Shown: piece by piece, positions 1 through 64,000 of the stretch
Layout of the letters: each line of letters begins with the position of its first letter
Position numbering within the stretch: position 1 is the stretch's first letter
Origin: a virus
Length of the DNA stretch: 64,000 nucleotides
Virus record (IMG/VR): IMGVR_UViG_3300030202_002773
Location: 1 to 64,000 of that record
Strand: one strand, 5' to 3'
The notes under the pieces: generated by a model
What the model was told of the DNA's origin: nothing
Seen by the model: the letters and a program-made list of their open reading frames with translations, nothing else
Database searches by the model: none
Position numbers and translations under genes: made by a program

Positions 1-2
1 AA

Positions 3-494
3 CCAGATTGGTTAAATAAAACCGCTGATGCTTCAGCAGGTGCAACAGTTGTATTCTCAGGAGCAGTTAGAGGTGATGTAGCTTATAGTGCAAACACTTG
101 GGATTACGAACCAGTACAAATTAAACTAATTGTAGAAAGTTATGATGGTGGTACGCAAACTCATACTGCTTCAGCTACTACAGGAGGTTCAACAGGATAC
201 GGTGACGGATTTGCAGTAAGAGCTTTTGAAGAAAGTTTACAAGGAACATCTCACGGATTCTACATGAGAGGTCACTTACCACAGCAACCTACTTTAGAGT
301 CTGTAACAGGTTCTAACTATGACATGTATTCAATTGTAGCAACTAAAGATGGTTCATCTCACTCTCAAATTAATGGAGTAGATAACTTAATAGAGCTTAA
401 TGTTGCAGCAATAGCAGGTGATGCTGACAGCTTAATCTTTGAAAATAAACTTAACGCATATTTCACTGGTAATTTCCCAGCTGTAATACTGTAA
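3..494 (+). CDS. 5'-truncated capsid-associated structural protein (crAss gene-75/auxiliary capsid-like), C-terminal part
   Basis: Frame is open from position 3 (PDWLNKTADASAG...GYGDGFAVRAFEESLQGTSHGFYMRGHLP...) to TAA at 494, so the 264 ATG in the ORF track is internal. G-x-G...V...E...G...Y-x-R..P pattern and position at the head of the structural block fit the crAss protein encoded after the major capsid protein. Confidence 0.6.
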   Translation, partial: PDWLNKTADASAGATVVFSGAVRGDVAYSANTWDYEPVQIKLIVESYDGGTQTHTASATTGGSTGYGDGFAVRAFEESLQGTSHGFYMRGHLPQQPTLESVTGSNYDMYSIVATKDGSSHSQINGVDNLIELNVAAIAGDADSLIFENKLNAYFTGNFPAVIL

Positions 495-521
495 TTATTA
501 ATCTTATAAAATAAATAAAAA

Positions 522-905
522 ATGGCAAATTCAAATATAAATTATGGTTACGTATCTGCAAGGTACCTAGCAAGTGATGGTGTTACAGTGGCAACACAAA
601 CATTAGCAACTACTAGTAATGTTCCTAATGGTGCAATTATCACATCAACAACTGTAATTGCAAGAGGAGCTGTTGCTTCAGGTGGTAGTGCAACAATTTC
701 AATTATTGCAGGTGGTGTTACTACTACATCAGCAATTGCAAAAGCAAAATTAGATACAGCAAACTATGTAGTTAGAGAGGATGTTGTAGAAGATGCAGCA
801 GCAGTTTCTGATGGTACAGCAATTAAAGTAGCAGTTGGTACTGCAGCTTTAACTGGAGGTACAGCAGATTTAGACATTATTGTAGAATACGTCCTAATAG
901 GATAA
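522..905 (+). CDS. small Ala/Thr/Val-rich beta-structured virion (head decoration-like) protein
   Basis: 127 aa, A-rich start context, ends ...LDIIVEYVLIG; lies between the capsid-associated gene and a strong terminator. Confidence 0.55.
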   Translation: MANSNINYGYVSARYLASDGVTVATQTLATTSNVPNGAIITSTTVIARGAVASGGSATISIIAGGVTTTSAIAKAKLDTANYVVREDVVEDAAAVSDGTAIKVAVGTAALTGGTADLDIIVEYVLIG

Positions 906-919
906 TCTACATTTAACAT

Positions 920-962
920 AAGACTTATAGGGGGCATTAGTCCCCCTATCGGTCTTTTTTTT
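920..962 (+). terminator. rho-independent terminator closing the capsid transcript
   Basis: agac-ttat-aggggg cattagt ccccct-atc-ggtct followed by a T run: GC stem plus U tract directly after the 522-905 gene. Confidence 0.85.
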
Positions 963-976
963 AAAATTAAAAAATT

Positions 977-1510
977 ATGGCACTATCTTTAAATGCAGCA
1001 GATGGATGTAAATACTTATCAGTAATTATAAACTATACTGCTACCTCAACTACTGTTTTAGGATTAAATATACTTGATGCTGATGGCTCAAGTGTAGCAG
1101 GAACAGTTGCTCCAACATTTACTATAACACCTGGTTCAGGTCCTATTAGTTATCCTATACCTGTTTCTGATTTAACTATTTCAAATGGAATAGTTACTGT
1201 AGTTCTAACGTCTCAAACAGGAAATGCGATACCAGGAGGGCAAGAGTCAGCATTATTACATTGTGATATTGACTGTTGTTTAACTAAATTAACTAATGAA
1301 CTTATAGATTGTGCTTGTGATTGTGCTAAATGTGCATCATCATTAGCAAAAGCTCAAAAAGTATATTTATTAATTACATCAGCTGATTATGCTATTATAC
1401 AAGCTAATGAAGGGTCAGACAGTGCAAGACCAGGATTTATAAAAGACGCAAAAACTAAATACTTAAAAGCAAAAGAAATCTGCGATGAAAGTTGCGGATG
1501 TAATTGTTAA
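977..1510 (+). CDS. collar/ring structural protein (crAss gene-74-like), Cys-rich C-terminus
   Basis: HCDIDCCLTKL...DCACDCAKC...EICDESCGCNC; a helical C-terminal domain ending in CGC at this position is typical of crAss-like ring proteins. Confidence 0.55.
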   Translation: MALSLNAADGCKYLSVIINYTATSTTVLGLNILDADGSSVAGTVAPTFTITPGSGPISYPIPVSDLTISNGIVTVVLTSQTGNAIPGGQESALLHCDIDCCLTKLTNELIDCACDCAKCASSLAKAQKVYLLITSADYAIIQANEGSDSARPGFIKDAKTKYLKAKEICDESCGCNC

Positions 1511-1527
1511 AATAAATAAATATATAT

Positions 1528-4500
1528 ATGGCTCCAGATGATTATGAATATGATGACACGCCTGAAGAAGAAGAAGGAAGTTCAGAAGATCTTTATCGAC
1601 ACGATTCAGATGTAGAAGATACTAGTGAAGATATTGACTATAGTGATGTTATTGAGGTTGAACCTGAACAGTCATCTGATATTATACAAACTATATACGA
1701 AGGTAAACCTACTCAAGCTAATAAAGCTAAAGGTACTCCAGCCCCAAGACATAATATAATAAAAGCTGAAGCTATTTATGGTTCTGGGCAAAGTTCTGGA
1801 TCAACTGTTGTAACAATAAATATAAAACCAACTGGTGCTGGACCTCAATGGGATTTTGTAGTAAATTTAACAGATGTTACTTCCGGAACATACGCAGCTC
1901 AACCAGATCAAGTAGATAATAATACAACTCTTAATCATATACAATTAAGCTATTATACTGTTAGTGGAGGAGCGTCAAGTCCTGCTTGTCAAGTAGGTGC
2001 ACATACAAGAAACTATGAAGCTACATTTAATTCAGGACATGTAGAAGATTTTTCAATATTAGTTCCTGGATATTATAATAGTGTTGGTTATTATTTTAGT
2101 CAATACACTTTTATAGGTAATACAACTAATGAGGTTTATCCTTGTGCTGATCCTAATCCTGATTTTAGATTTCATGTAGGTAGAGTTTGGAGTACGGTAA
2201 ACGCAGTATCAGGAAATTTATTGGAACTTACTCAAATTGATGTAATTGATGACCCTAGTAATTTATGGACAAATGGAGCTTCTCTTGTTCAATTTTCAAG
2301 TGGTAAACCTGTTGAATTTACATTAATGGGAAATGGAGGTATAGGTTCTGATAATTTCTATCTAGCAAATGTAAATGGAGGTGGTACTGCCTCAACATAT
2401 AATGTTGATCCAAATCAATTTTTAAGGCAAAAAGTACGAAGTATTGTTGCTATAATAGATGATGGAATTCATCCAGCTGCCCCAACTGCATTTGCAGGTT
2501 TTAATACAATTCCTAACTCTGGATTAAATTGGTCAGAAGTAGAATATGGGTTTGGTCCTAATCAATGGTTTACTAATTATAATGTAGGGGGTAATTTTCC
2601 TTTTGTTAGTTTTATTGAGTATGCTGAACATTTACCAGATTGTGATCCTACTACATTTGCTATTGATGCATGTTTAGATGTTAATTCTATGTCCTATTAT
2701 GGGTATACTGATAATGATTGTACTGGTACAACAATAGCTTCTAATATTTTAGCAAATCCAAGTTTAGCTGTTTGGACTCAACCTGCAGGGTGTTGTCCAG
2801 ATTGTATTAATCCTTTACATAGAAGTGATCCTAATACTTATAGTCCACTCCCTTTAATGATCAGTGCTGAATCTGTTAATCCAACTACTCCTGCAGGATC
2901 AGATGGTTATATAAATATAACTGTACTAGATGGAGGATTTACTCCTGCTGGTCAACCTATGGGATTCATTACAGGTGTAGCAAATTATACATATGTTTTA
3001 AGAAATCAGGATCCAACTGATGATATGATGAGCCAAACTGCAGGAAAAGCTGTTAGTTCTGGAGCTGTTTCTTCTACTGGTTTTACTTTTGGGCATAGTG
3101 TTGCTGCTACTAATAATAATGGAGGTTTAATACAAACAGGCGCAGCAGGAACTACTACTATTACTACTTCTGCTGCTCAGGGATATGTTCCTGGAGGCAG
3201 TGATATAGGAACAGGTGCAATTAGTGAAGGACTTAAAGCAGGGACTTATGATGTATTTGTATTTGATTCAAGTACAACTGTTTGTTTAGCAAGAACTACA
3301 GTTAATCTGCAAGACCCATCTCCAGTTGCTGGTTGTACGGATTCTAATGCATTAAATTTTAATTCTTTAGCTACTGTTGCAAATAATACTACTTGTCATT
3401 ATTGTGACGCTTCTACTGGAGAACTAGTTGATGGTAATACTCCAGCTGTTATAGTAGCACCTATAAATACAGTTAGTGGTTCACCATTTAATATACTAAC
3501 CTATCCAACACATACTACAGCTACAAATACTGTAGTTGATATTTCAGGTCTTAGTCCAACCACTCAATTTCAAGCTTACATAAATGATGTTGTTAGTGCC
3601 TCTGGTGCTCAGAATGCTAATTACATAGTATCATTACATAAGTGGACTACTCAAAGTTCTAGTGGTAGTTATGCTGCTAGTTCTACTATAGGTACAATTA
3701 CTTCTAATACAGGTTCTGGTTGGAATGTAACTTTAAGTAATTCTACTTTAGGGGCAGGTCTTACATATGGTTATTATAGTATAAAAATATCAATAAGTGA
3801 TCCAGATGCTACCGTAGAAATTGAACAATGTTACGAGATTATAGATTTTATAATTCCAGTACCAGCCTGTGTAGATGCTGGAGTAGCTACCGCTCAAGAC
3901 GGTGTTATAGTTTCAGATGCAAATTTATATTTCCATGATCAAACAATTTGTAATTTAGGTTCTAATACTTGTTGTAATGTAGTACATTTTACAGCTAATC
4001 ACATAAATGATTATTGTTCTGTTATAAAGTATAAACCTACAATTACTTGCCCTTTAGCAACTTATTACCATGAAATAACTTTACAGTATTATGATAATGG
4101 GTCTTGGGTAGATGTACCTGGTACAACTTTAGATTTTGGAAATATTAATAATAGTTCAATAACATATCCTAACACTTGGACTCCAGGTTTTATATTTACA
4201 TTTAATCATTTTGTTATTAATGGAAGTGGAGGTTATAGGGTAAAATGGACAAGTATAATTCCAAATAATAGTGCTTGTACTTTATATAGTAATGCAGAGC
4301 AAGTAACATTTGGTGTTTATGGGTGTACTGACTCTTCAGTAGATCAAAATGGAAATCAAGCTCTTAATTATAATCCGTTAGCGACTTGTCCTGAAGCTTG
4401 TGTATGGTGTATATATGGATGTACTACTCCTGGTTATTCAAATTATGATCCAAATGCTACATGTGATGATGGTTCATGTATTGGAAATGTTTACGGTTGT

Positions 4501-5871
4501 ACAGATCCTACTGCATCTAATTATAATCCGCTAGCAACTCAGGATGATGGCTCATGTGTATATAATAATTGTGGATGTACAGATGCTTTTGCTTATAATT
4601 GGGGAGTAAATTGTGCAGGTCAAGTTGTAGCATCGGGTACAACACCTCCACCATGTGATGATGGATGTTGTTTATATTGTGATGATCCTGCAATGACTTA
4701 TACTTCAGCAACTGTTGCAGCAACAACTACTTTAATTCCTTCTGGAAGTGGATTTTATTGTCAATCAAATTCAGACGGATGTATAAAACTTACTGTAAGT
4801 TCTACAACATGTACTGGGCAATGGGAACTTTTTTCATGTACTACATACTGTGGAATATCTCAATCTTATAACTATTGGATTACTCCTGGTAATTATGATT
4901 ATGATGTTGAATATTCATTTTGTAATTTACCTGCAGGATGTTATACATTTACTATATATGATTGTAATGGATGTGAATTGATATTTGATGTATGTGTTCC
5001 AAGTGTTGGAAATGTTTGTGGATGTACTGATCCAGCTGCTATTAATTATAATGCTGGTGCTATATATGATGATGGTTCATGTGAATATTGCGGATGTACA
5101 GATGAGAATGCAATTAATTATAATCCACAAGCAACTCAAAATTGTATACCTGATACTTGTGAATATCCGTCATTATTACCTCCGTGCATACCTCCAAATA
5201 TAGATCAAACTATTAGAAGACTTGAAACATGTATAGCAGAAAACGGATTTGATTATTACAATAAACTAGTTACAGGCCAAGCTGATGATTGTTCTATAAT
5301 GAATGTTTGGAAACTAATGTTAATGGCTTATTTATTAAAACGAAAAGGCTTAGACTGTATTTATAATTGTGCAGATGCAAATACTCCTAATCCTGCAGAT
5401 GTATATAAGTCTTGTGACGAGATTTGGGTTACTGGAGGACCTAGTACAGGATTAAATGATTCTGCTGTTACAGGAACAGGAGTTGGAACTACATCTACTG
5501 TAACTTTATTTGCAATAGGTGGAACTGGAGAATTAACTCCTGGAGATGTAATAAAACACCACATTAGTGGAAATATTTGGATATTTTATGGACCAGGACA
5601 AAATGGTACGCCTACACCAGTTAGTGTGGCAGGACTAGATCCAGAGAATGCTTCTGGAAGTATATCAGGATATTGGGCTTGGTGTAATGATGCTATGAAA
5701 TATACATCAAATAATAATAATATTAATTATATAGATAATTTTATTACCTTTGCAAATAAGTTTTGTAGAGACTGTGGTAATGATCCAAGAGGATTAACTG
5801 GTAGCGCATCAAATTTAAATATTCCAATAATTCAGCAAGGAATAGATGGAATAGAAGATATAGAAATATAA
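1528..5871 (+). CDS. 1447-aa Cys-rich virion protein with GCTD..NY..A..DDGSC repeats and ring-protein-like helical C-terminus
   Basis: Acidic N-terminus, Ser/Thr/Gly beta-rich modules, ~7 GC(T)D repeats, C-terminal helical domain (CIAENGFDYYNKLVTG...WKLMLMAYLLKR...FANKFCRDC). Confidence 0.6.
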   Translation: MAPDDYEYDDTPEEEEGSSEDLYRHDSDVEDTSEDIDYSDVIEVEPEQSSDIIQTIYEGKPTQANKAKGTPAPRHNIIKAEAIYGSGQSSGSTVVTINIKPTGAGPQWDFVVNLTDVTSGTYAAQPDQVDNNTTLNHIQLSYYTVSGGASSPACQVGAHTRNYEATFNSGHVEDFSILVPGYYNSVGYYFSQYTFIGNTTNEVYPCADPNPDFRFHVGRVWSTVNAVSGNLLELTQIDVIDDPSNLWTNGASLVQFSSGKPVEFTLMGNGGIGSDNFYLANVNGGGTASTYNVDPNQFLRQKVRSIVAIIDDGIHPAAPTAFAGFNTIPNSGLNWSEVEYGFGPNQWFTNYNVGGNFPFVSFIEYAEHLPDCDPTTFAIDACLDVNSMSYYGYTDNDCTGTTIASNILANPSLAVWTQPAGCCPDCINPLHRSDPNTYSPLPLMISAESVNPTTPAGSDGYINITVLDGGFTPAGQPMGFITGVANYTYVLRNQDPTDDMMSQTAGKAVSSGAVSSTGFTFGHSVAATNNNGGLIQTGAAGTTTITTSAAQGYVPGGSDIGTGAISEGLKAGTYDVFVFDSSTTVCLARTTVNLQDPSPVAGCTDSNALNFNSLATVANNTTCHYCDASTGELVDGNTPAVIVAPINTVSGSPFNILTYPTHTTATNTVVDISGLSPTTQFQAYINDVVSASGAQNANYIVSLHKWTTQSSSGSYAASSTIGTITSNTGSGWNVTLSNSTLGAGLTYGYYSIKISISDPDATVEIEQCYEIIDFIIPVPACVDAGVATAQDGVIVSDANLYFHDQTICNLGSNTCCNVVHFTANHINDYCSVIKYKPTITCPLATYYHEITLQYYDNGSWVDVPGTTLDFGNINNSSITYPNTWTPGFIFTFNHFVINGSGGYRVKWTSIIPNNSACTLYSNAEQVTFGVYGCTDSSVDQNGNQALNYNPLATCPEACVWCIYGCTTPGYSNYDPNATCDDGSCIGNVYGCTDPTASNYNPLATQDDGSCVYNNCGCTDAFAYNWGVNCAGQVVASGTTPPPCDDGCCLYCDDPAMTYTSATVAATTTLIPSGSGFYCQSNSDGCIKLTVSSTTCTGQWELFSCTTYCGISQSYNYWITPGNYDYDVEYSFCNLPAGCYTFTIYDCNGCELIFDVCVPSVGNVCGCTDPAAINYNAGAIYDDGSCEYCGCTDENAINYNPQATQNCIPDTCEYPSLLPPCIPPNIDQTIRRLETCIAENGFDYYNKLVTGQADDCSIMNVWKLMLMAYLLKRKGLDCIYNCADANTPNPADVYKSCDEIWVTGGPSTGLNDSAVTGTGVGTTSTVTLFAIGGTGELTPGDVIKHHISGNIWIFYGPGQNGTPTPVSVAGLDPENASGSISGYWAWCNDAMKYTSNNNNINYIDNFITFANKFCRDCGNDPRGLTGSASNLNIPIIQQGIDGIEDIEI
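5723..5753 (+). promoter_or_regulatory. possible Bacteroidota sigma-A-type promoter inside the 3' end of the 1447-aa gene
   Basis: TACCTTTGC (TAnnTTTG -7 box) at 5745-5753, ~130 nt upstream of the 5884 start; only a weak TTA at the -33 position. Confidence 0.3.
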
Positions 5872-5883
5872 AAAAATAAAAAA

Positions 5884-7365
5884 ATGGCAAAATTAACCGA
5901 CTTAACAACGTTAGCAAAAACAAGTGTAGGAAATAATGATTATTTTCTAGTAACTAATAGTAGCACAGGATCATCTAAAAGACTTTCAGTAGCTTCTTTA
6001 TTTCCTGCAGTTTCAACAGCAGGTACTAGTAGTGAGACACTTTATAATAGTGCAACGTTAACAAATAAAAATCAAATAGTTTTTAAAGGAATAAAAAGTG
6101 GAGATACAGGATTATTAACTGTAGCTACTACTTCTAGTAATATAGTATTAACAGCTTTAGAAGCTGGGATAGATCTTAGTTTATGTAACAACGTAACTTC
6201 AGGATTTTTAACTTCTGTAGATTTTACTGGTGCAGCAACTGGAGAATGTGGTGTAACAAACGGAGGTACAGGGTTATCTACTATAGCTAAAGGCGCAATG
6301 CTTTATGCTAGTGCAACTGATACAATAACAGCTACTTCAGCAATGTCTACAAACGGGCAATTACTTATAGGTAATGCTACTACAGGAGTACCTTCTTTAG
6401 CAACACTTACTGCAGGAACTAATATAACAATTACTAATACTGCAGGAGCTATTTCTATAGCAGCTAGTTTATCTACTCTTGCAGGAATATTAGATATGGC
6501 TAATAATAATATAGATTTAGGTACTGCATATATAAGTGCTGACGGATCTACTAGTCAAGGTATAAGAGTAACTGGAGCTAATACTTATATAGGAGCATCA
6601 GGATCTTATTTTAATAACGACATATTAAATATAGGAGGTGGAGGTATTGAATTTTCTGATGCTGCAACTATAAATCCTACAGCTCAAACATCTAGTACTG
6701 CAGGAAAAGCATTAACAATTCAAAGTGGAAATAGTGCATCAGCTGCAGCAGGAGCTTTAAATATAACTGGTGGTACTGCATCAGGAAGTGGAGCTGGAGG
6801 AACAATTACTTTAACAGCAGGTAGAGATACTTCTGGAAGTTCAGACGGATCAATTATTATGAAGACTTATACAGGAGGTACAGCAACTGCAGCTTTAACT
6901 ATAGATCCAGAAGGACAAGACCTAACAGTTAATACTGGAGATGTAATTATGTCAACTGGAAATGTATATATGAGAAATTCATCTAATCCAGATGTAATTA
7001 AATATCAAGGAACTCAAGCAACTACAGATGATGGTACTGCAGTAGTAACAGCAGCTAATATATTAACAGGTATAATACAATGTACTCCAACAGGAGATAG
7101 ATCTAAAGCTACAGATACAGCATCTAATTTAATATCAGGATTAAGTTTAAATGCAGATGGTGATGCATTTGATTTTAGTTTGATTAGTTTAGCTACAGAT
7201 GGTACATCTGATATTACTCTTACAGCGGGAACAAGTGTAACACTTGTAGGTAATATGAAAGTAAAATCACAAGATAATGCTGATGATGCAGGATATGCAG
7301 GTGTAGGAAGATTTAGAATTGCAAGAACAGGTGGTAGTGCTGTAACAATGTTTAGAATAGGATAA
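5884..7365 (+). CDS. tail fibre/spike-like protein
   Basis: N-terminal KLTDLTTL...NDYFLV...SKRLSV fibre-attachment-type motif, NGGTG and GQLLIGN fibre motifs, Gly/Thr/Ala-rich LTIQSG/LNITGG/ITLTAG repeats. Confidence 0.7.
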   Translation: MAKLTDLTTLAKTSVGNNDYFLVTNSSTGSSKRLSVASLFPAVSTAGTSSETLYNSATLTNKNQIVFKGIKSGDTGLLTVATTSSNIVLTALEAGIDLSLCNNVTSGFLTSVDFTGAATGECGVTNGGTGLSTIAKGAMLYASATDTITATSAMSTNGQLLIGNATTGVPSLATLTAGTNITITNTAGAISIAASLSTLAGILDMANNNIDLGTAYISADGSTSQGIRVTGANTYIGASGSYFNNDILNIGGGGIEFSDAATINPTAQTSSTAGKALTIQSGNSASAAAGALNITGGTASGSGAGGTITLTAGRDTSGSSDGSIIMKTYTGGTATAALTIDPEGQDLTVNTGDVIMSTGNVYMRNSSNPDVIKYQGTQATTDDGTAVVTAANILTGIIQCTPTGDRSKATDTASNLISGLSLNADGDAFDFSLISLATDGTSDITLTAGTSVTLVGNMKVKSQDNADDAGYAGVGRFRIARTGGSAVTMFRIG

Positions 7366-7394
7366 AATTAATAATAACAAAAACAATAGACAAA

Positions 7395-7808
7395 ATGACA
7401 ACAATTAATGCAACAAAAGCAGAATTTGTAAATTTAATCAATGGATTATTTCAAGTTCAAGAATTAAAAGGTAAAAAATTTGGATTAGTAATAAGTAAAA
7501 ATATTGCTACTTTAAAAAAAGAATTACAACATCTGGAAGATTTAGGAAAACCTTCTGAAGAATTTATGGAATTAGCAATGAAAGTTAATGAAATTTCTCA
7601 GTCAGATCCTGAAAATTCTAAAGAAAAAATAGACAAGTTAGAAAAAGAAAATGAAGAATTAGTAAAACTTAGAAGAGATCAAATGGACAATATAACAGAA
7701 CTTATGAAAGACAAAATGTCTATAGATCTTAAAATTATTTCTGAAGATATTTTACCAGATGACATTACTGCTAAACAAATTAATAATATTGAAAAAATAA
7801 TAAAATAA
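7395..7808 (+). CDS. helical protein, probable tail-fibre assembly chaperone
   Basis: 137 aa, charged and helical, directly after the fibre gene; function inferred from position. Confidence 0.4.
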   Translation: MTTINATKAEFVNLINGLFQVQELKGKKFGLVISKNIATLKKELQHLEDLGKPSEEFMELAMKVNEISQSDPENSKEKIDKLEKENEELVKLRRDQMDNITELMKDKMSIDLKIISEDILPDDITAKQINNIEKIIK

Positions 7809-8095
7809 TGGCAATAAGAACAGAACAAGATGCATTAATAGATGGTATAAGAACAAGTGTAGATAAAGGATTTGCTCCTCAAGGATTTGTAATGATTACA
7901 GGAACTGCAGCTCAATCAGTAGCTTCTGGAACATACTTTGCAGTACATTTCGTTACTGATTGTACTTTAACGGCATTTACAGCAACTAATTCAACTACAG
8001 TAACTGTTACACATAAAGCAGGATCAACTATATATGGTGACATTTTAACAATTACAGCTGGTAGTAGTGAAACATATATGTTATATAAAAACTAA
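7808..8095 (+). CDS. small beta-rich virion protein
   Basis: 95 aa, TAATG-coupled to the upstream gene; AGSTIYGDI...YMLY ending. Confidence 0.5.
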   Translation: MAIRTEQDALIDGIRTSVDKGFAPQGFVMITGTAAQSVASGTYFAVHFVTDCTLTAFTATNSTTVTVTHKAGSTIYGDILTITAGSSETYMLYKN

Positions 8096-8101
8096 TAAAA
8101 T

Positions 8102-8887
8102 ATGTTAGGATTAGGAATAAGTTTAAGTAGTAGTGGAACAGTATCTTCAGGAGGTATAGCTCCATCTGATATATCTGGACTAGACGCTTGGTTTAGAGTT
8201 AACAAAGGTATAGCTGGAGCGAGTAACACATCAGACGCTGGTAATATGGTTGACGGGGAAGATATTGCTTCTTGGGCAGATCAATCTGGAAATAATAGAC
8301 ATGCTTCTCAATCAACCGACTCTAAAAAACCACATTGGGAAACTGACGCGGCTGATTTTGGAGGGTTACATTGGCCAGACGATGTTGCAGACACTCATCT
8401 AAATTTAGCTTCTAATGTATCTATAAACGCTAATCAAGATTTTACTGTTATGGTAAGAATGAAATTTGCTAACTTTGATACAGCCCAAGGACTAGTAGCA
8501 TCTGGCCCTCAAGATGTTATTAAATGGACAACTAATAAAAGAGTAGCGGTTATACTAGGAGGGTCTGGTGCTACTGAATTTGAAGAAGCTTCAGATACAT
8601 TAGCTGCAGATACTTATTATATTCATACTCTTACTAGAAAAGATGGAAGTACAGGAAACTTAACGTATCATATACATGGAGGAACTTACAGTGATAAGTT
8701 TTGGGAAAATGACTTGTCTACTCGTCAAGATGCAGATGCTTTTTTTATGAACAATATAGGTTGTGCTGCAGACGGAGTCTTACCAGTAGACGGTGTAATT
8801 AAAGATGTTATATTTTGGAAAGGAACAGCTTTAAGTGACTCAGAAAGAAATGATATGTATACATATATAAATGGACAAGCATATTAA
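8102..8887 (+). CDS. concanavalin A/LamG-like lectin-domain virion protein
   Basis: MLGLGISL start, LDAWF, WADQSGNNRHASQ, DFTVMV, GVIKDVIFW...ALSDSERNDMYTY are LamG-like phage lectin motifs. Confidence 0.7.
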   Translation: MLGLGISLSSSGTVSSGGIAPSDISGLDAWFRVNKGIAGASNTSDAGNMVDGEDIASWADQSGNNRHASQSTDSKKPHWETDAADFGGLHWPDDVADTHLNLASNVSINANQDFTVMVRMKFANFDTAQGLVASGPQDVIKWTTNKRVAVILGGSGATEFEEASDTLAADTYYIHTLTRKDGSTGNLTYHIHGGTYSDKFWENDLSTRQDADAFFMNNIGCAADGVLPVDGVIKDVIFWKGTALSDSERNDMYTYINGQAY

Positions 8888-8912
8888 TAATTAATAATTA
8901 AAATTAAAAATA

Positions 8913-9083
8913 ATGAATTGGATAAATGGTTTTAAAGCTACAAATAAAAAAGAAAAATATAAATTAGAATTTAGAATTGGTACTTTTACATTACTAGAAA
9001 TTAAACTTTGCGTATGCGAAAAAAAATCTTGTGAATGTTCTAGATTTAGATTTATGATTTGTAACTTAGGATTTGAATTCTAG
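8913..9083 (+). CDS. 56-aa small Cys-containing protein (absent from ORF track)
   Basis: MNWINGFKATNKKEKYKLEFRIGTFTLLEIKLCVCEKKSCECSRFRFMICNLGFEF*; A-rich start context; fills the gap and ends 1 nt before the next ATG. Confidence 0.7.
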   Translation: MNWINGFKATNKKEKYKLEFRIGTFTLLEIKLCVCEKKSCECSRFRFMICNLGFEF

Positions 9084-9084
9084 T

Positions 9085-9294
9085 ATGCCTATTACTAATA
9101 AGCAAATACATGACGAATTAAAAGATCTTAAAGAAGACGTAAGATTTATTAAAAAAAAGTTATTAGATCCAGATGATGGAACTATAGCTAGAGTAAATAG
9201 AAATACAGATTTTAGAAAATCAACAACAAAAGTATTGTGGTCTTTATGGATTGCAATCTTAGGAATAATTGGTAAAATAACATTTTGGAATTAA
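9085..9294 (+). CDS. small coiled-coil plus C-terminal TM protein (holin/XhlA-like)
   Basis: ATG at 9085 preferred over TTG at 9073; coiled coil IHDELKDLKEDV, TM VLWSLWIAILGIIG. Confidence 0.55.
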   Translation: MPITNKQIHDELKDLKEDVRFIKKKLLDPDDGTIARVNRNTDFRKSTTKVLWSLWIAILGIIGKITFWN

Positions 9295-9295
9295 T

Positions 9296-9619
9296 ATGGC
9301 AAAAGAATTAAACGAAGATACTACGTTTAAAATGAGTATCAAAACAATGGGTATGATAGCTGCTGGAATAGCAGTTGTTGTTGGAGGATGGTATTCACTC
9401 ATGTCTGAAATACAAGAAGCAAAAGAAAGTCCTGTACCTATAGATGTTAATATTATTAAAGAAGAAATTTTAAAAGAAATTCCAGAAGCTGAAATATCTA
9501 GGATGGAGTTTGATATGAAAGATCAAATGATTAGACAAACTATTATGACAACTCAATCAGACATAGAGGAAATGAAAAAGACTCTAGAAAAAATTGAAGA
9601 CAAACTCTACAACAGATGA
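9296..9619 (+). CDS. N-terminally membrane-anchored coiled-coil protein
   Basis: TM MGMIAAGIAVVVGGWYSLM then coiled coil ...DIEEMKKTLEKIEDKL; ATGA-coupled to the next gene. Confidence 0.6.
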   Translation: MAKELNEDTTFKMSIKTMGMIAAGIAVVVGGWYSLMSEIQEAKESPVPIDVNIIKEEILKEIPEAEISRMEFDMKDQMIRQTIMTTQSDIEEMKKTLEKIEDKLYNR

Positions 9620-9978
9620 AAAAACTAGACGTTACTTGGCAAATATTTACAATGTATATGTTAATTATAATATTTATGTTAGTAGCGGGAGTTTCTAAAG
9701 CGCAAATACAAGTATCTGTTTTTAACGCTAGTTGGAACGAAGCCAACAATATTGAGTGGGCTTCAGACTTAAAAGATGTTAAAACAACATCTTATATAGA
9801 TATAAGTAAAAATACAGAGCTACAAAAAAAACATAAAATAGCAGTTGTGCCTACAATTATAATATTCAAAGATGATGAAGAAGTTGCTAGGTTTCAAGCT
9901 GATCTTAGTTTTAAAATGATAGCAACAAGAGAAGAAGTACAAGAAGAAATAGATAACTTATTAATGAGTGATTTTTAA
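9616..9978 (+). CDS. exported thioredoxin-fold protein lacking CxxC
   Basis: Signal/TM ending SKAQ; FNASWNEAN replaces FxAxWCxxC; YIDISKNTELQKKHKIAVVPTIIIFKDDEEVARF matches the thioredoxin core with cis-Pro (VPT); no Cys at all. Confidence 0.7.
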   Translation: MKKLDVTWQIFTMYMLIIIFMLVAGVSKAQIQVSVFNASWNEANNIEWASDLKDVKTTSYIDISKNTELQKKHKIAVVPTIIIFKDDEEVARFQADLSFKMIATREEVQEEIDNLLMSDF

Positions 9979-12477
9979 ATGAAAAAAATATTATTATTAT
10001 TATTATTACCTATAATAACTTTTGCACAAAAAGAAGTTATTATACATTTAACAACAGATAATTATCCATCTGAAACAAGATGGGTATTACATGCTGATAG
10101 TTTTCAAGGAGCTATACTAGACGAAGTAGCTTACGGTCATTATGACTCTTCTAATACAGCGCATATGGATACAGTATATATTCCAGATAGTATAACTAAT
10201 ATATCTTGGGTTATATATGATCAATATGGGGATGGTATCCCTGGAGGTAGTTATTATGTATCTATATGTCAAGATACTATAGTAAGTTACCCAAATCCTA
10301 CATTTACAACAGGTTTAATACATAATAGACTTGTACCGCAATGTGCTGCTAATCCCCCTCCATGTGTACCAGCTACAGTTATAATTAACTTAGATCAATA
10401 TCAAGGTGAGACATCTTGGGACATAAAAGACACAAATGGGACAATTTATGCAGAATCAGTTACATATGCAGGTAACCCTGATTATGCTACTATTATAGTA
10501 CCTGTGTGTATACCTAAAGGAGAGTTAATATTTACAATATATGATAGTTACGGAGATGGTTTAAACGGAGCTTTATGGCAAGGTCAAGACGGTTCTTATT
10601 ATTTAAAACAATGTAATGACACATTAATATATGGAACTGATCCTGCCTTTGGTAACGACACGTCACATATATTTATATCTGATTCTTGTCCACCTATATT
10701 AGGGTGTACAGATAATGATTATATAGAATGGAATCCTTTTGCTGATGTAGATGATGGTAGTTGCCAAACGTTAAAAATATTTGGGTGTTTAGACACAACA
10801 ATGTACAACTACGATCCATTAGCTAACACTATGGAACTTATAGATACTTGTACATATACTTTAGTTTTACATGATTTAATGGGTAATGGATGGGTAGGCT
10901 CTCATTTAGTATTACATCATCCTGACACGTCATATCAATTTACACACACAGGAGGATTTGATGATATATACTATGTAGGGCTAACTGCTCCAGATCCTAT
11001 AATGTTTAAGTTTTTTATAAGTTCACAAGCTTCACTAACTACAATAGAATGTGGATTTACTTTTATTAATCCAGAAGGAGATACAATGATTAGTATACAG
11101 CCTCCATTTATACAACCTTTATTACCTTACAATTTAATAACAAATTGTGGTAATACATGTGAAGAAAAAGTATTTGGATGTACAGATGTATTAGCAATAA
11201 ATTATAATTCTTTAGCAAATACTGAAGATAACAGTTGTTATTATAATCCAGGGTGTATGAATTCTTCGTATTTGGAATATTATACACAGGGCTTTACGGC
11301 AGACTATGACGATGGGACTTGCTTAACAGTAGCCGTGTGGGGTTGTATTGATAGTACAGCCTTTAACTATGATCCATTAGCTAATATAAGTAATGGAGGT
11401 TGTTTACCTGTTATTACAGGATGTATGCAGCCACTTGCATTTAATTATAATCCTAATGCTAATACGGCAGATACGTGCATAGCTATAGTATATGGATGTA
11501 TGAGTAATATAGCAATTAACTATAATCCTCTAGCTAATACAGATGACGGATCATGTATAGGAGTATTTTACGGGTGTACAGATAGTACAATGTGGAATTA
11601 TATGCCTAGTGCTAATACTGACGATGGAAGCTGTTTACCATATATTTACGGATGTATGGATCCAACTATGTATAACTATAATCAATTAGCTAATACGGAT
11701 AATGGATCATGTATAGCATTTTTATATGGTTGTATGGATTCTACAATGTTTAATTATGATCCTTTAGCAAATACAGATAATAATACTTGTGTACCATTTA
11801 TATATGGATGTACAGATCCTTCAGCTTTAAACTATTGTGACACATGTAATACAGATGATTTTAGCTGCATATTACCTATATACGGGTGTACTGATAGCAC
11901 TATGTTTAATTTTAATTCTTTAGCCAATGTTGACAATAATTCTTGTATACCTTTTATCTATGGGTGCACTGACCCTAGTATGCTTAACTACAATGCCCAA
12001 GCTAATACAGAAGATTTCTCTTGTATTGCTTATATTTATGGTTGTACCGATAGTACTGCTATTAATTATGATTCAACAGCTAATACTGATAATGGTTCGT
12101 GCATGGCTATTGTTGAAGGATGTATGGATCAGTCTGCCTACAACTATAACGTTACGGCTAATGTTAATGACTCTTCTTCTTGCTTATATAGCGCTGCTTG
12201 TATCACTGGTCCTGGTAATCCTTACTGGCTTAATGACCCCTGCTATGCTTGGGTAATAGAAGTAGATGAATACTGCTGTGAAAATGAATGGGATACTATA
12301 TGTCAATCTACATATAATTATTGCGAAGGAACATGGACAGGACCATTACCAAAAAGAATTGATAAAGAATTACTAATGATTACAGATTTATTAGGCAGGC
12401 CAGCAAAACCAGGAAAAAATCAATTACTATTTTTTATATATAGTAATGGAACAGTAGAAAAGAAAATATCAAAATGA
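9979..12477 (+). CDS. secreted Cys-repeat adhesin-like protein with T9SS CTD-like C-terminus
   Basis: Signal peptide MKKILLLLLLPIITFA|Q; three D-x-(Y/M)-G-(D/N)-G beta-sandwich modules; 15 GC(T/M)D repeats; CC..WD..C module; tail ITDLLGRP...LFFIYSNGTVEKKISK. Confidence 0.7.
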   Translation: MKKILLLLLLPIITFAQKEVIIHLTTDNYPSETRWVLHADSFQGAILDEVAYGHYDSSNTAHMDTVYIPDSITNISWVIYDQYGDGIPGGSYYVSICQDTIVSYPNPTFTTGLIHNRLVPQCAANPPPCVPATVIINLDQYQGETSWDIKDTNGTIYAESVTYAGNPDYATIIVPVCIPKGELIFTIYDSYGDGLNGALWQGQDGSYYLKQCNDTLIYGTDPAFGNDTSHIFISDSCPPILGCTDNDYIEWNPFADVDDGSCQTLKIFGCLDTTMYNYDPLANTMELIDTCTYTLVLHDLMGNGWVGSHLVLHHPDTSYQFTHTGGFDDIYYVGLTAPDPIMFKFFISSQASLTTIECGFTFINPEGDTMISIQPPFIQPLLPYNLITNCGNTCEEKVFGCTDVLAINYNSLANTEDNSCYYNPGCMNSSYLEYYTQGFTADYDDGTCLTVAVWGCIDSTAFNYDPLANISNGGCLPVITGCMQPLAFNYNPNANTADTCIAIVYGCMSNIAINYNPLANTDDGSCIGVFYGCTDSTMWNYMPSANTDDGSCLPYIYGCMDPTMYNYNQLANTDNGSCIAFLYGCMDSTMFNYDPLANTDNNTCVPFIYGCTDPSALNYCDTCNTDDFSCILPIYGCTDSTMFNFNSLANVDNNSCIPFIYGCTDPSMLNYNAQANTEDFSCIAYIYGCTDSTAINYDSTANTDNGSCMAIVEGCMDQSAYNYNVTANVNDSSSCLYSAACITGPGNPYWLNDPCYAWVIEVDEYCCENEWDTICQSTYNYCEGTWTGPLPKRIDKELLMITDLLGRPAKPGKNQLLFFIYSNGTVEKKISK
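11173..12183 (+). repeat. tandem array of 13 ~26-aa (~78-nt) GC(T/M)D-x3-NY-x3-AN-x-D-x-G-SC repeats
   Basis: Visible in translation (YGCTDSTMWNYMPSANTDDGSC, YGCMDPTMYNYNQLANTDNGSC, ...); nucleotide copies are diverged. Confidence 0.9.
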
Positions 12478-13538
12478 AAAAAATATTAATATTACTTTTA
12501 TTACCATTATTTAGTTTATCTCAAAATACTACTTTAGATATATTTAAATTTTCTACTGTGTATGGAGCTGTTAACGGAGGTACATCTATATCAGATATAG
12601 AAGCTTTTTCTATTACTAATGGACTACAAACTTCTACTATAGAAACACCTTTTGATTATTCTGTAACTGTAGGAATAAGAAAAATAGCTAGATTTGGATA
12701 TGAAAATAAAGCTAATACGTTTTATGATGGTACAGAATCTAATTATACAGATGCTGCTACAGTAGGTAAAGTTCAAGGTTTTGAATATTTATTTGAAGTA
12801 GATTATGCTAGACAACAAGGTATAGATTATATAGATCAACATCATTTTATTAGATACAGTTCTGACGATGATTGTGAAGGTCCTTATTGTGTAAGTCATT
12901 TAGCTGCAAAAGTAGAATATCTTAAAAATGGGTTTGCAGATATAGAGTATTTTGAACTGTCTGAAAGATATAGATACAAAAAAACTAAAGACTTATCTAT
13001 TAGTATAGGAGCTGTACATAGATTAGCAGAACCTTATGGATATGATCCATTAAATGAATGGATATTATCAAATGGTAATTTACATTATACATATTTAGCT
13101 ATACAAGAAGGATATACAGTTGATGTACATAATAGTGAGTATAGAGATCCTAATGGTAATATAGTAGCTAACAGTGCTGACGTTTGGAAAGAAGTTGTTA
13201 TACCACAAGTATTAGCAGATTATACTGTTAAAAAAAGAAATGAATTAAAAAACATTATACAACATTCTATAGTTGTTGGATTTGACTATTATAAATATAG
13301 TAAAAGTACATGGTTACACGCATGGGGAAATTTAATGCCATATCACTATAATGATGGTAATGAGTTTAGTTATCATAATTACATAGAAGATGATCAGTGG
13401 TATGATTATTCTGGTGGTGTAATATATGGTATTAAAATAAATAAACAATTAGGATATTTTGTAGAAGGCAAATACAATAAGTATTGGAATAGAGAGTGGT
13501 ATGATTTTAAATTTGGTATTAATTATATAATAAGATAA
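12474..13538 (+). CDS. putative outer-membrane beta-barrel protein
   Basis: Signal peptide MKKILILLLLPLFSLS|Q; amphipathic Tyr/Trp-rich strands; C-terminal WYDFKFGINYIIR resembles a BAM beta-signal. Confidence 0.6.
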   Translation: MKKILILLLLPLFSLSQNTTLDIFKFSTVYGAVNGGTSISDIEAFSITNGLQTSTIETPFDYSVTVGIRKIARFGYENKANTFYDGTESNYTDAATVGKVQGFEYLFEVDYARQQGIDYIDQHHFIRYSSDDDCEGPYCVSHLAAKVEYLKNGFADIEYFELSERYRYKKTKDLSISIGAVHRLAEPYGYDPLNEWILSNGNLHYTYLAIQEGYTVDVHNSEYRDPNGNIVANSADVWKEVVIPQVLADYTVKKRNELKNIIQHSIVVGFDYYKYSKSTWLHAWGNLMPYHYNDGNEFSYHNYIEDDQWYDYSGGVIYGIKINKQLGYFVEGKYNKYWNREWYDFKFGINYIIR

Positions 13539-13541
13539 ATT

Positions 13542-13934
13542 ATGAATATATTAGGAAAAATATTTAGCGGAGGAGCTAAAGAATTAGTAGAAGGTGTAGG
13601 TGGAGTTATAGATAATCTACACACATCTAAAGAAGAAAAATTAGAAGCAGAACAAAAAATAAAAGAACTTATAGCAAACTATGAAGTTCAAATGGAAAAA
13701 GAAATATCATCAAGATGGCAAGCTGATATGAAATCAGATTCTTGGCTAAGTAAAAATGTAAGACCATTAGTTTTAATCTTTTTAGTTATATCGACAGTAT
13801 TATTAATATTTATTGATGCTGGTGTAATTAACTTTGTAGTAGAAGCTAAATGGACTGATTTATTACAGTTAGTATTAATTACTGTAATAGGTGCTTACTT
13901 TGGTGGTAGATCATTAGAGAAAGCAAAAAAATAA
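13542..13934 (+). CDS. holin (GTA 3TM holin-like family)
   Basis: LHTSKEEK...RWQADMKSDSWLSKNVRP, two TM helices, AYFGGRSLEK. Confidence 0.8.
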   Translation: MNILGKIFSGGAKELVEGVGGVIDNLHTSKEEKLEAEQKIKELIANYEVQMEKEISSRWQADMKSDSWLSKNVRPLVLIFLVISTVLLIFIDAGVINFVVEAKWTDLLQLVLITVIGAYFGGRSLEKAKK

Positions 13935-13956
13935 TAACAAATAAAAATTAAATAAA

Positions 13957-14319
13957 ATGGCAACATTAACAGCAAAATTAACATTAACAAGCTCAAACGC
14001 TACAAGCGATGCTTTAAATCTTACGGTAACAGATACTTTAACAATAGGAGAGCCAGCGGTAAGTGTAGCTAGAATATCTCTAGTTGGAGATGCATCTGCT
14101 ACAGCACTTCTAACTGACAACGCAACAACAACATATGTATATTTAAAAAATACAGATGGCACAAACCATGTAAAGTATTTTAATGATACTGATGATGGTT
14201 TTGGTATTTTATGGCCAGGTGAATTTGCGTTCTTCGCTGTAATAGACAATGAAGGATTAAAAGTACAGGCTAACAATGCTGCATGTATTCTTGAATACGC
14301 GTATTGGACTAAAGCATAG
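13957..14319 (+). CDS. small beta-rich virion protein
   Basis: 120 aa; YVYLKNTD...LWPGEFAFF...LEYAYW pattern seen in small phage structural proteins. Confidence 0.5.
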   Translation: MATLTAKLTLTSSNATSDALNLTVTDTLTIGEPAVSVARISLVGDASATALLTDNATTTYVYLKNTDGTNHVKYFNDTDDGFGILWPGEFAFFAVIDNEGLKVQANNAACILEYAYWTKA

Positions 14320-14323
14320 TTAA

Positions 14324-14932
14324 ATGAAATATACTAGAGAACAAATACAGAATACTGTAGAAGGTTTAGGATATAAATATTTTACAGGAGATAACTATGA
14401 TGTAAATATCGTTGGTATTAGAAATTCTGATACTAATGGTAAAGTTACAAACAAGTTTGACGATATTATAACTATCTCATTTAAAGATGAAAATGGAGAA
14501 TGGCAATACAATGAGTATAGTTGTACTACTGATCCAGGAGATGATTGGATGGAAAATCCTTGGATAGATAAAATAGGTTGTGCGGTATTAAAACCTGGGC
14601 AATATAGAGGATCTCATAAACTTAGATTGCACAGTGGTAAATATTTAGCGTTAGGCCAAAAGAAAGATGTAACAGTTTATAGAGATAATAATAGAAACGA
14701 TAAGTATGAATTTGATGAATCATCTTGTGATACAGGTGTATTTGGTATAAATATACATAGAGCTACAGCTTTAGAAGGTAAAACTTCTACTTATGTAAAT
14801 AAGTGGTCAGCAGGATGTCAAGTAATTGCATCTAATGATGATTGGATGGAGTTTTTAGGAATATGCCAAGAAGCTAGAGAACATTGGGGTAACTCATTTT
14901 CATACACATTAATAGAAAGTAAAGATATATAA
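14324..14932 (+). CDS. putative endolysin with L,D-transpeptidase (YkuD)-like catalytic motif
   Basis: NIVGIR...FDD...TTDPG...LKPGQY...GINIH-x16-SAGCQV; near the holin; no signal peptide. Confidence 0.65.
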   Translation: MKYTREQIQNTVEGLGYKYFTGDNYDVNIVGIRNSDTNGKVTNKFDDIITISFKDENGEWQYNEYSCTTDPGDDWMENPWIDKIGCAVLKPGQYRGSHKLRLHSGKYLALGQKKDVTVYRDNNRNDKYEFDESSCDTGVFGINIHRATALEGKTSTYVNKWSAGCQVIASNDDWMEFLGICQEAREHWGNSFSYTLIESKDI

Positions 14933-14933
14933 A

Positions 14934-15803
14934 TTGAATTGGATAGGTCAACATATTGTAGATTTTATTGCGCGTTTTAGAAGTAGTGTATATTTTGAAA
15001 ATGTAGAAAATGGTTCTTCTGATACGGATAAATTTTTAATTCTTGGTAGTAGTGGCAAACTAAAGTATAGAACAGGAGCAGAAGTAAAAGCAGATATAGA
15101 AGCTGGTAGTGGTGATGGAGATATAACTGGTGTTGTTATAACTACTGACACTGGCGGAGGTAGTTCAGCTCAAGTTTTAACTGGATCTGCTGATTTTAGA
15201 TTATTAGGAAGTAATGGTGTTGGTATTACAAATAGTGGTGTGACAATAACTGCACGTGCTGAACCATCAGAAATAGATCATGATTCATTAGACAATTGGG
15301 ATGAAGCTAAACATTTTACACAAGCTGGTATTACAACTGTTGGAACTATTGGAACTGGTGTTTGGAATGGAACAAAAATCACTGATATATATACAAATAG
15401 TAGTGGAAAAAGATATGGTAACACGATAAAAATATTACCTTCAGACTTTATGATAAATGAAGACGCTGCGGTTCCTTTATCTTTTAAAGATGGTGGTAAC
15501 TCTGGTGTTCATATTAATGATACAGATAACGAAGCTCTTGCTTTTATAACTATACCTGAAGGAATGAAGGCTACCCACGTTGATGTTTACGCGACTCATA
15601 ATAGAACGCTTAAGGTTTGGGAGGTTGATTTAAATGCTAGCTTTGATTTTACAAGCACAACTAAAGGAACTGGAGTTTGTAATACTCAATTAGATATAAC
15701 AGACGTAAACTCTACAGCAACTAATTATTTAGCAATACAAATAGCGTTATCACAAACTACACAAAGAATATGGGGTGGAGTAGTTACTATAGCAGCACAA
15801 TAA
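14934..15803 (+). CDS. tail fibre-like virion protein (TTG start)
   Basis: WIGQHI..FIARFR N-terminus, GDGDITGV, ITTVGTIGTGVWNGT fibre motifs. Confidence 0.55.
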   Translation: MNWIGQHIVDFIARFRSSVYFENVENGSSDTDKFLILGSSGKLKYRTGAEVKADIEAGSGDGDITGVVITTDTGGGSSAQVLTGSADFRLLGSNGVGITNSGVTITARAEPSEIDHDSLDNWDEAKHFTQAGITTVGTIGTGVWNGTKITDIYTNSSGKRYGNTIKILPSDFMINEDAAVPLSFKDGGNSGVHINDTDNEALAFITIPEGMKATHVDVYATHNRTLKVWEVDLNASFDFTSTTKGTGVCNTQLDITDVNSTATNYLAIQIALSQTTQRIWGGVVTIAAQ

Positions 15804-15810
15804 TAAGAAT

Positions 15811-16158
15811 ATGGCATATACATATGAAAATATAAGTACAACAACGGTTTTAAGAAGTAAATCAGATTTATATAATAATCCTATAGTAACTATGAATATA
15901 TGTAATACTCATTCTTCTGATTCTACTATAAGTTTATATTTAAAAACAATTTATGGTAATGCTATAAGTGGATATGAAAAAGAAGAAGAAACTAAAACAA
16001 CAGAAACTTATTATATGATTAAAAATCTTATAATACCTTCTGGAACAACACTTCAACTAGATGGAAGTGATATATATATAGACTATAATAATGTAATATA
16101 TGATCTCTATGTAGAGGTTGATAATACAATAGATGTAATAATAAATAGTAAAAAATGA
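15811..16158 (+). CDS. small structural/hypothetical protein
   Basis: 115 aa; ICNTH...ISLYL...YYMIKNLIIPSGTTLQL; ATGA-coupled to the next gene. Confidence 0.5.
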   Translation: MAYTYENISTTTVLRSKSDLYNNPIVTMNICNTHSSDSTISLYLKTIYGNAISGYEKEEETKTTETYYMIKNLIIPSGTTLQLDGSDIYIDYNNVIYDLYVEVDNTIDVIINSKK

Positions 16159-16868
16159 CATTAAATGAAATAGCATATAATTTATTAAATCTAGTTAGAG
16201 GAGGTAAATCTAATCAAGATGAGAGTATATCACTTGATCAAATAAAATTCAATATTAAGCATTATAGAGCTATGTTTATTAGAAGAGATTTTGCTAAAAA
16301 TGGATTTACTAGTAGACATATAGAACAAGATTTAGGATGTTTAGAATTAAAAAAAGTAGATCCAACTAGATGTTGTAGTCTACCATCTTCTTGTTCTGTA
16401 TATAGAACAATAGAACCTATTCCTAAAACAGTAAGACATAACTTTAAAGAATCTATAACTCATGTTGGAGATATAACAGGAACAGGAACTATTCCAATAG
16501 TACATTCTAATGTTATTAAATTTTTATCATATGATAAATATACTAATAAAAAATATAAAGCTTACATGATTGAAGATTATTTATATATTTATAATGCAGA
16601 CGGTTTAAAATTTATAAATGTTAGAGGTGTGTTTGAAGATCCAGAAGAAATAGCAAAATTTAAAGATTGTGGAGGATCAGACTGTTACGATGCAGATACA
16701 ATAGATTATCCTATTCCTATGGATATGGTACAAGCAATTAATAGTGGTATATTAGCAGGAGAATTAAGATTACTTGCTGGCACTCTTTCTGATACTTTAA
16801 ATGATAGAAGCCAAGATATTGAAACTAGAACTAATATAGGAGGAGGAGGTGGAGCTCCTAAAAAATAA
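16155..16868 (+). CDS. crAss-like tail ring protein
   Basis: MTLNEIAY...YRAMFIRRD...QDLGCLEL...RT..PIP...YLYI...VRGVFEDP; first gene of the conserved ring/IHF/tube/muzzle tail module. Confidence 0.7.
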   Translation: MTLNEIAYNLLNLVRGGKSNQDESISLDQIKFNIKHYRAMFIRRDFAKNGFTSRHIEQDLGCLELKKVDPTRCCSLPSSCSVYRTIEPIPKTVRHNFKESITHVGDITGTGTIPIVHSNVIKFLSYDKYTNKKYKAYMIEDYLYIYNADGLKFINVRGVFEDPEEIAKFKDCGGSDCYDADTIDYPIPMDMVQAINSGILAGELRLLAGTLSDTLNDRSQDIETRTNIGGGGGAPKK

Positions 16869-16873
16869 TAAAT

Positions 16874-17347
16874 ATGAATCACAATCTTAAACAAATATAT
16901 AATACTTATATTGAAGAATATGGAGAAATAGATAAATTTATATTTAGAGATATATGTGAGGAATTTAATATAATGATTATGGATTATATACTTGATGGTA
17001 AAGAATTCAATATGGGGAATAATTTATCAACACTGTCTATTATAAGAAGAGATAGAGATCCAAGATCACCAAGATTAGATTGGGGTGAAAGTAACAAATA
17101 TAAAAAAGAACTCCTAGAAGAAGGTCAAAATATATACAACTCAAAAACTGGTAAAGGAGTAAAATGGCATATTTATCATACTGATGAGTTTTATTGCAAA
17201 TATTATTGGAGGAAAGGTAAATGTAAAATACCAAATAAATCAGTATATAGATTTGATGCAACAAGAGGATTAAAGGGAAATAAAGATAAGCTAATCGCCC
17301 TTTTAAAAGAAGACGATTTAGCTTATTTAAAATTTAAAAAACACTAA
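16874..17347 (+). CDS. IHF/HU-like DNA-binding protein of the crAss tail module
   Basis: FNMGNNLSTLSII...LDWGES...YYWRK...YRF; position between ring and tube genes. Confidence 0.65.
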   Translation: MNHNLKQIYNTYIEEYGEIDKFIFRDICEEFNIMIMDYILDGKEFNMGNNLSTLSIIRRDRDPRSPRLDWGESNKYKKELLEEGQNIYNSKTGKGVKWHIYHTDEFYCKYYWRKGKCKIPNKSVYRFDATRGLKGNKDKLIALLKEDDLAYLKFKKH

Positions 17348-17351
17348 TAAA

Positions 17352-17813
17352 ATGAATTATAAAATGAATTTACGAAAAAAGCAAGAAGGAGGTTTAGATG
17401 GAATGCAATATAAAACTATGGATTTTAGAACCTGGAAAAATGAAATATGGAATAAAATGAACAGCTACGGAGGAGAAGGACTTGAAATTCCTGACAGCTA
17501 CGCTAGACCAGAGTATGCAGAATATTTAGCTCTTGAAAACGAAAAAGCTGGATTTAACACAGATAGAAAAGGAATGCCAACTACTCCAATAAAAATGAAA
17601 AAAGGAGGATTTCCTGACAATAATAAAGATGGTAAAATAACTCAAGCAGACATTTTCTTACAAAAAAAGAAAACAGGTACTATTAAAAAGAAAGGTGGTG
17701 CTAAGAAAAAAATGTATGGAGGTAACAAAAAAATGATGGGAATGGGTGGAAGTATGAAAAAAACAATGTACAAAGACGGTGGTTTTTTAATACCTCCTAC
17801 TGAAGAAATATAA
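17352..17813 (+). CDS. Lys/Met/Gly-rich basic protein with EF-hand-like loop and repeated xxGG motifs
   Basis: FPDNNKDGKITQAD; QEGG, MKKGG, KKKGG, KMYGG, MGMGG, YKDGG. Confidence 0.6.
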   Translation: MNYKMNLRKKQEGGLDGMQYKTMDFRTWKNEIWNKMNSYGGEGLEIPDSYARPEYAEYLALENEKAGFNTDRKGMPTTPIKMKKGGFPDNNKDGKITQADIFLQKKKTGTIKKKGGAKKKMYGGNKKMMGMGGSMKKTMYKDGGFLIPPTEEI

Positions 17814-17824
17814 AATAAATTAAA

Positions 17825-18709
17825 ATGGCAGTATATAAAACAATATCAAGTAAAGCAATAATAAGAAAGATTTTTAGAGATCTTAAACCAGAAGATGATA
17901 ACTGGATTGATGATGCAATTGAGTGGATAGGTGAGGCTTTAGAACATATAGGGTCTGCACCACAACTTATACAAAAACAATGTGTTTTAACAGTTGCTAA
18001 TCATAAAGTTTTATTACCTACGGATTTATATTATGTAAATCAAGTAGCTATAAATAATTCTGTATCTCCTACATCATCTTCTGAATTAGACACTTTAACA
18101 ACTAAAGTAAAAGAATTAAAAGATGCTATTGTAGATGCTCAAGCTAATGATTTAGAATATTCTGATACTGCTTCAGTTTTACATGAAATAAATAGTAGGA
18201 TAGTAATTATTGAAAATATTTATTTTTCAGATGGTAACAGATTACAGCCATTACAGTATGGAGCAAGTACATTTCACAAAAGTATGCATTGTACAAACTG
18301 TGTAAATGAAAATGCAAACTATGAAGATACTTATATTATTGATGATGGGTATATAAAAACATCATTTGAAAGTGGAAAGATCTGTTTAAGCTATATGGCT
18401 TTTCCAACTGATGAAGATTGTTATCCACTAGTACCTGACGAAATAAGCTTTAAAGAAGCAATGTTTTGGTATATATACAAAAAGATTTTATTATTTAATC
18501 CTATGTTTAAAGTTAATGGAATTAAATATGATTTTGCAGAACAACAATGGAAATACTATTGTACACAAGCAAGAAATGCTGCTAATTATCCAGATATAGA
18601 TAAATATGAGTCATTTATGAATCAGTGGGTTAGACTCATTCCTAATATAAATAGACATGATTTAGCATTTGAACAATTAAACACAAGAGAAGATTTATAT
18701 AGAGGATAA
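17825..18709 (+). CDS. tail tubular/ring protein (P22 gp4-like)
   Basis: DAIEWIGEALEHIG...YIKTSF..G.I.LSY.A.P.DE.CYPLVPD..SF.EA..WY...WKYYCTQA; directly upstream of the muzzle gene. Confidence 0.75.
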   Translation: MAVYKTISSKAIIRKIFRDLKPEDDNWIDDAIEWIGEALEHIGSAPQLIQKQCVLTVANHKVLLPTDLYYVNQVAINNSVSPTSSSELDTLTTKVKELKDAIVDAQANDLEYSDTASVLHEINSRIVIIENIYFSDGNRLQPLQYGASTFHKSMHCTNCVNENANYEDTYIIDDGYIKTSFESGKICLSYMAFPTDEDCYPLVPDEISFKEAMFWYIYKKILLFNPMFKVNGIKYDFAEQQWKYYCTQARNAANYPDIDKYESFMNQWVRLIPNINRHDLAFEQLNTREDLYRG

Positions 18710-21700
18710 TGGCACATAAAAGATTTTTAAAAGGACTATTCAAAGATACTGCGCATATTGACCAACCAGAAGGAACTTGGAGATATGCTAGAAATGCTAT
18801 TGCTAATGATAAGAAAGGATCTATTTCTAATGAAGGAGGTAATGAAATACAAGGATCACTTCCTAATTCTGAATCTGTAGTTATAGGTATTATAGAAATT
18901 ACTAATGATAAAGCAATTATATTTTATATAGATAAATTTTCACATTCACGAATAGGTAAATGGGAATCAGGAGTTTTTCAAAACGTGTATGTTCCTAATA
19001 TTACATTACATGGGGATAAGGTTGATTTAAAATTTAATGTAAATTTTCCTATTGAAGGAACTTTTAATATTAATCCTGAAGGAGATTTAATTGTATATTG
19101 GACTGACGATTTAAATCCTCCACGAGCTTTAAATGTTACTGAACAGTTAAGTGGAAATAATACTTTTATATATGGAATAAATCCTACTACTTCTCATGAT
19201 AATCATATAGATTTATTAAATTTATTTCCAAACTCAGGTCCAGTTCCACATATAACTTTAGGAGAAATATCTATAGGCCCATCTACCTATCAGACTGCAG
19301 TAAAAGAAGGAGGAGGTTTATTAACAGGAGTATATTATTTATCTTTAGCTTATGTTGATGATTCTTATACTGCTACTAATTTTTTAACAATGTCTAATCC
19401 TATATCTATTGTAGATGAAGGAGATCATACTAGACCTACTACAAAAAAAGATGGATCTAAAGAAAGTAGTCAAACTTCTAAAGCTATTACTTGGCAAGTT
19501 GATAATATAAATAAAGATTATAAATTTATAAGACCTGTAATTATTAGAAAAATGGCAGATGCTGTTGATGCTTATAGATTAAATGACATAGAAATTACAC
19601 CTGCATCTCAATTAGATGTAGTATTTAGTGGTATAGAAGGATTTACTGCAACATCTTTAGAAGATGTTATTATTGATACAGTATCTTATGAAACAGCTAA
19701 AACAATTAATCAATTAGATGGTATATTATATGTAGGAAATACAACTAGTGTAGAAGATTTAGGATATCAAAAATATGCTAATAATATAAAATTAAATGCT
19801 GTTACAAAAACATTTGAAAATTTTGATGAAAATGTATTATCAGTTGATAATTTAGAAACAGGTTTTAATTCATTTCCTGTTGATCAGATGGGTCCTCCTG
19901 GAGCTCTTGTAGATGTAGATGTTGATCATAGTAAATCTTATAGATATATTCCTAATATATTTAAATATAAAGGATATATGAGAGATGAAGTATATGCTTT
20001 TTATATTGCATTTATTCTTAATGACGGTAGTATGTCTTATGCTTATCATATACCTGGGAGAACATCGGCTGGAACAGAAAATAATCCTTTAGAAAATGAA
20101 GGATGGTTTAAAAAGTTTGAAAAATTAAGCCCTTCAATTATAAAACAATTCCATCTTCATGATTTTAGTAATATTGCTCAAGGTTCTAATTTAATCCCAG
20201 GAACAACAGATGCTAGAAATATGAACTATTGGCAGAATGCTACAGAACTTTATCCTGAAACAAGTAATTTTGAAATATGGGATGGGGCTTCTGGATATAC
20301 TGGTTTTGATTTAAAAGGTAGAAATGTTAGACACCATCATTTTCCTTCAAATGGAAATCCAACACATAAAACTATTCATGATAATACATCAGAAGTTACG
20401 CATTCTCAAGGTGTTTTGTATGATGTAATAAACTGGGAGTCAGATGATGGGAGTAGTGGTACTAAAGATTTTAGAGTAGAATATGTCGATCCAAATTCAG
20501 GTTCTAGTGGTACTCATAATTTACCCTGTGATGTTTGGAAAATAGCTAGATTTGGTCCAGGACAAGTTGGTACAGATATTGTTGCTACTACCCCTACAGC
20601 TCCTTCACAACCAGGTATGTATACGGCATTATGGAAAAATCAAAAATATTTTGTAGCAGATCAACCAATGCAAGTTAGAGTTAAATGGGCGATTACAATA
20701 GAGAGATCCAGTAGCTCTGATAATAAAGACCACTTTGGAGAAGCACAGCTATTAAAAGAAGAAGTTGGAGGACAACTGACAACTATTCAATCTGATACAT
20801 GGGCATTAGATGTGAATGGTCTTACTACTACAATAGCTCAACCGGGGGTTTTTTGTGCTGTTCAACATTTAGATACTGGAGATAAATTATATTTAAGAGT
20901 AAGGCAAACAACTGATGAACCAAATGGTGGGTCTGGAAGTAGTGAATGTGGATATTGGGTTAGGCAAATGGGAGGTCAAATAATGGGTGGTAATAGTATT
21001 AGGTTTGAAGTATTATGTGAACAAGGAAATTATCTAGATACTGATTTACATGATGTTAAATTATCTCATACTGTAAAAGCGTTAGGATTTGAATTAGAAG
21101 ATCTTAAAATACCTAGGTCAATAGCTAATAAAGTACAAGGATTTAGAATATATAGAGCTAAAAGAAAACATGAAGATAAAAGAATATTAGGACAAAGTGT
21201 TTTAACTCCTATGTTACCAGATACTACAGTCTTAGGGCAGTGTGCAGAAACTGCTGGAAATATGGACGCTTCTCAAATAATGTCTTCAGCTCTTAGTTTA
21301 AGAGAAATGATTCTTACTAAAGATCCTTGGGCACAAGGATATACGCTCTATCCTGAATATCCAATTATGTATAGATATAATTCTACTTTTGGGTGGTTAG
21401 CAAATTTAGTAGATCAAAAAGGATATAAGTATTTTTCTTTTCATGATTTTAATTTACTTCATACACAAAATACTATAGCGGGAGCAACACATATAAAGCC
21501 AGAATATTACATAAGAAATTTTGTATGGAATGCACCTACTTTAAATCAGCCTAGAAAAATGGTTTCTAAAATTGTTGAGGATGATGGAAATGATGCGTAT
21601 AGTGAACCTATAAAAAGGATAGAACAATTTTGGGGGTGGGATACAGATTTTAATTGCTATAGTAAAGAAATAAAAGGTGCTATTTTTGCAGGATGTTCTT

Positions 21701-24117
21701 ATACAGCTGTAAATTCTTTAGCTGCTTTTGATGAAAATACTAATGATATAAGACATCACTATGCAGCTCCTAGACTTATTGGGCAAAAATCAAAATCATA
21801 CCTTCCGGGAGATAGTATATTTCAAGCTTCATCTTTAGGATTTGGAGGTAAAATAGCTAATGAACTTGGAGAAAGTTGCTTAGTGTTAGGATTGTCAGAT
21901 AATCATGAATTTTATACATCAGGTTTAATTTCAAATCGAGGAGGAACATCAGTTAATAGTGGACTATCTACTAATATTTTATCAAATTACGGACAATATC
22001 ATGCTAATAGTCCTTCTATATTAATAAATCCTAATTTACTAAATAGCGATCCTTATGTTAATTATCTTTTTAATGATGTTGAAGAAGTAAATAATAGAAG
22101 AAGTCAAGTTTTAATGGCTAATTTACATGCATTTAAAACTGATATGTATAAGTCTATAGATAATCAAGAATTAGTATGGACAGGATTTGAGGTGTTAGGA
22201 GATGATTTAGATAACTTTATATTTGAAGAAGTTCTTGGTAGAGAGCCGGGTGGAAATGCAGATTTTAAAACTAGTAGTATTAATAGTGAAGGAATATTTG
22301 GAGGAGATATATATATATGTAGATATGGATTTAGATCTACTTTAAATAATAATAGTATAGATAAAGAGTCTACCCCATTAAGATCAATTCATTATCAAAT
22401 AGTAGAGAGTGTAGATAATATTAATTTTAGACATTCAGAAAACGATGACAGTTTATACTTTCCAGGATCTATAGCAAAAAGAGTTTTAGGTACAGACGGA
22501 GGTATAGATTTTACACATCAAGATAATTTAAAATATGATGAAAGTTTTTCAGCGGTAAATGATTTAAGACCTGCTTTTCCATTACCTTTAAAAGAAATTG
22601 AACAAACTGAATTTCCTACAAGAGCACATAGAAGTGTTAAAAGAGATACAACTAGTTTAACAGATAACTATAGAATATTCTTAGCAAATGAATTTAAAGA
22701 TATACCTAAAAATAGAGGAGATCTTTGGAAGTTATCTACTTTTAATAACTTATTATATTTTCATATGGAAGAAAGTTTATACGTTACAAAAGGTAAACAG
22801 CAAATGCAAATGAAAGATGGGACTGAAGCATTTGTAGGAAGTGGAGATATATTCCAACAAGAACCTGATGAAATAATGCAGGCAGATAAAGGTTATGGAG
22901 GAACACAATCTCAATGGGCAGCATTAACTACTAATTATGGATACTTCTTTGTAGATGTTAATTCTAGAAAAGTATTCTTAATGAAAGATAAATTAAACGA
23001 GATTAGTACTGCGGGATTAGAAAATTGGTTTAAAGATAATTTACCTTTTAGGTTAGAAGCATTTTCTTATAATTCTCCATGTATATCTAAAGTATTTGAT
23101 AATCCTCTAATAGGTCTTGGACTTACTGCAGTATATGATCCTAAATTTAAAAGAATTATATTAACTAAAAAAGATCTTGAACCTACAGCAGCTTTTATAA
23201 GAGGTTATAATTTATATTTAACAATGACAAGTGGAAGTGGGGTATTTGAATATGATGAAGGAATGATATTTTTTGATTGCGAAAAAGGTCAATATGTAAG
23301 AGTAACTGTTAATGAAAATCCTGGAGGGCCTACTACATTTAGTTTTTTTGTAATAGACTGGGACAATTACGCATATTTTACAGCTAAAGATTGGACAATA
23401 TCTTATTATCCAGAATTTAATATTTGGAGTTCATTTCATGATTATACACCATATATATATTTTAATACTTCAGAAACGTTTTATTCTATAAATAAAGGAT
23501 ATTCAGGTATATGGGAACACAATTCAGATACTAGAGGCTCTTTTTATGGTTCAACATTTCCATTTGAAATAGAGTATATCCATAATGAAACTAGAGAAGA
23601 AGATGCGTTACTAGCAAGTTTTAACTATACTTTAGAAACTTTCAATCCTCAAAATATAAGTGTATTAGAACATGGATTTACTTCTTTCTTTGTGTATAAT
23701 ACTTTACAAATATCTGCAGATAGCATAGGGCCTAAAGGAGCTGTAATTCCAACACCTCTTGAATATTTAGTTAATGTAAGACGAGTAGGTAATAATTGGA
23801 AAATAAATAACTTTAGAGATATGGCAGACATAGCTTTAAATAATACAGCAGGTGGATATTATATGTCTACAAATACTAACATAATAGGTGGAATTAATAC
23901 AGGAACTATAACAACTTCTTCTATAGACAATATGTTTATTGTTGATGGAATGAGTGAGATTATAAATCCAGATTATATAAATATAACTAAAGAATGGCAA
24001 GATAGAAGGAAATTTATAGATAAATGGGCAGGAATTCGTCTAATTTATAACAACATAAGCAATAATTTACTAAATTTGTACTCTGCACAAACAGCAGTAC
24101 GTAAAACATATAAATAA
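18709..24117 (+). CDS. tail stabilization/muzzle protein (P22 gp10-like)
   Basis: 1802 aa; KGL.KD....DQPEG.W.YARN, YWTDDLNPPR, YMRDEVYAF, FGGDIYICR, GYGGTQSQW, WTISY..W.SFH.Y.P are Crassvirales muzzle motifs. Confidence 0.85.
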   Translation: MAHKRFLKGLFKDTAHIDQPEGTWRYARNAIANDKKGSISNEGGNEIQGSLPNSESVVIGIIEITNDKAIIFYIDKFSHSRIGKWESGVFQNVYVPNITLHGDKVDLKFNVNFPIEGTFNINPEGDLIVYWTDDLNPPRALNVTEQLSGNNTFIYGINPTTSHDNHIDLLNLFPNSGPVPHITLGEISIGPSTYQTAVKEGGGLLTGVYYLSLAYVDDSYTATNFLTMSNPISIVDEGDHTRPTTKKDGSKESSQTSKAITWQVDNINKDYKFIRPVIIRKMADAVDAYRLNDIEITPASQLDVVFSGIEGFTATSLEDVIIDTVSYETAKTINQLDGILYVGNTTSVEDLGYQKYANNIKLNAVTKTFENFDENVLSVDNLETGFNSFPVDQMGPPGALVDVDVDHSKSYRYIPNIFKYKGYMRDEVYAFYIAFILNDGSMSYAYHIPGRTSAGTENNPLENEGWFKKFEKLSPSIIKQFHLHDFSNIAQGSNLIPGTTDARNMNYWQNATELYPETSNFEIWDGASGYTGFDLKGRNVRHHHFPSNGNPTHKTIHDNTSEVTHSQGVLYDVINWESDDGSSGTKDFRVEYVDPNSGSSGTHNLPCDVWKIARFGPGQVGTDIVATTPTAPSQPGMYTALWKNQKYFVADQPMQVRVKWAITIERSSSSDNKDHFGEAQLLKEEVGGQLTTIQSDTWALDVNGLTTTIAQPGVFCAVQHLDTGDKLYLRVRQTTDEPNGGSGSSECGYWVRQMGGQIMGGNSIRFEVLCEQGNYLDTDLHDVKLSHTVKALGFELEDLKIPRSIANKVQGFRIYRAKRKHEDKRILGQSVLTPMLPDTTVLGQCAETAGNMDASQIMSSALSLREMILTKDPWAQGYTLYPEYPIMYRYNSTFGWLANLVDQKGYKYFSFHDFNLLHTQNTIAGATHIKPEYYIRNFVWNAPTLNQPRKMVSKIVEDDGNDAYSEPIKRIEQFWGWDTDFNCYSKEIKGAIFAGCSYTAVNSLAAFDENTNDIRHHYAAPRLIGQKSKSYLPGDSIFQASSLGFGGKIANELGESCLVLGLSDNHEFYTSGLISNRGGTSVNSGLSTNILSNYGQYHANSPSILINPNLLNSDPYVNYLFNDVEEVNNRRSQVLMANLHAFKTDMYKSIDNQELVWTGFEVLGDDLDNFIFEEVLGREPGGNADFKTSSINSEGIFGGDIYICRYGFRSTLNNNSIDKESTPLRSIHYQIVESVDNINFRHSENDDSLYFPGSIAKRVLGTDGGIDFTHQDNLKYDESFSAVNDLRPAFPLPLKEIEQTEFPTRAHRSVKRDTTSLTDNYRIFLANEFKDIPKNRGDLWKLSTFNNLLYFHMEESLYVTKGKQQMQMKDGTEAFVGSGDIFQQEPDEIMQADKGYGGTQSQWAALTTNYGYFFVDVNSRKVFLMKDKLNEISTAGLENWFKDNLPFRLEAFSYNSPCISKVFDNPLIGLGLTAVYDPKFKRIILTKKDLEPTAAFIRGYNLYLTMTSGSGVFEYDEGMIFFDCEKGQYVRVTVNENPGGPTTFSFFVIDWDNYAYFTAKDWTISYYPEFNIWSSFHDYTPYIYFNTSETFYSINKGYSGIWEHNSDTRGSFYGSTFPFEIEYIHNETREEDALLASFNYTLETFNPQNISVLEHGFTSFFVYNTLQISADSIGPKGAVIPTPLEYLVNVRRVGNNWKINNFRDMADIALNNTAGGYYMSTNTNIIGGINTGTITTSSIDNMFIVDGMSEIINPDYINITKEWQDRRKFIDKWAGIRLIYNNISNNLLNLYSAQTAVRKTYK

Positions 24118-24118
24118 A

Positions 24119-26503
24119 ATGAACAAAAATATATATCAAACAGCCGGTCAAAAAGACGATGATTTCAGTAACCTAATAAACGTTACAAACGGAATACCAA
24201 AAAATTATAAACAAGTTGGTGGAAAATTAATGAATATTAATAAAACAGGAACCGGAGAAAATAAAGTTTCAATAGGAGTATATCACGTAGTGAATGGAAA
24301 AAAAGTATTAGGATTCCCTCCTGTAAAAGGAACTGTTCCTAGAAAAGGAATGGGAGGAGCTAAATTATATAGGCAAGGAGGACTTAAATATTATCAAGAA
24401 GCTGGTATTAAAGAGGACACAAGGCCAATTGCAACTAGAAATATTAATACAGATTTTTTTGATCCTAATTTTAATCTTGGTGCTAGACCTTTTGGAGCAT
24501 CAGGACTAAATGTTAATTTTAATCCAAGACTTGCTATAGGTCCAGATAATAAATTTGCAAGTTTTTATTCTAAAGGTAGTGGATATAATACTGTACCTGG
24601 AGGAGATCAAGCTAGATTAACTATTGGTCCAAATCTTAGTAGCAGTATGCTTTATAAAAATTACAGTAATACATATCCTCACAAAAGTGTAGTTGAAGGA
24701 AGAAATACTCTTGGAGGAAGAATGAGTTTTAACGCTCCTATAGGAAATAGAGGTTTTATTGGTGGGATAAATGCAGAAGCTGGAACAGTATTAAGTGGTA
24801 GAAATGAAATTGATGATCAATCACAATCTCCATATCAAGGTCATGTAGTAAATCCTATTACAGGTAATGACAAAACTTATACACAAGTTGGAGCTGGATT
24901 AGGATATTATCCTAAAAATAAATATTTTGGAGGAAAGTTAAATATTGGATATGGTAGTGAAGGGTCTGTAACACCTGGACTTAATTATGGAGCAACTGCA
25001 AATTGGGGTCCAGCTACATTTAATATAAATAAAGGTAGACATGGAATAGGAGGAGGATTTGGAGTTAGTTTACCTATAGGTGGACCTTCTCGTAGAGGTA
25101 ATCAAAATCCTTTAGAAAGACAAACAGGTGGAATGTATGGTTCAAATACACTGTCAGCCGCAGGTCAGGGTGGGTCACCTCAAATAGGAACTACATCTAC
25201 AATTGTAGGACGAGAAACAGATCCAGCTTTACAGGAAGCTAGAATGCAAGGATTATTAGCATCTACTGAAGGATTAAATACACAATCACAAGGTCTTATA
25301 GATCAAACAAGACAACAAGAATCTCAAGATAAAATGATGGCTGAACGAGCAGGAATGTCAGAATTACAAAATTTTCAAAGTGCTAGTAATGCAGGTATTG
25401 GTGCAGTTAGTAGAGGTGCTCAAATGATTGGAAATCAAGTAGATCCTGGACAAAATCCAAATACTTGGGCAGGAGCATATCAAGCTGGAAAAACTGCTTA
25501 TGATTTATCACAGGCAGCTAATTTAGCAGGTCAAGGAACTCAAATGATTGACGGTATGAATGTTATTACTGATGCAGCTAAAGCGGGTCAGGCAGCACAA
25601 TTAGCAACAGATGCAGGAGGATTTATAGGTTCAAGTGCAGATGCAGCAAATACCGGTACAATAGTATTAGATGCAGCAGGAAATACAGTTAACGCAGGTA
25701 GTACTGCTGGAAATGTAGCATCTGCTGTTGGGTCAGCTATGCCTTGGGGTACGATAGCAAGTTATGCAGGAAAAGGACTATCAAATCTAGCAGATGATGA
25801 TGATCCTACAAAATCTAATGTTGGAGAATATGCTGGAAAAATGGTAGAAAGAGCAGGACAAGGAGCTACAGTTGGGTCATTTTTTCCTGGTCCTGGTACA
25901 GCAATTGGTGCAGGTATAGGAGCAATAGTTGGAGGAGTTGAACAAGCAGTAGGAACAAAGAAAGCAAGAAGAGCAGAATCTGAGTATGAAGCAGAAGCAA
26001 CAGCAAATAGAAATAAAGGAATATATGATCTTAATAAAAGAGTAGGTAGTTTATATGGATCACATTTGTCTAATATAGCGGCAGGTAATTTAGCACAAAA
26101 AACAATATCTGGTCAAAATCTTGGTAGAAATGTAATGTATCAACAAGGAGGTAAAAGAGCTCCTAAAAGCTTAGATCGTATGATGGATACAGCACAAAAT
26201 TTTAGTGGAAGTAGAAACTTATCAGATAAAATGGATGTACCATTTTCTGTAGCAGGTCAAAGATTTCCATCTATACCTTCTGAAGAATATTCACAATTGA
26301 TGCAGAACAGAATTACTTCTGGAGATATAAGTGATTATGGAGTTTTAAGATCAGATCATCCTGTTGCTATACAACAACAAGAAAATCAAGTAAGAAATAA
26401 AATGAACATGATTAGAGATTACCAAAAATCACAGTTAACTTATAAACATGGAGGCAGAAAAGGAATGATGATGGGAATGCCAAGATATGGTTATAACTAT
26501 TAA
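24119..26503 (+). CDS. ejected cargo protein (pilot-like) with Gly-zipper segment and beta-barrel-like N-terminal region
   Basis: GATVGSFFPGPGTAIGAGIGAIVGGV Gly-zipper; Gln/Ala-rich helices; no Cys seen; directly after the muzzle gene. Confidence 0.65.
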   Translation: MNKNIYQTAGQKDDDFSNLINVTNGIPKNYKQVGGKLMNINKTGTGENKVSIGVYHVVNGKKVLGFPPVKGTVPRKGMGGAKLYRQGGLKYYQEAGIKEDTRPIATRNINTDFFDPNFNLGARPFGASGLNVNFNPRLAIGPDNKFASFYSKGSGYNTVPGGDQARLTIGPNLSSSMLYKNYSNTYPHKSVVEGRNTLGGRMSFNAPIGNRGFIGGINAEAGTVLSGRNEIDDQSQSPYQGHVVNPITGNDKTYTQVGAGLGYYPKNKYFGGKLNIGYGSEGSVTPGLNYGATANWGPATFNINKGRHGIGGGFGVSLPIGGPSRRGNQNPLERQTGGMYGSNTLSAAGQGGSPQIGTTSTIVGRETDPALQEARMQGLLASTEGLNTQSQGLIDQTRQQESQDKMMAERAGMSELQNFQSASNAGIGAVSRGAQMIGNQVDPGQNPNTWAGAYQAGKTAYDLSQAANLAGQGTQMIDGMNVITDAAKAGQAAQLATDAGGFIGSSADAANTGTIVLDAAGNTVNAGSTAGNVASAVGSAMPWGTIASYAGKGLSNLADDDDPTKSNVGEYAGKMVERAGQGATVGSFFPGPGTAIGAGIGAIVGGVEQAVGTKKARRAESEYEAEATANRNKGIYDLNKRVGSLYGSHLSNIAAGNLAQKTISGQNLGRNVMYQQGGKRAPKSLDRMMDTAQNFSGSRNLSDKMDVPFSVAGQRFPSIPSEEYSQLMQNRITSGDISDYGVLRSDHPVAIQQQENQVRNKMNMIRDYQKSQLTYKHGGRKGMMMGMPRYGYNY

Positions 26504-26514
26504 AAATAAAAATT

Positions 26515-29500
26515 ATGTATAAAAAATATCAAAAAGCAGGACCTAATGACCCTTCAACTAGTACGCCAACTAATTTAGCACCTGATCCTACAATAGGTAA
26601 TCAAATGGGTGTTGGGATGGAAGTAGAATGTGATACATCAACAGGTGCGGGATGTTCAGATAGACTAGGTCGTATGTTTAGATTAGGACTTAAAGGTAGC
26701 TTATATGGCCAAAAAGGAGCATATGGACAACCAACAAATCTTGGACCAGGGTGGGATCCTGCTAGTGGACAACAGGTAAATAATAGAATAGGTACAAATT
26801 ACGACTATGACATCACCGGTAATTTAGGTGCTTATCTTAGAACAGATTTACAGCCATTACTTTTTCCTAATGATGCAACTAAATTACGTGGTAAAAATTG
26901 GGAGCCATGGCACTTAGATCTAGGATACAATAGAAAACAAAACTTAACAGGAACTAACATGGGAACAGGTAGTAATAATATTACTGCTAAACTAGCTAAG
27001 ACTAGAGATCAAAAATATGGATCACCAGGATATGGAGGACTTTTTGGTAATAAAGGTGGTTCTAGTAAATCTGGATATTCATATGGTCTTCAAGGTAATT
27101 ATAATTACGATACAAAACAATTGGATAATATAGGAGTATTTGGACGAACAGGAATGATGGGTCCATTAGGGTTTAGTGGATATGCAGGATTTAATCCTCA
27201 AACAGGCAAACCAAATTTTGGAGCTGGTATGAGTGTAAAATTTAAAAAGGGAGGATTTAGAAAATATCAAAATGGAGGCCAAAATAAAATAAGTGAAAAA
27301 CAGTATTTTGCTAATTATTTAAAAGAGGCAGAAGCTACTGACGCTGTAATGAAAACAACACCATCATTAGTTTTAAGACCTGATGGTAAAACTTATTATA
27401 ACGCATTAGAAAATGGTATATATTATCCATATAATGATTTAAGAGGTAATGCAACTATTGGTTATGGTAGACATAATGCAACTATTTTAGCTGATTACCC
27501 AGATGGTATTTCAGCAGATAAAGCGAATGAATTTTTATTAGAAGATATAGATAATAATTTTAACTTAGCTAAAAGACAATTTAATAATGAATATGGAGCA
27601 GGTCAATGGGATAATTTAAGTGAAAGAGAACAGTATATGGTAACTAATCATACTTATAATCCTGGCTCTATATATAAAAAATTTAGTGGTGCTTTACTTA
27701 ATAAAGATGCTAAAACAGCTGGAGAAGAATATAAGATATACACATATACAAATAAAGGAAAAGAAAATGAAACAAAACAAGAACTTGGAAGAAATAAACT
27801 ATTCTATGATGCGTATATAAAAGATTATGTAAATAGTATAAATAATGCTGAAACACAAGCTCCTCCAGTGCCACAAGATACTGAAGGAAAACTTTATATA
27901 TCTGGAAATTTTTATAATTCTCTTGAAGATTATCAAAAAGTAGTTAGAGAATTACAAGATAATCCAAATTACCAAAACGTAGTAGATCAACAAACAGGAG
28001 GAATAAAAAAACAAATGGGAGGATCTACGATGAGTAATCCTAGCATGTATGCAAGGATGCAACAATTACCTGGAGGAGTTATGCAGCAAATACCAGGATC
28101 AGATGCAGTAGAGTTTATAGGACAAACTCATGATCAAGGAGGTATTTTAATGGATGCACAAACAGAGGTTGAAGATGGAGAAACAATGGACAAAGTAATT
28201 ATGAAAAAAGGAGGGGAAAAAGATTATTTCTTTTCTTCGTATTTAAAAGAAGGTGGTCAGTCTTATGCTGATATGCATAAAGAAATACTTTCAAGAGGAG
28301 GAAATCAAGAAGAGATTAATTACTTAGCTTCTATGCAAGAAAAAGCTGCTAAAAGAAATCCTAATAAAATAGCTAAATTAGGAGGAGTAATGATGTATGC
28401 AGAAGGAGGTGCAAAAGATGATATATCTAAAAAAGAAAAGAAAGAATTTCAAAAAGAAAAATATAAATATTATAATGGACCTCTTTCTTTTAGAAAATGG
28501 AATAAACAAAATCCATTTAATATAGAAGAATATATGGAATATATGAATCCTGTAGAAGAAATAACAGAAGAAGCGCCTGTAGAAACTATAGGACTTAGAC
28601 AAGATCTTCCAGGAGCATATGGATATAGAGCAGATGCTGGAGATGGATATACTATTTGTCAATCTGGTAACTGTCAAGATGGAACAGGAGTTATGTATAC
28701 ATATTATAAAGAGAATCCAGATGAATTGGGTGGAGGAACAGATGGAACAGTAATTGGTATGTATGAAGGAGAATTTAAAGATGGTAAGCCTGTAGGTCAA
28801 GGAAAATTTACATGGAATGATATAGATCAATCTTTAGAAGATGGAGTGCCATTTGTAGCATGGCAGTATTCTAGCGAAGGGCAGTTTGCAGTAGATAATA
28901 CAGGACATCCTGAATTACAAAATGGAGTTAAAGATTGGGGAGATCTTGGCGTGTCGTCAGGAATATTTACTGATGGTAAATTAACTTCTGGAATGTTAGT
29001 TAAAGGCGGTGAAACTACTAATTATGAAGATGGAGAAACAACTAAGAAATTTTCAAAAGAATTAAAAACTAATTTAACAGATTTAGGAATATTAGAAAAA
29101 GTTCCTTTTAAATATTCACAAGGAGATATTGGTACTGAATACAAAGAAATGAAAAATGCTAAGGGTTATACGCAGCCTACAAAAGACGAATTAAATGCGT
29201 TTGGGTATAATAGTTTTGATGAGTTTAGAGCAGATTATGAAAGACTAGTAGATGATTCTTATGATTGGAAAAATATTACACACTGGGGTAAACAACATGA
29301 AGATGCTTTAGGAGAAATACAAAATGCAATAGAAAATAATTCATTTACTACAACAGGTACATTTATTCCAAAAGTTAAAAAGGACCTAAAACTTGATGAA
29401 AGTAAAACAATTATAGGAGATTATATAAATACTGATGGTACAATTAGACCAAAATGCCCTTGTGAACCTATGTTATTTGCAGATCAACCAGAATGTGATT

Positions 29501-30324
29501 GTGAAGATGCTGATGATAATAATACTAAAAAAAGTAGACTGTTTGGATTTGACAATAAAACAGTTCCAGGGCTAGCTATAGCTTCAGGATTAGCTCAAAC
29601 AATTCCTGCTATATATGCAATGACACACAATCAACCAACTCCTGATCAAGTTCCATTTGCATCTGGAGTTACAAGTCCTGTAGTACCAGGAAGATTAAGA
29701 GCTGAAAAATTAAGTCATGTTAATATGAATCTTGAAAGATCAATGAATGACGCACGACTTAGAGAAATGAATCAGTTTATAGATACTTCTGGAGGAGGCC
29801 CTGCTAATTTAATAAATAGAATGGCAGCCTGGGGTAAAAAACATCAAGGAGATATGGAAATTGCAAAAGCAGAAAAAGAAGCTAATATAAATATATCAAA
29901 TCAAAATGCAATGATGCAGAATCAAACAAATCTTCATAATATAAGAAATGAGCAAGAAGCAGCTTTAGGTAATATGCAAATGCAAGCGTCTGAAGCACAA
30001 AGACTTAACGAAGTAATGGCTATTAATACTGCAGCTAAAAATAAGATTAAAGATGATGAAGAATATATGAAATATGCAGGAATTATATCTGCATCACAAG
30101 GAGTAGGTAGTATATTTGGAGACATGTTAGATTATCAAGGAGATATGTACAGAGCTGAAGGTTACGATATAGAGGGTACTACACAACGTATGTTATTAAG
30201 AAGACATTTAGGTAAAAATCTTAAAGATCCAAATACTGGAGCTTCATTTTGTGAAGGATGTACACAAGAAGATATAGCTAAATATTATAATACTTTTTAT
30301 CCAAAACAACAATCAATTATATAA
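26515..30324 (+). CDS. multidomain cargo protein: beta-rich N-terminus, T4-type lysozyme domain, crAss H-xx-GG/EVE domain, MORN-like repeats
   Basis: LKEAE...YND.RGNATIGYGRH...LLED...WDNLS...TYNPG (GH24-like); GQTHDQGGI...EVEDGET; CQSGNCQDGTG...YEGEFKDGKPVGQGKFTW. Confidence 0.7.
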   Translation: MYKKYQKAGPNDPSTSTPTNLAPDPTIGNQMGVGMEVECDTSTGAGCSDRLGRMFRLGLKGSLYGQKGAYGQPTNLGPGWDPASGQQVNNRIGTNYDYDITGNLGAYLRTDLQPLLFPNDATKLRGKNWEPWHLDLGYNRKQNLTGTNMGTGSNNITAKLAKTRDQKYGSPGYGGLFGNKGGSSKSGYSYGLQGNYNYDTKQLDNIGVFGRTGMMGPLGFSGYAGFNPQTGKPNFGAGMSVKFKKGGFRKYQNGGQNKISEKQYFANYLKEAEATDAVMKTTPSLVLRPDGKTYYNALENGIYYPYNDLRGNATIGYGRHNATILADYPDGISADKANEFLLEDIDNNFNLAKRQFNNEYGAGQWDNLSEREQYMVTNHTYNPGSIYKKFSGALLNKDAKTAGEEYKIYTYTNKGKENETKQELGRNKLFYDAYIKDYVNSINNAETQAPPVPQDTEGKLYISGNFYNSLEDYQKVVRELQDNPNYQNVVDQQTGGIKKQMGGSTMSNPSMYARMQQLPGGVMQQIPGSDAVEFIGQTHDQGGILMDAQTEVEDGETMDKVIMKKGGEKDYFFSSYLKEGGQSYADMHKEILSRGGNQEEINYLASMQEKAAKRNPNKIAKLGGVMMYAEGGAKDDISKKEKKEFQKEKYKYYNGPLSFRKWNKQNPFNIEEYMEYMNPVEEITEEAPVETIGLRQDLPGAYGYRADAGDGYTICQSGNCQDGTGVMYTYYKENPDELGGGTDGTVIGMYEGEFKDGKPVGQGKFTWNDIDQSLEDGVPFVAWQYSSEGQFAVDNTGHPELQNGVKDWGDLGVSSGIFTDGKLTSGMLVKGGETTNYEDGETTKKFSKELKTNLTDLGILEKVPFKYSQGDIGTEYKEMKNAKGYTQPTKDELNAFGYNSFDEFRADYERLVDDSYDWKNITHWGKQHEDALGEIQNAIENNSFTTTGTFIPKVKKDLKLDESKTIIGDYINTDGTIRPKCPCEPMLFADQPECDCEDADDNNTKKSRLFGFDNKTVPGLAIASGLAQTIPAIYAMTHNQPTPDQVPFASGVTSPVVPGRLRAEKLSHVNMNLERSMNDARLREMNQFIDTSGGGPANLINRMAAWGKKHQGDMEIAKAEKEANINISNQNAMMQNQTNLHNIRNEQEAALGNMQMQASEAQRLNEVMAINTAAKNKIKDDEEYMKYAGIISASQGVGSIFGDMLDYQGDMYRAEGYDIEGTTQRMLLRRHLGKNLKDPNTGASFCEGCTQEDIAKYYNTFYPKQQSII

Positions 30325-30327
30325 AAC

Positions 30328-33102
30328 ATGGCAAGAATAAATATACCAAAACCAATAAGTACATATAGAGATTTAGGAACAGTTGAATTAGCTAAATTAG
30401 CTAGAAATCAATATATAGAAGGATATTCTGCAGCTGATGAATTTTCAAACTCTGTACATAATATGCAATCTTTATCAAAAGATGATCATTTAAAAAATAA
30501 ACTTTCTACTGAATATACACAAATGTTAGAAGGATGGTCTGACCGTGGAGATTACGAAACTTTAGGAATAGCTATAAATAAAGGAGCTAATCAATTTGTT
30601 AGAGATTATTCGCCTATAGAACAAAGTGTTAAAAGTAGAACTGAATATCAGGAAAGATTACAAAAAGCATATGAAGATGGTAATATTAATTCAAGAACTT
30701 TAAGGGATAGATTAGCTCAATCAGATTATATGTATCAAGGTATTCAATATGGAGAAGATGGATCTTTAGATCAGCAGTCTGTTTATAGTGGTAAACAATT
30801 TTATAATGATGTAGATATTACAGAAAAAGTAATAGAGAGAATGAAAAGTATTAAGCCTTTTATTCGTGAAAATTTAGGTACTGAAGTTCCATATAATGAA
30901 AATATGGAAATTACTACTACTCAAGGATTACGAGGAGAACCTAAATATTGGGTTACAACTAAAGGTAAAACATCACAAATTCCTGATAATATAATTCAAA
31001 TGGTTGTTAATGATGTAATGTCAGATCCTGATGTTTCTGCTTCTTTAGCGCAACAGGTAGAATTAGATACATATCAACTTGGAGAAACAGATCCAACTAC
31101 TGGAAATTCTCGTGCATTAGATTATATTACTAAATTAATAAATAAAGGAGATGTTAAACAAGAAGAAATAGCTCCTATAGTAGAACAGATGGGACCTCTA
31201 GTTGCTTTACAAAATTTATTATATCAAGATGCTGTTAATAGAGAAACACAATTAGCATTAGGATCTTATGGTGGAGTTAGACAGCAGTCACATGGACAAA
31301 CAATTGAAATAGATGATCTTTATAAATTAAACTATAAAGCTAAAATAGATAAAGCTAAAAAAATAACAACAAGTGCAGATGATGAATTATCTTATAGTGC
31401 AACTGTTAGTACAAAAGCATTAACTACTACTTTTGAAGAAGGTGAAGAAATGTTAGAAACTGAAATAAAAAGTATGAAATCTAACTTATCTAAAGTTTCA
31501 CAGCATTTAAATGTAAATCCAGATAATATTCAGTATGATGATCAAGGTAATGAAATTCCAAGTAAAGGAGAAGGTTTAGCTGTAGGTGATATGGATCCAA
31601 GACAAATTTATGAAAGTGCAAATCAGTTAGTAGATGCGTGGAGAACTGCTTCTGCAAAAGCTAATATTATACCGTTAGATTATATGGGGTGGAGAAATTC
31701 AGGAAAAATACCTCCACAAGGAAAAGAAGAAGGTCAAGATGAATATTTAGCACGTTTAGATGAAGCATACAATGGATATGTAAATAATCTTAAGACTCAA
31801 TCACAAGCAGGACTTACATATTTACAAAATACTGCAGCAATTAATGATTTAGATGTAGGTCAATTTAACAGTCTTATGGAAGTACTTTCTAGTAATACTA
31901 CTACGTATGATGTAATTGATTCTAAACTGTATGGTAATATTGATGGTCTTAGTGTTCCTAATACTGAAGGATATGGTAATAATTTAAGTGTAGCTGAATT
32001 TAAAGATATTAGAGGTAATCAATTATTAGGAGCAGAAATGGGACATGAGAATTCTGACTTAAAAATTTCAGGTCAAGACATTGTAGATGCATATAATTAT
32101 ATGGCTGCAAATGATATGTTAAAATTAGAAATGGAGGGTGAAAGAGATTTACCTAAATCAATATCTCATTTAGGAGAATTACCTGAAATGTTCTATGCAG
32201 GAAACATTTTTGAATCTTTTGCATTTGCCGGTAATTCAAATGAAAATATTCATGGTTTAATTGGGGCCTTAGCTGAAATTAAACGAGGTCAAGGATACAA
32301 AGTTGCGGGAACTTACCAAAGAGGTACGGGAGAATATACATGGGCAGGAGTAGATAATGGGTATAGATTTGATGAAGGTAACCAGCAATATTCATTTAAT
32401 TTAGGAATACAAGAATTTATTAATCAATTAAATGATGATACTAAGTTAACTAAAAATAAATTTAAAGAGCAGTATGCAAATTCAGAAGATGTTATGTTAG
32501 AGTCTTTTGTTATTACTAATTTTGGATCTAATTATGAAACATCTAGTATAGCTAAAAATGAGTTAGTAGATTTCTTTAAAGGTAATGCAATACCTCCTAA
32601 CTTCTCAATAAGAGAAGCGCAAGGTCAAAGTCCTAATTTAGAATTTGAAGGAGGATTTATAAATTCTGAAAATGGCGAAAGTAATCATTTTGGATATAAT
32701 GTAGAATATAATATTTTAGAAGATCAAATGGGTGTTTTAAATGTACAATTAGGAGATGATGGAGTTAATGTGTATGTACCTATTAAAATTACAAACTCTC
32801 CACCATCAAACAGTAATGCTACTGACCATAAAGGTAAAGTATTTAATATGTTAATTCCAACTAAAAACTTTAATCTTCCAGCTTTAAGTCAATATGTTAA
32901 TAGTGCAGAAATGGAAATTAATACTTTATGGAATATGGGTGTAGCTAATAGAAATACTACATGGAGTCCTAAAAGATATTCAAATGTAACATTTAATTAT
33001 AATAATGAAACTGTTGTTATTAATGGAGAAGAACACAGTAAACAAAAAGGATTATCAATTTTAGTACAAAATGAGCTTAATAGAAGAAATATTAAACAAT
33101 AG
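30328..33102 (+). CDS. ejected cargo protein, function unknown
   Basis: 924 aa, helical, no Cys, within the cargo cluster. Confidence 0.55.
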   Translation: MARINIPKPISTYRDLGTVELAKLARNQYIEGYSAADEFSNSVHNMQSLSKDDHLKNKLSTEYTQMLEGWSDRGDYETLGIAINKGANQFVRDYSPIEQSVKSRTEYQERLQKAYEDGNINSRTLRDRLAQSDYMYQGIQYGEDGSLDQQSVYSGKQFYNDVDITEKVIERMKSIKPFIRENLGTEVPYNENMEITTTQGLRGEPKYWVTTKGKTSQIPDNIIQMVVNDVMSDPDVSASLAQQVELDTYQLGETDPTTGNSRALDYITKLINKGDVKQEEIAPIVEQMGPLVALQNLLYQDAVNRETQLALGSYGGVRQQSHGQTIEIDDLYKLNYKAKIDKAKKITTSADDELSYSATVSTKALTTTFEEGEEMLETEIKSMKSNLSKVSQHLNVNPDNIQYDDQGNEIPSKGEGLAVGDMDPRQIYESANQLVDAWRTASAKANIIPLDYMGWRNSGKIPPQGKEEGQDEYLARLDEAYNGYVNNLKTQSQAGLTYLQNTAAINDLDVGQFNSLMEVLSSNTTTYDVIDSKLYGNIDGLSVPNTEGYGNNLSVAEFKDIRGNQLLGAEMGHENSDLKISGQDIVDAYNYMAANDMLKLEMEGERDLPKSISHLGELPEMFYAGNIFESFAFAGNSNENIHGLIGALAEIKRGQGYKVAGTYQRGTGEYTWAGVDNGYRFDEGNQQYSFNLGIQEFINQLNDDTKLTKNKFKEQYANSEDVMLESFVITNFGSNYETSSIAKNELVDFFKGNAIPPNFSIREAQGQSPNLEFEGGFINSENGESNHFGYNVEYNILEDQMGVLNVQLGDDGVNVYVPIKITNSPPSNSNATDHKGKVFNMLIPTKNFNLPALSQYVNSAEMEINTLWNMGVANRNTTWSPKRYSNVTFNYNNETVVINGEEHSKQKGLSILVQNELNRRNIKQ

Positions 33103-33107
33103 CCAAT

Positions 33108-36100
33108 ATGCCAATAGAAATAGATCCAAATATACAGTTTCCTACTACAAAGGTTCCTAGAAATAAAACAAATGATCCTAAATGGGTAGATCCTAATACT
33201 CCACTTGTATATGGTCCAAAGAGTGGAAGAATAACTTCTCCTGCAATACACAGTCATAGAGACTTATCATGGAAATTATGGGATCCAAATTCTGGAGAAT
33301 ATGAAAACGTTTCAAAGTATAGTAAATATGGAGTTATGTTTAGTGCTTATGGGCCTTCTTGGCAAGAACAAAGAGCAAGAGGACAAAGCACTGGAGAAAA
33401 ATGGAATCACGGACTTAAAAAAGCAGCTGTAACTACTGGAGGAGCTATTGTAGAAAATACTTTAGGTGTTATAGCTGGGGTAGGAGAATTACTAAGTGGT
33501 GGTCAATATCATGATAATTCTATTGGGCATATGGTAGATGGGTGGAATGATTGGGCTAGAAAAGAAATGCCTAATTATTATACTGAAAAAGAAAAAAATA
33601 TGGGACTTTATGGTAGAATGGGAACTGCTAATTTTTGGGCTGATAAAGTTGCTAATGGTGCAGGATATACTATAGGGTCATTAGCTACTATGTACCTTAC
33701 AGGAGGATATGGTCTTATAGGTTTAAGTTCTAAAGCATTAAACATGAGTAGTAAAGCTGCTAATATAACAAAAGCACAAAAAATATATAAACTATATAAA
33801 TCAGCTCAAGGTACTAAAAGAGGAGAGAAATTATTATCAATGTATAGTAAAATGAATACAGGACAAAAGTTTAGAAATGGACTTTTAACATTAGAAGCTG
33901 GAGCAATGATGTCTTTAGCAGAATCTTCTGTAGAAGCTAGAGAAACTCAAAAAAATATAAAATCTCAATTATTAGAAGAAGCAAAAGAAAAATATCCTAA
34001 TGGAGTACCTGAAAATGTGTTAGCAGAAATTGAATCTTTATCTCAATCGGCAGGTAATAGTTCTTTTGTAGGAAATATGACTATTTTATCTTTATCTAAT
34101 ATAGCTATGTTTAATAGATTTTTAGCTGGAGGAGTTACAAAACAAAGTTTAAAGAGTGGGGTTACAGGTGGAGGATTAACAAAAACTGGAACTAAAACTG
34201 TCGTAGATAAAGGATCTTCATCTTTTTTTGGAAGAGCTAGAAAATGGACAAAACCTTTAAGAAGAGGTGCACTTATAGAAAGTCTTCAAGAAGGAGGTCA
34301 ATACGCAACAAACATAGCTTCTACAGAATACTATTCATCTAGATTTGACAATAAAGGAGGTATAACTATGATGCAAGCTCTTAATGAAGGAGTATCTAGA
34401 ACATTTGGAGAAACAGAAGGATTAGAGTCAATGATGATAGGAGCTATAATTGGGGGAGTTTCAGGAGGTGTAACTGGAACAATAGGTCCAATAAAACAAA
34501 GAAATAAATTAGCAAAAAAAGTACAAGAAATTATTAATGATGATGCTTTTATGAATATTGTTGATAGAAGTCAAGCTAATGCACGTACTTCACATTTTTT
34601 AGACAAAGCTGATAAATATAGAGCTGAAGGGAAAGATAAGTTAGCAGATCAAGCTATGACTCAAGCTTTTATAAGTGAAATATCTACTTTAGATAATGCA
34701 GGAACATTAGAATTTTTTACAGAAAGATTAGAAGATTTTAAATCTCTTTCTGATACAGAATTTAAAAAATTATTTGGTATAGCTGAAGATACACAAATAG
34801 ATAAAAATCAAGTTATTGATAATATGATAGAAGAAACTGAAAGCATAGTTAAAAGAAAAGATGCTTTAGATTTAATGTTTCCAGCTGAAAAAACAAGAGG
34901 TTTACCAAGACGTATGATGAGTGAAGAAGCTAAGGCTGAAGAAGACCAAAGAATTAAAGAAACAATGATTTTAAAAGATCATCTATTGCAAAATGCAGTA
35001 TTTTTAGATCAAGTAGAAAATCAAAAAAGAGATAAAGCAAGAGAGATAGATGAATTATATCCAGGCATAACATTAAGTACTTTAGAAGAGCAAGCAGATT
35101 TAGCTACAGAAGAATATGATTTATTAGTTGAACAGTATATTAGAAAAGCAGGGGCAGCTGAAGAAGTAGATGAAAGTGGTACTCCTATAACAAATGAAAG
35201 TCAAATTCCTGAAGCAGATTTATTAGCTATGCATCAACAAGCTTTTGGTAATTTTGTTACTAGTGTAGCAGAATCTGTTAAAAATATTAATTTAAATCAC
35301 CCTTTAGATAAACAAGCTTTAATGGGTAGTCTTCAAGAATACTATGGAATACATCGTAGTTTACAAGGTCTTATGGAGTCTTTTAATAGACTTCAAACTA
35401 ATGAAGGTAAAAATAACTATATAAGAGCAGCTTTAATAGATGGAAAACAAAGTATAAAAGATGCTGGTAATAGAAGAGCTGATGAAATTTTAAATAATGA
35501 ATCTGATCCTGACAATGCTATGGATAATATTCCTCCTAATGCTAGTAAAGCAAAAAAAGCTGAAATAGAAGAGGAAGTTAAAAGAATGAAAAAAGAAGAG
35601 CTAGCATTGTTAAATAAGTATGGAGATCCTGGAGTTTCTGTAGAAACTATAGATAAAGAAATTGAAAGACTTAAAAAAAATCTACAAGATATTAAAGATA
35701 ATCCTAAAGCTGCTAAAGATTTAAATTTTAAAATTAAAGTTTTAGAAACTGTTAAAACTGTAAAACTTAGTCCTGAAACTTCTATAGCTGAAAAAGACGC
35801 TAAGTCTGAAGTTGCTACTGAAGAAGAAGTTACCGAAGAAAATAAAGTTGAGCAGACAGGAAGAGGAAGAAGACAAATTGATAGAATAAAAAAGAAATAT
35901 GAAAGTGCAAAACAGCCTCAAGAAAAATTAGGTTTAATACAAGATTTTATTAATAATGTATATCAAGGTGCTGAGGCTACTCAAGAAGAAATAGATTTCT
36001 TTAATAATGAAATAGAAGCTCTTAAAAAAGAAGGGTTTGAACTACAAATGGAGACACAACCTGGGAATAGATGGAATGAAGGTATGAATGTAGAAGTTAT

Positions 36101-37082
36101 ATGGCGTCTAGATGATACTTTACCAGAAGGTGTTACAGTAATAGATAGAGTAGATGAGCCTGGCATTATGAAAGATGGGCAATTACAAAGAAGAGCAAAA
36201 ATAACAGTAAAACGAGGAGAGAAAAAAGGAACTGAAAGACCTGCTTTAGTTGAAGCTAGAAATAAAGCTGAAGCTATACCAGGGACAGGGAAAAAGAAAC
36301 TAGATACAATAAAAAAAGCTAGTCAAGCTCTTAGTGACTTTGATAATCAATTTACTAATCCTTTTAATCTTGCTGATTTAGCAAGTGAAGAATCAATAGT
36401 TTCTACTGAAACTGAAGTTGCTCCTATAGATCAAAGAGAGTATGAAATTCATTTAGAAGGTAATTGGGGTGAATTAAAACCTGGTTGGGGAGTATGGGAA
36501 GAGTTATCTATAGATGGAATAAAAATAGGAGATCAACGATTTACAGAACAAAAAGATATTTCATTTCTAGAAACAGAAAATAAAGATTACAGAATATTTA
36601 CAATTACAGATAGAACATCTAGAGATACTTCAGGTAGAAGTGGAGGTGTTAGTGTGTCTATGGTGTTTCCTAAAGATACGTCAAGAACTTTAGCCGATGT
36701 TAAAGAAAATTTATTAACTTTGAACGCTGAAATACAAGGAACTAGAGATCGTATACATTTTGACAGCAAAGCAATACAGGCTATTCAAAGAATGGATATG
36801 AAAGAAATAGCTACTCCTACTGTGAATGAAGAAATAGTTATAGAAGATAACACTTCTAAAGAAGAAATAATTATAAAAGAGGAATTAAGTGCGGTAGAAG
36901 AAGATAGATTAAAAAACGAGCTAGAAACAGATGTACAAACAGATATATCAACTGAAATGGCTGAAGTAGATCAAATACCTATTACAGAAATGAATGGTTA
37001 CTATCAAGATCTTTTAGTTGAAGAAGAAGAGCTTCGTAAAAGGTTAGAAGAAGAAGATGATAATTGTAAAACTAAAAAATAA
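33108..37082 (+). CDS. large cargo protein 1 of the virion RNAP cluster (hydrophobic N-terminal segments; GrpE-like insertion)
   Basis: RA.GQS..EKW..GL.K...NFW...A.GAG..GS...ESSVEARE..., IGAIIGGVSGG; acidic C-terminal coil; single Cys at -5. Confidence 0.7.
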   Translation: MPIEIDPNIQFPTTKVPRNKTNDPKWVDPNTPLVYGPKSGRITSPAIHSHRDLSWKLWDPNSGEYENVSKYSKYGVMFSAYGPSWQEQRARGQSTGEKWNHGLKKAAVTTGGAIVENTLGVIAGVGELLSGGQYHDNSIGHMVDGWNDWARKEMPNYYTEKEKNMGLYGRMGTANFWADKVANGAGYTIGSLATMYLTGGYGLIGLSSKALNMSSKAANITKAQKIYKLYKSAQGTKRGEKLLSMYSKMNTGQKFRNGLLTLEAGAMMSLAESSVEARETQKNIKSQLLEEAKEKYPNGVPENVLAEIESLSQSAGNSSFVGNMTILSLSNIAMFNRFLAGGVTKQSLKSGVTGGGLTKTGTKTVVDKGSSSFFGRARKWTKPLRRGALIESLQEGGQYATNIASTEYYSSRFDNKGGITMMQALNEGVSRTFGETEGLESMMIGAIIGGVSGGVTGTIGPIKQRNKLAKKVQEIINDDAFMNIVDRSQANARTSHFLDKADKYRAEGKDKLADQAMTQAFISEISTLDNAGTLEFFTERLEDFKSLSDTEFKKLFGIAEDTQIDKNQVIDNMIEETESIVKRKDALDLMFPAEKTRGLPRRMMSEEAKAEEDQRIKETMILKDHLLQNAVFLDQVENQKRDKAREIDELYPGITLSTLEEQADLATEEYDLLVEQYIRKAGAAEEVDESGTPITNESQIPEADLLAMHQQAFGNFVTSVAESVKNINLNHPLDKQALMGSLQEYYGIHRSLQGLMESFNRLQTNEGKNNYIRAALIDGKQSIKDAGNRRADEILNNESDPDNAMDNIPPNASKAKKAEIEEEVKRMKKEELALLNKYGDPGVSVETIDKEIERLKKNLQDIKDNPKAAKDLNFKIKVLETVKTVKLSPETSIAEKDAKSEVATEEEVTEENKVEQTGRGRRQIDRIKKKYESAKQPQEKLGLIQDFINNVYQGAEATQEEIDFFNNEIEALKKEGFELQMETQPGNRWNEGMNVEVIWRLDDTLPEGVTVIDRVDEPGIMKDGQLQRRAKITVKRGEKKGTERPALVEARNKAEAIPGTGKKKLDTIKKASQALSDFDNQFTNPFNLADLASEESIVSTETEVAPIDQREYEIHLEGNWGELKPGWGVWEELSIDGIKIGDQRFTEQKDISFLETENKDYRIFTITDRTSRDTSGRSGGVSVSMVFPKDTSRTLADVKENLLTLNAEIQGTRDRIHFDSKAIQAIQRMDMKEIATPTVNEEIVIEDNTSKEEIIIKEELSAVEEDRLKNELETDVQTDISTEMAEVDQIPITEMNGYYQDLLVEEEELRKRLEEEDDNCKTKK

Positions 37083-40000
37083 ATGGGCTGTAATGAAAAT
37101 AAAATAGGCAGTATAGAAGCTAGACTAGCTAAAATTGCTAGAATGAAAGCAGCTTTAGAAGAGCGTTTGCAAGAACAAACTCAAAAAGATAGTAGTACTA
37201 TTACAATTGCTAATGCTAAATTTGATAATGAAATTCAAAATGTTGAGGGAACAATAAGGCGTAATGTAACTATAAAAAATGAGGAAATTGTACCTGTAAA
37301 ACGAAATCCTAATACTATAAATAATCTTCCAGATGAAGTAGATAATTCTAGATTAAATAGTCAACAAATTTTACCTGGAGATTTTGTAGATGTTGCGTTA
37401 ATAGAAAATGACTATTGGGCAAACATTAAAAATGAAGTAGCAGAACCATGGATGGAAGCTCCTTTATATATTATAGACAAAGAAGGTAATAAATTAGATT
37501 TACTTGAAGCTTATAAAGAACATAATTTAAATACACACGCAAGAAAAGCAATATACGAAGCTTTACAAGAAGATAAAAAAGTTGAATTAAAAGTAGAATC
37601 TAAAATACCTAATTTTAATAATATTAGAATTGGGGGTATGCCAGTATTTTTTGATATTTCAGAACAGTTAAAAATGCATACTTTTAGAGATACTGATGGT
37701 AATTTTGTTACTGCTGTTAATGAAAATACAAAACCTATATTACTTGTTGCTACTGGTATAGGAAAAAATCCAAAATGGAATACTGGAGACTTAAGTTACT
37801 TAGAAACAAAAATACAAGAAGCTATTTATGGAGATTTAGGAGAACCTAAAAGATTACCTAAATCAGAACACATGGGTAATGTATTTGCTTTAAGTCTTAC
37901 TCCAGAAGGTAAATACTCATACGTTAAATTAAGTACAAGAAGTTTATCTAATAAAGCATATGAATATGTTTTAAATGAGTTAAAAAATAATAGAAGTGAA
38001 AATATTAATCAAATTGTAGGTAATAATACATTAAAAGAAGTTTCTCATAAAGATCCTAATTTTTTATCTATTGAAACTATAAATATTGAAGAAAATAAAG
38101 ATCTTACATTTATTAATTTTTATAGTCCTAAACATGATAAAGCTATAAGAATAACTTCTGAAGAATTTAATAAAGGTCTTAACAAAGAAGTATTTAGTTT
38201 TAATACTGGTAAATTTATTATAACTAATCCAGAAAAACTAGTACCAGATTTTAAATGGCAGACATCTAAAACTATAAAAGTATCTAAATCTGATAATGTT
38301 AATCCAGTAATAAATGAATTTTTAGAAGTTCTTAAAAATAAAAAGCATCAAATAGATATAGATTTATTAACTAGTACAGAAAATTTTTCTATTCCTGGAT
38401 TTACTAAACCTTCAGGATATAATTCATATCAAGAATATCTTTTTGATGAAAATGCGCACGGAGATCCGTATGCTTATAATATACCTGTTAAAAATAATAA
38501 AGCAATTTTAAATACAGATATAAAAAATATAGAAGGTTCTATTTATTACAATACTCATGTAGTATTTAATGATGTACTAATAGATGGAAAATCGATATTA
38601 AGTGATCCTACATTAATGCCAGAAGGAGGACTAAATCCTGCTATAGCTCCTAAATTAACAGGAGCCCCAAAAGGTCAATCTGTAGGTCCTAAATTAAATA
38701 AAGGTCCTAAATTAGGTCCTTCTGAATTAGAAGATTTATCTGCTTTTAGTGTTACTGTAGGGAATAAAAAAGCACCACCATTAAATCCTGAAAGAGCAAA
38801 AGCATGGTTAGAAGAAAGATTTGGAAAAGGGTCTACTACAATATTACAAGGAGTTAATAAAATAGGTAATATAACTAGGCATGGATATTTTGAGAATATG
38901 GCTTTTTATTTATATCAAAATGCTAGAATAGGTGTAGAATATCATGAAGGATATCATGGAATGTTTAGAATGTGGCTTACTGACAAGCAAAGAGAAGCTT
39001 TATATAATGAAGCTAGAAAAAAATATGGTATACCTACAGATAAAGAAATAAAAGAATTAAATGATACTAGAGAAAAATTTGGACTAGGAAGATTACCTAT
39101 AAAAGAAGCTGAAGAATTAGTTTTAGAAGAAAAAATGGCTGAAGATTTTAGAGAATACATGCTTACTGATGGAAACTCTTCCCCAGGAGGTAAAATAGCT
39201 AAATTTTTTAAAAGTATATGGAATTTTATTAAATCTATGTTTACTGATAGTATGAGTATTAGACAGTCTTATGAAATGCTTGAGTCTAATGTAGTTCCTG
39301 TAACATTTAAAAGGAATATTCAAAGATTTTCAGGGGATACAGCTAATTCTATAGAAGGATATACAGATAAAAATATAAAAGAAGTACTAGATTATTTAAC
39401 AGCTAGATATAGAAAAACTATAAATGATTATCAAGCAAAAGGTAAAAAAGTTCCTTATAAAAGTTTAAACACTAGAATAAAAAATTCTGTATTAAGAGAA
39501 GCTTTTTCTACTACGGAAGGTTTACCTATAGAAGGACCTCAAGATTTAGAAGTATTGAGACAATGGTATGATTCAAGATTTGACGGATTATTAAAAGATA
39601 ATAATATTGTTAAAGCTTCTCCTCAACCTATAATAGGAGAGCCAAAAACTCAAGGATATCCTGCACAAAATAATCATGATTATTTAATAAGTATTTATGA
39701 AAATTGGAACGATATAATTGATAATTCTAATACTGAAAATTTAAGACGTATAGGATTTGAAAATTTAATGCAAGATACACTAAGAGCAAGAGGTTTAAAT
39801 TTAAAATTAGGAGAAGTTATATTAGAAGAAATAGAAGAAGGCTCAGCCTATGAAAGAATATATTCTAGATCTAGAGTAGAAGAAGATATGAGAAGTAAAA
39901 TAGGATCTAAAGTAAAAGAATTCTTATCTACTATTCCTACAGGAGAAGCTTCATATTTAGGGTATGAAGTATATATGGAATTTGACAAAGTATATAAAGA

Positions 40001-43000
40001 TATACAAAATCTTTTAGCAGATTCTGCCTCTTTCCCTGTAATGCTTAAAAGGTTAGAAGATGCAGGACCATTAAAACCACATTTAGCTGAAGTACATAAA
40101 AGATTAAAAGAAACAAAAGATAATAATTTAAGAGCAGCTTTTGCATTTACTTTTAAACAAAGTAAAAATAATTTCTTTTTAGTTAAAGAAACTGTAGAAG
40201 GATTACAATTTATAAATTCTGATCGTAATGCTGTTGAATCTAGACTGTTAGACCAATGGAGAACTAATTCAGTACAGTATGAAGGATTTCCAAATGAAAG
40301 ACATTTATATAAAATAAGACAAGTAAGAGATAATTTAATTTATACTCCTAATAAAAATAGAGTTAAAAAAATAAATTCTACTTTTGACTCAATGAATAAA
40401 ATATATGATGCTAATCCTACATTACCTGTTTCTGAAGAAAGGATTGAAGATTTAATTAATTTTTTATATATGCTTGGAATAGATATAGGAACTTCACCTG
40501 AAATATCTAAAAACCTATTAAGTACTTATTTTAGAGAAGGATCAAGAGATTTTTCTAAAACAGGAGAAAAATTAAAAGAAGTAGCTTTATATAAAGCAAT
40601 GTTAGATAATAATACATCTACAGAAATATCAAGACTTGTAAAAGGTCTTAATGCTAATGAAAATATTTATAATAATTATAGAGGAGTATTATCTAGATTT
40701 GTTAACATAGCAATGAAAAGTGATGTAGATATTTTTACATCCTTTATGAATGTTAAAAATAATTCTATGTTTCCTATAAATATGCCAACTGTATTTGATG
40801 ATTTAATTTTAAATTTAAAAGGAAATAATAGAAACTTTTTTACACCTTATTTAGAAGATAGTTTTTATAACCCTTCAGAGTATAATACTGCTGCAAGATC
40901 TTTATGGTTAACAATATATGGAGGACTTGCAGGTAATTTTTCTACGGAAGCTAGACAAAATTTAAAAGCTGAAACTTTAGATGGATATAAAAAATTTAGC
41001 GGTAGAGGTTTTGATTTTGGTGAAATGAATGAATTACAATCTGCTTATATAAGACTTGGATTATTTATGGATAGATCTGGTAAAAGAGGATATGTTAATA
41101 TAGTTGCTCCTAATTTTTCTGATAGATCTAAATTAAAAAAATATTCAGTTCCCTCTATAGATACTATAACAAAAAAATTAAATATATCTGAAAAAGATAT
41201 AATAAAAGGTATTATAATTCAAGATTTAATGAGGTATCAACAAGCAGAATTAGATACTCAAACTGAAGAAGAAGGAGGATTACCAGTCAATCAATTGATA
41301 CCTGGATTTCATTATTTAGAAACTCCTGGAGATGGTTTAGGTAGAGCTTTTCAATTAATGCAATTTACTGCAGTTGAAAATTCTGAAATATTTGGAACAA
41401 AAGTAGAAAAATATTTAAGTGATGTAAATTGGGAAGATTATCTTAGTGGAAATCTAATGTCTATAAATAGAGAAGCTGTAGATCAAGCTTTAAATACTCA
41501 AGTAGAAAATGTTATTGAGTCTATGAATAATAATATTGAAAAAAATATGAAATATTATACTGATCAGGGACTAATGGCTAAACTTAATAAGTCTTCAACT
41601 AATCCATATACAAGTAAAAGAGAATTATTTAGACAATATGAATTAAATAATATGATTCATAAAATAGAACTTCAAAAATTTACTAGAGGTGGAATAGCAT
41701 TTAATAAAAGTTACACAGATTTTTCTAAAAGATTTGGTAACATGGAAACTCCTGGATATAAATTATTAATAAAAGGAGAGTTAAAAGATGAAAGTTTTGG
41801 ATTTTATAAAGAATTTAATGAAGGTTTAATAGAAGACTTTTTTACTACACCTTTAATTTATGATGAAATTGGAGAATCTATTACAGCTACATTACAACAA
41901 CAAGGGGATCCTGAAGCTGAAAGTCTAGGTAATTTATATAAAGGAGGACAGTCTAATAAATCAGATGCTTTTGGAGTTGTGTCTATAGATTTTTATAAAG
42001 CATTTCAGCAAGGAAAAGGAGAATGGCAAAAAGAAGATGAAGAAGCATTTCAAAATTATAAAAATGGAAAACCAGGAAGTAGATTTTTTAGAGACAATAG
42101 TGGCAGGCGTAGAAGAGTAGCTCCTATTAAAACATATTTTGATGCTATGATTGTTAAAAATGGTAGTATGATTCCTAGTAATACTAAAAATTCATATATG
42201 GTATTATTAGAAGAGTTTACACTAAGTAATCCTACTACAGAAATGATAAGACAAAGACTAGAAAAAGAAAGTAATTTCTATCATTTACCTGAAATGCATG
42301 TATTAAATACTGTTAGTACTAAAAAATTAGCCTATAGTGGCGTAGAAGACCTTAATAATAAAGATAATGTATTAGAAAAATTAACTAATATGGCAGTAAC
42401 ATCTCATCCAGGTTCTTCTTTAAGAATTCCTCAAATAATTCCAGAAAAAAATAAAAATTCTGGAATATTTGCTAGGCAATTTATGATAAATATTATAGCT
42501 AATATGGATTTAAATAATCCTTCTCTTGATTATAATGTAAATGAAAATAGATCTAATTCTCTTTCACTAAATGCAAAACAAGTTTTTGATTTATATCAAA
42601 ATTCTATTGTAAATATGATAGATAATAGCTTTAATGATTTTATTACTAAAATAGGTTATAAAGGTTTAATAAATGCAACAGGACATGAAAATAGAATAGA
42701 ATCACAATTAAATTTATTTAAAAGTTTAAGAGAAAGAATAAGTGAAGAATTAAAAGAAAGAGAATTATCTAATAATTATACAAATGCTTTAAATATAGAA
42801 AAAACAGAAAAAGGAAATTATAGATTTAAAACACCACTAGCTTTTCCTTTTATAAAGCGTAAAACAGAAAGTCTTGTTATGGGAATGCTTAAAAAAGATA
42901 TTGCTAAGCAGACTATTAATGGAGGAAGCGCTAAGCAAATTGCAGAATTGGGAGGACATATAACTTATGAACAATCTACAGGTCTACCAAGTAATTGGAC

Positions 43001-45449
43001 AGAATTAAAATTTATTAGAAATAAAGATGGAAGTATAAAACATGCAGAAGTAGCTATACGTGCAGATGTTGCTGCTCGATATGGTCTTAAACCAGGTCAA
43101 AATTTAAACTCTATACCTGAAAGTTTAAGAACTTTAGTAGCATATCGTATTCCTAATCAAGGTAAAAATTCTATGCTTCCTATGATTATTAAGTATGTAT
43201 TACCTGAAAATTATGACCAAGCAATTGTTGTTCCTGGGGGAATTACAACTCAACAAGGAGGTGATTTTGATATTGATACATTATATTTAATGATGCCTAA
43301 CACTAGAAGAAATTCTCAAACGAATAAAATAGAAAAAATAAATGTAGATTATAATAAATTATTTCTAGATGGTCAATTAAATTATATAGAATTAGAAAAA
43401 TTAAATAGACAAGAATTAGAAAATATAATAATAGATTTATCAGAAGCTATTCTTAGATCTAAAAAACACTTTAAAGAAGTTGTACAGCCTTTAGATTCTC
43501 CGGATCTTAAAAATATTGCAGAAAATATAAAAGAGGTATTAAATTTAGAACAAACATTTGACCATAATGATTCATTTTCAGAAATACAATTAGAAAGAAT
43601 GAATAAAGACGGTAATAATGGAATTGGTATTTATGCAAATGCGCTATCCGGTAAAAATATTGCTGTTTATTCTGAATTACATTTAAAAGCAGGATTAGCT
43701 CCTATTATTGATAATAAAGAATATAATAATTTACAAGTATTTAAAGATGATAAAAGTACTTCTAAACGTACTCCAGACAGAGAAAGTGAGCTTATAGAGT
43801 ATAATATATCTAAAAAATTAAGTTCTGCAGTAGATAATGCAAAAGCTCCTGATATGTTTTTTAGAAATGATAATCTTTTAACATCTCCTATAAATACTTT
43901 ATTTGATTCTTTAGGAATTAATGAATTTACTACACATGATTATTTAAATCAGCCTATTATTAAAATGTTAACTAAAGTGTATCAAGATGGTGAGTATACA
44001 CCTAATATGTTATATGAAGCTGCAAGTGCAACTTGGGATCAATATATAGATAAATATGATACAGGCGCATCTTTGAATATGCCATTCTCAGAACTTACAG
44101 ATTTTGGATTTTCAGATATGTTTACTGAAAAGTTACAAAATATATCAGAAGAAAATATAGATCATGAAGATCAACTTGGATATCTTAATAATTTTTTATC
44201 ATTTCATAAAACAGGTAGAGAATTAACAAGTGCTTATGTAGTTCTTAATCAAGATAAAGGTGCAGATCAAGCTAGCTTTGGAGGATTACTTTCTTTTAAA
44301 GGAAGGAGAAATGTTTTATTACAGAATGATACTGTAAAAGGTTTTGATTCTGTATTAGATGGAACTTCATACCCTTTACAAGCTGCTTATAAGACATTAA
44401 TTGACCAAATGTTAAATTTTGGATCCGAGTTTTTTATACACAATAAAAGATCTGTAGTTAAAACTAAAGCTACAATAGCAACTTTATTAAATAAAGAAAA
44501 TTTAACAGATGTAGATCATAGAACTATTGAAGATGCTATGCTATTATACATGATGTCTAAAAATGATAGCCCACTAAGTTCTATATTTACAGATTCAAAA
44601 ATAAATGAATTATTAAGAGGTAATAAAACTAATTTATTTGCTAAATTGCAAAAATTAAAATTAGAATTTCCAGAATTGAATGAAAATGCATTTATAAAAA
44701 ACGTAGTAGAGCACCCAGAAAATATAAAAGAAGGTTCTCTTTTAACAAGAGTTAAATTTCAAAATATATATTCATTTACTAAATCTGAAGTAGATTCTTT
44801 TATTAGAAGTTTTGGTAATTTAATGGTTCATGAAAATCCTCAAATAAGAGAAATAGCTAATGATTTTATAAGTGTTTCTTTATTAACTAATGGTTTTACA
44901 CCTAGCCATGATAGTTTTATAGATATAATACCTGTAGAAGCATTAAAAAGATCTTCTAATTATTTTTATGATCAATTCGATCTGTTAGACAATATAGAGT
45001 ATTTTGATAATGATTTTGCACATGATTTTGTACGTAATTTTTATTATACAGATATAGTAAATAATATTAGAGTTTCAAAAAACGTTGTAAATTCTAATGT
45101 AATCAAACTTAATTGGAAAGATAGTAGAATTTATTCTAAAAATTTAAATAAAACAGTAGATTATTTTACTGTATCTAATAATCAAGGAACTAAATTATTT
45201 GTTAAAAATGCAGAAGTTGGAAATGATGTATTTTATGAAAGATCTACTACAAAAGGTATACCACATGGATTAAAAGAAATAAATATAAAAAATTCTGAAG
45301 GTATAAAAATAGAAAAATCAGTTATTCAATCAAATTATATAAATAAAAGTAATACAAAACCTGGACTAGCTCGAATACATGAAAATAAAGTTAATGAAGC
45401 AGTTGCAGATAATGAAGACGCAATTAAAAGATGTATAAATATAACATAA
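37083..45449 (+). CDS. virion-packaged two-barrel DNA-dependent RNA polymerase (phi14:2 gp66-like) with upstream zincin-like domain
   Basis: YRIPNQGKNSM and GGDFDIDTL (DFDID at 43263-43277), KRF...TPG, SSAVDNAK; HEGYH (38943-38957) followed by EEKMAE. Confidence 0.9.
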   Translation: MGCNENKIGSIEARLAKIARMKAALEERLQEQTQKDSSTITIANAKFDNEIQNVEGTIRRNVTIKNEEIVPVKRNPNTINNLPDEVDNSRLNSQQILPGDFVDVALIENDYWANIKNEVAEPWMEAPLYIIDKEGNKLDLLEAYKEHNLNTHARKAIYEALQEDKKVELKVESKIPNFNNIRIGGMPVFFDISEQLKMHTFRDTDGNFVTAVNENTKPILLVATGIGKNPKWNTGDLSYLETKIQEAIYGDLGEPKRLPKSEHMGNVFALSLTPEGKYSYVKLSTRSLSNKAYEYVLNELKNNRSENINQIVGNNTLKEVSHKDPNFLSIETINIEENKDLTFINFYSPKHDKAIRITSEEFNKGLNKEVFSFNTGKFIITNPEKLVPDFKWQTSKTIKVSKSDNVNPVINEFLEVLKNKKHQIDIDLLTSTENFSIPGFTKPSGYNSYQEYLFDENAHGDPYAYNIPVKNNKAILNTDIKNIEGSIYYNTHVVFNDVLIDGKSILSDPTLMPEGGLNPAIAPKLTGAPKGQSVGPKLNKGPKLGPSELEDLSAFSVTVGNKKAPPLNPERAKAWLEERFGKGSTTILQGVNKIGNITRHGYFENMAFYLYQNARIGVEYHEGYHGMFRMWLTDKQREALYNEARKKYGIPTDKEIKELNDTREKFGLGRLPIKEAEELVLEEKMAEDFREYMLTDGNSSPGGKIAKFFKSIWNFIKSMFTDSMSIRQSYEMLESNVVPVTFKRNIQRFSGDTANSIEGYTDKNIKEVLDYLTARYRKTINDYQAKGKKVPYKSLNTRIKNSVLREAFSTTEGLPIEGPQDLEVLRQWYDSRFDGLLKDNNIVKASPQPIIGEPKTQGYPAQNNHDYLISIYENWNDIIDNSNTENLRRIGFENLMQDTLRARGLNLKLGEVILEEIEEGSAYERIYSRSRVEEDMRSKIGSKVKEFLSTIPTGEASYLGYEVYMEFDKVYKDIQNLLADSASFPVMLKRLEDAGPLKPHLAEVHKRLKETKDNNLRAAFAFTFKQSKNNFFLVKETVEGLQFINSDRNAVESRLLDQWRTNSVQYEGFPNERHLYKIRQVRDNLIYTPNKNRVKKINSTFDSMNKIYDANPTLPVSEERIEDLINFLYMLGIDIGTSPEISKNLLSTYFREGSRDFSKTGEKLKEVALYKAMLDNNTSTEISRLVKGLNANENIYNNYRGVLSRFVNIAMKSDVDIFTSFMNVKNNSMFPINMPTVFDDLILNLKGNNRNFFTPYLEDSFYNPSEYNTAARSLWLTIYGGLAGNFSTEARQNLKAETLDGYKKFSGRGFDFGEMNELQSAYIRLGLFMDRSGKRGYVNIVAPNFSDRSKLKKYSVPSIDTITKKLNISEKDIIKGIIIQDLMRYQQAELDTQTEEEGGLPVNQLIPGFHYLETPGDGLGRAFQLMQFTAVENSEIFGTKVEKYLSDVNWEDYLSGNLMSINREAVDQALNTQVENVIESMNNNIEKNMKYYTDQGLMAKLNKSSTNPYTSKRELFRQYELNNMIHKIELQKFTRGGIAFNKSYTDFSKRFGNMETPGYKLLIKGELKDESFGFYKEFNEGLIEDFFTTPLIYDEIGESITATLQQQGDPEAESLGNLYKGGQSNKSDAFGVVSIDFYKAFQQGKGEWQKEDEEAFQNYKNGKPGSRFFRDNSGRRRRVAPIKTYFDAMIVKNGSMIPSNTKNSYMVLLEEFTLSNPTTEMIRQRLEKESNFYHLPEMHVLNTVSTKKLAYSGVEDLNNKDNVLEKLTNMAVTSHPGSSLRIPQIIPEKNKNSGIFARQFMINIIANMDLNNPSLDYNVNENRSNSLSLNAKQVFDLYQNSIVNMIDNSFNDFITKIGYKGLINATGHENRIESQLNLFKSLRERISEELKERELSNNYTNALNIEKTEKGNYRFKTPLAFPFIKRKTESLVMGMLKKDIAKQTINGGSAKQIAELGGHITYEQSTGLPSNWTELKFIRNKDGSIKHAEVAIRADVAARYGLKPGQNLNSIPESLRTLVAYRIPNQGKNSMLPMIIKYVLPENYDQAIVVPGGITTQQGGDFDIDTLYLMMPNTRRNSQTNKIEKINVDYNKLFLDGQLNYIELEKLNRQELENIIIDLSEAILRSKKHFKEVVQPLDSPDLKNIAENIKEVLNLEQTFDHNDSFSEIQLERMNKDGNNGIGIYANALSGKNIAVYSELHLKAGLAPIIDNKEYNNLQVFKDDKSTSKRTPDRESELIEYNISKKLSSAVDNAKAPDMFFRNDNLLTSPINTLFDSLGINEFTTHDYLNQPIIKMLTKVYQDGEYTPNMLYEAASATWDQYIDKYDTGASLNMPFSELTDFGFSDMFTEKLQNISEENIDHEDQLGYLNNFLSFHKTGRELTSAYVVLNQDKGADQASFGGLLSFKGRRNVLLQNDTVKGFDSVLDGTSYPLQAAYKTLIDQMLNFGSEFFIHNKRSVVKTKATIATLLNKENLTDVDHRTIEDAMLLYMMSKNDSPLSSIFTDSKINELLRGNKTNLFAKLQKLKLEFPELNENAFIKNVVEHPENIKEGSLLTRVKFQNIYSFTKSEVDSFIRSFGNLMVHENPQIREIANDFISVSLLTNGFTPSHDSFIDIIPVEALKRSSNYFYDQFDLLDNIEYFDNDFAHDFVRNFYYTDIVNNIRVSKNVVNSNVIKLNWKDSRIYSKNLNKTVDYFTVSNNQGTKLFVKNAEVGNDVFYERSTTKGIPHGLKEINIKNSEGIKIEKSVIQSNYINKSNTKPGLARIHENKVNEAVADNEDAIKRCINIT

Positions 45450-45453
45450 TACT

Positions 45454-48400
45454 ATGAGATGTAGATTTTATTTACACGGGAAACCTAGCCAATTTTTAAC
45501 AGATTTATATAATGCTGTAGAAGAAATAAATCCTAATTTAGGTATGATACATGATATACTTAAACATTATAAAGTTATACAACAAAGATACGGTAAGATG
45601 TTTATTTACCAAGGAGAAGATTCTAGTATAGCTTTAAATCATGTTCGAAGAATAAATAGAAGATATCCTAATTTAATAGCTTATGAATATAAAGGTCAAA
45701 CTAGTAATAGGTTTGGACGGGAAAATAATGAAAAATATACATTTGAGATAAATACAGCTGTTCTTAATAATGTAAAAAATATGAGTTTTCCTGAAGACGC
45801 TATAGAAATAGAAAAGGAAGAACGATTAGCTGCTCAAGCTAGAGAGGAAAGGGATATGAAACTTGCTGAACAATCATTATCAGAACAAGTTAGGAGAGAA
45901 AATACATCAGAGAATAAAAGTTTATTTGGAAAAGAAGAAGAAAAAAGTGAATCTGTAAAAAAAGCAGATAAATTAAAACATCATTTTAAAGGAGTTGGAG
46001 TAGATATTAATGTAAATTTTACTAATGATTTAGCACCTAATGTTTCAGCAGATATTACAGGCACCGGCCCTAGATCTGCAGATGTAAGATTAAATAATAC
46101 ATATCTACAAGATGATGGTGTATATCATGAATTTGGACATGCTTATATAGATCTTCTTGGTATAGATAATACTTTAGTTAAACAGGCTTTTAAACAGCTT
46201 AAAGGGTCTGAATTAGAAAAAACAGTACTTAATTCTTATCCTGGGTTAGAAGGTGTAAAATTACAAAAAGAAGTATTAGCAACAGCTATAGGATTAGAAG
46301 GAGCTAAGGTAGAAAAAAAGAATCCATCTAAAATACAAATTTTATTAAATAAAATATTTAGAAGTATTGGAAAATTATTAGGTATAAATCAAAATGCTGC
46401 TGCTATATTAGCTGAGCAAATGTTTGCTGGAGAAATAAGATCTAAATATCTTATTGGAGAAATAAGTGGATTTACACAAGAATCTAAAGATAGAAATTCT
46501 TTACAAAAGAAAATTGATGATGTTAGAATATATACGAGAAAACTTAAACGAATAGCAGAACAACGTAATGATGCAGCTAGTCAGGCAAGAGCTGAGGCAC
46601 TAGAACAAACTTTAGAAAATATAAAATCACTAGAAGATTTTATATCTTTTATAGATATGTCTGCTAAAATAACTTCTAATATTGCAAATAAATATCAGTT
46701 ATTACAAAATAAAATAAAAGCAGGTGAAAAAATTGAAACTTCAGATCAAGCTACTTTAGCTGAATTAAATCAATATATACAGGGTTTTGATATTCTAGAA
46801 GGATTAGAAGTACTTTTTACGGAAGAAAAGCAAAATAGAGTAAAACAAACAACAGCTTTTAATACAGCATATGATAAACTTGGAGCTGTTGTTAGACAAA
46901 GAAAATATTTAGAACAGCAATATATAGATATTGCAATTCCAATACAAGCAGAGTTTTTATCTCCATATATATCTCAAGAAGTTAATGAAAATTTAGATAG
47001 TTTAATACAAAATATTGATGAGCAAGAAGGTATTGATAATAAAGTATTAGCTGCAAAAAGACATTTAGATAAAAAAGATAATAATTGGATTCAATTAAAT
47101 AAAGATCTAAAACAAAAAAGAATTTCTGAAGAGGAGTATAAAAATAATCTTATATCTTTAGTTAAAGAGCAGTTAGAAAATAAGAAAATGCATAAAAAAA
47201 CATTAATTCAAATTTTAACAAGAGCTCATAAAGATGGAAGTACTTTTTCTTATTGGATGGATCCATTAGTTTGGTCTAACGATAATGCTATACAATTATT
47301 TGCATTAGCAGTTAAAGATGCATTATATGAAGGAGATGAAAAAAGTAGAGAAACTCAATATAAAATTCAAGAATTATATAATAATTTCACTGAAGGAGTT
47401 ACAGGAATAAACAATGTTCAAAAGTTATATGAAGATTTAACAGAAGATATTAAAACTTGGGTAAGAGATGAAGATGGAAGTTATAAACAGATAGATAGAG
47501 CTGGATGGGTACAAGAATTAGATATGCCTAGATATCAAAAGAATAAACAACAAGCAGTCGAGCAAGCAAAAAACAAAACTTATTTTAGGGAAAGAAAGGA
47601 TTTTGAAAGCGATGAGCTATTTGAAGACTATAAAAATAGTATAGTGGATTATAAAGTTAATGGTAAAGTTGTATATAAAGCTCAAACTAAAGAAGAAGCT
47701 TATAGATTAGTTAGAAGAGCATTTGGAGAGGCAATGGGGAAATGGAGACAAGAAAATACAGTACCTAAAAGAGATGCTCAAGAAATTATGAGAAAGCATG
47801 AAGATAAAATAGCTTATGTTTATAAAGAAATGAGACCTCTTCAAAAAAAGCTTGACGATAATACAATAACATCTATAGAAATAGAAAAATTAAATTCTTT
47901 AGAAATAGAATTAAGTATTTTAGACAATTGGAGACAAACTAATTATTATGTTAACCCAAGATATCCAGATAGCTTAACTCCTAAAGGATCGTTAGTACAA
48001 CCTTCACAAGGAGAAAAATTAGCAGGTGGTAAAAATAGAGTAGATTATACTAATTCTAAATATAAAGCTATTATGGCTGATCCTAGGAAGAGAAAGTTTT
48101 ATGAGGGAATGATATCTATATATAAAGAACATCAAGATAAATTAGGATCTGCAGGACATCAGTTAGGAAAAGATAGTTTTAGTGATATGGCCTATGCTTT
48201 ACCGTCAATAAGAAAAGTAGATAAAGATAGAGCTATAGAACAAGGAGTACTTAAAACAATGAAAGAATGGTGGGTAGATGGAACAGATATAACTGATACT
48301 GATTATCATATATACGGACAAAGATGGGAAACTATTGGAGGTAAACAGCGTAAAGTAGTACCTGCTTTTTTTACTAATGCTGTAGATAAAAATGAAATAA

Positions 48401-49989
48401 GTTTAGATTTAACTTCTAGCCTGTTAGCATTTGTAGGTATGGCTAATACATATGAAGCTAAAGCAGGAATTCAAGCTCAAGTACAAATAATGTCAGATTT
48501 AATTGAACATAGAGAAACAGATTTAACATCTCCTTCAGGAATAAAAATTATAAATGATTTAGCAAAAGGACTTGGAATTGAACAAGCTAGATCTAAAGAA
48601 GGGCGTGAGAGTAATAACTTTAAACATTTAACATCTTTTTTAGATCAAAATGTATTTGGTGAAAAAGCAATTTTAAAACAATTCTCATTTTTTGGAAAGC
48701 AATTTGAAGCTAATAAACTATCTGGTAAATTAGCTGGATATACAGCTATGAATGCTTTATCTTTCAATTTATTACAAGGAGTTAATCAAAATGTACTTGA
48801 TAATATAATTGGATATAGTGAAGCCTCTGCAGGTCAATTTATAGATAAAAAATCTTTACTTAAAGGTAAAAATACTTATTGGAGTAAAGGTGGAGCAATT
48901 GGAGATTTAGGTAAAATAGCTCCTACTACTTTTGTAGGACAAATAGCTGAAATGTATGATATGATTCAAGGAGAATTTAGAGATAATTTAGGTAAAAATG
49001 TAACAGGAACTAATGCTAAAAAATTATTTTCAAGTGATGCTATGTTCTTTTTACAGCACGGTGCAGAACATGAAGTTCAAGTAAGTAGAGGTTTAGGAAT
49101 GTTGGCATTTATGAAAGCTAAAGATAAAAAAGGTAAGCAGCTTAAAAATCCAGATGGTTCTGATATGACAATGTTAGATGCACATAGTCAAGATAGCAAG
49201 GGTAGAGTAAAAGTTGATGAAAGAGTTGCTAATTTTGATAGAATGAGATTTATGAATAGAATACATGGTATAAATAAACGTACTAATGGTGTCTATAATG
49301 ACTTTGATGCTGCACATTTAAAAAGACATTGGTATGGTAAATTAGCAATGTTATTCAGAGGATGGATGGTTCCAGGTTATAGAAGAAGATTTGGACACGG
49401 AGAGCCTTGGCATTCAGATCATGAATTAGGAGCAATAACTCAAGGAACTTATATGACTTTTTATAAAATGCTTAGAGACAGTATTAAAACTCAGAGTAAT
49501 CAATATAAAAATATGTCTGAGCTAGAAAAACAAAATGTAAGAAGAGTATCAACAGAAATATACGCTTTAGCTACTACATTTGCAATTGCTTCTGCTGCAG
49601 CATTATTAATAGATCCTGACGATGAAGAGCCTAATAGCTGGGCTGTTAATTTCTTATTATATCAAAATAGAAGATTACGTTCTGAACTTTTCTTTTATGT
49701 AAATCCACATGAAACATGGAGATTAACTAAATCGCCTACAGCAACAATTAGACCATTAGAAAATATTGGAGCATTTGCTTTATCTACTTTAGAAAATATG
49801 TATTATTTTGGACTTGGAAATTTAGGGGGATTAATACCTGAAAAAAATATTTATTACCAAAGAAAGTCTGGAGCTAATAAAAAAGGTGAACTTAAATGGG
49901 ATAATAAACTTGAAAAAGCTATTCCTATATTAAAAGGTGTTGGAACTAGTAAAACTCCTGGAGAAGCTATTAAGTGGTTTAATATGTAG
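45454..49989 (+). CDS. large cargo protein 3 of the virion RNAP cluster with zincin-like domain
   Basis: HEFGH (46126-46140) then KEVLA; C-terminal NGVYN...GKLAMLFRGWM...GTY.T region typical of the third crAss RNAP-cluster protein; single Cys at +3. Confidence 0.8.
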   Translation: MRCRFYLHGKPSQFLTDLYNAVEEINPNLGMIHDILKHYKVIQQRYGKMFIYQGEDSSIALNHVRRINRRYPNLIAYEYKGQTSNRFGRENNEKYTFEINTAVLNNVKNMSFPEDAIEIEKEERLAAQAREERDMKLAEQSLSEQVRRENTSENKSLFGKEEEKSESVKKADKLKHHFKGVGVDINVNFTNDLAPNVSADITGTGPRSADVRLNNTYLQDDGVYHEFGHAYIDLLGIDNTLVKQAFKQLKGSELEKTVLNSYPGLEGVKLQKEVLATAIGLEGAKVEKKNPSKIQILLNKIFRSIGKLLGINQNAAAILAEQMFAGEIRSKYLIGEISGFTQESKDRNSLQKKIDDVRIYTRKLKRIAEQRNDAASQARAEALEQTLENIKSLEDFISFIDMSAKITSNIANKYQLLQNKIKAGEKIETSDQATLAELNQYIQGFDILEGLEVLFTEEKQNRVKQTTAFNTAYDKLGAVVRQRKYLEQQYIDIAIPIQAEFLSPYISQEVNENLDSLIQNIDEQEGIDNKVLAAKRHLDKKDNNWIQLNKDLKQKRISEEEYKNNLISLVKEQLENKKMHKKTLIQILTRAHKDGSTFSYWMDPLVWSNDNAIQLFALAVKDALYEGDEKSRETQYKIQELYNNFTEGVTGINNVQKLYEDLTEDIKTWVRDEDGSYKQIDRAGWVQELDMPRYQKNKQQAVEQAKNKTYFRERKDFESDELFEDYKNSIVDYKVNGKVVYKAQTKEEAYRLVRRAFGEAMGKWRQENTVPKRDAQEIMRKHEDKIAYVYKEMRPLQKKLDDNTITSIEIEKLNSLEIELSILDNWRQTNYYVNPRYPDSLTPKGSLVQPSQGEKLAGGKNRVDYTNSKYKAIMADPRKRKFYEGMISIYKEHQDKLGSAGHQLGKDSFSDMAYALPSIRKVDKDRAIEQGVLKTMKEWWVDGTDITDTDYHIYGQRWETIGGKQRKVVPAFFTNAVDKNEISLDLTSSLLAFVGMANTYEAKAGIQAQVQIMSDLIEHRETDLTSPSGIKIINDLAKGLGIEQARSKEGRESNNFKHLTSFLDQNVFGEKAILKQFSFFGKQFEANKLSGKLAGYTAMNALSFNLLQGVNQNVLDNIIGYSEASAGQFIDKKSLLKGKNTYWSKGGAIGDLGKIAPTTFVGQIAEMYDMIQGEFRDNLGKNVTGTNAKKLFSSDAMFFLQHGAEHEVQVSRGLGMLAFMKAKDKKGKQLKNPDGSDMTMLDAHSQDSKGRVKVDERVANFDRMRFMNRIHGINKRTNGVYNDFDAAHLKRHWYGKLAMLFRGWMVPGYRRRFGHGEPWHSDHELGAITQGTYMTFYKMLRDSIKTQSNQYKNMSELEKQNVRRVSTEIYALATTFAIASAAALLIDPDDEEPNSWAVNFLLYQNRRLRSELFFYVNPHETWRLTKSPTATIRPLENIGAFALSTLENMYYFGLGNLGGLIPEKNIYYQRKSGANKKGELKWDNKLEKAIPILKGVGTSKTPGEAIKWFNM

Positions 49990-50000
49990 GAAATTAACGG

Positions 50001-50033
50001 AAAAAGGGGGGTAAACAACCCCCTCTTTTTTTT
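50001..50033. terminator. bidirectional rho-independent terminator
   Basis: aaaaa-gggggg taaacaa ccccc-tc-tttttttt between converging late and replication blocks. Confidence 0.85.
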
Positions 50034-50427
50034 ACATAGACATTTTTAACAATAATAAATAACCAATTAAATCATCAACTGTATCCTCAGTTTCATCATT
50101 AATTCCTTTATTTTTTATCCTCATTATTTTATCATCAATTCTTGCACATAAAGCTTCAGTAGCATTAAGCTTACTAAATATACCAGCAGGATTTAATGCA
50201 CTATTTCCATATGATTTATTTTTTGATTTTAATAAATCTGTAACAGATTTTGCAATAATATCTAATTTTTCATCAAATGGAATATGTGCTCCTTTATTTC
50301 TATCAGGTTGATAGTAGTATTTACTATGTCCAAGTGTATTATTCATAGAATAAGGAGTATTAAATTCCATTCCTTTTGGTGTAGACATTTGTACTTTGCC
50401 TTTACACCCGCAATCTTTATCTTTCAT
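50032..50427 (-). CDS. nucleotide modification associated domain 1 (Nmad1/DUF1599-like) protein
   Basis: LLKSKNKSYGNSA...ARIDDKIMRI...EDTVDDLIGY. Confidence 0.75.
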   Translation of the reverse strand: MKDKDCGCKGKVQMSTPKGMEFNTPYSMNNTLGHSKYYYQPDRNKGAHIPFDEKLDIIAKSVTDLLKSKNKSYGNSALNPAGIFSKLNATEALCARIDDKIMRIKNKGINDETEDTVDDLIGYLLLLKMSM

Positions 50428-51191
50428 ATTTTTAATTGTTTTTTAATTTCATAAGTTTCTAAATCATAAAGCTCATTATCAAAATCTATAGCAGTTAAAA
50501 GTTCAGAATTTAAGTCTATTTTAGCATCTAGTTTCTTTTCCATAGCTTTTCTTCTTTTTTCTGATTTCCATAATACATGCGCAACTTGATCATTCATTTC
50601 TAATCCGTGAAATTCTAATATATGAAATTTATAATTTTCATCCATTTCTGAATATTTACCTTGTTTTAATTTTTTATAGTTTTTAACATGCTCTTTTGGA
50701 ATATCAAATATAAATAATACATGATATGGATCTATATCTATTTTTTCTGAAAAAGATCTAAAAGTTTTTAATGCTTTTTCAAACTTAAGGAATAAAGGAT
50801 CTATTGAAAATTTATACAGTAATACTATACAATTTTTTTTATCTTCTATTCCAGTAAATGCATTCATAAATAATTTATTCCAGAAAAATAATCTTCTTTC
50901 TCCTCCTAGCATTGGTAAAATAAATGTAGAACTTTTTGTCCTTGTAGCAGTTAATAAATCATAATACATTACATTATTTTTTACAACTTTTTTAATAGTA
51001 TTTATTTTATATTTGAATTTTTTAACTTCTGTAATACTATCAACTGTTACACATATACCATGTTCAGGACTTTCTAAAGATATTATTCTATCATCTATTT
51101 TGTGAGGTATTAAAGATGTTGTTCCCCCAGATACTCTGATAGCCAAAGCATTTATAGGAGTGTAAGTAAGTTCTGTACATTTTATTGCCAT
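50424..51191 (-). CDS. hypothetical protein of the replication block
   Basis: 255 aa; KSSTFILPML...LLYKF...F.IP......K..GKYS. Confidence 0.6.
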   Translation of the reverse strand: MAIKCTELTYTPINALAIRVSGGTTSLIPHKIDDRIISLESPEHGICVTVDSITEVKKFKYKINTIKKVVKNNVMYYDLLTATRTKSSTFILPMLGGERRLFFWNKLFMNAFTGIEDKKNCIVLLYKFSIDPLFLKFEKALKTFRSFSEKIDIDPYHVLFIFDIPKEHVKNYKKLKQGKYSEMDENYKFHILEFHGLEMNDQVAHVLWKSEKRRKAMEKKLDAKIDLNSELLTAIDFDNELYDLETYEIKKQLKI

Positions 51192-51928
51192 AGATCATCA
51201 GAATTTATAGGTTCAATTTCATAAATTGTAGAAGGATTAAGTTCCATATCTAGCTCTCTACGGACATCCGCTCTATCTTTTAGTATGTAAATAAGCTTAA
51301 AAGTTTCAGCAAATTTACTAATTCCTGCAGCATATTCAAACTTTTCTATATATTTATTTAAAACAAATTTTGGCATTTCATCAGTAGGTACATCTTTTAA
51401 CCATGTGTCAGCTGTTTTTGGACCTACTTTTGGTATACCTTGAATACCATCAGTACTGTCACCCATAAGCATTTGTTTCCATAAAAATGTTAAAGCTCCT
51501 TTTGTGTCTTGTACTACCATTTCTGCTTTTCCATAATTATAATGTGTTCCTGCATTTTGATACAATACATCTTTATCAGGGCTACATATAACTGTATTGT
51601 CACCGTGATATATAGATACTAAATCATCTGCTTCTAATTCAGGAATAGATGTAAAATGCCATTTTTGTCTTAAATATTCTTTAATAGCAGGAAAGATAAT
51701 AGGTTTATCTCCATATTTTCTATTTCCTTTATAAGGTTTAGTTTTAGCTGCAGCATATCTAAAACATTTACCAGATGTAAGAAATCCTGCATAATGTGTA
51801 GCTCCTACCTGCTCAAACATTTGATGTAATCTTCCGTCTAAACTTTCTAAGGCCTCTTCTAGGGTAGGCTTGCCCATTTCATAATAGATTAAACTATCGC
51901 CATCTATTAAAGCTGTTTTTTGTGTCAT
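51182..51928 (-). CDS. 5'-3' exonuclease / flap endonuclease (T7 gp6/T4 RNase H-like)
   Basis: IDGDSL, YKGNR, EADD, PDKD, GDSTDGIQGIPKVGPK. Confidence 0.9.
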   Translation of the reverse strand: MTQKTALIDGDSLIYYEMGKPTLEEALESLDGRLHQMFEQVGATHYAGFLTSGKCFRYAAAKTKPYKGNRKYGDKPIIFPAIKEYLRQKWHFTSIPELEADDLVSIYHGDNTVICSPDKDVLYQNAGTHYNYGKAEMVVQDTKGALTFLWKQMLMGDSTDGIQGIPKVGPKTADTWLKDVPTDEMPKFVLNKYIEKFEYAAGISKFAETFKLIYILKDRADVRRELDMELNPSTIYEIEPINSDDLWQ

Positions 51929-52079
51929 ATTTTAATTTTTATTAGGTTAAACATATCAGGGGAGGAATTGTAATTACACACAAAGTATAACAGCAATTAT
52001 AAATTATTTGTATTACTAACCTCCCCCTCTATGCATCAATTAAACACGAGTTGGAAAATCACTAAACAACTCTTCTCAG

Positions 52080-53111
52080 TTATTTCATGTATTTTCTATA
52101 CTCGGGTTTAACTTGAACTTTAAATGTATACAATTCCCTATTATGGATTTGTATTTCTTGTCTACATTGTACTTCTAATGCTCTAAAACATCTTGAATCT
52201 AGCATACCTTTATCTTCAAAATATTTAATAGCTCGTTCAGCATTAAAATTAGATAATGCATGTACATCATGTTTATCTAGCCAGTACTGAACATCTTTAT
52301 TTCTATTATAGTGATATGATTTCTCATCTAAAAGACAAGAATATGTATATAATAAATACGGCTCACCAGTAGGATCAATAGTTGGGATAATTTTACCAGC
52401 CATTTCTAATTCTTCCGCAGAAACATTATACCCATCTATCATCTTTTTAAGATCTTCCATTAACTCTTCAGTCATAGGAATTCTATTAGCAGATTGATTA
52501 AGAATAGTATCAGTTTCAATTACTTGTAGTTCACCATCTTCAATCATACTAGCTAATATAATAGACATTTTACTAAAGCAATAGCTGTCATAAGGAGCAC
52601 TAGTATAATCTATGTTCCACTGCCCTTGATCAGCTAAAGCTCTTTTATCTAATAAAACATTATTACCAGTATCATTATGATAATCTTGAACTGCTTGTCT
52701 ATGCTCATTAGAAAAATATCCATTATATATTTTAAACATTAGTTTATTTTGTGGAATATTATCTACTTGAGTATATGTGTCATAGAAATTAGTATGAGGT
52801 ATAATAAAATCAGCTTTTTCATAATCATTAGTAACACTAATCTTATGTTCTTTAAGCGCTGCTTTTAATCTCTCAGTTGATACATTATGCATTGGTAATA
52901 TAAAAGCTCTTTTAACTTGAGTTAAATCAGATGTTGTTTCTGTTTCTAAAAGCTCTATTATTTTATCATATTGAGCTAATGATTCTGATAAATATACTTC
53001 TTCTATTAACGTATTATTTACCATAAATCCAACTTGGTTACCGTCTTCGAATCCCAGATCAAGCAATGCCTGATCCGGAAATCCACCTGCGTGTATATTT
53101 TTACTTGCCAT
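52080..53111 (-). CDS. hypothetical protein linked to the MoxR/vWA module
   Basis: 343 aa, third gene of the tightly spaced vWA-AAA-unknown unit. Confidence 0.55.
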   Translation of the reverse strand: MASKNIHAGGFPDQALLDLGFEDGNQVGFMVNNTLIEEVYLSESLAQYDKIIELLETETTSDLTQVKRAFILPMHNVSTERLKAALKEHKISVTNDYEKADFIIPHTNFYDTYTQVDNIPQNKLMFKIYNGYFSNEHRQAVQDYHNDTGNNVLLDKRALADQGQWNIDYTSAPYDSYCFSKMSIILASMIEDGELQVIETDTILNQSANRIPMTEELMEDLKKMIDGYNVSAEELEMAGKIIPTIDPTGEPYLLYTYSCLLDEKSYHYNRNKDVQYWLDKHDVHALSNFNAERAIKYFEDKGMLDSRCFRALEVQCRQEIQIHNRELYTFKVQVKPEYRKYMK

Positions 53112-53113
53112 AA

Positions 53114-54289
53114 TTATTTAATTGTCATTTTGACGATAGCTGGATTCATCATCATTTTGTTAAACTTCTGCTTATTTCCAGTAAATATAGTTCTAACTAC
53201 TAAATACTTTAAATCATTAGTAAAATAGTCTTTTGTGCACAGATTAATAAGACGCTCTTGCATTTTTGGCGTTACAGTGTCTGTTTTTGAAAAAGCAACA
53301 GAGAAATTAGCTATTCTTGTAGCTAAAAGACTAGCTATATCAGCTCTATAGTTATCGTCTTTACCTATACACTCAGTTACTTGAGCCAATACTTCTTCTG
53401 GTCCAGTTACTATTTCTTTAGGAGTTATTAGCTTATCTAATTTATTATTGATAAATGTGGTAAACATAGATGCAAACTCATTACCTACGCTACCTTCACC
53501 AATCATTTGAATTAATGGCAACTGTTCCTCAAACTTTTTAATACTTGATATACTGTTAAAGAACGTTGAAATAGAACGGGCATTAGTCTCTTGCGTTACT
53601 AGCTCAGGGTGCATAAGCAAGAAATTAATACATCTAGTGTCTATTTCATTTTCTTCTGCCCATCTAGCCCATACATCTATATCAAATTTAAGATTAGCTG
53701 TGATGTAACGAGTTTTCTGCGCAGAATCTACAGAGTTAACCATATAATCACCGTTGTCAGGATTAGCAGTCAATATAATATGCCAGTCTTTAGGTAAGGT
53801 CCACGAGATATAAGTCTGCCTGTCTACTAATTCCATGCATGCTTGGATAAATCTTGTGTCTGCACGATTCCAGTCGTCAAGTAGTAATACACCACCAGCT
53901 TTCTTATCAGCAATCCATTCCGGAGCTGAGTAAGACATTCTACTTTTACCTGTAGTTTGAAAACCTAGTTTAGAATGGTCGTTAACAGCTACCTCATCTA
54001 CCCATTTACCTATTTTCTTACCATCTTTACTAGTCCACATTTGAAATTGTTTAATAGGAAAACCTACTAAGTCACCTAATTCTTCTATCTGAGCTAGGTT
54101 AAGTTTAACAAAGTCTAAACCATGTTTAGCTGTCATGTCCATAATACTAGTAGTTTTACCAATACCGGACTCACCTACCACTTCTATTGCTACAGGCTTC
54201 TTACCGCCTGCCTGTAAGTGACGGTTGTTTGTTATGATGTGTCCTACAAAATCTTGTAGTTCATCAATGTTTAAATTTACTTCATTCAT
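53114..54289 (-). CDS. MoxR-like AAA+ ATPase
   Basis: Walker A GESGIGKT, LGDLVGFP, Walker B LLLDDWNRA, LTANP, DSAQKTR, NARS. Confidence 0.9.
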   Translation of the reverse strand: MNEVNLNIDELQDFVGHIITNNRHLQAGGKKPVAIEVVGESGIGKTTSIMDMTAKHGLDFVKLNLAQIEELGDLVGFPIKQFQMWTSKDGKKIGKWVDEVAVNDHSKLGFQTTGKSRMSYSAPEWIADKKAGGVLLLDDWNRADTRFIQACMELVDRQTYISWTLPKDWHIILTANPDNGDYMVNSVDSAQKTRYITANLKFDIDVWARWAEENEIDTRCINFLLMHPELVTQETNARSISTFFNSISSIKKFEEQLPLIQMIGEGSVGNEFASMFTTFINNKLDKLITPKEIVTGPEEVLAQVTECIGKDDNYRADIASLLATRIANFSVAFSKTDTVTPKMQERLINLCTKDYFTNDLKYLVVRTIFTGNKQKFNKMMMNPAIVKMTIK

Positions 54290-54300
54290 GTTTAATTGTT

Positions 54301-55482
54301 TTAATTTAATTGTATTTTTATTCCAGTTAATTCCTCATTTATTTCATAAGCTTTAGAGCTATGTACCCATAAAGCGTTTTTAGGGCAATTTTCAGGATTG
54401 CTTGCTTCACCATCTGTAAGACATATAAATCCTGAGTACTTATTTTTAGGATCATTGTAATGATCTACAACATCCTGAAAATCTGTACCACCTCTACCTT
54501 TAATTTCCCAATTTTTCTTAGGATCAAAATCAGATACATCTGTAATCTCTGTGTCAAATTGTGCAACAGTAATTTGGTTACCAGTTTTATGCATATGTGC
54601 TAACTCGTGCATAAACTCTACTAACTCTTCACTGCTAACAGATCCTGATGTGTCAACGCCTACTAGTACGTGATTCTTATGCTTAATCTTAAGACCTGGA
54701 TTAGCTGCGTAACGTTTGTTATCTTTACGTCTAAGCTTTTTAGTATAGACTTTAGATGCATTGTTAACATAGCGTTTAAGAAAGGATTTCCAATTGAACT
54801 TAGGAGGCTCTATATGAAATAATCTTTCGATTATCTCTGCAAGTTCTCCAGGGATGGATCCACACTTCTTTTGGATCTCTTCTGCAGTCTGCTTCATCTG
54901 ATGCTCATATTGCTTTTGTACTAACTTTTTCTCAGCTTCAGGTAAATCACCAATTTCTTTCCATTCTTTATGACAGTATTGGCTATTACCATCCATTTGA
55001 TCTAAGATTTTCTGAAGAGCTTCATTACATGATCCACCTTTACCGTCACAGGTATCATTAAGTATATCATAATACACTTTAGTACCTGCTTTTGGGTGTT
55101 TATGTATCTCAGTGCCTGGAAAAGAATGTAAAGTTAATCCGCCTTCTGGTAACATATGCTTATCAATATATTGGTTGATTTCTATATCTGCCGCAATATT
55201 AAAAAGCTTTTTATTAGGATATTTGTCTGCTAGTATAATGTGTCCAAAAGCTATATGTAGTAGCTCATGTTTTAGCAAACCGTGCTGATGGTCCTCACTT
55301 AGATCTCCAAAGAAATCTGGATTAATAACTAGTCTCATCCCAATGCCGTGTTTTCCTACACCTGCGGTAGCGCAACTCTTAGTGAACTCTTTTTGTAGTC
55401 CAATAAGAAAGATACCGTAGAAAGGCTCTGAAAATATCAATGTCTTAGATATTCTAGAGAGTTGATCTTGAACTGTTCTCAT
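54301..55482 (-). CDS. metallopeptidase plus vWA domain protein (DUF2201-like)
   Basis: HELLH, NIAADIEINQ, MIDAS VDTSGS, GRGGTDF, LTDG. Confidence 0.9.
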   Translation of the reverse strand: MRTVQDQLSRISKTLIFSEPFYGIFLIGLQKEFTKSCATAGVGKHGIGMRLVINPDFFGDLSEDHQHGLLKHELLHIAFGHIILADKYPNKKLFNIAADIEINQYIDKHMLPEGGLTLHSFPGTEIHKHPKAGTKVYYDILNDTCDGKGGSCNEALQKILDQMDGNSQYCHKEWKEIGDLPEAEKKLVQKQYEHQMKQTAEEIQKKCGSIPGELAEIIERLFHIEPPKFNWKSFLKRYVNNASKVYTKKLRRKDNKRYAANPGLKIKHKNHVLVGVDTSGSVSSEELVEFMHELAHMHKTGNQITVAQFDTEITDVSDFDPKKNWEIKGRGGTDFQDVVDHYNDPKNKYSGFICLTDGEASNPENCPKNALWVHSSKAYEINEELTGIKIQLN

Positions 55483-55493
55483 ATTTAATTGTT

Positions 55494-56348
55494 TTAAAAT
55501 ATATACCTAATTGTGTTCCAAGGTATAATTTGATTATGTAGTTGTTTGAATTCTCGTATATACTCAGCTTTCATACCAAGTTTGTATCGTATATTTTCTC
55601 CTCCATACTGAGAGCGTTTAATTTCTTGCTTATCTAAAACCCACAAGTCTATTTCTGTTTCAGGGTGTTTCCCTAAGTTAACTGTGTGCTTCTTAAAGTT
55701 ATGTGTGAGAAAAATACATTCTGATAATACTTTATCTTTGTTTTTTACATAAGTATTTACCAGATTAAATAAATCTTTATAATCTTCTAACCACCCATCA
55801 TACACTATAATAGGGCTGTAATTAACGTGTACATCGTAACCAGCATCAATAAATCTATCAATAGCTTTTAATCTATCTAATATTTTAGAAGTTTTAGGCT
55901 CATGTAAATCTGATTTATGCTGTGGCATTAAACTGAATCTAATGCGTATCTTACTTTGAGGGTTAAATGAAAGAAGGTTATTGTTGACATATTTAGTTGC
56001 AAAGCTGCCCATAGCCATGGGGTGATCTCTAAAGAACTCAAAGATCTTTTCCCATTGATGGTGTTTAGCGTGCAATGCAAAGTCTTCGTTACAACTAATA
56101 TCATATGTTGTAAAGTCTGCGTGTGTTTGATTAGGTTTATCTACAGGTGTGAAGAAAGCATGGTTATTTATAGCTGTTAATATATCTCCTGTATTAGTTG
56201 CTACATCAAGACCACTATCTTTATGTCTTTTCATGTAGCAATAAGAACAGTTATATAAACAACCATAGCCAAAACTTGGACTAATAAAATCTGTAGATCT
56301 ACCTGAAGGCCTAATAAGCATAGACTTTCTAGTGATCTTTTTTATCAT
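55494..56348 (-). CDS. splB: spore photoproduct lyase-like radical SAM enzyme
   Basis: GCLYNCSYCY (CxxxCxxC), ISCNED (SplB H-donor Cys motif), FATKY, IRFSL, RLKA, SPII. Confidence 0.8.
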   Translation of the reverse strand: MIKKITRKSMLIRPSGRSTDFISPSFGYGCLYNCSYCYMKRHKDSGLDVATNTGDILTAINNHAFFTPVDKPNQTHADFTTYDISCNEDFALHAKHHQWEKIFEFFRDHPMAMGSFATKYVNNNLLSFNPQSKIRIRFSLMPQHKSDLHEPKTSKILDRLKAIDRFIDAGYDVHVNYSPIIVYDGWLEDYKDLFNLVNTYVKNKDKVLSECIFLTHNFKKHTVNLGKHPETEIDLWVLDKQEIKRSQYGGENIRYKLGMKAEYIREFKQLHNQIIPWNTIRYIF

Positions 56349-56563
56349 AAGCCTTCGTCTCTTTTTCCGTCTGCCATCATTTCAGCATGTGATTCTTTTT
56401 GCAATTCTTCATATTCATAATCTTCCATAGGTTCACAATGATCTTTGCATTGATAACAAAGACCTCTGTCTTCATCCATTTTTGCTCCGCAACAATCGCT
56501 TACCATGTCAGATCCGTAACCATCATCTATAGGGTTACTTAATTTCCAGTTATCATAGTTCAT
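56345..56563 (-). CDS. small zinc-ribbon protein
   Basis: SDCCGA...CYQCKDHC; acidic tail. Confidence 0.6.
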   Translation of the reverse strand: MNYDNWKLSNPIDDGYGSDMVSDCCGAKMDEDRGLCYQCKDHCEPMEDYEYEELQKESHAEMMADGKRDEGL

Positions 56564-56594
56564 AATTTTTGTTTAATTGATTAATAAAAAAGAA

Positions 56595-56770
56595 AAGATA
56601 GTATAGGCTTGCCGTTGATTCACACTTATCTTAAACTGCTCTCCATGTTCGCAGTAAAGTACTTACGCGCTTTCCTTCAATAAGTGCATCCGTTTTATCT
56701 GGACCTTCTATAGTGGCATCTTCTAACCACACGTAATGGGGCGGTACTCATGTTCGCACTATACTTTCTA
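56595..56770 (-). ncRNA. candidate structured ncRNA with nested helices and a pseudoknot; family not recognised
   Basis: GC-enriched 209-nt gap. Minus-strand helices AGUAUAG/CUAUACU, GAGUAC/GUACUU, UUACGUGU/GCGCGUAA, ACUGC/GCAGU and crossing GCACUUAUU/GAUAAGUGU; followed by a U-rich tail. Confidence 0.55.
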
Positions 56771-56772
56771 AT

Positions 56773-57204
56773 CTATAATTGTGTTATAAGTTCAACAACT
56801 TCATCTACTTGCTTTTTGTTTCTTGGCATAAAAAGCACATATTGTTTGTTGTTGTCTTTAAGATGTTTTTTAAATAGCTTCCACCTTAAAGGAAAAGACT
56901 CATTTGCATAGCCTTTTGTTTCGATAATAAATTTACCGTTGGGATCTACAAAATCAGGTGTATATGTTATAGGTCTGATTTTAGATCCTTTGTTATAAAG
57001 CTTTTTAGTTGTCCCTTCATAACAAGCCAATGGATAAACCATTGCAGGAAATATAGTAAATGTTTCCTCTTCGTATTTAACTTTAATTTTAGCTTCTTCT
57101 AATTTTTTATAACAATGTAACTCTAAATTAGATTTAAATTCGAGTCCTTTATACGTAGATTTTTTAGCATTCTTTACTTTAGATCTAGAGTACTTCCTCC
57201 TCAT
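56773..57204 (-). CDS. PD-(D/E)xK endonuclease (T7 endonuclease I/DUF1064-like resolvase)
   Basis: FKSNLE...YEEE...TYTPDF...IIETKG. Confidence 0.85.
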   Translation of the reverse strand: MRRKYSRSKVKNAKKSTYKGLEFKSNLELHCYKKLEEAKIKVKYEEETFTIFPAMVYPLACYEGTTKKLYNKGSKIRPITYTPDFVDPNGKFIIETKGYANESFPLRWKLFKKHLKDNNKQYVLFMPRNKKQVDEVVELITQL

Positions 57205-58351
57205 AATTCATTACATTAGTTTGAAGGTACCCTTCCAGACCTCTATTCTTATTCCAAATATACGCTTGACCACATCTAAGCGTTCCAACATATCCTTGTG
57301 TTTTATGCCATAAATCATTACCACAAATAGATGGGATAAATCTAACTTTAGTTCCCATATATTCATTAAGCATTTCTTTATGTCTATGTCCACAGTGTAC
57401 TTCTCTTACTTTAGCTCTACTCCACATAGCTGGTTGCTCTGTAGCTATAAGTAAAGGTAATTCTTGAGTTTTTTCTTTATCACCGTGTGTAAACATAATC
57501 ATATTAATTCCATATTCATAGTATTTACGAGCATCTAAGCTATTATCTACTGTTACATTCTTATTGTTTTTATATATAGCATCTAAAACTTCTCCTGCAT
57601 AAAACATACGTTCGAAGTCATGGTTACCTTGTACAACAACAACATCAACTGGCGCAAACTGAGCTAAGTAATCAATTGCTTTACTTACTAGGTGCCAGTA
57701 TCCTCTAAAAGATTCACGCCATCGCATATTATCTTGCTGAGGTGTACCTTTAGTAGTAGCTCGACTCATACCTTCTGAATTAAGTCCATCATTACCTACA
57801 GGTAATAAAAATCTATCTATTTCTAAACCGTCGGCTTTTTTATGTAGATCCATAATAGCTTGTATATAATGTTTTTCTATTATATTCATAGGCTCATCAG
57901 TTATCTTACCATAATGTATATCTGGGAGAGAAATCTCATAACAAATAGGATCCTTATGTTTTTTGTACTTAACTTTAGGAACTTTAACACTCCTAGTTTT
58001 AATATAATCTAATAAATCTGCTTTAATGTTAGGCATTTCATGCCACGAATTATGTGTAACAATACTAAATCTTTGTTCACCCATCATATTCTGCCAAAAC
58101 TTTACAGATTTAACATCTGCTTGAGTTAAGCCATTTTCTTTAAGATGGTCTAAATATTTAGTACTGCCTTTTAATTCATTTCCATTATCGTTATTCATTC
58201 TATCCTGAATACATTCTGCGGAAGTAACAGTTTTTTTACACTCTTGAATTAATACAGGATCTACGTCCCAATGTTCTGCTAACCAATCAACTCCTTTTTT
58301 CTGATAACTTTTTTTTGTTTGTAGTTTCTCAATAATTTCATCTTTTGTCAT
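57185..58351 (-). CDS. calcineurin-like metallophosphoesterase
   Basis: PDIHYG, GND, GNHD, FTHGD, GHRH. Confidence 0.85.
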   Translation of the reverse strand: MTKDEIIEKLQTKKSYQKKGVDWLAEHWDVDPVLIQECKKTVTSAECIQDRMNNDNGNELKGSTKYLDHLKENGLTQADVKSVKFWQNMMGEQRFSIVTHNSWHEMPNIKADLLDYIKTRSVKVPKVKYKKHKDPICYEISLPDIHYGKITDEPMNIIEKHYIQAIMDLHKKADGLEIDRFLLPVGNDGLNSEGMSRATTKGTPQQDNMRWRESFRGYWHLVSKAIDYLAQFAPVDVVVVQGNHDFERMFYAGEVLDAIYKNNKNVTVDNSLDARKYYEYGINMIMFTHGDKEKTQELPLLIATEQPAMWSRAKVREVHCGHRHKEMLNEYMGTKVRFIPSICGNDLWHKTQGYVGTLRCGQAYIWNKNRGLEGYLQTNVMNYEEEVL

Positions 58352-59333
58352 TTATTATATTTTTAAGTTCATTAAAACTACCTACTTTGCTAACCAAATC
58401 AGAAGGATCTTTAGATTTGAATTTGTCAGGCAGGCAGATATTTTCGAAACCATATAAATCACAAATTTTATTAGCCATTATTTGGCCTGGATTATTTTCT
58501 TTGTTAAAATCGTTGTCATATAAAATTTCTATTGTATTGAATCTTGTTTTTAACTCACTTATTAAATTTTTATCAGGTATTTGCATTTCACTTTGCATAG
58601 CTATAGAATTATAGCCTGCGGCATATAAACACATAATATCTTTGAGGGAAGAAGTAATAATAAGTCGCTCCCCTTTATCTGGGAGTTGGTCATAGCCTTG
58701 TATATCTGTTTTCTTTGTATTGCTTAACCACTTATTTTTTTCTTCATAAGGAGAATAGATTTTATATCGATTTTTAAATTTAAAAGCATAACTGATTGAT
58801 TTACACGTAAATCTATTGTTATTTATCCAAAAATGACTTATCGGTTCCACGGCAAAAGTATTAAGTATTTTTTTACTAACCAAATATTTTCGCCAAAAGT
58901 TCGCATCTTGTTTATTCCAAGGTCTTGCTTTCTTTTGAATTATTGTAAGTTTTTCAACAAGTTTGGGTTGATTTCTTCTATAGCCGAGATATCCCATTGT
59001 AAATAAGGATTCTTCTTTTTTATTACTTAAATTAAGATTAAAGTCGCAATCAATTATTTTAAGAGCGTCTATAAATGTACAATTATATTTAAATTGTACA
59101 TAGCCAAAGCAGTTAAAAGTATGATCAGGATGTCCAAAATCTTTATAAAGTAAATTTCCATTCCACATGATAATAGATGCAGTTGGTGTTCTATCTTCAC
59201 GTAAATCACTACAAAATTTTTTACTTAATTCTTTAAAACTAGGACAGTAATACATAAAAATGTCATACTCAGAAATTTTTCCAAGTATGACATCCGTATG
59301 TAAATGATCTTGACTGCTTCTTGATCTAATCAT
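58338..59333 (-). CDS. dnaG: DNA primase (DnaG/TOPRIM, crAss-type)
   Basis: SDLREDRTPTA...YKDFG, YKIYSP...KW, ITSSLKD, LYDND, KDPSD. Confidence 0.8.
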   Translation of the reverse strand: MIRSRSSQDHLHTDVILGKISEYDIFMYYCPSFKELSKKFCSDLREDRTPTASIIMWNGNLLYKDFGHPDHTFNCFGYVQFKYNCTFIDALKIIDCDFNLNLSNKKEESLFTMGYLGYRRNQPKLVEKLTIIQKKARPWNKQDANFWRKYLVSKKILNTFAVEPISHFWINNNRFTCKSISYAFKFKNRYKIYSPYEEKNKWLSNTKKTDIQGYDQLPDKGERLIITSSLKDIMCLYAAGYNSIAMQSEMQIPDKNLISELKTRFNTIEILYDNDFNKENNPGQIMANKICDLYGFENICLPDKFKSKDPSDLVSKVGSFNELKNIINDKR

Positions 59334-60154
59334 TAAAATGGAAGATCCTCTTCAACTGTTACTTTTTGTCCATTGTCTTTATTAATAACCCAGTCTTCAT
59401 TTTCATCAACAGTATCAGGAGTTACCAATGTAGCTGTAGAAACATAAGGTCCCCAAGTTAACTCTGGACAAGCTCCAACATCAGCATTAAATGCACCATA
59501 ATCATCATTAAGTTTCTCTATAAATAAATCATCACGCTGAGGTTTTACTCTACCAAAGTATTTAGTATATACTTTTTGATATTTACCATCTTTAACACCT
59601 ATAAGAACTCTAACTTCATTAGTAGATAAAGCTTCAACTAAATGTTTAATTTCTGTTATAACTCCATTAGATATTGCAGGCATAGAATCAAAAGATACTT
59701 CATCTCCTGATGCTACATTAGCCCAAGCTTTAGTAAAATTAATTAACGTTTCTTCACCAGTATAAGCTTTTCTTTCACCTTCAGATTTCCACCATGGATA
59801 TTTAAGTTCTCCTTCTTCATTTAATTCTTTACTAGGTTCAGTATTAGACCATGTAGATTGTCCAATAGCATTCATCCATTGATATTTACCTGCTTGAGAA
59901 ACTCTAGGTTTATTTTGCATTAGTATTTCTAATTTAAAATTACCATCTGAATTAGCTAGCCAAAATACAATTTTATTGTATTCTTCTCCACTAAATTCTA
60001 CTTTGTAGTTTGGTTCTTGTTTTACATTAATGTCCATTGCATGTAATTCCTCCATTGTTGGATTTACTGCTCTAACTTTTACATTAGTTAAACCTGAGTA
60101 AGTTTTAACACCACCCATTACTTCTTCTGTACTTGCATTACTTTGTATTGCCAT
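59333..60154 (-). CDS. putative single-stranded DNA-binding protein (crAss-type)
   Basis: YSGL..V.V.AVNPT.EEL...RKAYTGEE.L..F...W; acidic C-terminus ending EEDLPF. Confidence 0.65.
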   Translation of the reverse strand: MAIQSNASTEEVMGGVKTYSGLTNVKVRAVNPTMEELHAMDINVKQEPNYKVEFSGEEYNKIVFWLANSDGNFKLEILMQNKPRVSQAGKYQWMNAIGQSTWSNTEPSKELNEEGELKYPWWKSEGERKAYTGEETLINFTKAWANVASGDEVSFDSMPAISNGVITEIKHLVEALSTNEVRVLIGVKDGKYQKVYTKYFGRVKPQRDDLFIEKLNDDYGAFNADVGACPELTWGPYVSTATLVTPDTVDENEDWVINKDNGQKVTVEEDLPF

Positions 60155-60182
60155 TTTTTATTGTTTTTGATTATTAATTAAT

Positions 60183-60794
60183 TTATAATTCGAACGTATC
60201 ATCGTCCATTTCTAGTTCTTCTTCTTGCTGCTCTTTTACTACATTTAAAGTATCTTGAAAAGATGGAGGTTCTCCTAACTCATTTTCTAACTCTTCGTCA
60301 AAAGTTTCTTTTAATGTTTTACCATCTTCATTTACCATAGTTGTAAAAGCATCATTAAGAGCATCTTGAGCATCTTGATCAAGTTCTATTGGTTTTCCAG
60401 TTTCTGAATCTTCGGCTCTCCATTGAAGATCTTCATCAGGATCTGTAGGGCTAAGCAAATTTACAATATCTTTTTCAGTTTTTTCCATATTTTCTTGAAT
60501 ATCTTTAACTTCGTCTATAGTATCTTGTATAGCATCTTCTAAAGTCATTTGATTAGGATCTATAGCATCAGTCATATCATCTTCGAATGTAAAAGATAAA
60601 GGTTTCTTTTTACTAGGTCTTCTACCTTTAAGAAATGGATGCTTAAACATCTCATCTACTTCCCATGGTTTAATACCATACTTAATAGCCATCTCTGGTT
60701 TACTAATACCGTTTTTAAGATCTTGATCGATCATAGAAACAGTAATTTTTTCAGGAGTTTCTCCTGGTGTTACAGTTGTTTTCATTTTAATCAT
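60183..60794 (-). CDS. protein with N-terminal HTH-like region and very acidic C-terminal half
   Basis: Probable ATG at 60794 (A-rich context); DLKNGISKPEMAIKYGI...FKHPFLKGR; ends MDDDTFEL. Confidence 0.6.
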   Translation of the reverse strand: MIKMKTTVTPGETPEKITVSMIDQDLKNGISKPEMAIKYGIKPWEVDEMFKHPFLKGRRPSKKKPLSFTFEDDMTDAIDPNQMTLEDAIQDTIDEVKDIQENMEKTEKDIVNLLSPTDPDEDLQWRAEDSETGKPIELDQDAQDALNDAFTTMVNEDGKTLKETFDEELENELGEPPSFQDTLNVVKEQQEEELEMDDDTFEL

Positions 60795-60808
60795 TTTTTT
60801 ATGTTTAA

Positions 60809-61507
60809 TTAATCTATAAATATATCTGACCAATTCATAGGCATGGTCTTACCTTTTAAATGTGCACATCGAGATCCTGCAGTTATATCATCCATAGAGT
60901 CAAATGAAACCATAGTTTCTTCTCCCTCTCTAAATATATAGCCAACAGCATCTGCATTAGCGCAGGTAATTTGCTTGATCTTACCAGTTAAATCAAGGTC
61001 TTTAACAGCAACCTCTTTACCTTTCTTTTCAAGCATCTTATCTTTTAAATGTCCAACTAAGATAATATGATCCGCTAGTTTATTCAGTTTATCTATCCAT
61101 TCTTTGTAGGCCATTCTTAAATATAAATAGCCAGCACCGTTAGGCAGTGATAGTACTGATGCACCAGGGTTCTTAGTATCAAAGTTTTTACCCATAGGAG
61201 TTTTCATATAAATTTTTTTAGCATAAGCTTCACACATTTCTTCTAGTTTAGATATAGTGTCAATAGCTATATATTTATATGGTCTTCCTTCTTTCATAAT
61301 TGCTGAACCAATAGTTTGTAAATCTTTTAAACTATGAGCTTTTACTTTTAAAGCATCAATCATATCTGATCCGTCTTCTAAGTCAATAATTAAACAATCA
61401 TCAAGCTGTGATAATATAGTAGTCTTACCTATTTTAGGTGGACCATATATTATCATGTTTTTAGGCGATTTACGGCTAGCCTTTACCTTCTCTTTTGGTA
61501 ATTCCAT
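60809..61507 (-). CDS. AAA_24/Sak4-like P-loop ATPase
   Basis: Probable start MELPKEK at 61507; YGPPKIGKT, IDLEDG, IAIDT, GAGY, ILVGH, ADAVGY. Confidence 0.85.
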   Translation of the reverse strand: MELPKEKVKASRKSPKNMIIYGPPKIGKTTILSQLDDCLIIDLEDGSDMIDALKVKAHSLKDLQTIGSAIMKEGRPYKYIAIDTISKLEEMCEAYAKKIYMKTPMGKNFDTKNPGASVLSLPNGAGYLYLRMAYKEWIDKLNKLADHIILVGHLKDKMLEKKGKEVAVKDLDLTGKIKQITCANADAVGYIFREGEETMVSFDSMDDITAGSRCAHLKGKTMPMNWSDIFID

Positions 61508-61508
61508 A

Positions 61509-61679
61509 TTATTTAGTTTTAAGATATTCTCTAATTCTACTTTCACTTCTATCAAGAACTTCCGCAATATTTTTTATAGACATGCGTTTAGTCTTTAATT
61601 TTCTAGCAATTGTAGCCATTTTAATCACTGCTACAGATTTTAAATCTGTCCATTGTTTTGTCTTACTGTTCCAATTCAT
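61509..61679 (-). CDS. small helix-turn-helix protein
   Basis: MSIKNIAEVLDRSESRIREYL; ATG at 61679 follows the stop of the upstream small ORF. Confidence 0.7.
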   Translation of the reverse strand: MNWNSKTKQWTDLKSVAVIKMATIARKLKTKRMSIKNIAEVLDRSESRIREYLKTK

Positions 61680-61680
61680 A

Positions 61681-61818
61681 TTATGCTTGTTTTTTATACC
61701 AGACTCCCCTACCTTTAGCTTTACCGGTAAGTTCAACTGTTTTAATTACTATTAATTCTTCTTCTTTAGAAGGATTATACTTTGGATTTTTGCTGTTCAG
61801 CTTTCTTTTTTTTGTCAT
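61681..61818 (-). CDS. 45-aa basic protein (absent from ORF track)
   Basis: MTKKRKLNSKNPKYNPSKEEELIVIKTVELTGKAKGRGVWYKKQA*. Confidence 0.6.
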   Translation of the reverse strand: MTKKRKLNSKNPKYNPSKEEELIVIKTVELTGKAKGRGVWYKKQA

Positions 61819-61930
61819 ATTTTATTATATTATCCATTAATTTATTTATTCCTTGTCTTTTTACATTATAAGCATACAAACTAGTGCATATAGCAAATAT
61901 TCCTATTACTATTGTTATTATATATACCAT
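61775..61930 (-). CDS. 51-aa single-TM protein (absent from ORF track)
   Basis: MVYIITIVIGIFAICTSLYAYNVKRQG...KSKV*; TAATG-coupled to the upstream ORF. Confidence 0.55.
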   Translation of the reverse strand: MVYIITIVIGIFAICTSLYAYNVKRQGINKLMDNIIKYDKKKKAEQQKSKV

Positions 61931-62043
61931 TATTTCTTTGTTCTTTTATCTATATGCTTATCTATTTGGGAAGAAAAGTACATTCCTGTTACTAATCCTG
62001 CGCCCCAAGCTATTAAATGAGTGATTATCCAAGTTATTTCCAT
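61930..62043 (-). CDS. 37-aa single-TM protein (absent from ORF track)
   Basis: MEITWIITHLIAWGAGLVTGMYFSSQIDKHIDKRTKK*. Confidence 0.55.
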   Translation of the reverse strand: MEITWIITHLIAWGAGLVTGMYFSSQIDKHIDKRTKK

Positions 62044-62222
62044 TTGATATCATATTTTGTTATTAATTCATTTCTTTTTCTAATTAATTGTGATCTAGAA
62101 GCAGTTGGAGCTGAAAACATATCAGTTCTTTGTATATATCCAACAGCAGATTGCTTGCCTTCTAGGTTATTAATACTTTGAGTTAAGTTTTTTATTATTT
62201 CTTTTGCTTTTTGTTTTGACAT
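62034..62222 (-). CDS. small basic hypothetical protein
   Basis: Probable start MSKQKAKE at 62222, just after the DnaB stop. Confidence 0.55.
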   Translation of the reverse strand: MSKQKAKEIIKNLTQSINNLEGKQSAVGYIQRTDMFSAPTASRSQLIRKRNELITKYDIKWK

Positions 62223-62226
62223 AATT

Positions 62227-63183
62227 TTAATTTCTTTCGTTAATAGTAAATGTAGCCATTTCTGCTTCAAAGGGTATCATTCCAAGTAAACCATCTCTGT
62301 TCTTTTCTACATGAACAGCTAATAGTCCTACAGGATCCTCATTACAGTATGTTTCTGTTATACCATACAAATCATATGGTCGTTGTAACATCATAACAAC
62401 ATGCGCATCTTGGCCAATACTATCACCACCAAACAAATCTGTTAGTAATGGTTGGTATTGCGCTTTAGCACGGTGTTCTTGCTCTATGTTACGATTAAGC
62501 TGTGATAGGAGTATATTTATAACTCCCATTTTAGCTTGCATCCACATACATCCTTTAGATAGCTCGTTAAGTCGTTGTAATTCTGACTCTGCTCTACCTA
62601 CAACAAGACGTGAGTGGTCAAAGATATTTATAATTCTAGCATTAGGGTTTCTATTAGTTATTTCTACATTAGCTTCTTTAATATATTCTATATTTCTAGG
62701 AATATTATTAAAATAAATAGGATATTTTTTATATTTAGATACTTTATCTTTATATAATTGATAGTCCTGTTCACTTAATTTTTCTTCTACAGATAATAGA
62801 TCTAACACTTCTTTTTTAACATCTTTAGAGCCTGCACGTAATATTTGTTGATGACCAGGCATCTCAAAACTCCAGTATAATACTACAACTTTCTCTTTAA
62901 GTTCATTATCCAACAAGTCAAATATCATTTGATTACTAAATGCTGATTTACCTACACCAGGTCTACCAGCAATTACGTACATTTTACCAGGCTGTAATCC
63001 ACCTAATAAATTTTTATTTAGTCTTTTCCATTTAGTTGGGAAGACAGGTCGTTTACCAAGCATACCAGTTCTAACTTCATTAATAGAAGTTGTTACAGAC
63101 TGTTCTATGCTTTTAAATCCTCTACTCTTATAGGGATCTTGTGATTCTTGGTTTAAGGGGGTCTTTTTGTATTGCATTTTCAT
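62227..63183 (-). CDS. dnaB: DnaB-like replicative helicase (C-terminal ATPase domain only)
   Basis: AGRPGVGKS, WSFEM, IFDH, LLSQLNR, DLFGGDSIGQDA, EKNRDG. Confidence 0.9.
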   Translation of the reverse strand: MKMQYKKTPLNQESQDPYKSRGFKSIEQSVTTSINEVRTGMLGKRPVFPTKWKRLNKNLLGGLQPGKMYVIAGRPGVGKSAFSNQMIFDLLDNELKEKVVVLYWSFEMPGHQQILRAGSKDVKKEVLDLLSVEEKLSEQDYQLYKDKVSKYKKYPIYFNNIPRNIEYIKEANVEITNRNPNARIINIFDHSRLVVGRAESELQRLNELSKGCMWMQAKMGVINILLSQLNRNIEQEHRAKAQYQPLLTDLFGGDSIGQDAHVVMMLQRPYDLYGITETYCNEDPVGLLAVHVEKNRDGLLGMIPFEAEMATFTINERN

Positions 63184-63685
63184 CTAAGTTTTCATACTTT
63201 TCCCAAGTATGGTTATTAATCCAGGTTTCTAAGTTTTGTAGATATTCAAGACTATTTCTTTCAATTGCTAATTGTTTATCTAAACATTTCATTATATATT
63301 TATGTTTATATAATTTATTATTTACAATTTTTTTATACCTATCCCTAGCCTTTTTATTGGCCATAGCATCTGGATCTTTAGCATGCAACACCCTAACACC
63401 TCGTGAAGAAGAATTTACTTTCATAGGATACGTACTCACTAATTCAGCAAACATTGAATCAAAATCAGAAACAAAAAGATCGATGAATTCCTGTCTAATA
63501 ACGTGAGTATCAACAGTTTCACCGATCTTTATGTATCCATTTTTTTGTAATTCTTCTAAATTTGGCTTTAAATTAAGATTGTTTAAATGGTTAAATCCTT
63601 TTCGATAGATGATAAATAAATATGTGAAATCATCAGCACTCATCTGTGTTTGAGTTAGTATTTCAAAATCTATATTTATCTTCAT
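63128..63685 (-). CDS. putative replication initiator/helicase-loader-like protein
   Basis: Probable start MKINIDF at 63685; F.EL..TYP.KV...YLQNLETWINNHTWE; upstream of and overlapping DnaB. Confidence 0.55.
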   Translation of the reverse strand: MKINIDFEILTQTQMSADDFTYLFIIYRKGFNHLNNLNLKPNLEELQKNGYIKIGETVDTHVIRQEFIDLFVSDFDSMFAELVSTYPMKVNSSSRGVRVLHAKDPDAMANKKARDRYKKIVNNKLYKHKYIMKCLDKQLAIERNSLEYLQNLETWINNHTWEKYENLDENAIQKDPLKPRITRSL

Positions 63686-63722
63686 ATCAAAAATTCTTTT
63701 ATAGTTAAACGGAACATGGGTA

Positions 63723-63752
63723 CAAATATACAAATCTTTTTCATATTATAAA
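63723..63752 (-). promoter_or_regulatory. Bacteroidota-type promoter (-7 TAnnTTTG)
   Basis: Minus strand TTTA-N18-TATATTTG in the gap between the helicase stop and the 63685 start. Confidence 0.45.
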
Positions 63753-63771
63753 ACTTTTATTTAATTATTTT

Positions 63772-63999
63772 TTACATCCAATTTACATTGTCTAAATTCT
63801 TTGTAGAATTTTTTAGCCATTTTTCTTCTTGACTATCTTTAACATATAATATTATGATCTCACCAGTTTTACCTTCTTGAAATCTAACTAGTCGTCCTAC
63901 TCTTTGTATCATAGGAAGAGATTTACTAGTAATACCGCATATTATACCCATATTAGCATCAGGAACATCTAATCCTTGATTTAATGCTTTTGTAGAACA
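63772..63999 (-). CDS. SF2 helicase C-terminal fragment (truncated by window edge)
   Basis: CSTKALNQGLDVPDA...MIQRVGRLVR...EEKWL...NWM*: motifs V and VI. Confidence 0.85.
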   Translation of the reverse strand, partial: CSTKALNQGLDVPDANMGIICGITSKSLPMIQRVGRLVRFQEGKTGEIIILYVKDSQEEKWLKNSTKNLDNVNWM

Positions 64000-64000
64000 T

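Follow-up and report, generated by a model that had tools for sequence, protein, structure and literature searches.

An apparently phage-only trio of envelope genes, possibly a spanin substitute, linked to a gene for a secreted protein with a host-type tag

In the genome of an uncultured marine phage (IMG/VR record IMGVR_UViG_3300030202_002773), whose first 64,000 nucleotides are the window analysed here, four consecutive genes, A to D, form an envelope cassette composed of two linked modules. Genes A, B and D constitute a trio that, judged from sequence comparison, is confined to phages and stays intact in three divergent clades on unrelated backbones. Gene C encodes a cargo protein that ends in an apparent host-type sorting tag. 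Our preferred reading, tentative and held at somewhat less than an even chance, is that the trio substitutes for spanins and that C is exported via host sorting. The cassette proteins are probably destined for the inner membrane, periplasm and outer membrane of the host, and for the cell surface as well. The phage most likely infects a marine member of the Flavobacteriales with a small genome.

All four genes lie on the + strand (Table 1), and both the ORFs and the junction letters agree with the preliminary description of a tightly coupled cassette. A and B overlap by ATGA, as do C and D, and the TAA of B is followed directly by the ATG of C. One base separates the end of the upstream 73-aa gene from A, and three bases separate the stop of D from the start of the holin; from the 73-aa gene through A, B, C and D to the holin, every gap is <=3 bases or a 4-base overlap. 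No terminator-like site was found in 7300-16300. The cassette had been placed between two holin-like genes, which holds for the downstream gene (24.4 bits against PF11351 GTA_holin_3TM, with a cut-off of 24.8, besides its PHROG match) but not for the upstream one, a membrane protein for which no Pfam or PHROG family was found. Relatives of the latter occur in 20-21/80 near loci, mostly immediately upstream of A, making it a loosely linked accessory gene just 5' of the cassette. The wider surroundings are tail-fibre-like and structural genes. The export signals proposed for three of the genes are present as a sequence pattern: B, C and D each begin with a Lys-rich start, a hydrophobic run and a small-x-small motif ahead of Q, a pattern kept in 36/39 B, 59/64 C and 34/41 D relatives.

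Table 1. Features of the cassette and its lysis-gene neighbours (window positions).
Feature	Position	Strand	Basis
73-aa protein, N-terminal charged helix and C-terminal membrane anchor	9073..9294	+	ORF
A, inner-membrane protein, 107 aa	9296..9619	+	ORF
B, exported thioredoxin-fold protein, 120 aa	9616..9978	+	ORF and profile matches
C, secreted cargo, 832 aa, 47 Cys	9979..12477	+	ORF, Sec-type signal
C, two N-terminal 'YGDG' beta-sandwich domains	10024-10353 and 10354-10704	+	jackhmmer, AF2
C, ~12-15 Cys repeats, 26-residue period (G-C-x-D ... N-Y ... A-N-x-D ... C)	10699..12183	+	
C, conserved Cys-rich module (C-C-x-N-x-W-D-x-x-C)	12208..12324	+	64 C relatives carry the module
C, linker and ~40-residue C-terminal tag	12325..12474	+	tail alignment, cellular copies
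D, outer-membrane beta-barrel, 354 aa	12474..13538	+	ORF, AF2, fold matches
Holin, 3 bases 3' of D	13542..13934	+	phrog_3427 E 1.7e-32
Endolysin-like protein	14324..14932	+	phrog_3000 E 2.4e-30; phrog_33083 'endolysin' E 3.2e-13

D is accompanied by A in 74/80, by B in 71/80 and by C in 72/80 related viral loci, far above chance. The complete trio occurs in 70/80 loci near the window's clade; in two further clades, where D has only ~30-35% identity, the counts are 67/80 and 29/31. Misses fall mostly at contig ends. Counted singly, A is present beside D in 74/80, 67/80 and 29/31 loci of the three clades. When the 64 G000 proteins were followed in the surroundings of the P0166-clade loci (686 kb), A recurred in 67/80, B in 63/80 and D in 80/80, and no other G000 protein appeared in more than two of the 80. 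In the P0139 clade, frequent recurrence was limited to A, B, D and the holin. Within the window's clade, a C-type ORF accompanies the trio in 61/70 loci, C following B or D following C. The P0166 clade keeps A-B-D-holin with a C-type ORF in 0/67 trio loci, and the five P0139 loci examined carry after B a mini-C of 175-182 aa, consisting of a signal peptide, one YGDG domain and a short tail. In some loci unrelated genes, spanning as much as ~2 kb, lie between D and C. The preliminary description had taken independent occurrence of the genes as a sign against a common system; C does so in part relative to the trio, but the trio members do not part from one another.

D had been described as an outer-membrane protein, and its predicted fold bears this out. 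Its AF2 model (pLDDT 72) comprises about 12-14 strands with a helical insertion of ~75 residues (residues ~186-260). The best VIA match is KdgM (Z 14.6, rmsd 3.1, 170 aligned), followed by AaaA (Z 14.5), NanC (14.2) and NalP (13.8), and Foldseek returned 108 PDB matches at E <= 0.001, the top ones all outer-membrane barrels. No other cassette protein is as well conserved as D, for which identity across 80 loci is 63-87%, and conserved elements are predicted on both barrel faces. The C-terminal residue is Phe in 25/34 aligned relatives and Arg in the window's copy. About a third of D relatives (26/78) bear a lipobox-type signal, and such switching between signal peptide and lipobox is sensible only for an exported protein. 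A profile search scored 3672 protein clusters at E <= 0.001; the 120 listed among them are all named 'hypothetical protein' and have no Pfam family. Only 389 representatives were found among 1.84 billion, and 185,579 species genomes gave only six loci, all on MAG contigs of unrelated taxa. By these searches D is confined to phages and under strong constraint.

A begins with a conserved 16-residue N-terminus and a single hydrophobic segment (about residues 17-37), from which a Pro-rich linker leads to a charged C-terminal region that is also conserved. A contains no cysteine, E4, S14, T17 and W32 are nearly or fully invariant across clades, and no PDB or Pfam relative was found. The conserved N-terminus hints at a partner in the cell or membrane, for example the holin. 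B was correctly read as a Cys-less thioredoxin. Its family profile matched 190 PDB thioredoxin-type chains (best E 1.2e-10), and B itself scored 22.6 bits against PF00085, slightly below the 23.5 cut-off. W-N replaces the W-C-x-x-C redox motif, the cis-Pro (P-T) is retained, CxxC occurs in 0/39 aligned relatives, and W40, N41, P79 and T80 are invariant among them. By its sequence B is a periplasmic thioredoxin fold seemingly incapable of redox chemistry. Comparable thioredoxin folds lacking redox cysteines include b and b' of protein disulfide isomerase, which have likewise lost CxxC and kept the cis-Pro; B differs in being stand-alone, exported and phage-only.

C, with its Sec-type signal and Cys-repeat array, conforms to the secreted Cys-repeat protein described earlier, and the window's copy has no Pfam, NCBIfam or PDB sequence match. 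Its YGDG domains, with a degenerate third copy near residues 290-400, gave 93 domain hits in related loci (jackhmmer). The AF2 model of the domain (pLDDT 93) has eight strands; C2/PLAT-like and Ca-dependent carbohydrate-binding sandwiches resemble it only weakly, with Z no higher than 6.4. Cellular YGDG relatives are N-terminal domains of Bacteroidota type IX secretion system (T9SS) cargo, and 10/15 such proteins have PF18962 cargo status. The Cys repeat, with 12 strict matches spaced mainly by 26 residues, recurs in a signal-less, fibre-like protein of 1447 aa at 1528-5871. The N-terminal domains of C relatives vary (MAM in 9/36), and the Cys-rich module stands before the tail in all of them. 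C is a variable adhesin-like protein built of host-type parts.

The tail of C relatives carries the motifs T-D-L-L-G-R and F-Y-I-Y-x-D-G-T-V-E-K. Among 58 distinct tails, 52 are of this short kind and six are canonical PF18962 at the same position; the T9SS sorting domain PF18962 was detected there in 4/36 scanned relatives. The same tag terminates 97 ORFs in 72 cellular loci, and five marine Flavobacteriales MAGs hold 29-52 copies each on secreted proteins, together with 36-71 PF18962 matches apiece and, in 3/5, SprA. PF18962 and TIGR04183 recognised the tag in 0/42 phage tails and 0/20 cellular proteins, and profile-profile comparison with canonical CTDs from the same genomes gave it a probability of 7%; as a recognised T9SS domain the tag was rejected. 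Its T9SS dependence thus rests on positional swapping and cargo types. We consider the tag host-type by its distribution, and the route reading it probably the T9SS. The T9SS type A cargo that Bellas et al. 2020 (PMC7468147) describe in Cryophage resembles C: it too is secreted, variable and phage-encoded, starts with a Sec signal and carries a host sorting signal at its C-terminus, and it shares PF18962 with some C relatives. The tag of C, by contrast, escapes both CTD models at ~40 residues, C belongs to a conserved cassette of four genes that also encodes an outer-membrane barrel, and the Cryophage cargo are enzymes rather than repeat/adhesin-like proteins.

Linkage to lysis genes is one of the observations that suggest a lysis role for the trio. 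Counting only loci flanked by at least 3 kb on each side, a phrog_3427-type holin lies <=3 kb from the trio in 23/25 P0166-clade and 11/15 P0139-clade loci; PHROG scans gave the orders D-holin and D-A-B-small C-endolysin (phrog_894)-holin. In the window's clade this holds for only 12/48 loci, partly because C intervenes, and a holin occurs anywhere within +-8 kb in 34/80; this weak proximity counts against a lysis role. In addition, morons and exclusion genes of other phages, such as lambda bor and lom, are also linked to lysis genes, which weakens the argument from linkage. The reported lack of a lipoprotein o-spanin extends from the region to the whole 81,845-base genome, where an all-frame lipobox scan, a heuristic that caught the lipobox form of D in 5/6 control loci and missed one, yielded only a 26-aa antisense ORF as candidate. 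Croceibacter and Bacteroides phages are among the spanin-less phages of Kongari et al. 2018 (PMC6139136), who also hold that an OMP could serve as o-spanin. Compared with two-component spanins as presented there (lambda Rz/Rz1), A and D likewise represent one protein for the inner and one for the outer membrane, their genes abut or overlap next to holin and endolysin, A has an N-terminal anchor and a helical periplasmic part, and D relatives are in part lipoproteins. They differ in that D is a 350-aa beta-barrel instead of a ~60-aa lipoprotein, a periplasmic thioredoxin-fold member is added, and A has a short cysteine-free periplasmic part and no sequence relation to spanins. Disruptin (phage phiKT gp28; bioRxiv 10.1101/515445) is likewise reported to be a spanin alternative in a spanin-less phage, but it is a single small cationic peptide and not three exported folded proteins.

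In the putative model, the trio would perform the final step of lysis, in which the outer membrane is breached once the holin and endolysin encoded nearby have done their work. A would take the part of the inner-membrane spanin with its periplasmic helical tail, D would stand in place of the small spanin lipoprotein, and B would serve as a periplasmic adaptor or chaperone. We infer both the physical contact of A, B and D and any membrane-disrupting activity. C would enter the periplasm by its Sec signal, leave by the host's sorting route for like-tagged proteins, probably the T9SS, and late in infection would be present at the cell surface or released into the medium. Several observations oppose the spanin-substitute part. 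At only about 70 residues, the periplasmic part of A falls far short of the length of its counterpart in known i-spanins; the cytoplasmic N-terminus of A is strongly conserved, which pure membrane fusion would not need; and the need for a dead thioredoxin in a lysis device lacks an explanation. A also has no cysteine, while intermolecular disulfides are described as near-universal in two-component spanins (PMC6139136), which again argues against it.

The preliminary description had offered surface remodelling or a lysis machine for the cassette as a whole. The evidence divides it: holin linkage and occurrence without a large Cys-repeat cargo in another clade favour lysis for A, B and D, and the host-type tag and adhesin-like domains favour surface export for C. 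That all four proteins serve to place C on the infected cell is somewhat unlikely. Here D would be a private outer-membrane anchor or shuttle for C, in the manner of PorP/SprF-like barrels with type B T9SS cargo, and B, tethered by A, would be the holdase of this 47-Cys protein. Once displayed or shed, C would either mask the receptor used by the phage, giving superinfection exclusion or shielding progeny from debris, or glue infected cells to particles. The position of C-type ORFs after B or before D in the window's clade and of mini-C after B fit this, as do the N-terminal variability of C, in the style of host-interaction genes, and the repeat shared with the fibre-like protein, as expected of a decoy of a virion binding module. 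Cryophage is a precedent for phage-encoded T9SS cargo (PMC7468147), and type B CTD cargo is reported to pair with a cognate PorP/SprF-like barrel, its surface-protein gene adjoining a ~300-350 aa barrel gene (Gorasia 2022, PMC9143113; PMC12618676). However, D falls outside PorP/SprF (no Pfam match at E <= 10; hhalign 33% over 19 columns), the C tail is not a type B CTD, and D is better conserved than C, can lie apart from it and persists in a clade without any cargo gene. The trio without C in the P0166 clade indicates a job independent of C, and its retention beside C relatives with a canonical CTD shows that D is not bound to the short tag.

Control of lysis timing, with a trans-envelope sensor running from D through B to A and A modulating the adjacent holin as an antiholin or an analogue of T4-type lysis inhibition, is improbable. 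It would suit linkage to the holin and not the endolysin, the short periplasmic part of A, the cross-clade conservation of its N-terminus and membrane segment, as expected for membrane-protein contact, and the conserved elements predicted on both faces of D. Nevertheless, no similarity to known antiholins was found, these to our knowledge require no outer-membrane barrel, and the absent outer-membrane lysis factor would stay unaccounted for. We give only a slim chance to a private secretion or folding aid. D would then serve as a pore or assembly factor, with B as chaperone, and Cys-rich phage proteins (C, perhaps also others) would be able to fold or to pass the outer membrane without host machinery. 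The 47 Cys of C, the likeness of B to the substrate-binding, non-catalytic domains of disulfide isomerases, and autotransporter translocator barrels and the FapF amyloid secretion channel among the top folds of D (Z 12.5-14.5) support it; yet 12-strand barrels match generically, KdgM, NanC and Tsx reaching similar scores, the trio exists without C, and the host sorting tag on C argues for host machinery. That ordinary virion or morphogenesis proteins were mistaken for exported ones is very unlikely: the cassette does lie amid tail-fibre-like and structural genes, but B, C and D have Sec-type signals with a conserved cleavage context, signal peptidase I and II signals replace one another in D, which has an outer-membrane barrel fold, and C bears a host secretion tag.

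In summary, on the preferred spanin-substitute reading, the A/B/D trio may represent an undescribed way of breaking the outer membrane.

The virus record comprises 81,845 bases, is 95% complete according to CheckV, and begins with the 64-kb window. Its cassette consists of four ORFs, A to D, all on the + strand and exactly at the positions given in the preliminary description, with the same junctions: ATGA between A and B, TAA-ATG between B and C, and ATGA between C and D. A single base separates A from the end of an upstream 73-aa gene, and 3 bases separate D from the start of the downstream gene. The latter encodes a holin (phrog_3427, E 1.7e-32), and an endolysin-like protein is also encoded downstream (phrog_3000, E 2.4e-30; phrog_33083 "endolysin", E 3.2e-13), the gene of which shows weak DNA similarity to crAss-like and Bacteroides phages. 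The upstream gene encodes a small tail-anchored membrane protein without a family match in Pfam or PHROG. The earlier placement of the cassette between two holin-like genes is thus half right: it holds for the downstream neighbor but not for the upstream one, which matches no family. No terminator-like site was found within 7300-16300, and a promoter scan with the sigma-70 consensus, which does not cover Bacteroidota promoters, yielded 51 sites against 58 expected. Directly downstream of the cassette, many loci carry one to three tandem copies of a Thr/Ser-rich family of about 120-150 aa starting with M-A-T-(T/L)-T-A, to which one ORF of the window and its paralogues in related loci belong; these proteins are probably structural.

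Coordinates of the cassette and of further features in the window and in loci of related genomes (L-numbers)
Feature	Location	Strand	Description
A	window 9296-9619	+	ORF
B	window 9616-9978	+	ORF
C	window 9979-12477	+	ORF, 832 aa
D	window 12474-13538	+	ORF, 354 aa
Short tail of C	window 12325-12474		same type as the cellular ~40-residue tag
mini-C	L245:7661-8209		between B and endolysin-holin pair
mini-C	L263:7656-8183		between B and endolysin-holin pair
mini-C	L268:7654-8181		between B and endolysin-holin pair
mini-C	L260:2555-3100		between B and endolysin-holin pair
mini-C	L261:4200-4745		between B and endolysin-holin pair
1447-aa protein	window 1528-5871	+	beside tail-fibre-like genes
Thr/Ser-rich protein	window 13957-14319		M-A-T-(T/L)-T-A family
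Small basic proteins	L024:9987-11893, L060:9734-11621, L066:9616-11914, L072:9758-12649		between B and C
Two-transmembrane protein	L011:16228-16440, L029:10488-10733, L245:5792-6004, and relatives		adjoins holin or cassette

Sequence analysis revealed that the signal peptides noted on B, C, and D, with a small-x-small cleavage context followed by Gln, are conserved in this context among relatives (36/39 for B, 59/64 for C, and 34/41 for D). Gln at position +1 after signal cleavage is a habit of Bacteroidota. The first 16 residues of A are conserved and lead into a single hydrophobic segment (about residues 17-37), which every aligned relative retains; a Pro-rich linker and a C-terminal region that is both charged and conserved follow, everything beyond the hydrophobic run being charged and hydrophilic. 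A has no relatives in Pfam or the PDB. B combines a signal peptide with a thioredoxin fold. Its single sequence matches PF00085 just below the cut-off, a profile of 39 relatives (A6) matched 190 thioredoxin-type chains of the PDB with a best E of 1.2e-10, and P79-T80 of the cis-Pro loop is invariant. In 39/39 aligned sequences the catalytic C-x-x-C is absent, with W-N-x-x-N or a similar motif instead (W-N in all 39), which bears out the initial view of B as a Cys-less thioredoxin.

The AF2 model of D is of moderate confidence (pLDDT 72). Its best fold matches are KdgM (Z 14.6), AaaA (14.5), NanC (14.2), and NalP (13.8), with autotransporter barrels at 13.6-14.5, and Foldseek returned 108 matches at E ≤ 0.001. 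As modelled, D is an outer-membrane β-barrel, in line with the original assignment: it has a signal peptide and a closed antiparallel barrel, and 25 of 34 relatives have the C-terminal aromatic residue of such proteins, Phe (the copy of the window ends in Arg). We rejected D as a PorP/SprF protein (PF11751), given no Pfam match at E ≤ 10 and an hhalign score of 33% over 19 columns between its profile A7 and nine PorP/SprF proteins from the tag-bearing MAGs described below. At 90% identity, 3672 clusters of D were found at E ≤ 0.001 among 8000 candidates examined; the 120 clusters among the matches listed have no Pfam family and are without exception named "hypothetical protein". D is narrow as well: a further search among 1.84 billion gave 389 representatives at E ≤ 0.001, and 6 loci were obtained from 185,579 species genomes, all on MAG contigs with unrelated taxon labels, which we read as mis-binned phage. 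Neither D, two of its distant representatives, nor A had a tblastn match in 50,697 GenBank phage records, and blastn of 9000-15000 gave short partial matches only.

The predicted co-occurrence of the four genes was found in related viruses. Of 137 viral stretches with D, 80 were kept, in which A, B, and C lie beside D in 74, 71, and 72 loci, respectively, in the order A-B-(insert)-C-D as in the window or D-A-B-(insert)-C. In some relatives the insert between B and C encodes five to seven small, very basic, Lys/Arg-rich proteins, some ending with R-R-R-W-K-C. We examined the trio A/B/D without cargo via two distant representatives of D, which defined the P0166 clade (80 loci) and the P0139 clade (31 loci); a third, P0195, had no viral locus. 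In the P0166 clade the order is A-B-D-holin, and A, B, and D occur together in 67 of the 80 loci, none of which (0/67) has a C-type ORF, the large Cys-repeat cargo. In the P0139 clade the order is D-A-B, and in the five loci read the next genes are mini-C, an endolysin (phrog_894), and a holin (phrog_3427). Mini-C, a short relative of C with 175-182 aa, consists of a signal peptide, one YGDG domain, and a short tail; flanked by B and the endolysin-holin pair, this minimal cargo therefore sits inside the lysis cassette. Where the flank was long enough, the trio had a holin no more than 3 kb away in 23/25 (P0166), 11/15 (P0139), and 12/48 loci (the window's own clade); in the last clade C lies in between. 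Of 64 proteins from G000, A, B, and D alone recur around the P0166 clade. Thus, the trio is a mobile module on unrelated backbones. A small two-transmembrane protein adjoins the holin or the cassette in 15/80, 5/80, and 10/31 loci of the three clades and is absent from the window's genome; an antiholin or an additional holin are possible identities.

According to Kongari et al. (2018, PMC6139136), no spanin was found in about 13% of genomes, those of Croceibacter and Bacteroides phages included, and an outer-membrane protein might act as o-spanin. Among the matches listed in a search of the literature from 2019 on, no barrel-type spanin appears, and the alternative presented is the disruptin. 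A lipobox scan of the whole 81,845-base genome in all frames gave one 26-aa antisense ORF and no plausible o-spanin; in six control loci where D has a lipobox, the scan caught it in five. The lack of a lipoprotein o-spanin, at first noted for the cassette region, hence holds, by this heuristic scan, for the entire genome. The 3-base spacing of D and holin corresponds to the adjacent or overlapping genes of spanins in lysis cassettes, and the topology inferred for A, with a single transmembrane segment near the N-terminus and the C-terminal domain in the periplasm, is that of an i-spanin. D of the window is a 354-aa barrel with a signal peptidase I signal rather than a small lipobox lipoprotein; in 26 of 78 relatives a lipobox followed by P-K-K-C-C takes the place of that signal. 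As to the intermolecular disulfide of spanins, A has zero cysteines, and the two in the window's mature D both belong to a variable loop missing from some relatives.

C contains 47 Cys. Its N-terminus has a Lys-rich start, a hydrophobic run, and T-F-A followed by Q, a Sec signal such as T9SS type A cargo has. Two clear YGDG domains and a degenerate third precede a central part in which a Cys repeat recurs about 12-15 times at a period of 26 residues, and the distal end is a conserved C-C-x-N-x-W-D-x-x-C module followed by the short tail. The confident AF2 model of the YGDG domain (pLDDT 93) gave generic sandwiches as best folds, with C2/PLAT-like and Ca-dependent CBM structures on top. We rejected YGDG as a known family: it has no Pfam family and a weak PDB sequence match (Lap adhesin repeat, E 0.015), and Z ≤ 6.4 is within the range of such common arrangements. 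An Atlas search with the N-terminus of C returned unnamed viral clusters only. In cells, relatives of YGDG form the N-terminal domains of secreted proteins; PF18962 is present in 10 of 15, most of which have a lysyl-oxidase domain as well. C is thus composed of host-type parts of secreted proteins. YGDG also occurs outside Bacteroidota, in Desulfocicer vacuolatum DSM 3385 (L302) and a Planctomycetaceae MAG (L303), within a subtilase-PKD protein that has the YGDG motif five times, so the domain is wider than T9SS cargo. Elsewhere in the window, a 1447-aa protein with an acidic N-terminus lacks a signal peptide. It has the Cys repeat of C (five strict copies, 62 Cys); this fibre-like protein, a probable virion fibre, and C thus share a binding-type module.

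Among 36 relatives of C, PF18962 (Por_Secre_tail), the T9SS C-terminal sorting domain of about 75 residues (CTD), scores above the cut-off in 4, where it occupies the position of the short tail, and below it in 1 more; an N-terminal MAM domain is present in 9. C of the window has neither, with no match to PF18962 or TIGR04183 even at E ≤ 10. The 58 distinct tails after the Cys-rich module comprise 52 short tails and 6 canonical CTDs, and PF18962 was found on 0/42 phage short tails. The short-tail pattern recurs in cellular genomes, in at least 631 stretches, 562 of them confirmed. Of 73 kept loci with this tag, 71 are labelled Flavobacteriales, Cryomorphaceae, Weeksellaceae, Polaribacter, or Bacteroidota, the remaining two being a mis-binned phage contig and a Comamonadaceae MAG. 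The 72 cellular loci (L089-L160) hold 97 ORFs of widely differing lengths, which end 6-12 residues past the motif; the majority of these ORFs have a typical signal peptide. LRR, Omp28, PHB esterase, M43, CotH, choice-of-anchor, SprB-repeat, or LamG domains were found in 20 tag-bearing ORFs, and neither PF18962 nor TIGR04183 matched any of these 20. Five marine Flavobacteriales MAGs (1.3-2.1 Mb) each contain 29-52 tag copies, on diverse secreted proteins, and 36-71 PF18962 matches. SprA (SprA_N) is present in 3 of these 5 and PorP_SprF in the 3 searched; tag sharing is the sole link by which we infer the host. The tag as a shortened type A CTD was rejected: hhalign gave 82% with phage tails, because a phage linker was shared between the compared sequences, and 7% with cellular tails vs the CTDs of the same genomes. 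These scores do not demonstrate a CTD in the tag; the tail swap and the cargo types suggest that it would use the T9SS.

We tentatively propose, at somewhat less than an even chance, that the lysis-linked trio would stand in for the spanin, with C as a cargo that takes host sorting. However, the periplasmic part of A is short and Cys-less, its cytoplasmic end is conserved, the role of B is unexplained, and holin linkage is looser in the window's own clade. A broader putative model, taken as a whole, we regard as less probable. In it, A/B/D would constitute a novel type of outer-membrane lysis system in phages of Bacteroidota, mobile among thousands of ocean phages, with the barrel replacing the lipoprotein o-spanin and the redox-dead thioredoxin as an obligatory third part; C would display an unmodelled sorting tag of about 40 residues, borne by dozens of secreted proteins in each genome of marine Flavobacteriales and copied by phages.

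Alternatively, the cassette might remodel the host surface, with D as the anchor for C. This is rather unlikely. In its favor, C accompanies D at most loci of the window's clade; against it, the P0166 clade keeps the trio with no such cargo. Control of lysis timing by the trio is improbable, although a holin adjoins D here. A private secretion or folding aid, against which the cargo-free loci speak, seems quite improbable. That the cassette proteins are virion parts is highly improbable, given the signal peptides on B, C, and D. The spanin-substitute reading ranks first.

Phage-encoded T9SS cargo has already been published (Bellas 2020, PMC7468147), whereas neither the trio nor the short tag turned up in the open-access literature searched. 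For the breach of the outer membrane by Bacteroidota phages, the trio is a tangible candidate, abundant and conserved, with which the idea of an outer-membrane protein as o-spanin becomes testable. Because thousands of marine viral sequences carry D, the trio would bear on how much of the mortality of ocean Flavobacteriia proceeds. The shared C-terminal tag, which may be an unmodelled sorting signal, points to such a signal in streamlined marine Flavobacteriales, offers a sequence-based route to link uncultured phages with hosts, and suggests that phages borrow host secretion addresses for variable surface proteins.

Follow-up and report, generated by a model that had tools for sequence, protein, structure and literature searches.

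Three adjoining giant proteins, here called A, B and C, are encoded in a stretch of 64,000 nucleotides of viral DNA (the window), and the few cysteines they contain lie only where one protein ends and the next begins. The locus raises the question of whether these residues join the three proteins, and if so in what order and by what chemistry. A, B and C together contain four Cys in 5,623 aa, located at position −5 from the C-terminus of A, +3 and −5 of B, and +3 of C. An earlier note, made from the sequence alone, had reported this arrangement and had proposed that the proteins are chained by disulfides; its cysteine positions and coordinates proved exact, with a TGT codon at each of the four sites (Table 1), and the window translations bore out that the outer ends (the N-terminus of A and the C-terminus of C) lack cysteine. 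The chance that four random Cys would fill all four 5-residue inner-terminal windows among 5,623 residues is 1.5e-11, although this figure is post hoc and replication in relatives is the real test. Cysteine is not avoided genome-wide, as other open reading frames of the window contain up to 4–6% Cys (for example, 62 Cys in the frame at 1528–5871 and 47 in that at 9979–12477). A 924-aa protein without cysteine lies upstream of A, and Cys-free counterparts of it precede the module in many relatives.

B matches PDB entry 6VR4 chain A (phi14:2 gp66; E 2e-12) as a distant homologue, in agreement with its earlier assignment as a crAss-type virion RNA polymerase, and tblastn with B matched 98 phage records. 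The DFDID motif of B corresponds to the one named as catalytic in phi14:2 gp66 (phi14:2 preprint, section 8). A is a homologue of phi14:2 gp67 and crAss001 gp47 and falls into a family of unknown function (PHROG phrog_32390, E 1.4e-28); phmmer ties A to gp67/gp47 and C to gp65/gp49, either directly or via fused forms. C contains a zincin-type motif, its fold matches to zinc metallopeptidases were weak (E about 0.2) and a Pfam search was empty; a zincin-like protease domain has been reported in gp65 orthologues (phi14:2 preprint, section 8). The HExxH motif of B falls in a segment that in crAss001 is part of protein A. Mass spectrometry detected the phi14:2 module proteins in the virion (phi14:2 preprint) and, according to the available text of the crAss001 atlas, gp47, gp49 and gp50 in the crAss001 virion (PMC10172136). 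The A, B and C proteins of the window are most likely packed by this crAss-like phage and injected.

Table 1. Cargo genes of the window, their cysteine codons and associated features
Feature	Position	Strand	Remarks
794-aa protein (context)	24119..26503	+	Likely cargo; zero Cys by Cys tally
924-aa protein (context)	30328..33102	+	Likely cargo; zero Cys; upstream of A, outside the Cys chain in the window genome
Protein A, 1324 aa	33108..37082	+	Opens the RNAP cargo module; sole Cys is residue 1320; from the ORF list
A tail Cys codon TGT, residue 1320 (−5)	37065..37067	+	Proposed donor, A–B link
Protein B, 2788 aa	37083..45449	+	Virion RNA polymerase homologue; Cys 3 and 2784 only
B head Cys codon TGT, residue 3	37089..37091	+	Proposed acceptor, A–B link
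HExxH zincin-type motif, B residue 621	38943..38957	+	N-terminal extension; motif match alone
DFDID, catalytic motif of two-barrel RNAP, B residues 2061–2065	43263..43277	+	Invariant in 13 homologues
Flexible B C-terminal tail, about last 64 residues, with Cys2784	45255..45446	+	Predicted low-confidence coil
B tail Cys codon TGT, residue 2784 (−5)	45432..45434	+	Proposed donor, B–C link
Protein C, 1511 aa	45454..49989	+	phi14:2 gp65/crAss001 gp49 homologue; sole Cys is residue 3
C head domain, about residues 1–110	45454..45783	+	Predicted (AF2) compact alpha/beta, Cys3 on unstructured N-terminal tip
C head Cys codon TGT, residue 3	45460..45462	+	Proposed acceptor, B–C link
HEFGH zincin-type motif, C residue 225	46126..46140	+	E226 is an invariant column

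Terminal cysteines and gene split points in crAss-like phages

The survey covered 84 sources (the window, locus L001, phages phi14:2 and crAss001, and 80 IMG/VR loci), 81 of which had classifiable module proteins that formed 71 non-redundant clusters. Wherever module genes are neighbours, Cys was present in the last 10 residues of one protein and in the first 10 of the next (74/74 junctions; 71/71 non-redundant). The outer C-ends were Cys-free in 56/56 cases and the outer N-ends in 34/35, the lone case being a mislabelled shifted split. In the 182 control open reading frames from the same loci, a Cys lay among the N-terminal 10 residues of 18 and among the C-terminal 10 of 13, whereas none of 78 adjacent control pairs had Cys on both sides; Cys density was 0.68% in the controls versus 0.042% at internal module positions.

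In an alignment of 13 B homologues, with identities as low as 27%, C3 and C2784 are invariant columns, C1320 is an invariant column in 14 clade members of A, and C3 is invariant in 16 C heads. In each of the 18 unfused B homologues from a set of 5.8 billion proteins (2000–2817 aa, 27–75% identity), cysteine occurs just twice, once as residue 3 and once among the last 7 residues, and the terminal pattern is kept below 25% identity. The same pattern is present in the homologous proteins of phi14:2 (gp67, one Cys as the last residue; gp66, Cys 3 and Cys 2179 of 2180; gp65, Cys 3) and of crAss001 (gp47, one Cys at −3; gp50, Cys 5, 1334 and 2404 of 2412; gp49, Cys 5), in both of which the A/B split point differs in place from that of the window. 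The gene for crAss001 gp47 is on the opposite strand and does not adjoin gp50, yet the protein ends in Cys; likewise, the A homologue of locus L064 is encoded on the opposite strand with no B following it, and the Cys end is kept. Taken together, the sequence comparison establishes the pattern and its conservation, which is order-wide in the crAss-like phages.

Exceptions were few. A homologues in the database had Cys within the last 10 residues in 67/71 cases; P0070 and P0073 have none, in P0089 the Cys lies 17 residues before the C-terminus, and P0093, also without Cys, is probably a fragment because A and B are fused in its relative L088. The BC fusion P0111 has 13 Cys, the first at residue 31. 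P0109, a Cys-free BC fusion, equals P0110 minus the first 10 residues, so that its lack of Cys is probably a difference in start call. Internal Cys were found in 43/145 module proteins of relatives, mostly from one Cys-rich group of loci, showing that avoidance of wrong pairing is not absolute; the description of the cysteines as confined to junctions thus holds for the window and fails as a universal rule.

By their sequence relationships, A, B and C are the parts of a giant cargo polyprotein for which other crAss-like phages have one or two genes. Four architectures were found (A/B/C, AB/C, A/BC and ABC, the slash marking a split), with the Cys confined to real split points. Where A and B are split, the B-bearing protein has an N-terminal Cys (18/18, and additionally in L090, assigned by position), and where they are fused it has none (24/24); a C-terminal Cys is present in 51/51 cases with B and C split and absent in 13/13 with B and C fused. 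These counts refer to proteins callable from domains, the A/B state not being callable in 31/74 proteins and the B/C state in 10/74. Complete ABC fusions have 0–1 Cys, never terminal. Genomic context also revealed an A/BC arrangement in which each protein contains a single Cys, at −3 in the upstream one and at +7 in the BC fusion. On a tree of the B core (FastTree, built from HMM match columns only), 13/13 independent split/fusion contrasts were accompanied by the matching Cys change (A/B 6/6, B/C 7/7). Moreover, split points have shifted between lineages: residues 74–258 of B from locus L008 match residues 1362–1546 of phi14:2 gp67 (E 4e-67), and residues 565–735 of B from the window match residues 2095–2245 of crAss001 gp47 (blastp, E 3e-7), with Cys found solely at the actual ends. 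The earlier note had proposed asking whether terminal Cys pairs track the split points, and the four architectures, 71/71 junctions and 13/13 contrasts give a clearly positive answer: the coupling is strict.

Anatomy of the facing termini

The Cys of the upstream protein lies within 1–9 residues of the C-terminus on a flexible Lys-rich tail, with Lys at −2 from the tail Cys in 32/84 tails and at +1 in 26/84. AF2 modelling of the C-terminal 300 aa of B gave pLDDT <50 for model residues 236–252 and 254–300, which are predicted to be mostly coil. The downstream protein begins with a small folded domain, the head, and has its Cys on the tip of that domain at residue 3–8. For the C head, which belongs to head family 1 (16 members), AF2 with a 16-sequence alignment gave pLDDT blocks of 89–93 over residues 11–80, and the first predicted strand spans residues 6–7. 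This Cys-tipped domain is exchangeable, being common to B and C, and starts the downstream partner.

An acidic A tail and a basic B head resembling docking domains had also been suggested for the window. The final 45 aa of A carry a net charge of −8, so that its tail is indeed acidic, whereas the first 45 aa of B sum to +1 and its head is no more than weakly basic. Helices of the acidic-tail/amphipathic-head type were found only in the window, L001, L005 and L006 (4/15 listed loci with A and B split), and charges elsewhere are not complementary (e.g. phi14:2 tail +6, head −2). Conserved complementary docking helices were accordingly rejected as a general device; judged by these sequences, the acidic/basic coil is specific to the clade of the window's close relatives.

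Two further candidates were discarded. A split intein needs an IntN of ~100 aa after the Cys and an IntC of ~35 aa before a +1 Cys/Ser/Thr, whereas 0–8 and 2–7 residues, respectively, are seen. A lipobox Cys comes after the hydrophobic core of a signal peptide, usually at about residue 15–25, whereas the head Cys lie at residues 3–8 with no hydrophobic stretch before them, and a scan of B and C found no hydrophobic 19-mer near either N-terminus.

A solved example of facing terminal cysteines comes from cyanopodophage A4 (Anabaena phage A-4L), where a disulfide between gp27 Cys1715 and gp26 Cys5 was seen in the pre-ejectosome by cryo-EM (PNAS 2025, PMC12002296). In A-4L, Cys 1715 is the sole Cys of gp27 (1717 aa) and Cys 5 the sole Cys of the adjacent gp26 (1114 aa), giving a −3/+5 register. 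The two systems are alike in having adjacent large ejected proteins with sole or near-sole Cys at facing ends; however, A4 has a single link and no RNA polymerase, whereas the crAss module would be a chain of two links. In its available text, the A4 paper gives the bond as a structural detail, with no rule linked to gene splits (PMC12002296). Comparison of A4 gp27 and gp26 with crAss A, B, C and heads by phmmer and by core and head HMMs yielded no match at E<=1, and common descent was rejected on these grounds; in addition, A and C had no sequence relatives in the PDB, and no A4 chain appeared among the fold matches.

Proposed linkage of the facing termini

We consider it probable that the facing terminal Cys form inter-protein disulfides that re-stitch A, B and C into one chain, a reading based on the sequence patterns above and helped, by analogy, by the cryo-EM precedent in the unrelated phage A4. 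The pairing follows from the architectures: A (C-terminus) with B (N-terminus) plus B (C-terminus) with C (N-terminus) is, at the level of sequence, the sole topology that fits all four. The four Cys of the window alone would also permit B to close into a ring through its own terminal Cys, with A paired with C. However, AB/C keeps only the C-terminal Cys of B and the N-terminal Cys of C, and A/BC only the C-terminal Cys of A and the N-terminal Cys of B, such that each fusion would orphan two Cys of two bonds where head-to-tail pairing loses exactly one bond; the ring is very improbable. Still further from credible is that the residues have no function and reflect chance, composition or a DNA signal at the junctions, for ribosome binding or coupled translation, in which Cys is encoded incidentally. 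Although no Cys codon is more than about 30 nt from a gene boundary, crAss001 gp47 and the L064 A homologue are Cys-ended on the opposite strand with B not following, conservation reaches below 25% identity, 0/78 control junctions have paired Cys, and in the unrelated A4 this signature goes with a disulfide seen in a solved structure.

Each Cys might instead act alone, for example as an anchor to another virion part such as the portal or capsid wall, or by marking new termini for modification or processing, and crAss001 does have disulfides between different structural proteins. This we regard as improbable, because gain and loss are always paired at the split site (71/71 junctions, 13/13 contrasts) and natural outer ends are Cys-free (56/56 C-ends, 34/35 N-ends); fused junctions without Cys further indicate that the Cys is not a cleavage signal. 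Somewhat less remote, though still unlikely, is that the same adjoining termini are joined by other means, through a shared metal ion bridging the thiolates or a Cys/Lys covalent cross-link. The pairing evidence is silent on chemistry, Lys is enriched beside the tail Cys, and HExxH metal-site motifs are present elsewhere in B and C. Against this, there are two Cys per junction and no conserved His/Cys/Asp partners near them, AB/C and A/BC do with two Cys in total (so that a site drawing four Cys from all the termini is excluded), and the sole solved example of the signature, in A4, is a disulfide.

For the disulfide chain itself, we infer the chemistry, its timing and its role in ejection as follows. 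The terminal Cys pair would oxidize once the proteins sit in the capsid, away from the reducing cytoplasm, rejoining A, B and C head-to-tail as a pseudo-linear chain with side stubs of <=9 residues; the near-total purge of other Cys would guard against wrong cross-links. With each trailing C-end joined to the next leading N-end, the chain could be pulled through the tail as a single N-to-C thread, after which host thiol reductases would reduce the links and the chain would fall apart. The cytoplasm is reducing and many crassviruses inhabit the anoxic gut, both of which count against a disulfide, and no redox-active thioredoxin or glutaredoxin was found in the window genome. More speculatively, tail and exchangeable head might constitute a portable split-and-staple connector, with every protein drawing its successor out of the capsid in an N-to-C thread, and with reduction by host thiol reductases in the cytoplasm freeing the RNA polymerase and gating the start of infection; we hold this extended version to be possible, if rather doubtful. 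Were it true, crassviruses could break a polyprotein of >4,500 residues at varied places and still deliver one thread, and a redox step would gate the start of infection.

No description of the crassvirus terminal-Cys pattern or link was found in the literature searched. The words cysteine, disulfide and Cys occur 0 times in the text of the phi14:2 preprint, and where disulfides come up in the available text of the crAss001 atlas they concern gp57 and tail proteins only and not the module Cys (PMC10172136). The same text shows that crassvirus particles do use disulfides between subunits, which in crAss001 are found in tail and portal-vertex proteins, including the gp57 dimer and the hub and ring proteins of the tail (PMC10172136). 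Those bonds lie at folded interfaces of the fixed capsid and tail scaffold, whereas the module Cys occupy the extreme ends of ejected cargo. Docking domains of polyketide and non-ribosomal peptide synthases are short C- and N-terminal elements that order giant polypeptides non-covalently and without Cys; the likeness to the crAss junctions lies in the facing termini, and only the latter use Cys. In papilloma- and polyomaviruses, capsid disulfides arise outside the cell and are broken by reduction as the virus enters, which ties uncoating to the reducing environment of the cytoplasm. Such bonds join capsid subunits of eukaryotic viruses, whereas the proposed crAss link would join ejected enzymes.

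Cysteines of the A-B-C module and its relatives

The virus record that contains the window is 81,845 bases long, with an estimated completeness of 95%, and a search of a phage collection found no DNA near-identical to it. Three giant ORFs, A, B and C, abut on the + strand (see table), and B matches both the virion RNA polymerase gp66 of phage phi14:2 (PDB 6VR4; E 2e-12) and 98 crAss-like phage records, all at less than 60% identity. Because B has these matches and carries the catalytic DFDID motif (residues 2061-2065), the sequences indicate that the source phage belongs to the crAss-like group, as a divergent member, with A-B-C as its RNA-polymerase cargo module. Neither Pfam nor PHROGs assigned a function to the three proteins; the one PHROG match, to A, is itself of unknown function.

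Features of the window (nucleotide coordinates)
Feature	Coordinates	Strand	Description
1447-aa ORF	1528-5871		62 Cys, very Cys-rich
120-aa ORF	9616-9978		thioredoxin-fold match below Pfam cut-off (22.2 vs 23.5 bits); zero Cys
832-aa ORF	9979-12477		47 Cys, very Cys-rich
1269-aa protein	26515-30324		weak lysozyme and MORN-repeat matches; 10 Cys
Protein A, 1324 aa	33108-37082	+	ORF; sole Cys at residue 1320, 5th from end
Protein B, 2788 aa	37083-45449	+	ORF; Cys at residues 3 and 2784 (latter 5th from end)
N-terminal extension of B	37083-39200		~600 aa longer than phi14:2 gp66
HEGYH in B extension	38943-38957		residue 621; second zincin-type HExxH motif
Protein C, 1511 aa	45454-49989	+	ORF; sole Cys at residue 3

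The earlier note had placed four cysteines solely at the facing ends of A, B and C, and translation returned the same residues: the three proteins contain exactly four cysteines in total, each encoded by TGT. The chance of four randomly placed cysteines giving this arrangement is 1.5e-11, a post hoc figure for which replication is the test. The two large ORFs upstream of the module have no cysteine at all, and in other ORFs of the window the cysteine content reaches 4-6%; the 1447-aa and 832-aa ORFs are encoded in the same genome as these nearly cysteine-free cargo proteins.

A relative that is ~70% identical (locus L001) has the same four cysteines and no more. Among 28 homologues of B from a large protein set, all 18 that are unfused (2000-2817 aa, identity down to 27%) contain exactly two cysteines, one at residue 3 and one within the last 7 residues, and both terminal cysteines of B are invariant columns of the B homologue alignment. 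Of 71 A homologues drawn independently from a protein database, 67 have a cysteine within the last 10 residues, all 71 lack an N-terminal one and 66 have no other cysteine. Exceptions to the pattern are the A homologues P0070, P0073, P0089 and P0093 and the BC fusions P0109 and P0111. The counterparts of A, B and C in cultured phages follow suit: in phi14:2, gp67 has one cysteine (its last residue), gp66 has cysteines 3 and 2179 and gp65 has cysteine 3, while in crAss001 gp47 has one cysteine at -3 (counted from the C-terminus), gp50 has cysteines 5, 1334 and 2404 and gp49 has cysteine 5.

Junctions between adjacent module genes were surveyed in the best 80 of 395 confirmed IMG/VR relatives, gathered by a profile of B homologues, and ORFs were classed with phmmer and core HMMs. 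Module proteins of at least 600 aa were classifiable in 81 of 84 sources (71 non-redundant clusters). Across this survey, including the best 80 of 395 loci, a cysteine was present in both the last 10 residues of the upstream protein and the first 10 residues of the downstream protein at 74/74 adjacent junctions (71/71 non-redundant). At the outer ends, again including the best 80 of 395 loci, no cysteine was found at the N-terminus of 34/35 A-starting proteins or at the C-terminus of 56/56 C-ending proteins; the lone outer N-terminal cysteine is in L008, where the protein is a B whose split point is shifted and the ORF upstream of it ends in cysteine. Controls were 182 other ORFs of at least 250 aa from the same loci, with a cysteine in the first 10 residues in 18/182, in the last 10 residues in 13/182 and on both sides of 0/78 adjacent pairs. 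Cysteine density was 0.68% in the controls, compared with 0.042% at internal module positions. Cysteine was confined to the terminal 10 residues, or absent, in 102/145 module proteins of the survey that includes the best 80 of 395 loci, and 43/145 had internal cysteines.

Junctions with gaps of more than 700 nt (L022 and L052) were set aside from this count; the gap region of L022 holds an extra 673-aa ORF that ends in the expected cysteine, and that of L052 an extra 272-aa ORF with the expected cysteine at residue 4. Module genes in these loci are broken by gaps of ~400-570 nt (L022 9751-10148, L052 19869-20436), after which coding resumes in another ORF; inserts, introns or frameshifts are possible. 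L069, L082 and L083, whose fragmentary ORFs over the B match were lost at the 600-aa filter, were counted neither way; under table 11 their B region reads as many ORFs of 160-500 aa, perhaps because stop codons are reassigned, introns are present or the assembly is poor. L086 (58-18906) carries a module variant in which the upstream ORF ends in cysteine, the 3264-aa B has cysteines at 5 and -4, and the unusually long downstream protein (2758 aa) has a cysteine at 4 and no match to the C-core profile.

Cysteines in split and fused architectures

All four possible module architectures occur: three separate genes, fused AB with separate C, separate A with fused BC, and full ABC fusion. The three-gene form has four terminal cysteines. 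Where AB is fused, cysteines lie solely at the AB C-terminus and the C N-terminus (e.g. L014, L015, L029, L037, L045); where BC is fused (L090, L092-L094), the upstream protein has a single one at its end and the fusion a single one at residue 7, and the database BC fusions P0104 and P0110 have a single cysteine at residues 5 and 7, respectively. The full ABC fusions P0020 and P0101-P0103 have 0-1 cysteine, none of them terminal; L020 is probably a full fusion as well, with an A part that the profile did not detect.

The earlier note had asked whether terminal cysteine pairs move with the split points, and they do at every callable split. Junction state was called from domains in 74 B-bearing proteins, the A/B state being unknown in 31 and the B/C state in 10. 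Among those with a callable state, an N-terminal cysteine was present in 18/18 proteins split at A/B and in none of the 24 fused there, and a C-terminal cysteine was present in 51/51 proteins split at B/C and in none of the 13 fused there. On a FastTree phylogeny of B-core match columns, the state changed at least 6 times at A/B and at least 7 times at B/C, and the cysteine followed the state in 6/6 (p 0.031) and 7/7 (p 0.016) independent pairs. Residues 74-258 of the L008 B protein match phi14:2 gp67 1362-1546 (E 4e-67) and residues 565-735 of the window's B match crAss001 gp47 2095-2245 (E 3e-7), matches which indicate that the A/B split point has moved between lineages, with cysteines solely at the actual ends. 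The HExxH motif in the B extension is kept in the clade consensus, and a segment of the extension shares homology with crAss001 gp47 towards the C-terminus of the latter; therefore, the putative metalloprotease-like domain lies on different sides of the A/B split depending on the lineage.

Judged from these sequences, head-to-tail pairing of adjacent termini is the only topology that explains all architectures. A ring closed within B together with an A-C bond could be drawn with the four cysteines of the three-gene form, but the patterns of the AB and BC fusions do not fit it, and a single four-cysteine (metal) site was rejected on the ground that the fused architectures keep two cysteines. 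A signal in the DNA at the junction was rejected as well: in crAss001, gp47 is encoded on the opposite strand, apart from gp50, and still has its terminal cysteine, and thus the pattern belongs to the proteins. Also rejected were a split intein, by the 0-8 residues that follow the tail cysteine and the 2-7 that precede the head cysteine, and a lipobox, by the position of the head cysteine at residues 3-8 with no hydrophobic stretch before it.

Anatomy of heads and tails

Cysteine aside, the termini are very diverse across relatives, with lysine frequent beside the tail cysteine. An acidic A-tail coil and a basic B-head coil had been likened to docking domains in the earlier note; these helices, acidic in the A tail and amphipathic in the B head, are confined to close relatives of the window and are not a general feature. 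A complex prediction for the A tail (1225-1324) and the B head (1-100), run on clade alignments without controls, scored 0.16 (mark 0.32) and counts neither for nor against binding.

The first ~60 residues of downstream partners form families of head modules common to B and C: among 91 heads there were 127 matches between a B and a C head, four of the six largest families contain both kinds, and the two heads of L075 match each other (E 1e-17). Searched with HMMs of the head families, fused proteins showed no head module inside them save one marginal match at residue 13, which is weak evidence of absence because the profiles span 60 residues and the sequences are distant. Homology between A tails and B tails was not detected (0 cross matches), and hence there is no equivalent tail module. 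In an AF2 model of C residues 1-330, a confident alpha/beta domain (~5-110) leaves Cys3 on a free N-terminal tip, and Foldseek found no PDB match to this head at E<=0.001; when the C-terminal 300 residues of B were modelled, the final ~64 came out as a low-confidence coil ending in cysteine. The models thereby suggest a picture in which a flexible cysteine-ended leash meets a cysteine-tipped knob.

At both junctions of L075 the tails are near-identical (ending K-C-K-G) and the heads belong to one family, and therefore the junction peptides alone could not tell A-B from B-C; something else must set the order, or the order may be loose. In L037, L051, L056, L075, L076 and L079, the gene after C has a conserved cysteine-rich N-terminus (cysteines at ~5, 10, 18, 28 and 49) followed by Gly/Ser/Thr-rich repeats, a head unlike those of the module.

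A putative disulfide chain

Two single cysteines that always appear and vanish together would most simply form a disulfide. Such a bond is plausible because cryo-EM of the cyanopodophage A4 pre-ejectosome revealed a disulfide between gp27 Cys1715 and gp26 Cys5 (PMC12002296), and because tail and portal-vertex proteins of crAss001 virions are described as carrying inter-subunit disulfides (PMC10172136). In the A-4L genome, these cysteines, at -3 and +5, are the only ones of gp27 and gp26, two adjacent giant proteins whose relation to the crAss proteins is not detectable by sequence. According to the crAss001 atlas, the capsid cargo zone holds gp47, gp49 and gp50, partial unfolding is needed to pass the tail, and cargo order is 'likely controlled by packing and interactions' (PMC10172136).

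Links from C-terminus to N-terminus, their stubs no longer than 9 residues, would give a nearly linear A-B-C chain, one that could pass N-to-C along a narrow channel and come free once the cytoplasm reduced its bonds. Against such a bond, the cytoplasm is reducing and many crassviruses live without oxygen. No phages of the human gut are more abundant than crassviruses, and the proposed chain bears on how they pack, order and eject ~600-700 kDa of cargo including an RNA polymerase. Two specific covalent links follow as a prediction from the sequence rule, which opens them to direct test in phi14:2 and crAss001; the rule also offers terminal cysteines as a simple annotation marker of where module genes truly end and in what order they stand, and suggests a general route by which phages replace a peptide bond once a giant gene splits.

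No paper tying crassvirus cargo or RNA polymerase proteins to cysteines or disulfides was found in full-text literature, mostly non-subscription and without supplements; the words cysteine, disulfide and Cys are absent from the text of the phi14:2 preprint, and that of a 2026 N4 paper mentions neither disulfide nor cysteine. Consecutive ejection proteins joined by a terminal disulfide are already known from one case, A4. New here are the putative two-link chain around an RNA polymerase, the order-wide rule tied to split points and the exchangeable head module.

Searches of this phage genome found no redox-active thiol enzyme and no glutaredoxin, and an Erv/ALR search was uninformative, its control matching nowhere. 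The 120-aa ORF with a thioredoxin-fold match has no cysteine and therefore cannot be a redox-active thioredoxin. Elsewhere in the window, the 1269-aa protein, upstream of the cysteine-free cargo ORFs, may have metal sites or internal disulfides, since its cysteines lie in close pairs (39/47, 715/720, 981/983, 994/996 and 1246/1249).

Follow-up and report, generated by a model that had tools for sequence, protein, structure and literature searches.

A small, previously uncatalogued structured-RNA family in the intergenic slots of marine phages

The gap between a DUF1064 / endonuclease-I-like gene and a Zn-ribbon gene of a marine virus genome contains an element that belongs to a small, previously uncatalogued structured-RNA family of marine phages. 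The element was analysed within a window of 64,000 nt, corresponding to the first 64,000 positions of the virus record, and the minus strand carries all genes around it. A reading made from the window's sequence alone had proposed an unrecognised structured RNA on this strand, which was borne out by compensatory base pairs, by strand-specific G-U pairs and by the lack of a match in Rfam. We favour, with a probability of about 0.6, the explanation that the members of this new small family are accessory, swappable structured-RNA cassettes located in the terminator slot of early transcripts.

The virus record is 81,845 bp long and about 95% complete. It encodes a 2788-aa protein with matches in 86 phage records to the crAss-like phage virion RNA polymerase (best E 7e-24; approximately 23-24% identity in the best 8 of the 86 records), and the genome is therefore taken as that of a distant marine crAss-like phage. 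The two genes flanking the element are separated by 209 nt (56564-56772), and SPL-like radical-SAM, metallopeptidase/vWA and AAA genes are located further downstream from the Zn-ribbon gene. This had been described as the largest intergenic gap: it tops the gaps between ORFs of at least 60 aa, but a larger one of 297 nt (61737-62033) is found between two doubtful TTG-start ORFs. No tRNA or tmRNA gene was detected in the window by ARAGORN. The coordinates of the element and of its parts are listed in Table 1.

Table 1. Positions of the element, its predicted helices and its neighbours in the window, in gene sense from upstream to downstream
Feature	Position	Strand	Observation
Upstream gene, DUF1064 / endonuclease-I-like, 143 aa	56773..57204	-	Pfam PF06356, E 3.4e-9
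Whole element according to model R1	56589..56773	-	224.1 bits, E about 1e-53
P1, 5' strand (outer AGAA, core AGUAUAG, then GC)	56756..56769	-	7 of 13 pairs compensatory
P2, 3 bp (GCC with GGC)	56740..56742 with 56611..56613	-	90.9-96.3% of cells paired; weak
P3 hairpin (GUGGU / GCCAC)	56713..56730	-	G-C to A-U compensatory in L187 and L218
P4 hairpin (GUCC / GGAU), A-rich loop	56688..56704	-	Type-1 stem invariant, loop variable
P5 (the "9-bp crossing helix" of the sequence-only reading)	56679..56687 with 56622..56630	-	100% paired, 4 of 9 pairs compensatory
P5a hairpin, GUAA loop (56663-56666)	56656..56673	-	Invariant in 8 of 11 distinct members
P5b hairpin (ACUGC / GCAGU; the hairpin of the sequence-only reading)	56635..56655	-	Compensatory changes
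Single-stranded GAAUCAAC between P5 and P2	56614..56621	-	Identical in 12 of 12 aligned matches, including the distant L148
P1, 3' strand (GC, CUAUACU, AUCU)	56596..56608	-	Pairs with P1 5' strand
U-rich tract, in part outer 3' strand of P1	56586..56599	-	Sister strain: plain hairpin, then same U-run
AU-rich conserved leader of the Zn-ribbon gene, outside the element	56564..56585	-	Only part of the gap common to relatives
Downstream gene, 72-aa Zn-ribbon protein	56345..56563	-	Homologues after the element in L184-L186, L148, L288/L291

Homologues of the element were seeded by exact patterns, and the counts given for the family reflect such seeds. Exact 20-24-mers from the core led to locus L184 among viral contigs and to loci L185-L187 among metagenome contigs. 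Alignment of these first members showed a 3' core of approximately 100 nt which is nearly invariant, even in L187 despite its unrelated flanks, and a variable 5' part of approximately 70 nt. Patterns taken from the invariant blocks added L188, L190, L218, L219, L223, L225, L226, L288 and L291. Chance pattern matches in viral contigs (L189, L220-L222, L224, L229, L230, L284 and L292) were dropped, as were the 23 viral loci found with two 10-mers separated by a gap of 80-110 nt, all of which were unrelated and mostly giant-virus tandem repeats.

A covariance model of 185 positions, R1, was built from nine sequences. It scored 197-227 bits for type-1 members and 140 and 97 bits for those of type 2, and its match in the window was the only one in the 81,845-bp genome; a single copy per record was found in all five records searched. 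With 272 sources searched, R1 identified a distant member, L148 (31.6 bits, E 1e-5 to 1e-7), which occupies the same DUF1064 slot in another crAss-like relative. In all, the element was found in 14 other records and is represented by 11 distinct sequences.

When the gap was compared by blastn with 50,697 phage records, 57 of them gave short chance matches, which covered at most 20% of the query, and R1 had no match in bases 1-50,000 of phage phi14:2. The SPL-like protein, used as a tblastn query against phages, gave no match either. Three patterns were also run against one genome for each of approximately 185,000 prokaryote species. They yielded 27, 44 and 8 loci, none of which was the element: R1 found nothing at the pattern sites of the three sets, and blastn similarity in the first set (27 loci) spanned at most 26 nt. 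A host or prophage copy was not found by this three-pattern scan of bacterial and archaeal genomes.

In order to obtain a consensus fold, the nine sequences were aligned with MAFFT (alignment A4) and analysed with RNAalifold. The consensus is nested and has 45 pairs, of which 13 show compensatory change; 96.8% of the cells of A4 are paired in it. Double-sided changes at 13 pairs compare with 2.8 +/- 1.4 in shuffled alignments, and 13 was reached by none of 500 shuffles; slid controls on A4 were 29.5-46.7% paired and showed 0-4 compensatory pairs. In a model-fitted alignment of the 11 distinct rows, which leans towards R1, changes on both sides were counted at 18 pairs and 34 cells, compared with 8.4 and 9.8 after shuffling (0 of 500 shuffles reaching these values). 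An independent scan of all column pairs ranked P5, P1, P5b and P3 first. Among the 11 distinct sequences most compensatory changes separate few lineages, so that the number of independent events is modest.

The fold predicted from these comparisons is that of a nested multi-branch RNA, in which P1, the long closing stem, encloses P2, P3, P4 and P5, and P5 carries a three-way junction with P5a and P5b. The junction nucleotides are invariant among members. At five positions the pairs are mostly G-U, which become C-A on the other strand; the fold therefore belongs to the gene-sense strand.

The 5' strand of P1 begins 4 nt past the stop codon of the DUF1064 gene. In type-1 members AAGAGAGUAUAG pairs with CUAUACUCUCUU; one outer pair is an A-A mismatch in the window and G-C in the other type-1 members, and a G-C pair is replaced by A-U in L218. 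In type 2 the whole core of P1 is exchanged, UAUAG/CUAUA becoming GGGGG/CCCCC, with the G-run paired to the C-run, and an extra small hairpin is present on the 5' side. The inner pair of P4 is lost in L288 and L148. Four adjacent P5 pairs have changed as a block between the two types, and further wobble steps are seen in L288 and L148. P5a occurs in a second form (GACUAGUUAGUAC) in L218 and L288/L291, in which the two inner pairs do not form. One pair of P5b is G-C, C-G or A-U and the next is C-G, U-G or U-A, depending on the member.

The five helices that had been proposed from the single sequence can be read off the window and are 7, 6, 8, 5 and 9 bp long, with one G-U pair in the 6-bp helix and two in each of the 8-bp and 9-bp helices. 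As drawn on the window's sequence, the 9-bp helix and the two stacked ones (6 and 8 bp) do cross. Among the nine sequences of A4, the closing helix (96.8% of cells paired, 4 of 7 pairs compensatory), the hairpin (100% paired, 1 of 5 pairs compensatory) and the 9-bp helix, which is P5, all stood up. The stacked helices did not. They were 81.5% (6 bp) and 79.2% (8 bp) paired without any compensatory pair; the 6-bp helix has a pair that does not form in 6 of 9 sequences, and the 8-bp helix one that does not form in 7 of 9.

In both stacked helices the 5' side varies and the 3' partner is fixed (A4), and both compete with local hairpins, namely P3, which has a compensatory pair, and P5a, which is mostly invariant. 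A natural substitution at 56736 (run X3, see below) breaks the end pair of the 8-bp helix. In the scan of all column pairs, no crossing helix exceeded two compensatory pairs. Since the crossing is created by two helices that lack compensation and are broken in most relatives, the pseudoknot that had been drawn is not supported.

Other features noted from the sequence were present. The repeated 10-mer lies within a 13-mer with 12 of 13 identical positions (56644-56656 and 56749-56761, 105 nt apart); in the member alignments only the window has the 10-mer twice in exact form. The higher GC content (0.41-0.46 inside the element, 0.26-0.33 beside it) and the U-run after the element were both confirmed. 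In addition, a 16-nt inverted repeat (81%) was found at the two element ends (56591-56606 and 56759-56774), and it corresponds to the P1 stem.

The window's fold was no better than that of shuffled controls. The minimum free energy of the minus strand was -40.9 kcal/mol, compared with -38.4 +/- 4.0 kcal/mol for shuffles (z = -0.61), and 58 of 200 shuffles folded equally well; the plus strand was, if anything, slightly better than the minus strand (z = -1.26). Single sequences folded no better than shuffles in these four cases (z = -0.61, -0.22, +0.29 and +0.83). Support for the structure thus comes from relatives only, and a single sequence gives none beyond chance.

Syntenic relatives were collected via the SPL-like and DUF1064 proteins, giving 159 loci of related viral contigs (L001-L159). 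Blastn of the gap against them produced 61 hit rows, all within query positions 157-212, the last 56 nt, so that similarity to relatives is confined to the U-run and to the AU-rich leader that precedes the Zn-ribbon gene. No match was obtained with nhmmer using the 182-nt core. The sequence-only reading had named two results that would speak against it, a lack of conservation in relatives and a fold no better than shuffles. Because blastn and nhmmer did not find the core and the fold did not exceed its controls, the finding first looked refuted. According to R1, the core is missing from 158 of the 159 loci and L148 carries a distant member, the only match among the related loci besides the window itself.

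A covariance-model search of the window against Rfam 15 (4227 models) gave no match at gathering scores, in agreement with the description of the RNA as unrecognised. At E up to 10, the sole overlap with the element was SNORD43, at 13.8 bits compared with a gathering score of 45. The loci of 15 relatives likewise contained no match at gathering score, and at E up to 5 nothing was found on the element in five other members. No description of the motif was found in the literature, as far as its text was accessible.

A conserved small peptide, which had also been named as an argument against an RNA, was not found. The sense strand of the window contains an open frame of 33-38 codons, at whose third codon positions both X3 substitutions fall. 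A six-frame analysis of the 11 distinct members identified no frame that is open and has a start codon in all of them, and the open frame has neither a constant start nor a constant end. A peptide gene was rejected on these grounds: L187 lacks a start and has a stop in place of the tryptophan codon, a TGA has arisen in L184 and L187, and the frame shifts in L148. Tblastn of the 38-aa open frame against relatives gave no match. The "peptide" similarity seen among members arises because the nucleotides are conserved.

Judged from the neighbouring genes, the element occurs in four gene contexts and in at least two phage lineages. It follows DUF1064 and precedes the Zn-ribbon gene in context 1 (window, L184-L186, L148). 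In context 2 it is located between a 56-61 aa ORF behind a DUF932 gene and a 51-aa ORF or wHTH gene (L187, L188, L218, L223 and duplicates). A helicase gene precedes it and a Zn-ribbon gene follows in context 3 (L288/L291), and in context 4 the order is helicase, Zn-ribbon protein, 41-aa ORF, element and 128-aa ORF (L190). The flanking ORFs and the element were co-oriented at all loci checked (window, L187, L190, L218, L291 and L148). The U-run is poorer in context-2 members.

Similarity between members starts and stops at the two arms of P1; for example, the core of L188 is 91% identical to that of the window and its flanks are unrelated. Recent transfer, and not selection, may in part account for the high identity across phage lineages. 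The records from which L218, L219 and L188 come (G001-G003, 58-80% complete) matched neither the crAss polymerase nor DUF1064. These records and the window's genome have tail-fibre-like proteins in common (64-69% identity), which suggests common hosts and a route of exchange. The only proteins shared by element-carrying genomes were tail-fibre-like, terminase/portal-like and metallophosphatase proteins, none of them encoded beside the element.

A MITE-like transposable element was also considered and rejected. Each of five records has one copy, the inverted repeat is P1, and a sister strain shows replacement of the element and not an empty site with target-site duplication.

In 52 relatives that have both flanking genes, the slot between these genes measures 19-456 nt. 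Most relatives have a different element of approximately 70 nt ("family A") in this slot; others have further unrelated stem-plus-U-run elements or a plain hairpin only, and some slots also hold an ORF of 65-78 aa. In L002, the nearest relative by SPL protein that has retained the slot (95% aa), approximately 20 nt lie between both genes.

Natural variants were obtained by aligning Logan contigs of four public runs to positions 56250-57250. A contig of run X3 covers 56569-56814 and includes the element, with substitutions at 56706 and 56736 and one deleted leader base. Since X3 belongs to another study than the likely source sample of the window, the element is present elsewhere in the sea. 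Both substitutions are located in unpaired linkers, at sites that vary alike in other members.

In a second X3 contig, representing the sister strain, position 56593 is joined to 56774 through 22 other letters. These form a simple GC hairpin in gene sense, which fills the exact place of the element, from the DUF1064 stop codon to the same U-run. The element is dispensable, and a plain GC hairpin stands in for it in the sister strain. An essential role, for example as a replication origin, is therefore unlikely, and an accessory role is likelier.

The sole contig from an RNA library on the element, X15, spans 56726-56967; it is a Logan contig of an oligo-dT library and may be DNA. A contig from another RNA run, X17, stops at 56774. 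The X15 and X17 contigs carry neither strand nor ends and for this reason are not evidence of expression.

On the cassette explanation, the element would be read through within the early transcript of the upstream gene. P1 and the U-run would then take over the role of a terminator or of a processing stem, and would leave or release a stable RNA of approximately 170 nt. Within this RNA the P4-P5 core and the GAAUCAAC strand, both invariant, would be the working part and would bind some partner. The cassette would spread by recombination between phages infecting the same hosts, and the function that it confers would be accessory, not essential.

In the Cellulophaga crAss-like phage phi14:2, according to the available part of its published description, the replication module belongs to the early class, which the virion polymerase transcribes, and two intergenic RNAs of the early region are both abundant and stable (10.1101/2020.03.07.982082). 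A terminator scan found no compact hairpin (loop of 3-8 nt) at the site of the element, because P1 encloses approximately 150 nt. Given this enclosed length, the lack of a compact terminator and the poorer U-run of context-2 members, termination at P1 is something that we infer.

A second reading is possible, with the odds clearly against it: the element may be a self-contained mobile RNA gene, swapped by host-sharing phages into the terminator slots of early operons, with a P4-P5 core that acts in trans or as a sensor. Such a gene could act as a sponge or decoy towards a factor of host defence or a host RNA-binding factor; it could also be a terminator that senses a ligand, or represent a new ribozyme class. 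The unrelated stem-plus-U-run elements of the slot would then be a pool of interchangeable RNA cassettes.

The main rival, which we consider unlikely, is a cis-acting leader of the next gene, either riboswitch-like or a protein-binding operator, in which read-through or translation would depend on whether P1, with its U-run, forms or the 5' strand of P1 pairs elsewhere. The short distance between the end of the element and the next start codon (10-30 nt in the five members checked) suits this role, and so does the junction of several stems that P1 closes and in which unpaired bases are invariant. Moreover, a homologous Zn-ribbon gene lies downstream in 6 of the 11 distinct members, the upstream gene being DUF1064 or a helicase; the other five, however, have different downstream genes (a 51-aa ORF followed by a wHTH gene, or a 128-aa ORF). 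The downstream genes are of at least three unrelated kinds and lack the constant regulated class that would be expected for a riboswitch. In L148 another element intervenes before the gene, and the sister strain does without the element altogether. An alternative 7-bp helix (UAUAGUG with CACUAUA), which excludes P1 and P3, is 93.7% paired and has two compensatory pairs, but it is missing from type 2 and its scores are reached by 16-19 of 500 shuffles. Neither a ligand nor an operator protein is indicated.

Small ribozymes often stand alone and move between sites. The element, too, is a stand-alone unit bounded by P1, mobile between unrelated phage intergenic sites and built around an invariant junction core, and a new self-cleaving ribozyme class could cut the polycistronic early transcript between cistrons. 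We regard this as improbable, since no ribozyme family among the 4227 Rfam models matches at E up to 5-10 in six members and no conserved candidate cleavage site could be named. A role at the DNA level, as single-strand initiation signal, origin or recombination site of the replication block, would agree with the position among replication genes (DUF1064 nuclease, helicases, DUF932) and with several short palindromes inside the element. It appears very improbable in view of the dispensability in the sister strain and the sense orientation at every locus checked; the strand-specific G-U pairs, the GUAA loop and the three-way junction also suit RNA better. The possibility that the element has no function of its own, being a chance-structured insert, a decayed gene remnant or a small peptide, is disfavoured as highly unlikely. 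The result with shuffled sequences and the absence from 158 of 159 syntenic loci are in line with it, and the open frame with its third-position substitutions would fit a peptide. Against it stand the compensatory changes in four helices and approximately 100 nt that are nearly invariant across unrelated flanks; for the peptide, the frame is broken or has no start in L184, L187, L148 and others, and tblastn finds nothing in relatives.

RNAs of complex fold that have invariant junctions but no assigned function are rare, and several earlier examples proved to be ribozymes, riboswitches or protein-handling RNAs. Three features of the present element are unusual: its limits are set by its own closing stem, it has passed between marine phages that are unrelated, and in nature a plain terminator hairpin can take its place. 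These features point to a further accessory layer of phage early operons, made up of swappable RNA cassettes, beside the better-known protein accessory genes. The element is also a short, synthesisable target, for which the hairpin of the sister strain provides a natural "minus" control.

The nearest known systems are analogies only. Intrinsic (Rho-independent) terminators with paired A- and U-tracts resemble the element in having a stem and then a U-run at the end of a cistron, and the sister strain has a plain GC hairpin in the same place, as relatives have stem-plus-U-run elements in the same slot; the stem of the element differs in enclosing approximately 150 nt of conserved, covarying multi-branch structure. 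The early intergenic RNAs of phi14:2 (g004-g005 and g005-g006), as far as the available part of their description goes, are also non-coding, sense-strand RNAs in the early region of a marine crAss-like phage, but they are much longer and open the early region instead of lying between replication genes. Riboswitch aptamers are similar in size, in the closing P1, in the invariant junction bases, in the position near a start codon and in a possible competing helix. They differ in that the element matches no Rfam riboswitch, has no constant class of downstream gene and no ligand, and is dispensable.

GOLLD, ROOL, HEARO and IMES are complex-folded orphan RNAs that were first seen in metagenomes, and some of them are phage-borne. 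The element has a conserved complex fold in common with them, but is smaller (about 170-250 nt), has no Rfam match and is so far known only from a few marine phage contigs. In the early mRNA of phage T7, the intercistronic RNase III processing hairpins are single irregular hairpins. They too are structured RNA between early cistrons, and the long closing stem of the element could be a processing site, with the difference that this stem closes a multi-branch domain.

The intergenic slot between the DUF1064 gene and the gene coding for the 72-aa Zn-ribbon protein, together with its counterparts in related viral contigs (loci L001-L159), is a hot spot for both RNA elements and small accessory genes. 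The element found most frequently in this slot was a hairpin of approximately 70 nt, family A, of which 27 distinct copies were identified among L001-L159, all 27 on the gene-sense strand; the carriers include L007, L010-L012, L016-L020, L047, L081, L115, L117, L135, L139 and L151, among others. The outer stem is GGGGAGG/CCUCCCC, the inner stem is UUAGUAAU/AUUACAA, and the 41-nt loop contains the invariant motif G(C/U)(G/U)GUUAUACUUUG; a U-run lies 3' of the hairpin. The RNAalifold consensus, calculated from 17 of the 27 instances, has 13 pairs, six of them with a compensatory change. Comparison of family A with Rfam yielded no match. The family might represent a promoter located within a terminator-like hairpin.

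Coordinates of the features described in this section
Feature	Record	Position	Strand	Location
Family A hairpin	window	51958-52026	-	gap 51929-52079
Two tandem RNA cassettes	L148	3430-3830		single slot
Family B element	L003; also L004, L005, L006, L138, L144	868-965 (L003)		slot after DUF1064
SPL-like radical-SAM protein gene	window	55494-56348	-	
Possible gene-free region	window	61568-62226		near head of minus-strand early genes
Tail-fibre-like genes	window	9296-13538	+	
Tail-fibre-like genes	G001	30856-34707		

A second conserved structured element, family B, is located in the slot 3' of DUF1064. Its sequence reads GGACUAG..CUAGACGGGCAUUGUAG..CUACAUGUAAGUCCGC followed by a U-run, and its stems vary from copy to copy. 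Elements consisting of a stem plus a U-run, each occurring once, were also seen in L147, L107, L134, L056 and L093. The tandem cassettes of L148 are a type-2 variant of the main structured RNA and, 3' of it, a family A element, with the Zn-ribbon leader next in order; the type-2 member bears a long insertion on its 5' side.

In many relatives an extra ORF of 65-71 aa, with a basic N-terminus followed by ..YFF.NP.ANS.., is present between DUF1064 and the Zn-ribbon gene, and a 78-aa ORF unrelated to it occupies the slot of L056 and L051. Loci with the 65-71 aa ORF include L093, L151, L146, L115, L081, L122, L016, L135, L142 and L007.

The SPL-like radical-SAM protein has more than 600 relatives among viral contigs, and no match to it was obtained by tblastn in 50,697 deposited phage records. 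Close to where the minus-strand early genes begin, a stretch containing no ORFs except two doubtful TTG-start ones (75 and 78 aa) may lack genes altogether, in which case it exceeds in length the gap that holds the main RNA element.

The tail-fibre-like genes of the window share 46-69% protein identity with those of G001, a phage record which is otherwise unrelated to the crAss-like phage of the window and carries the same RNA element. This similarity hints at a common host and at module exchange.
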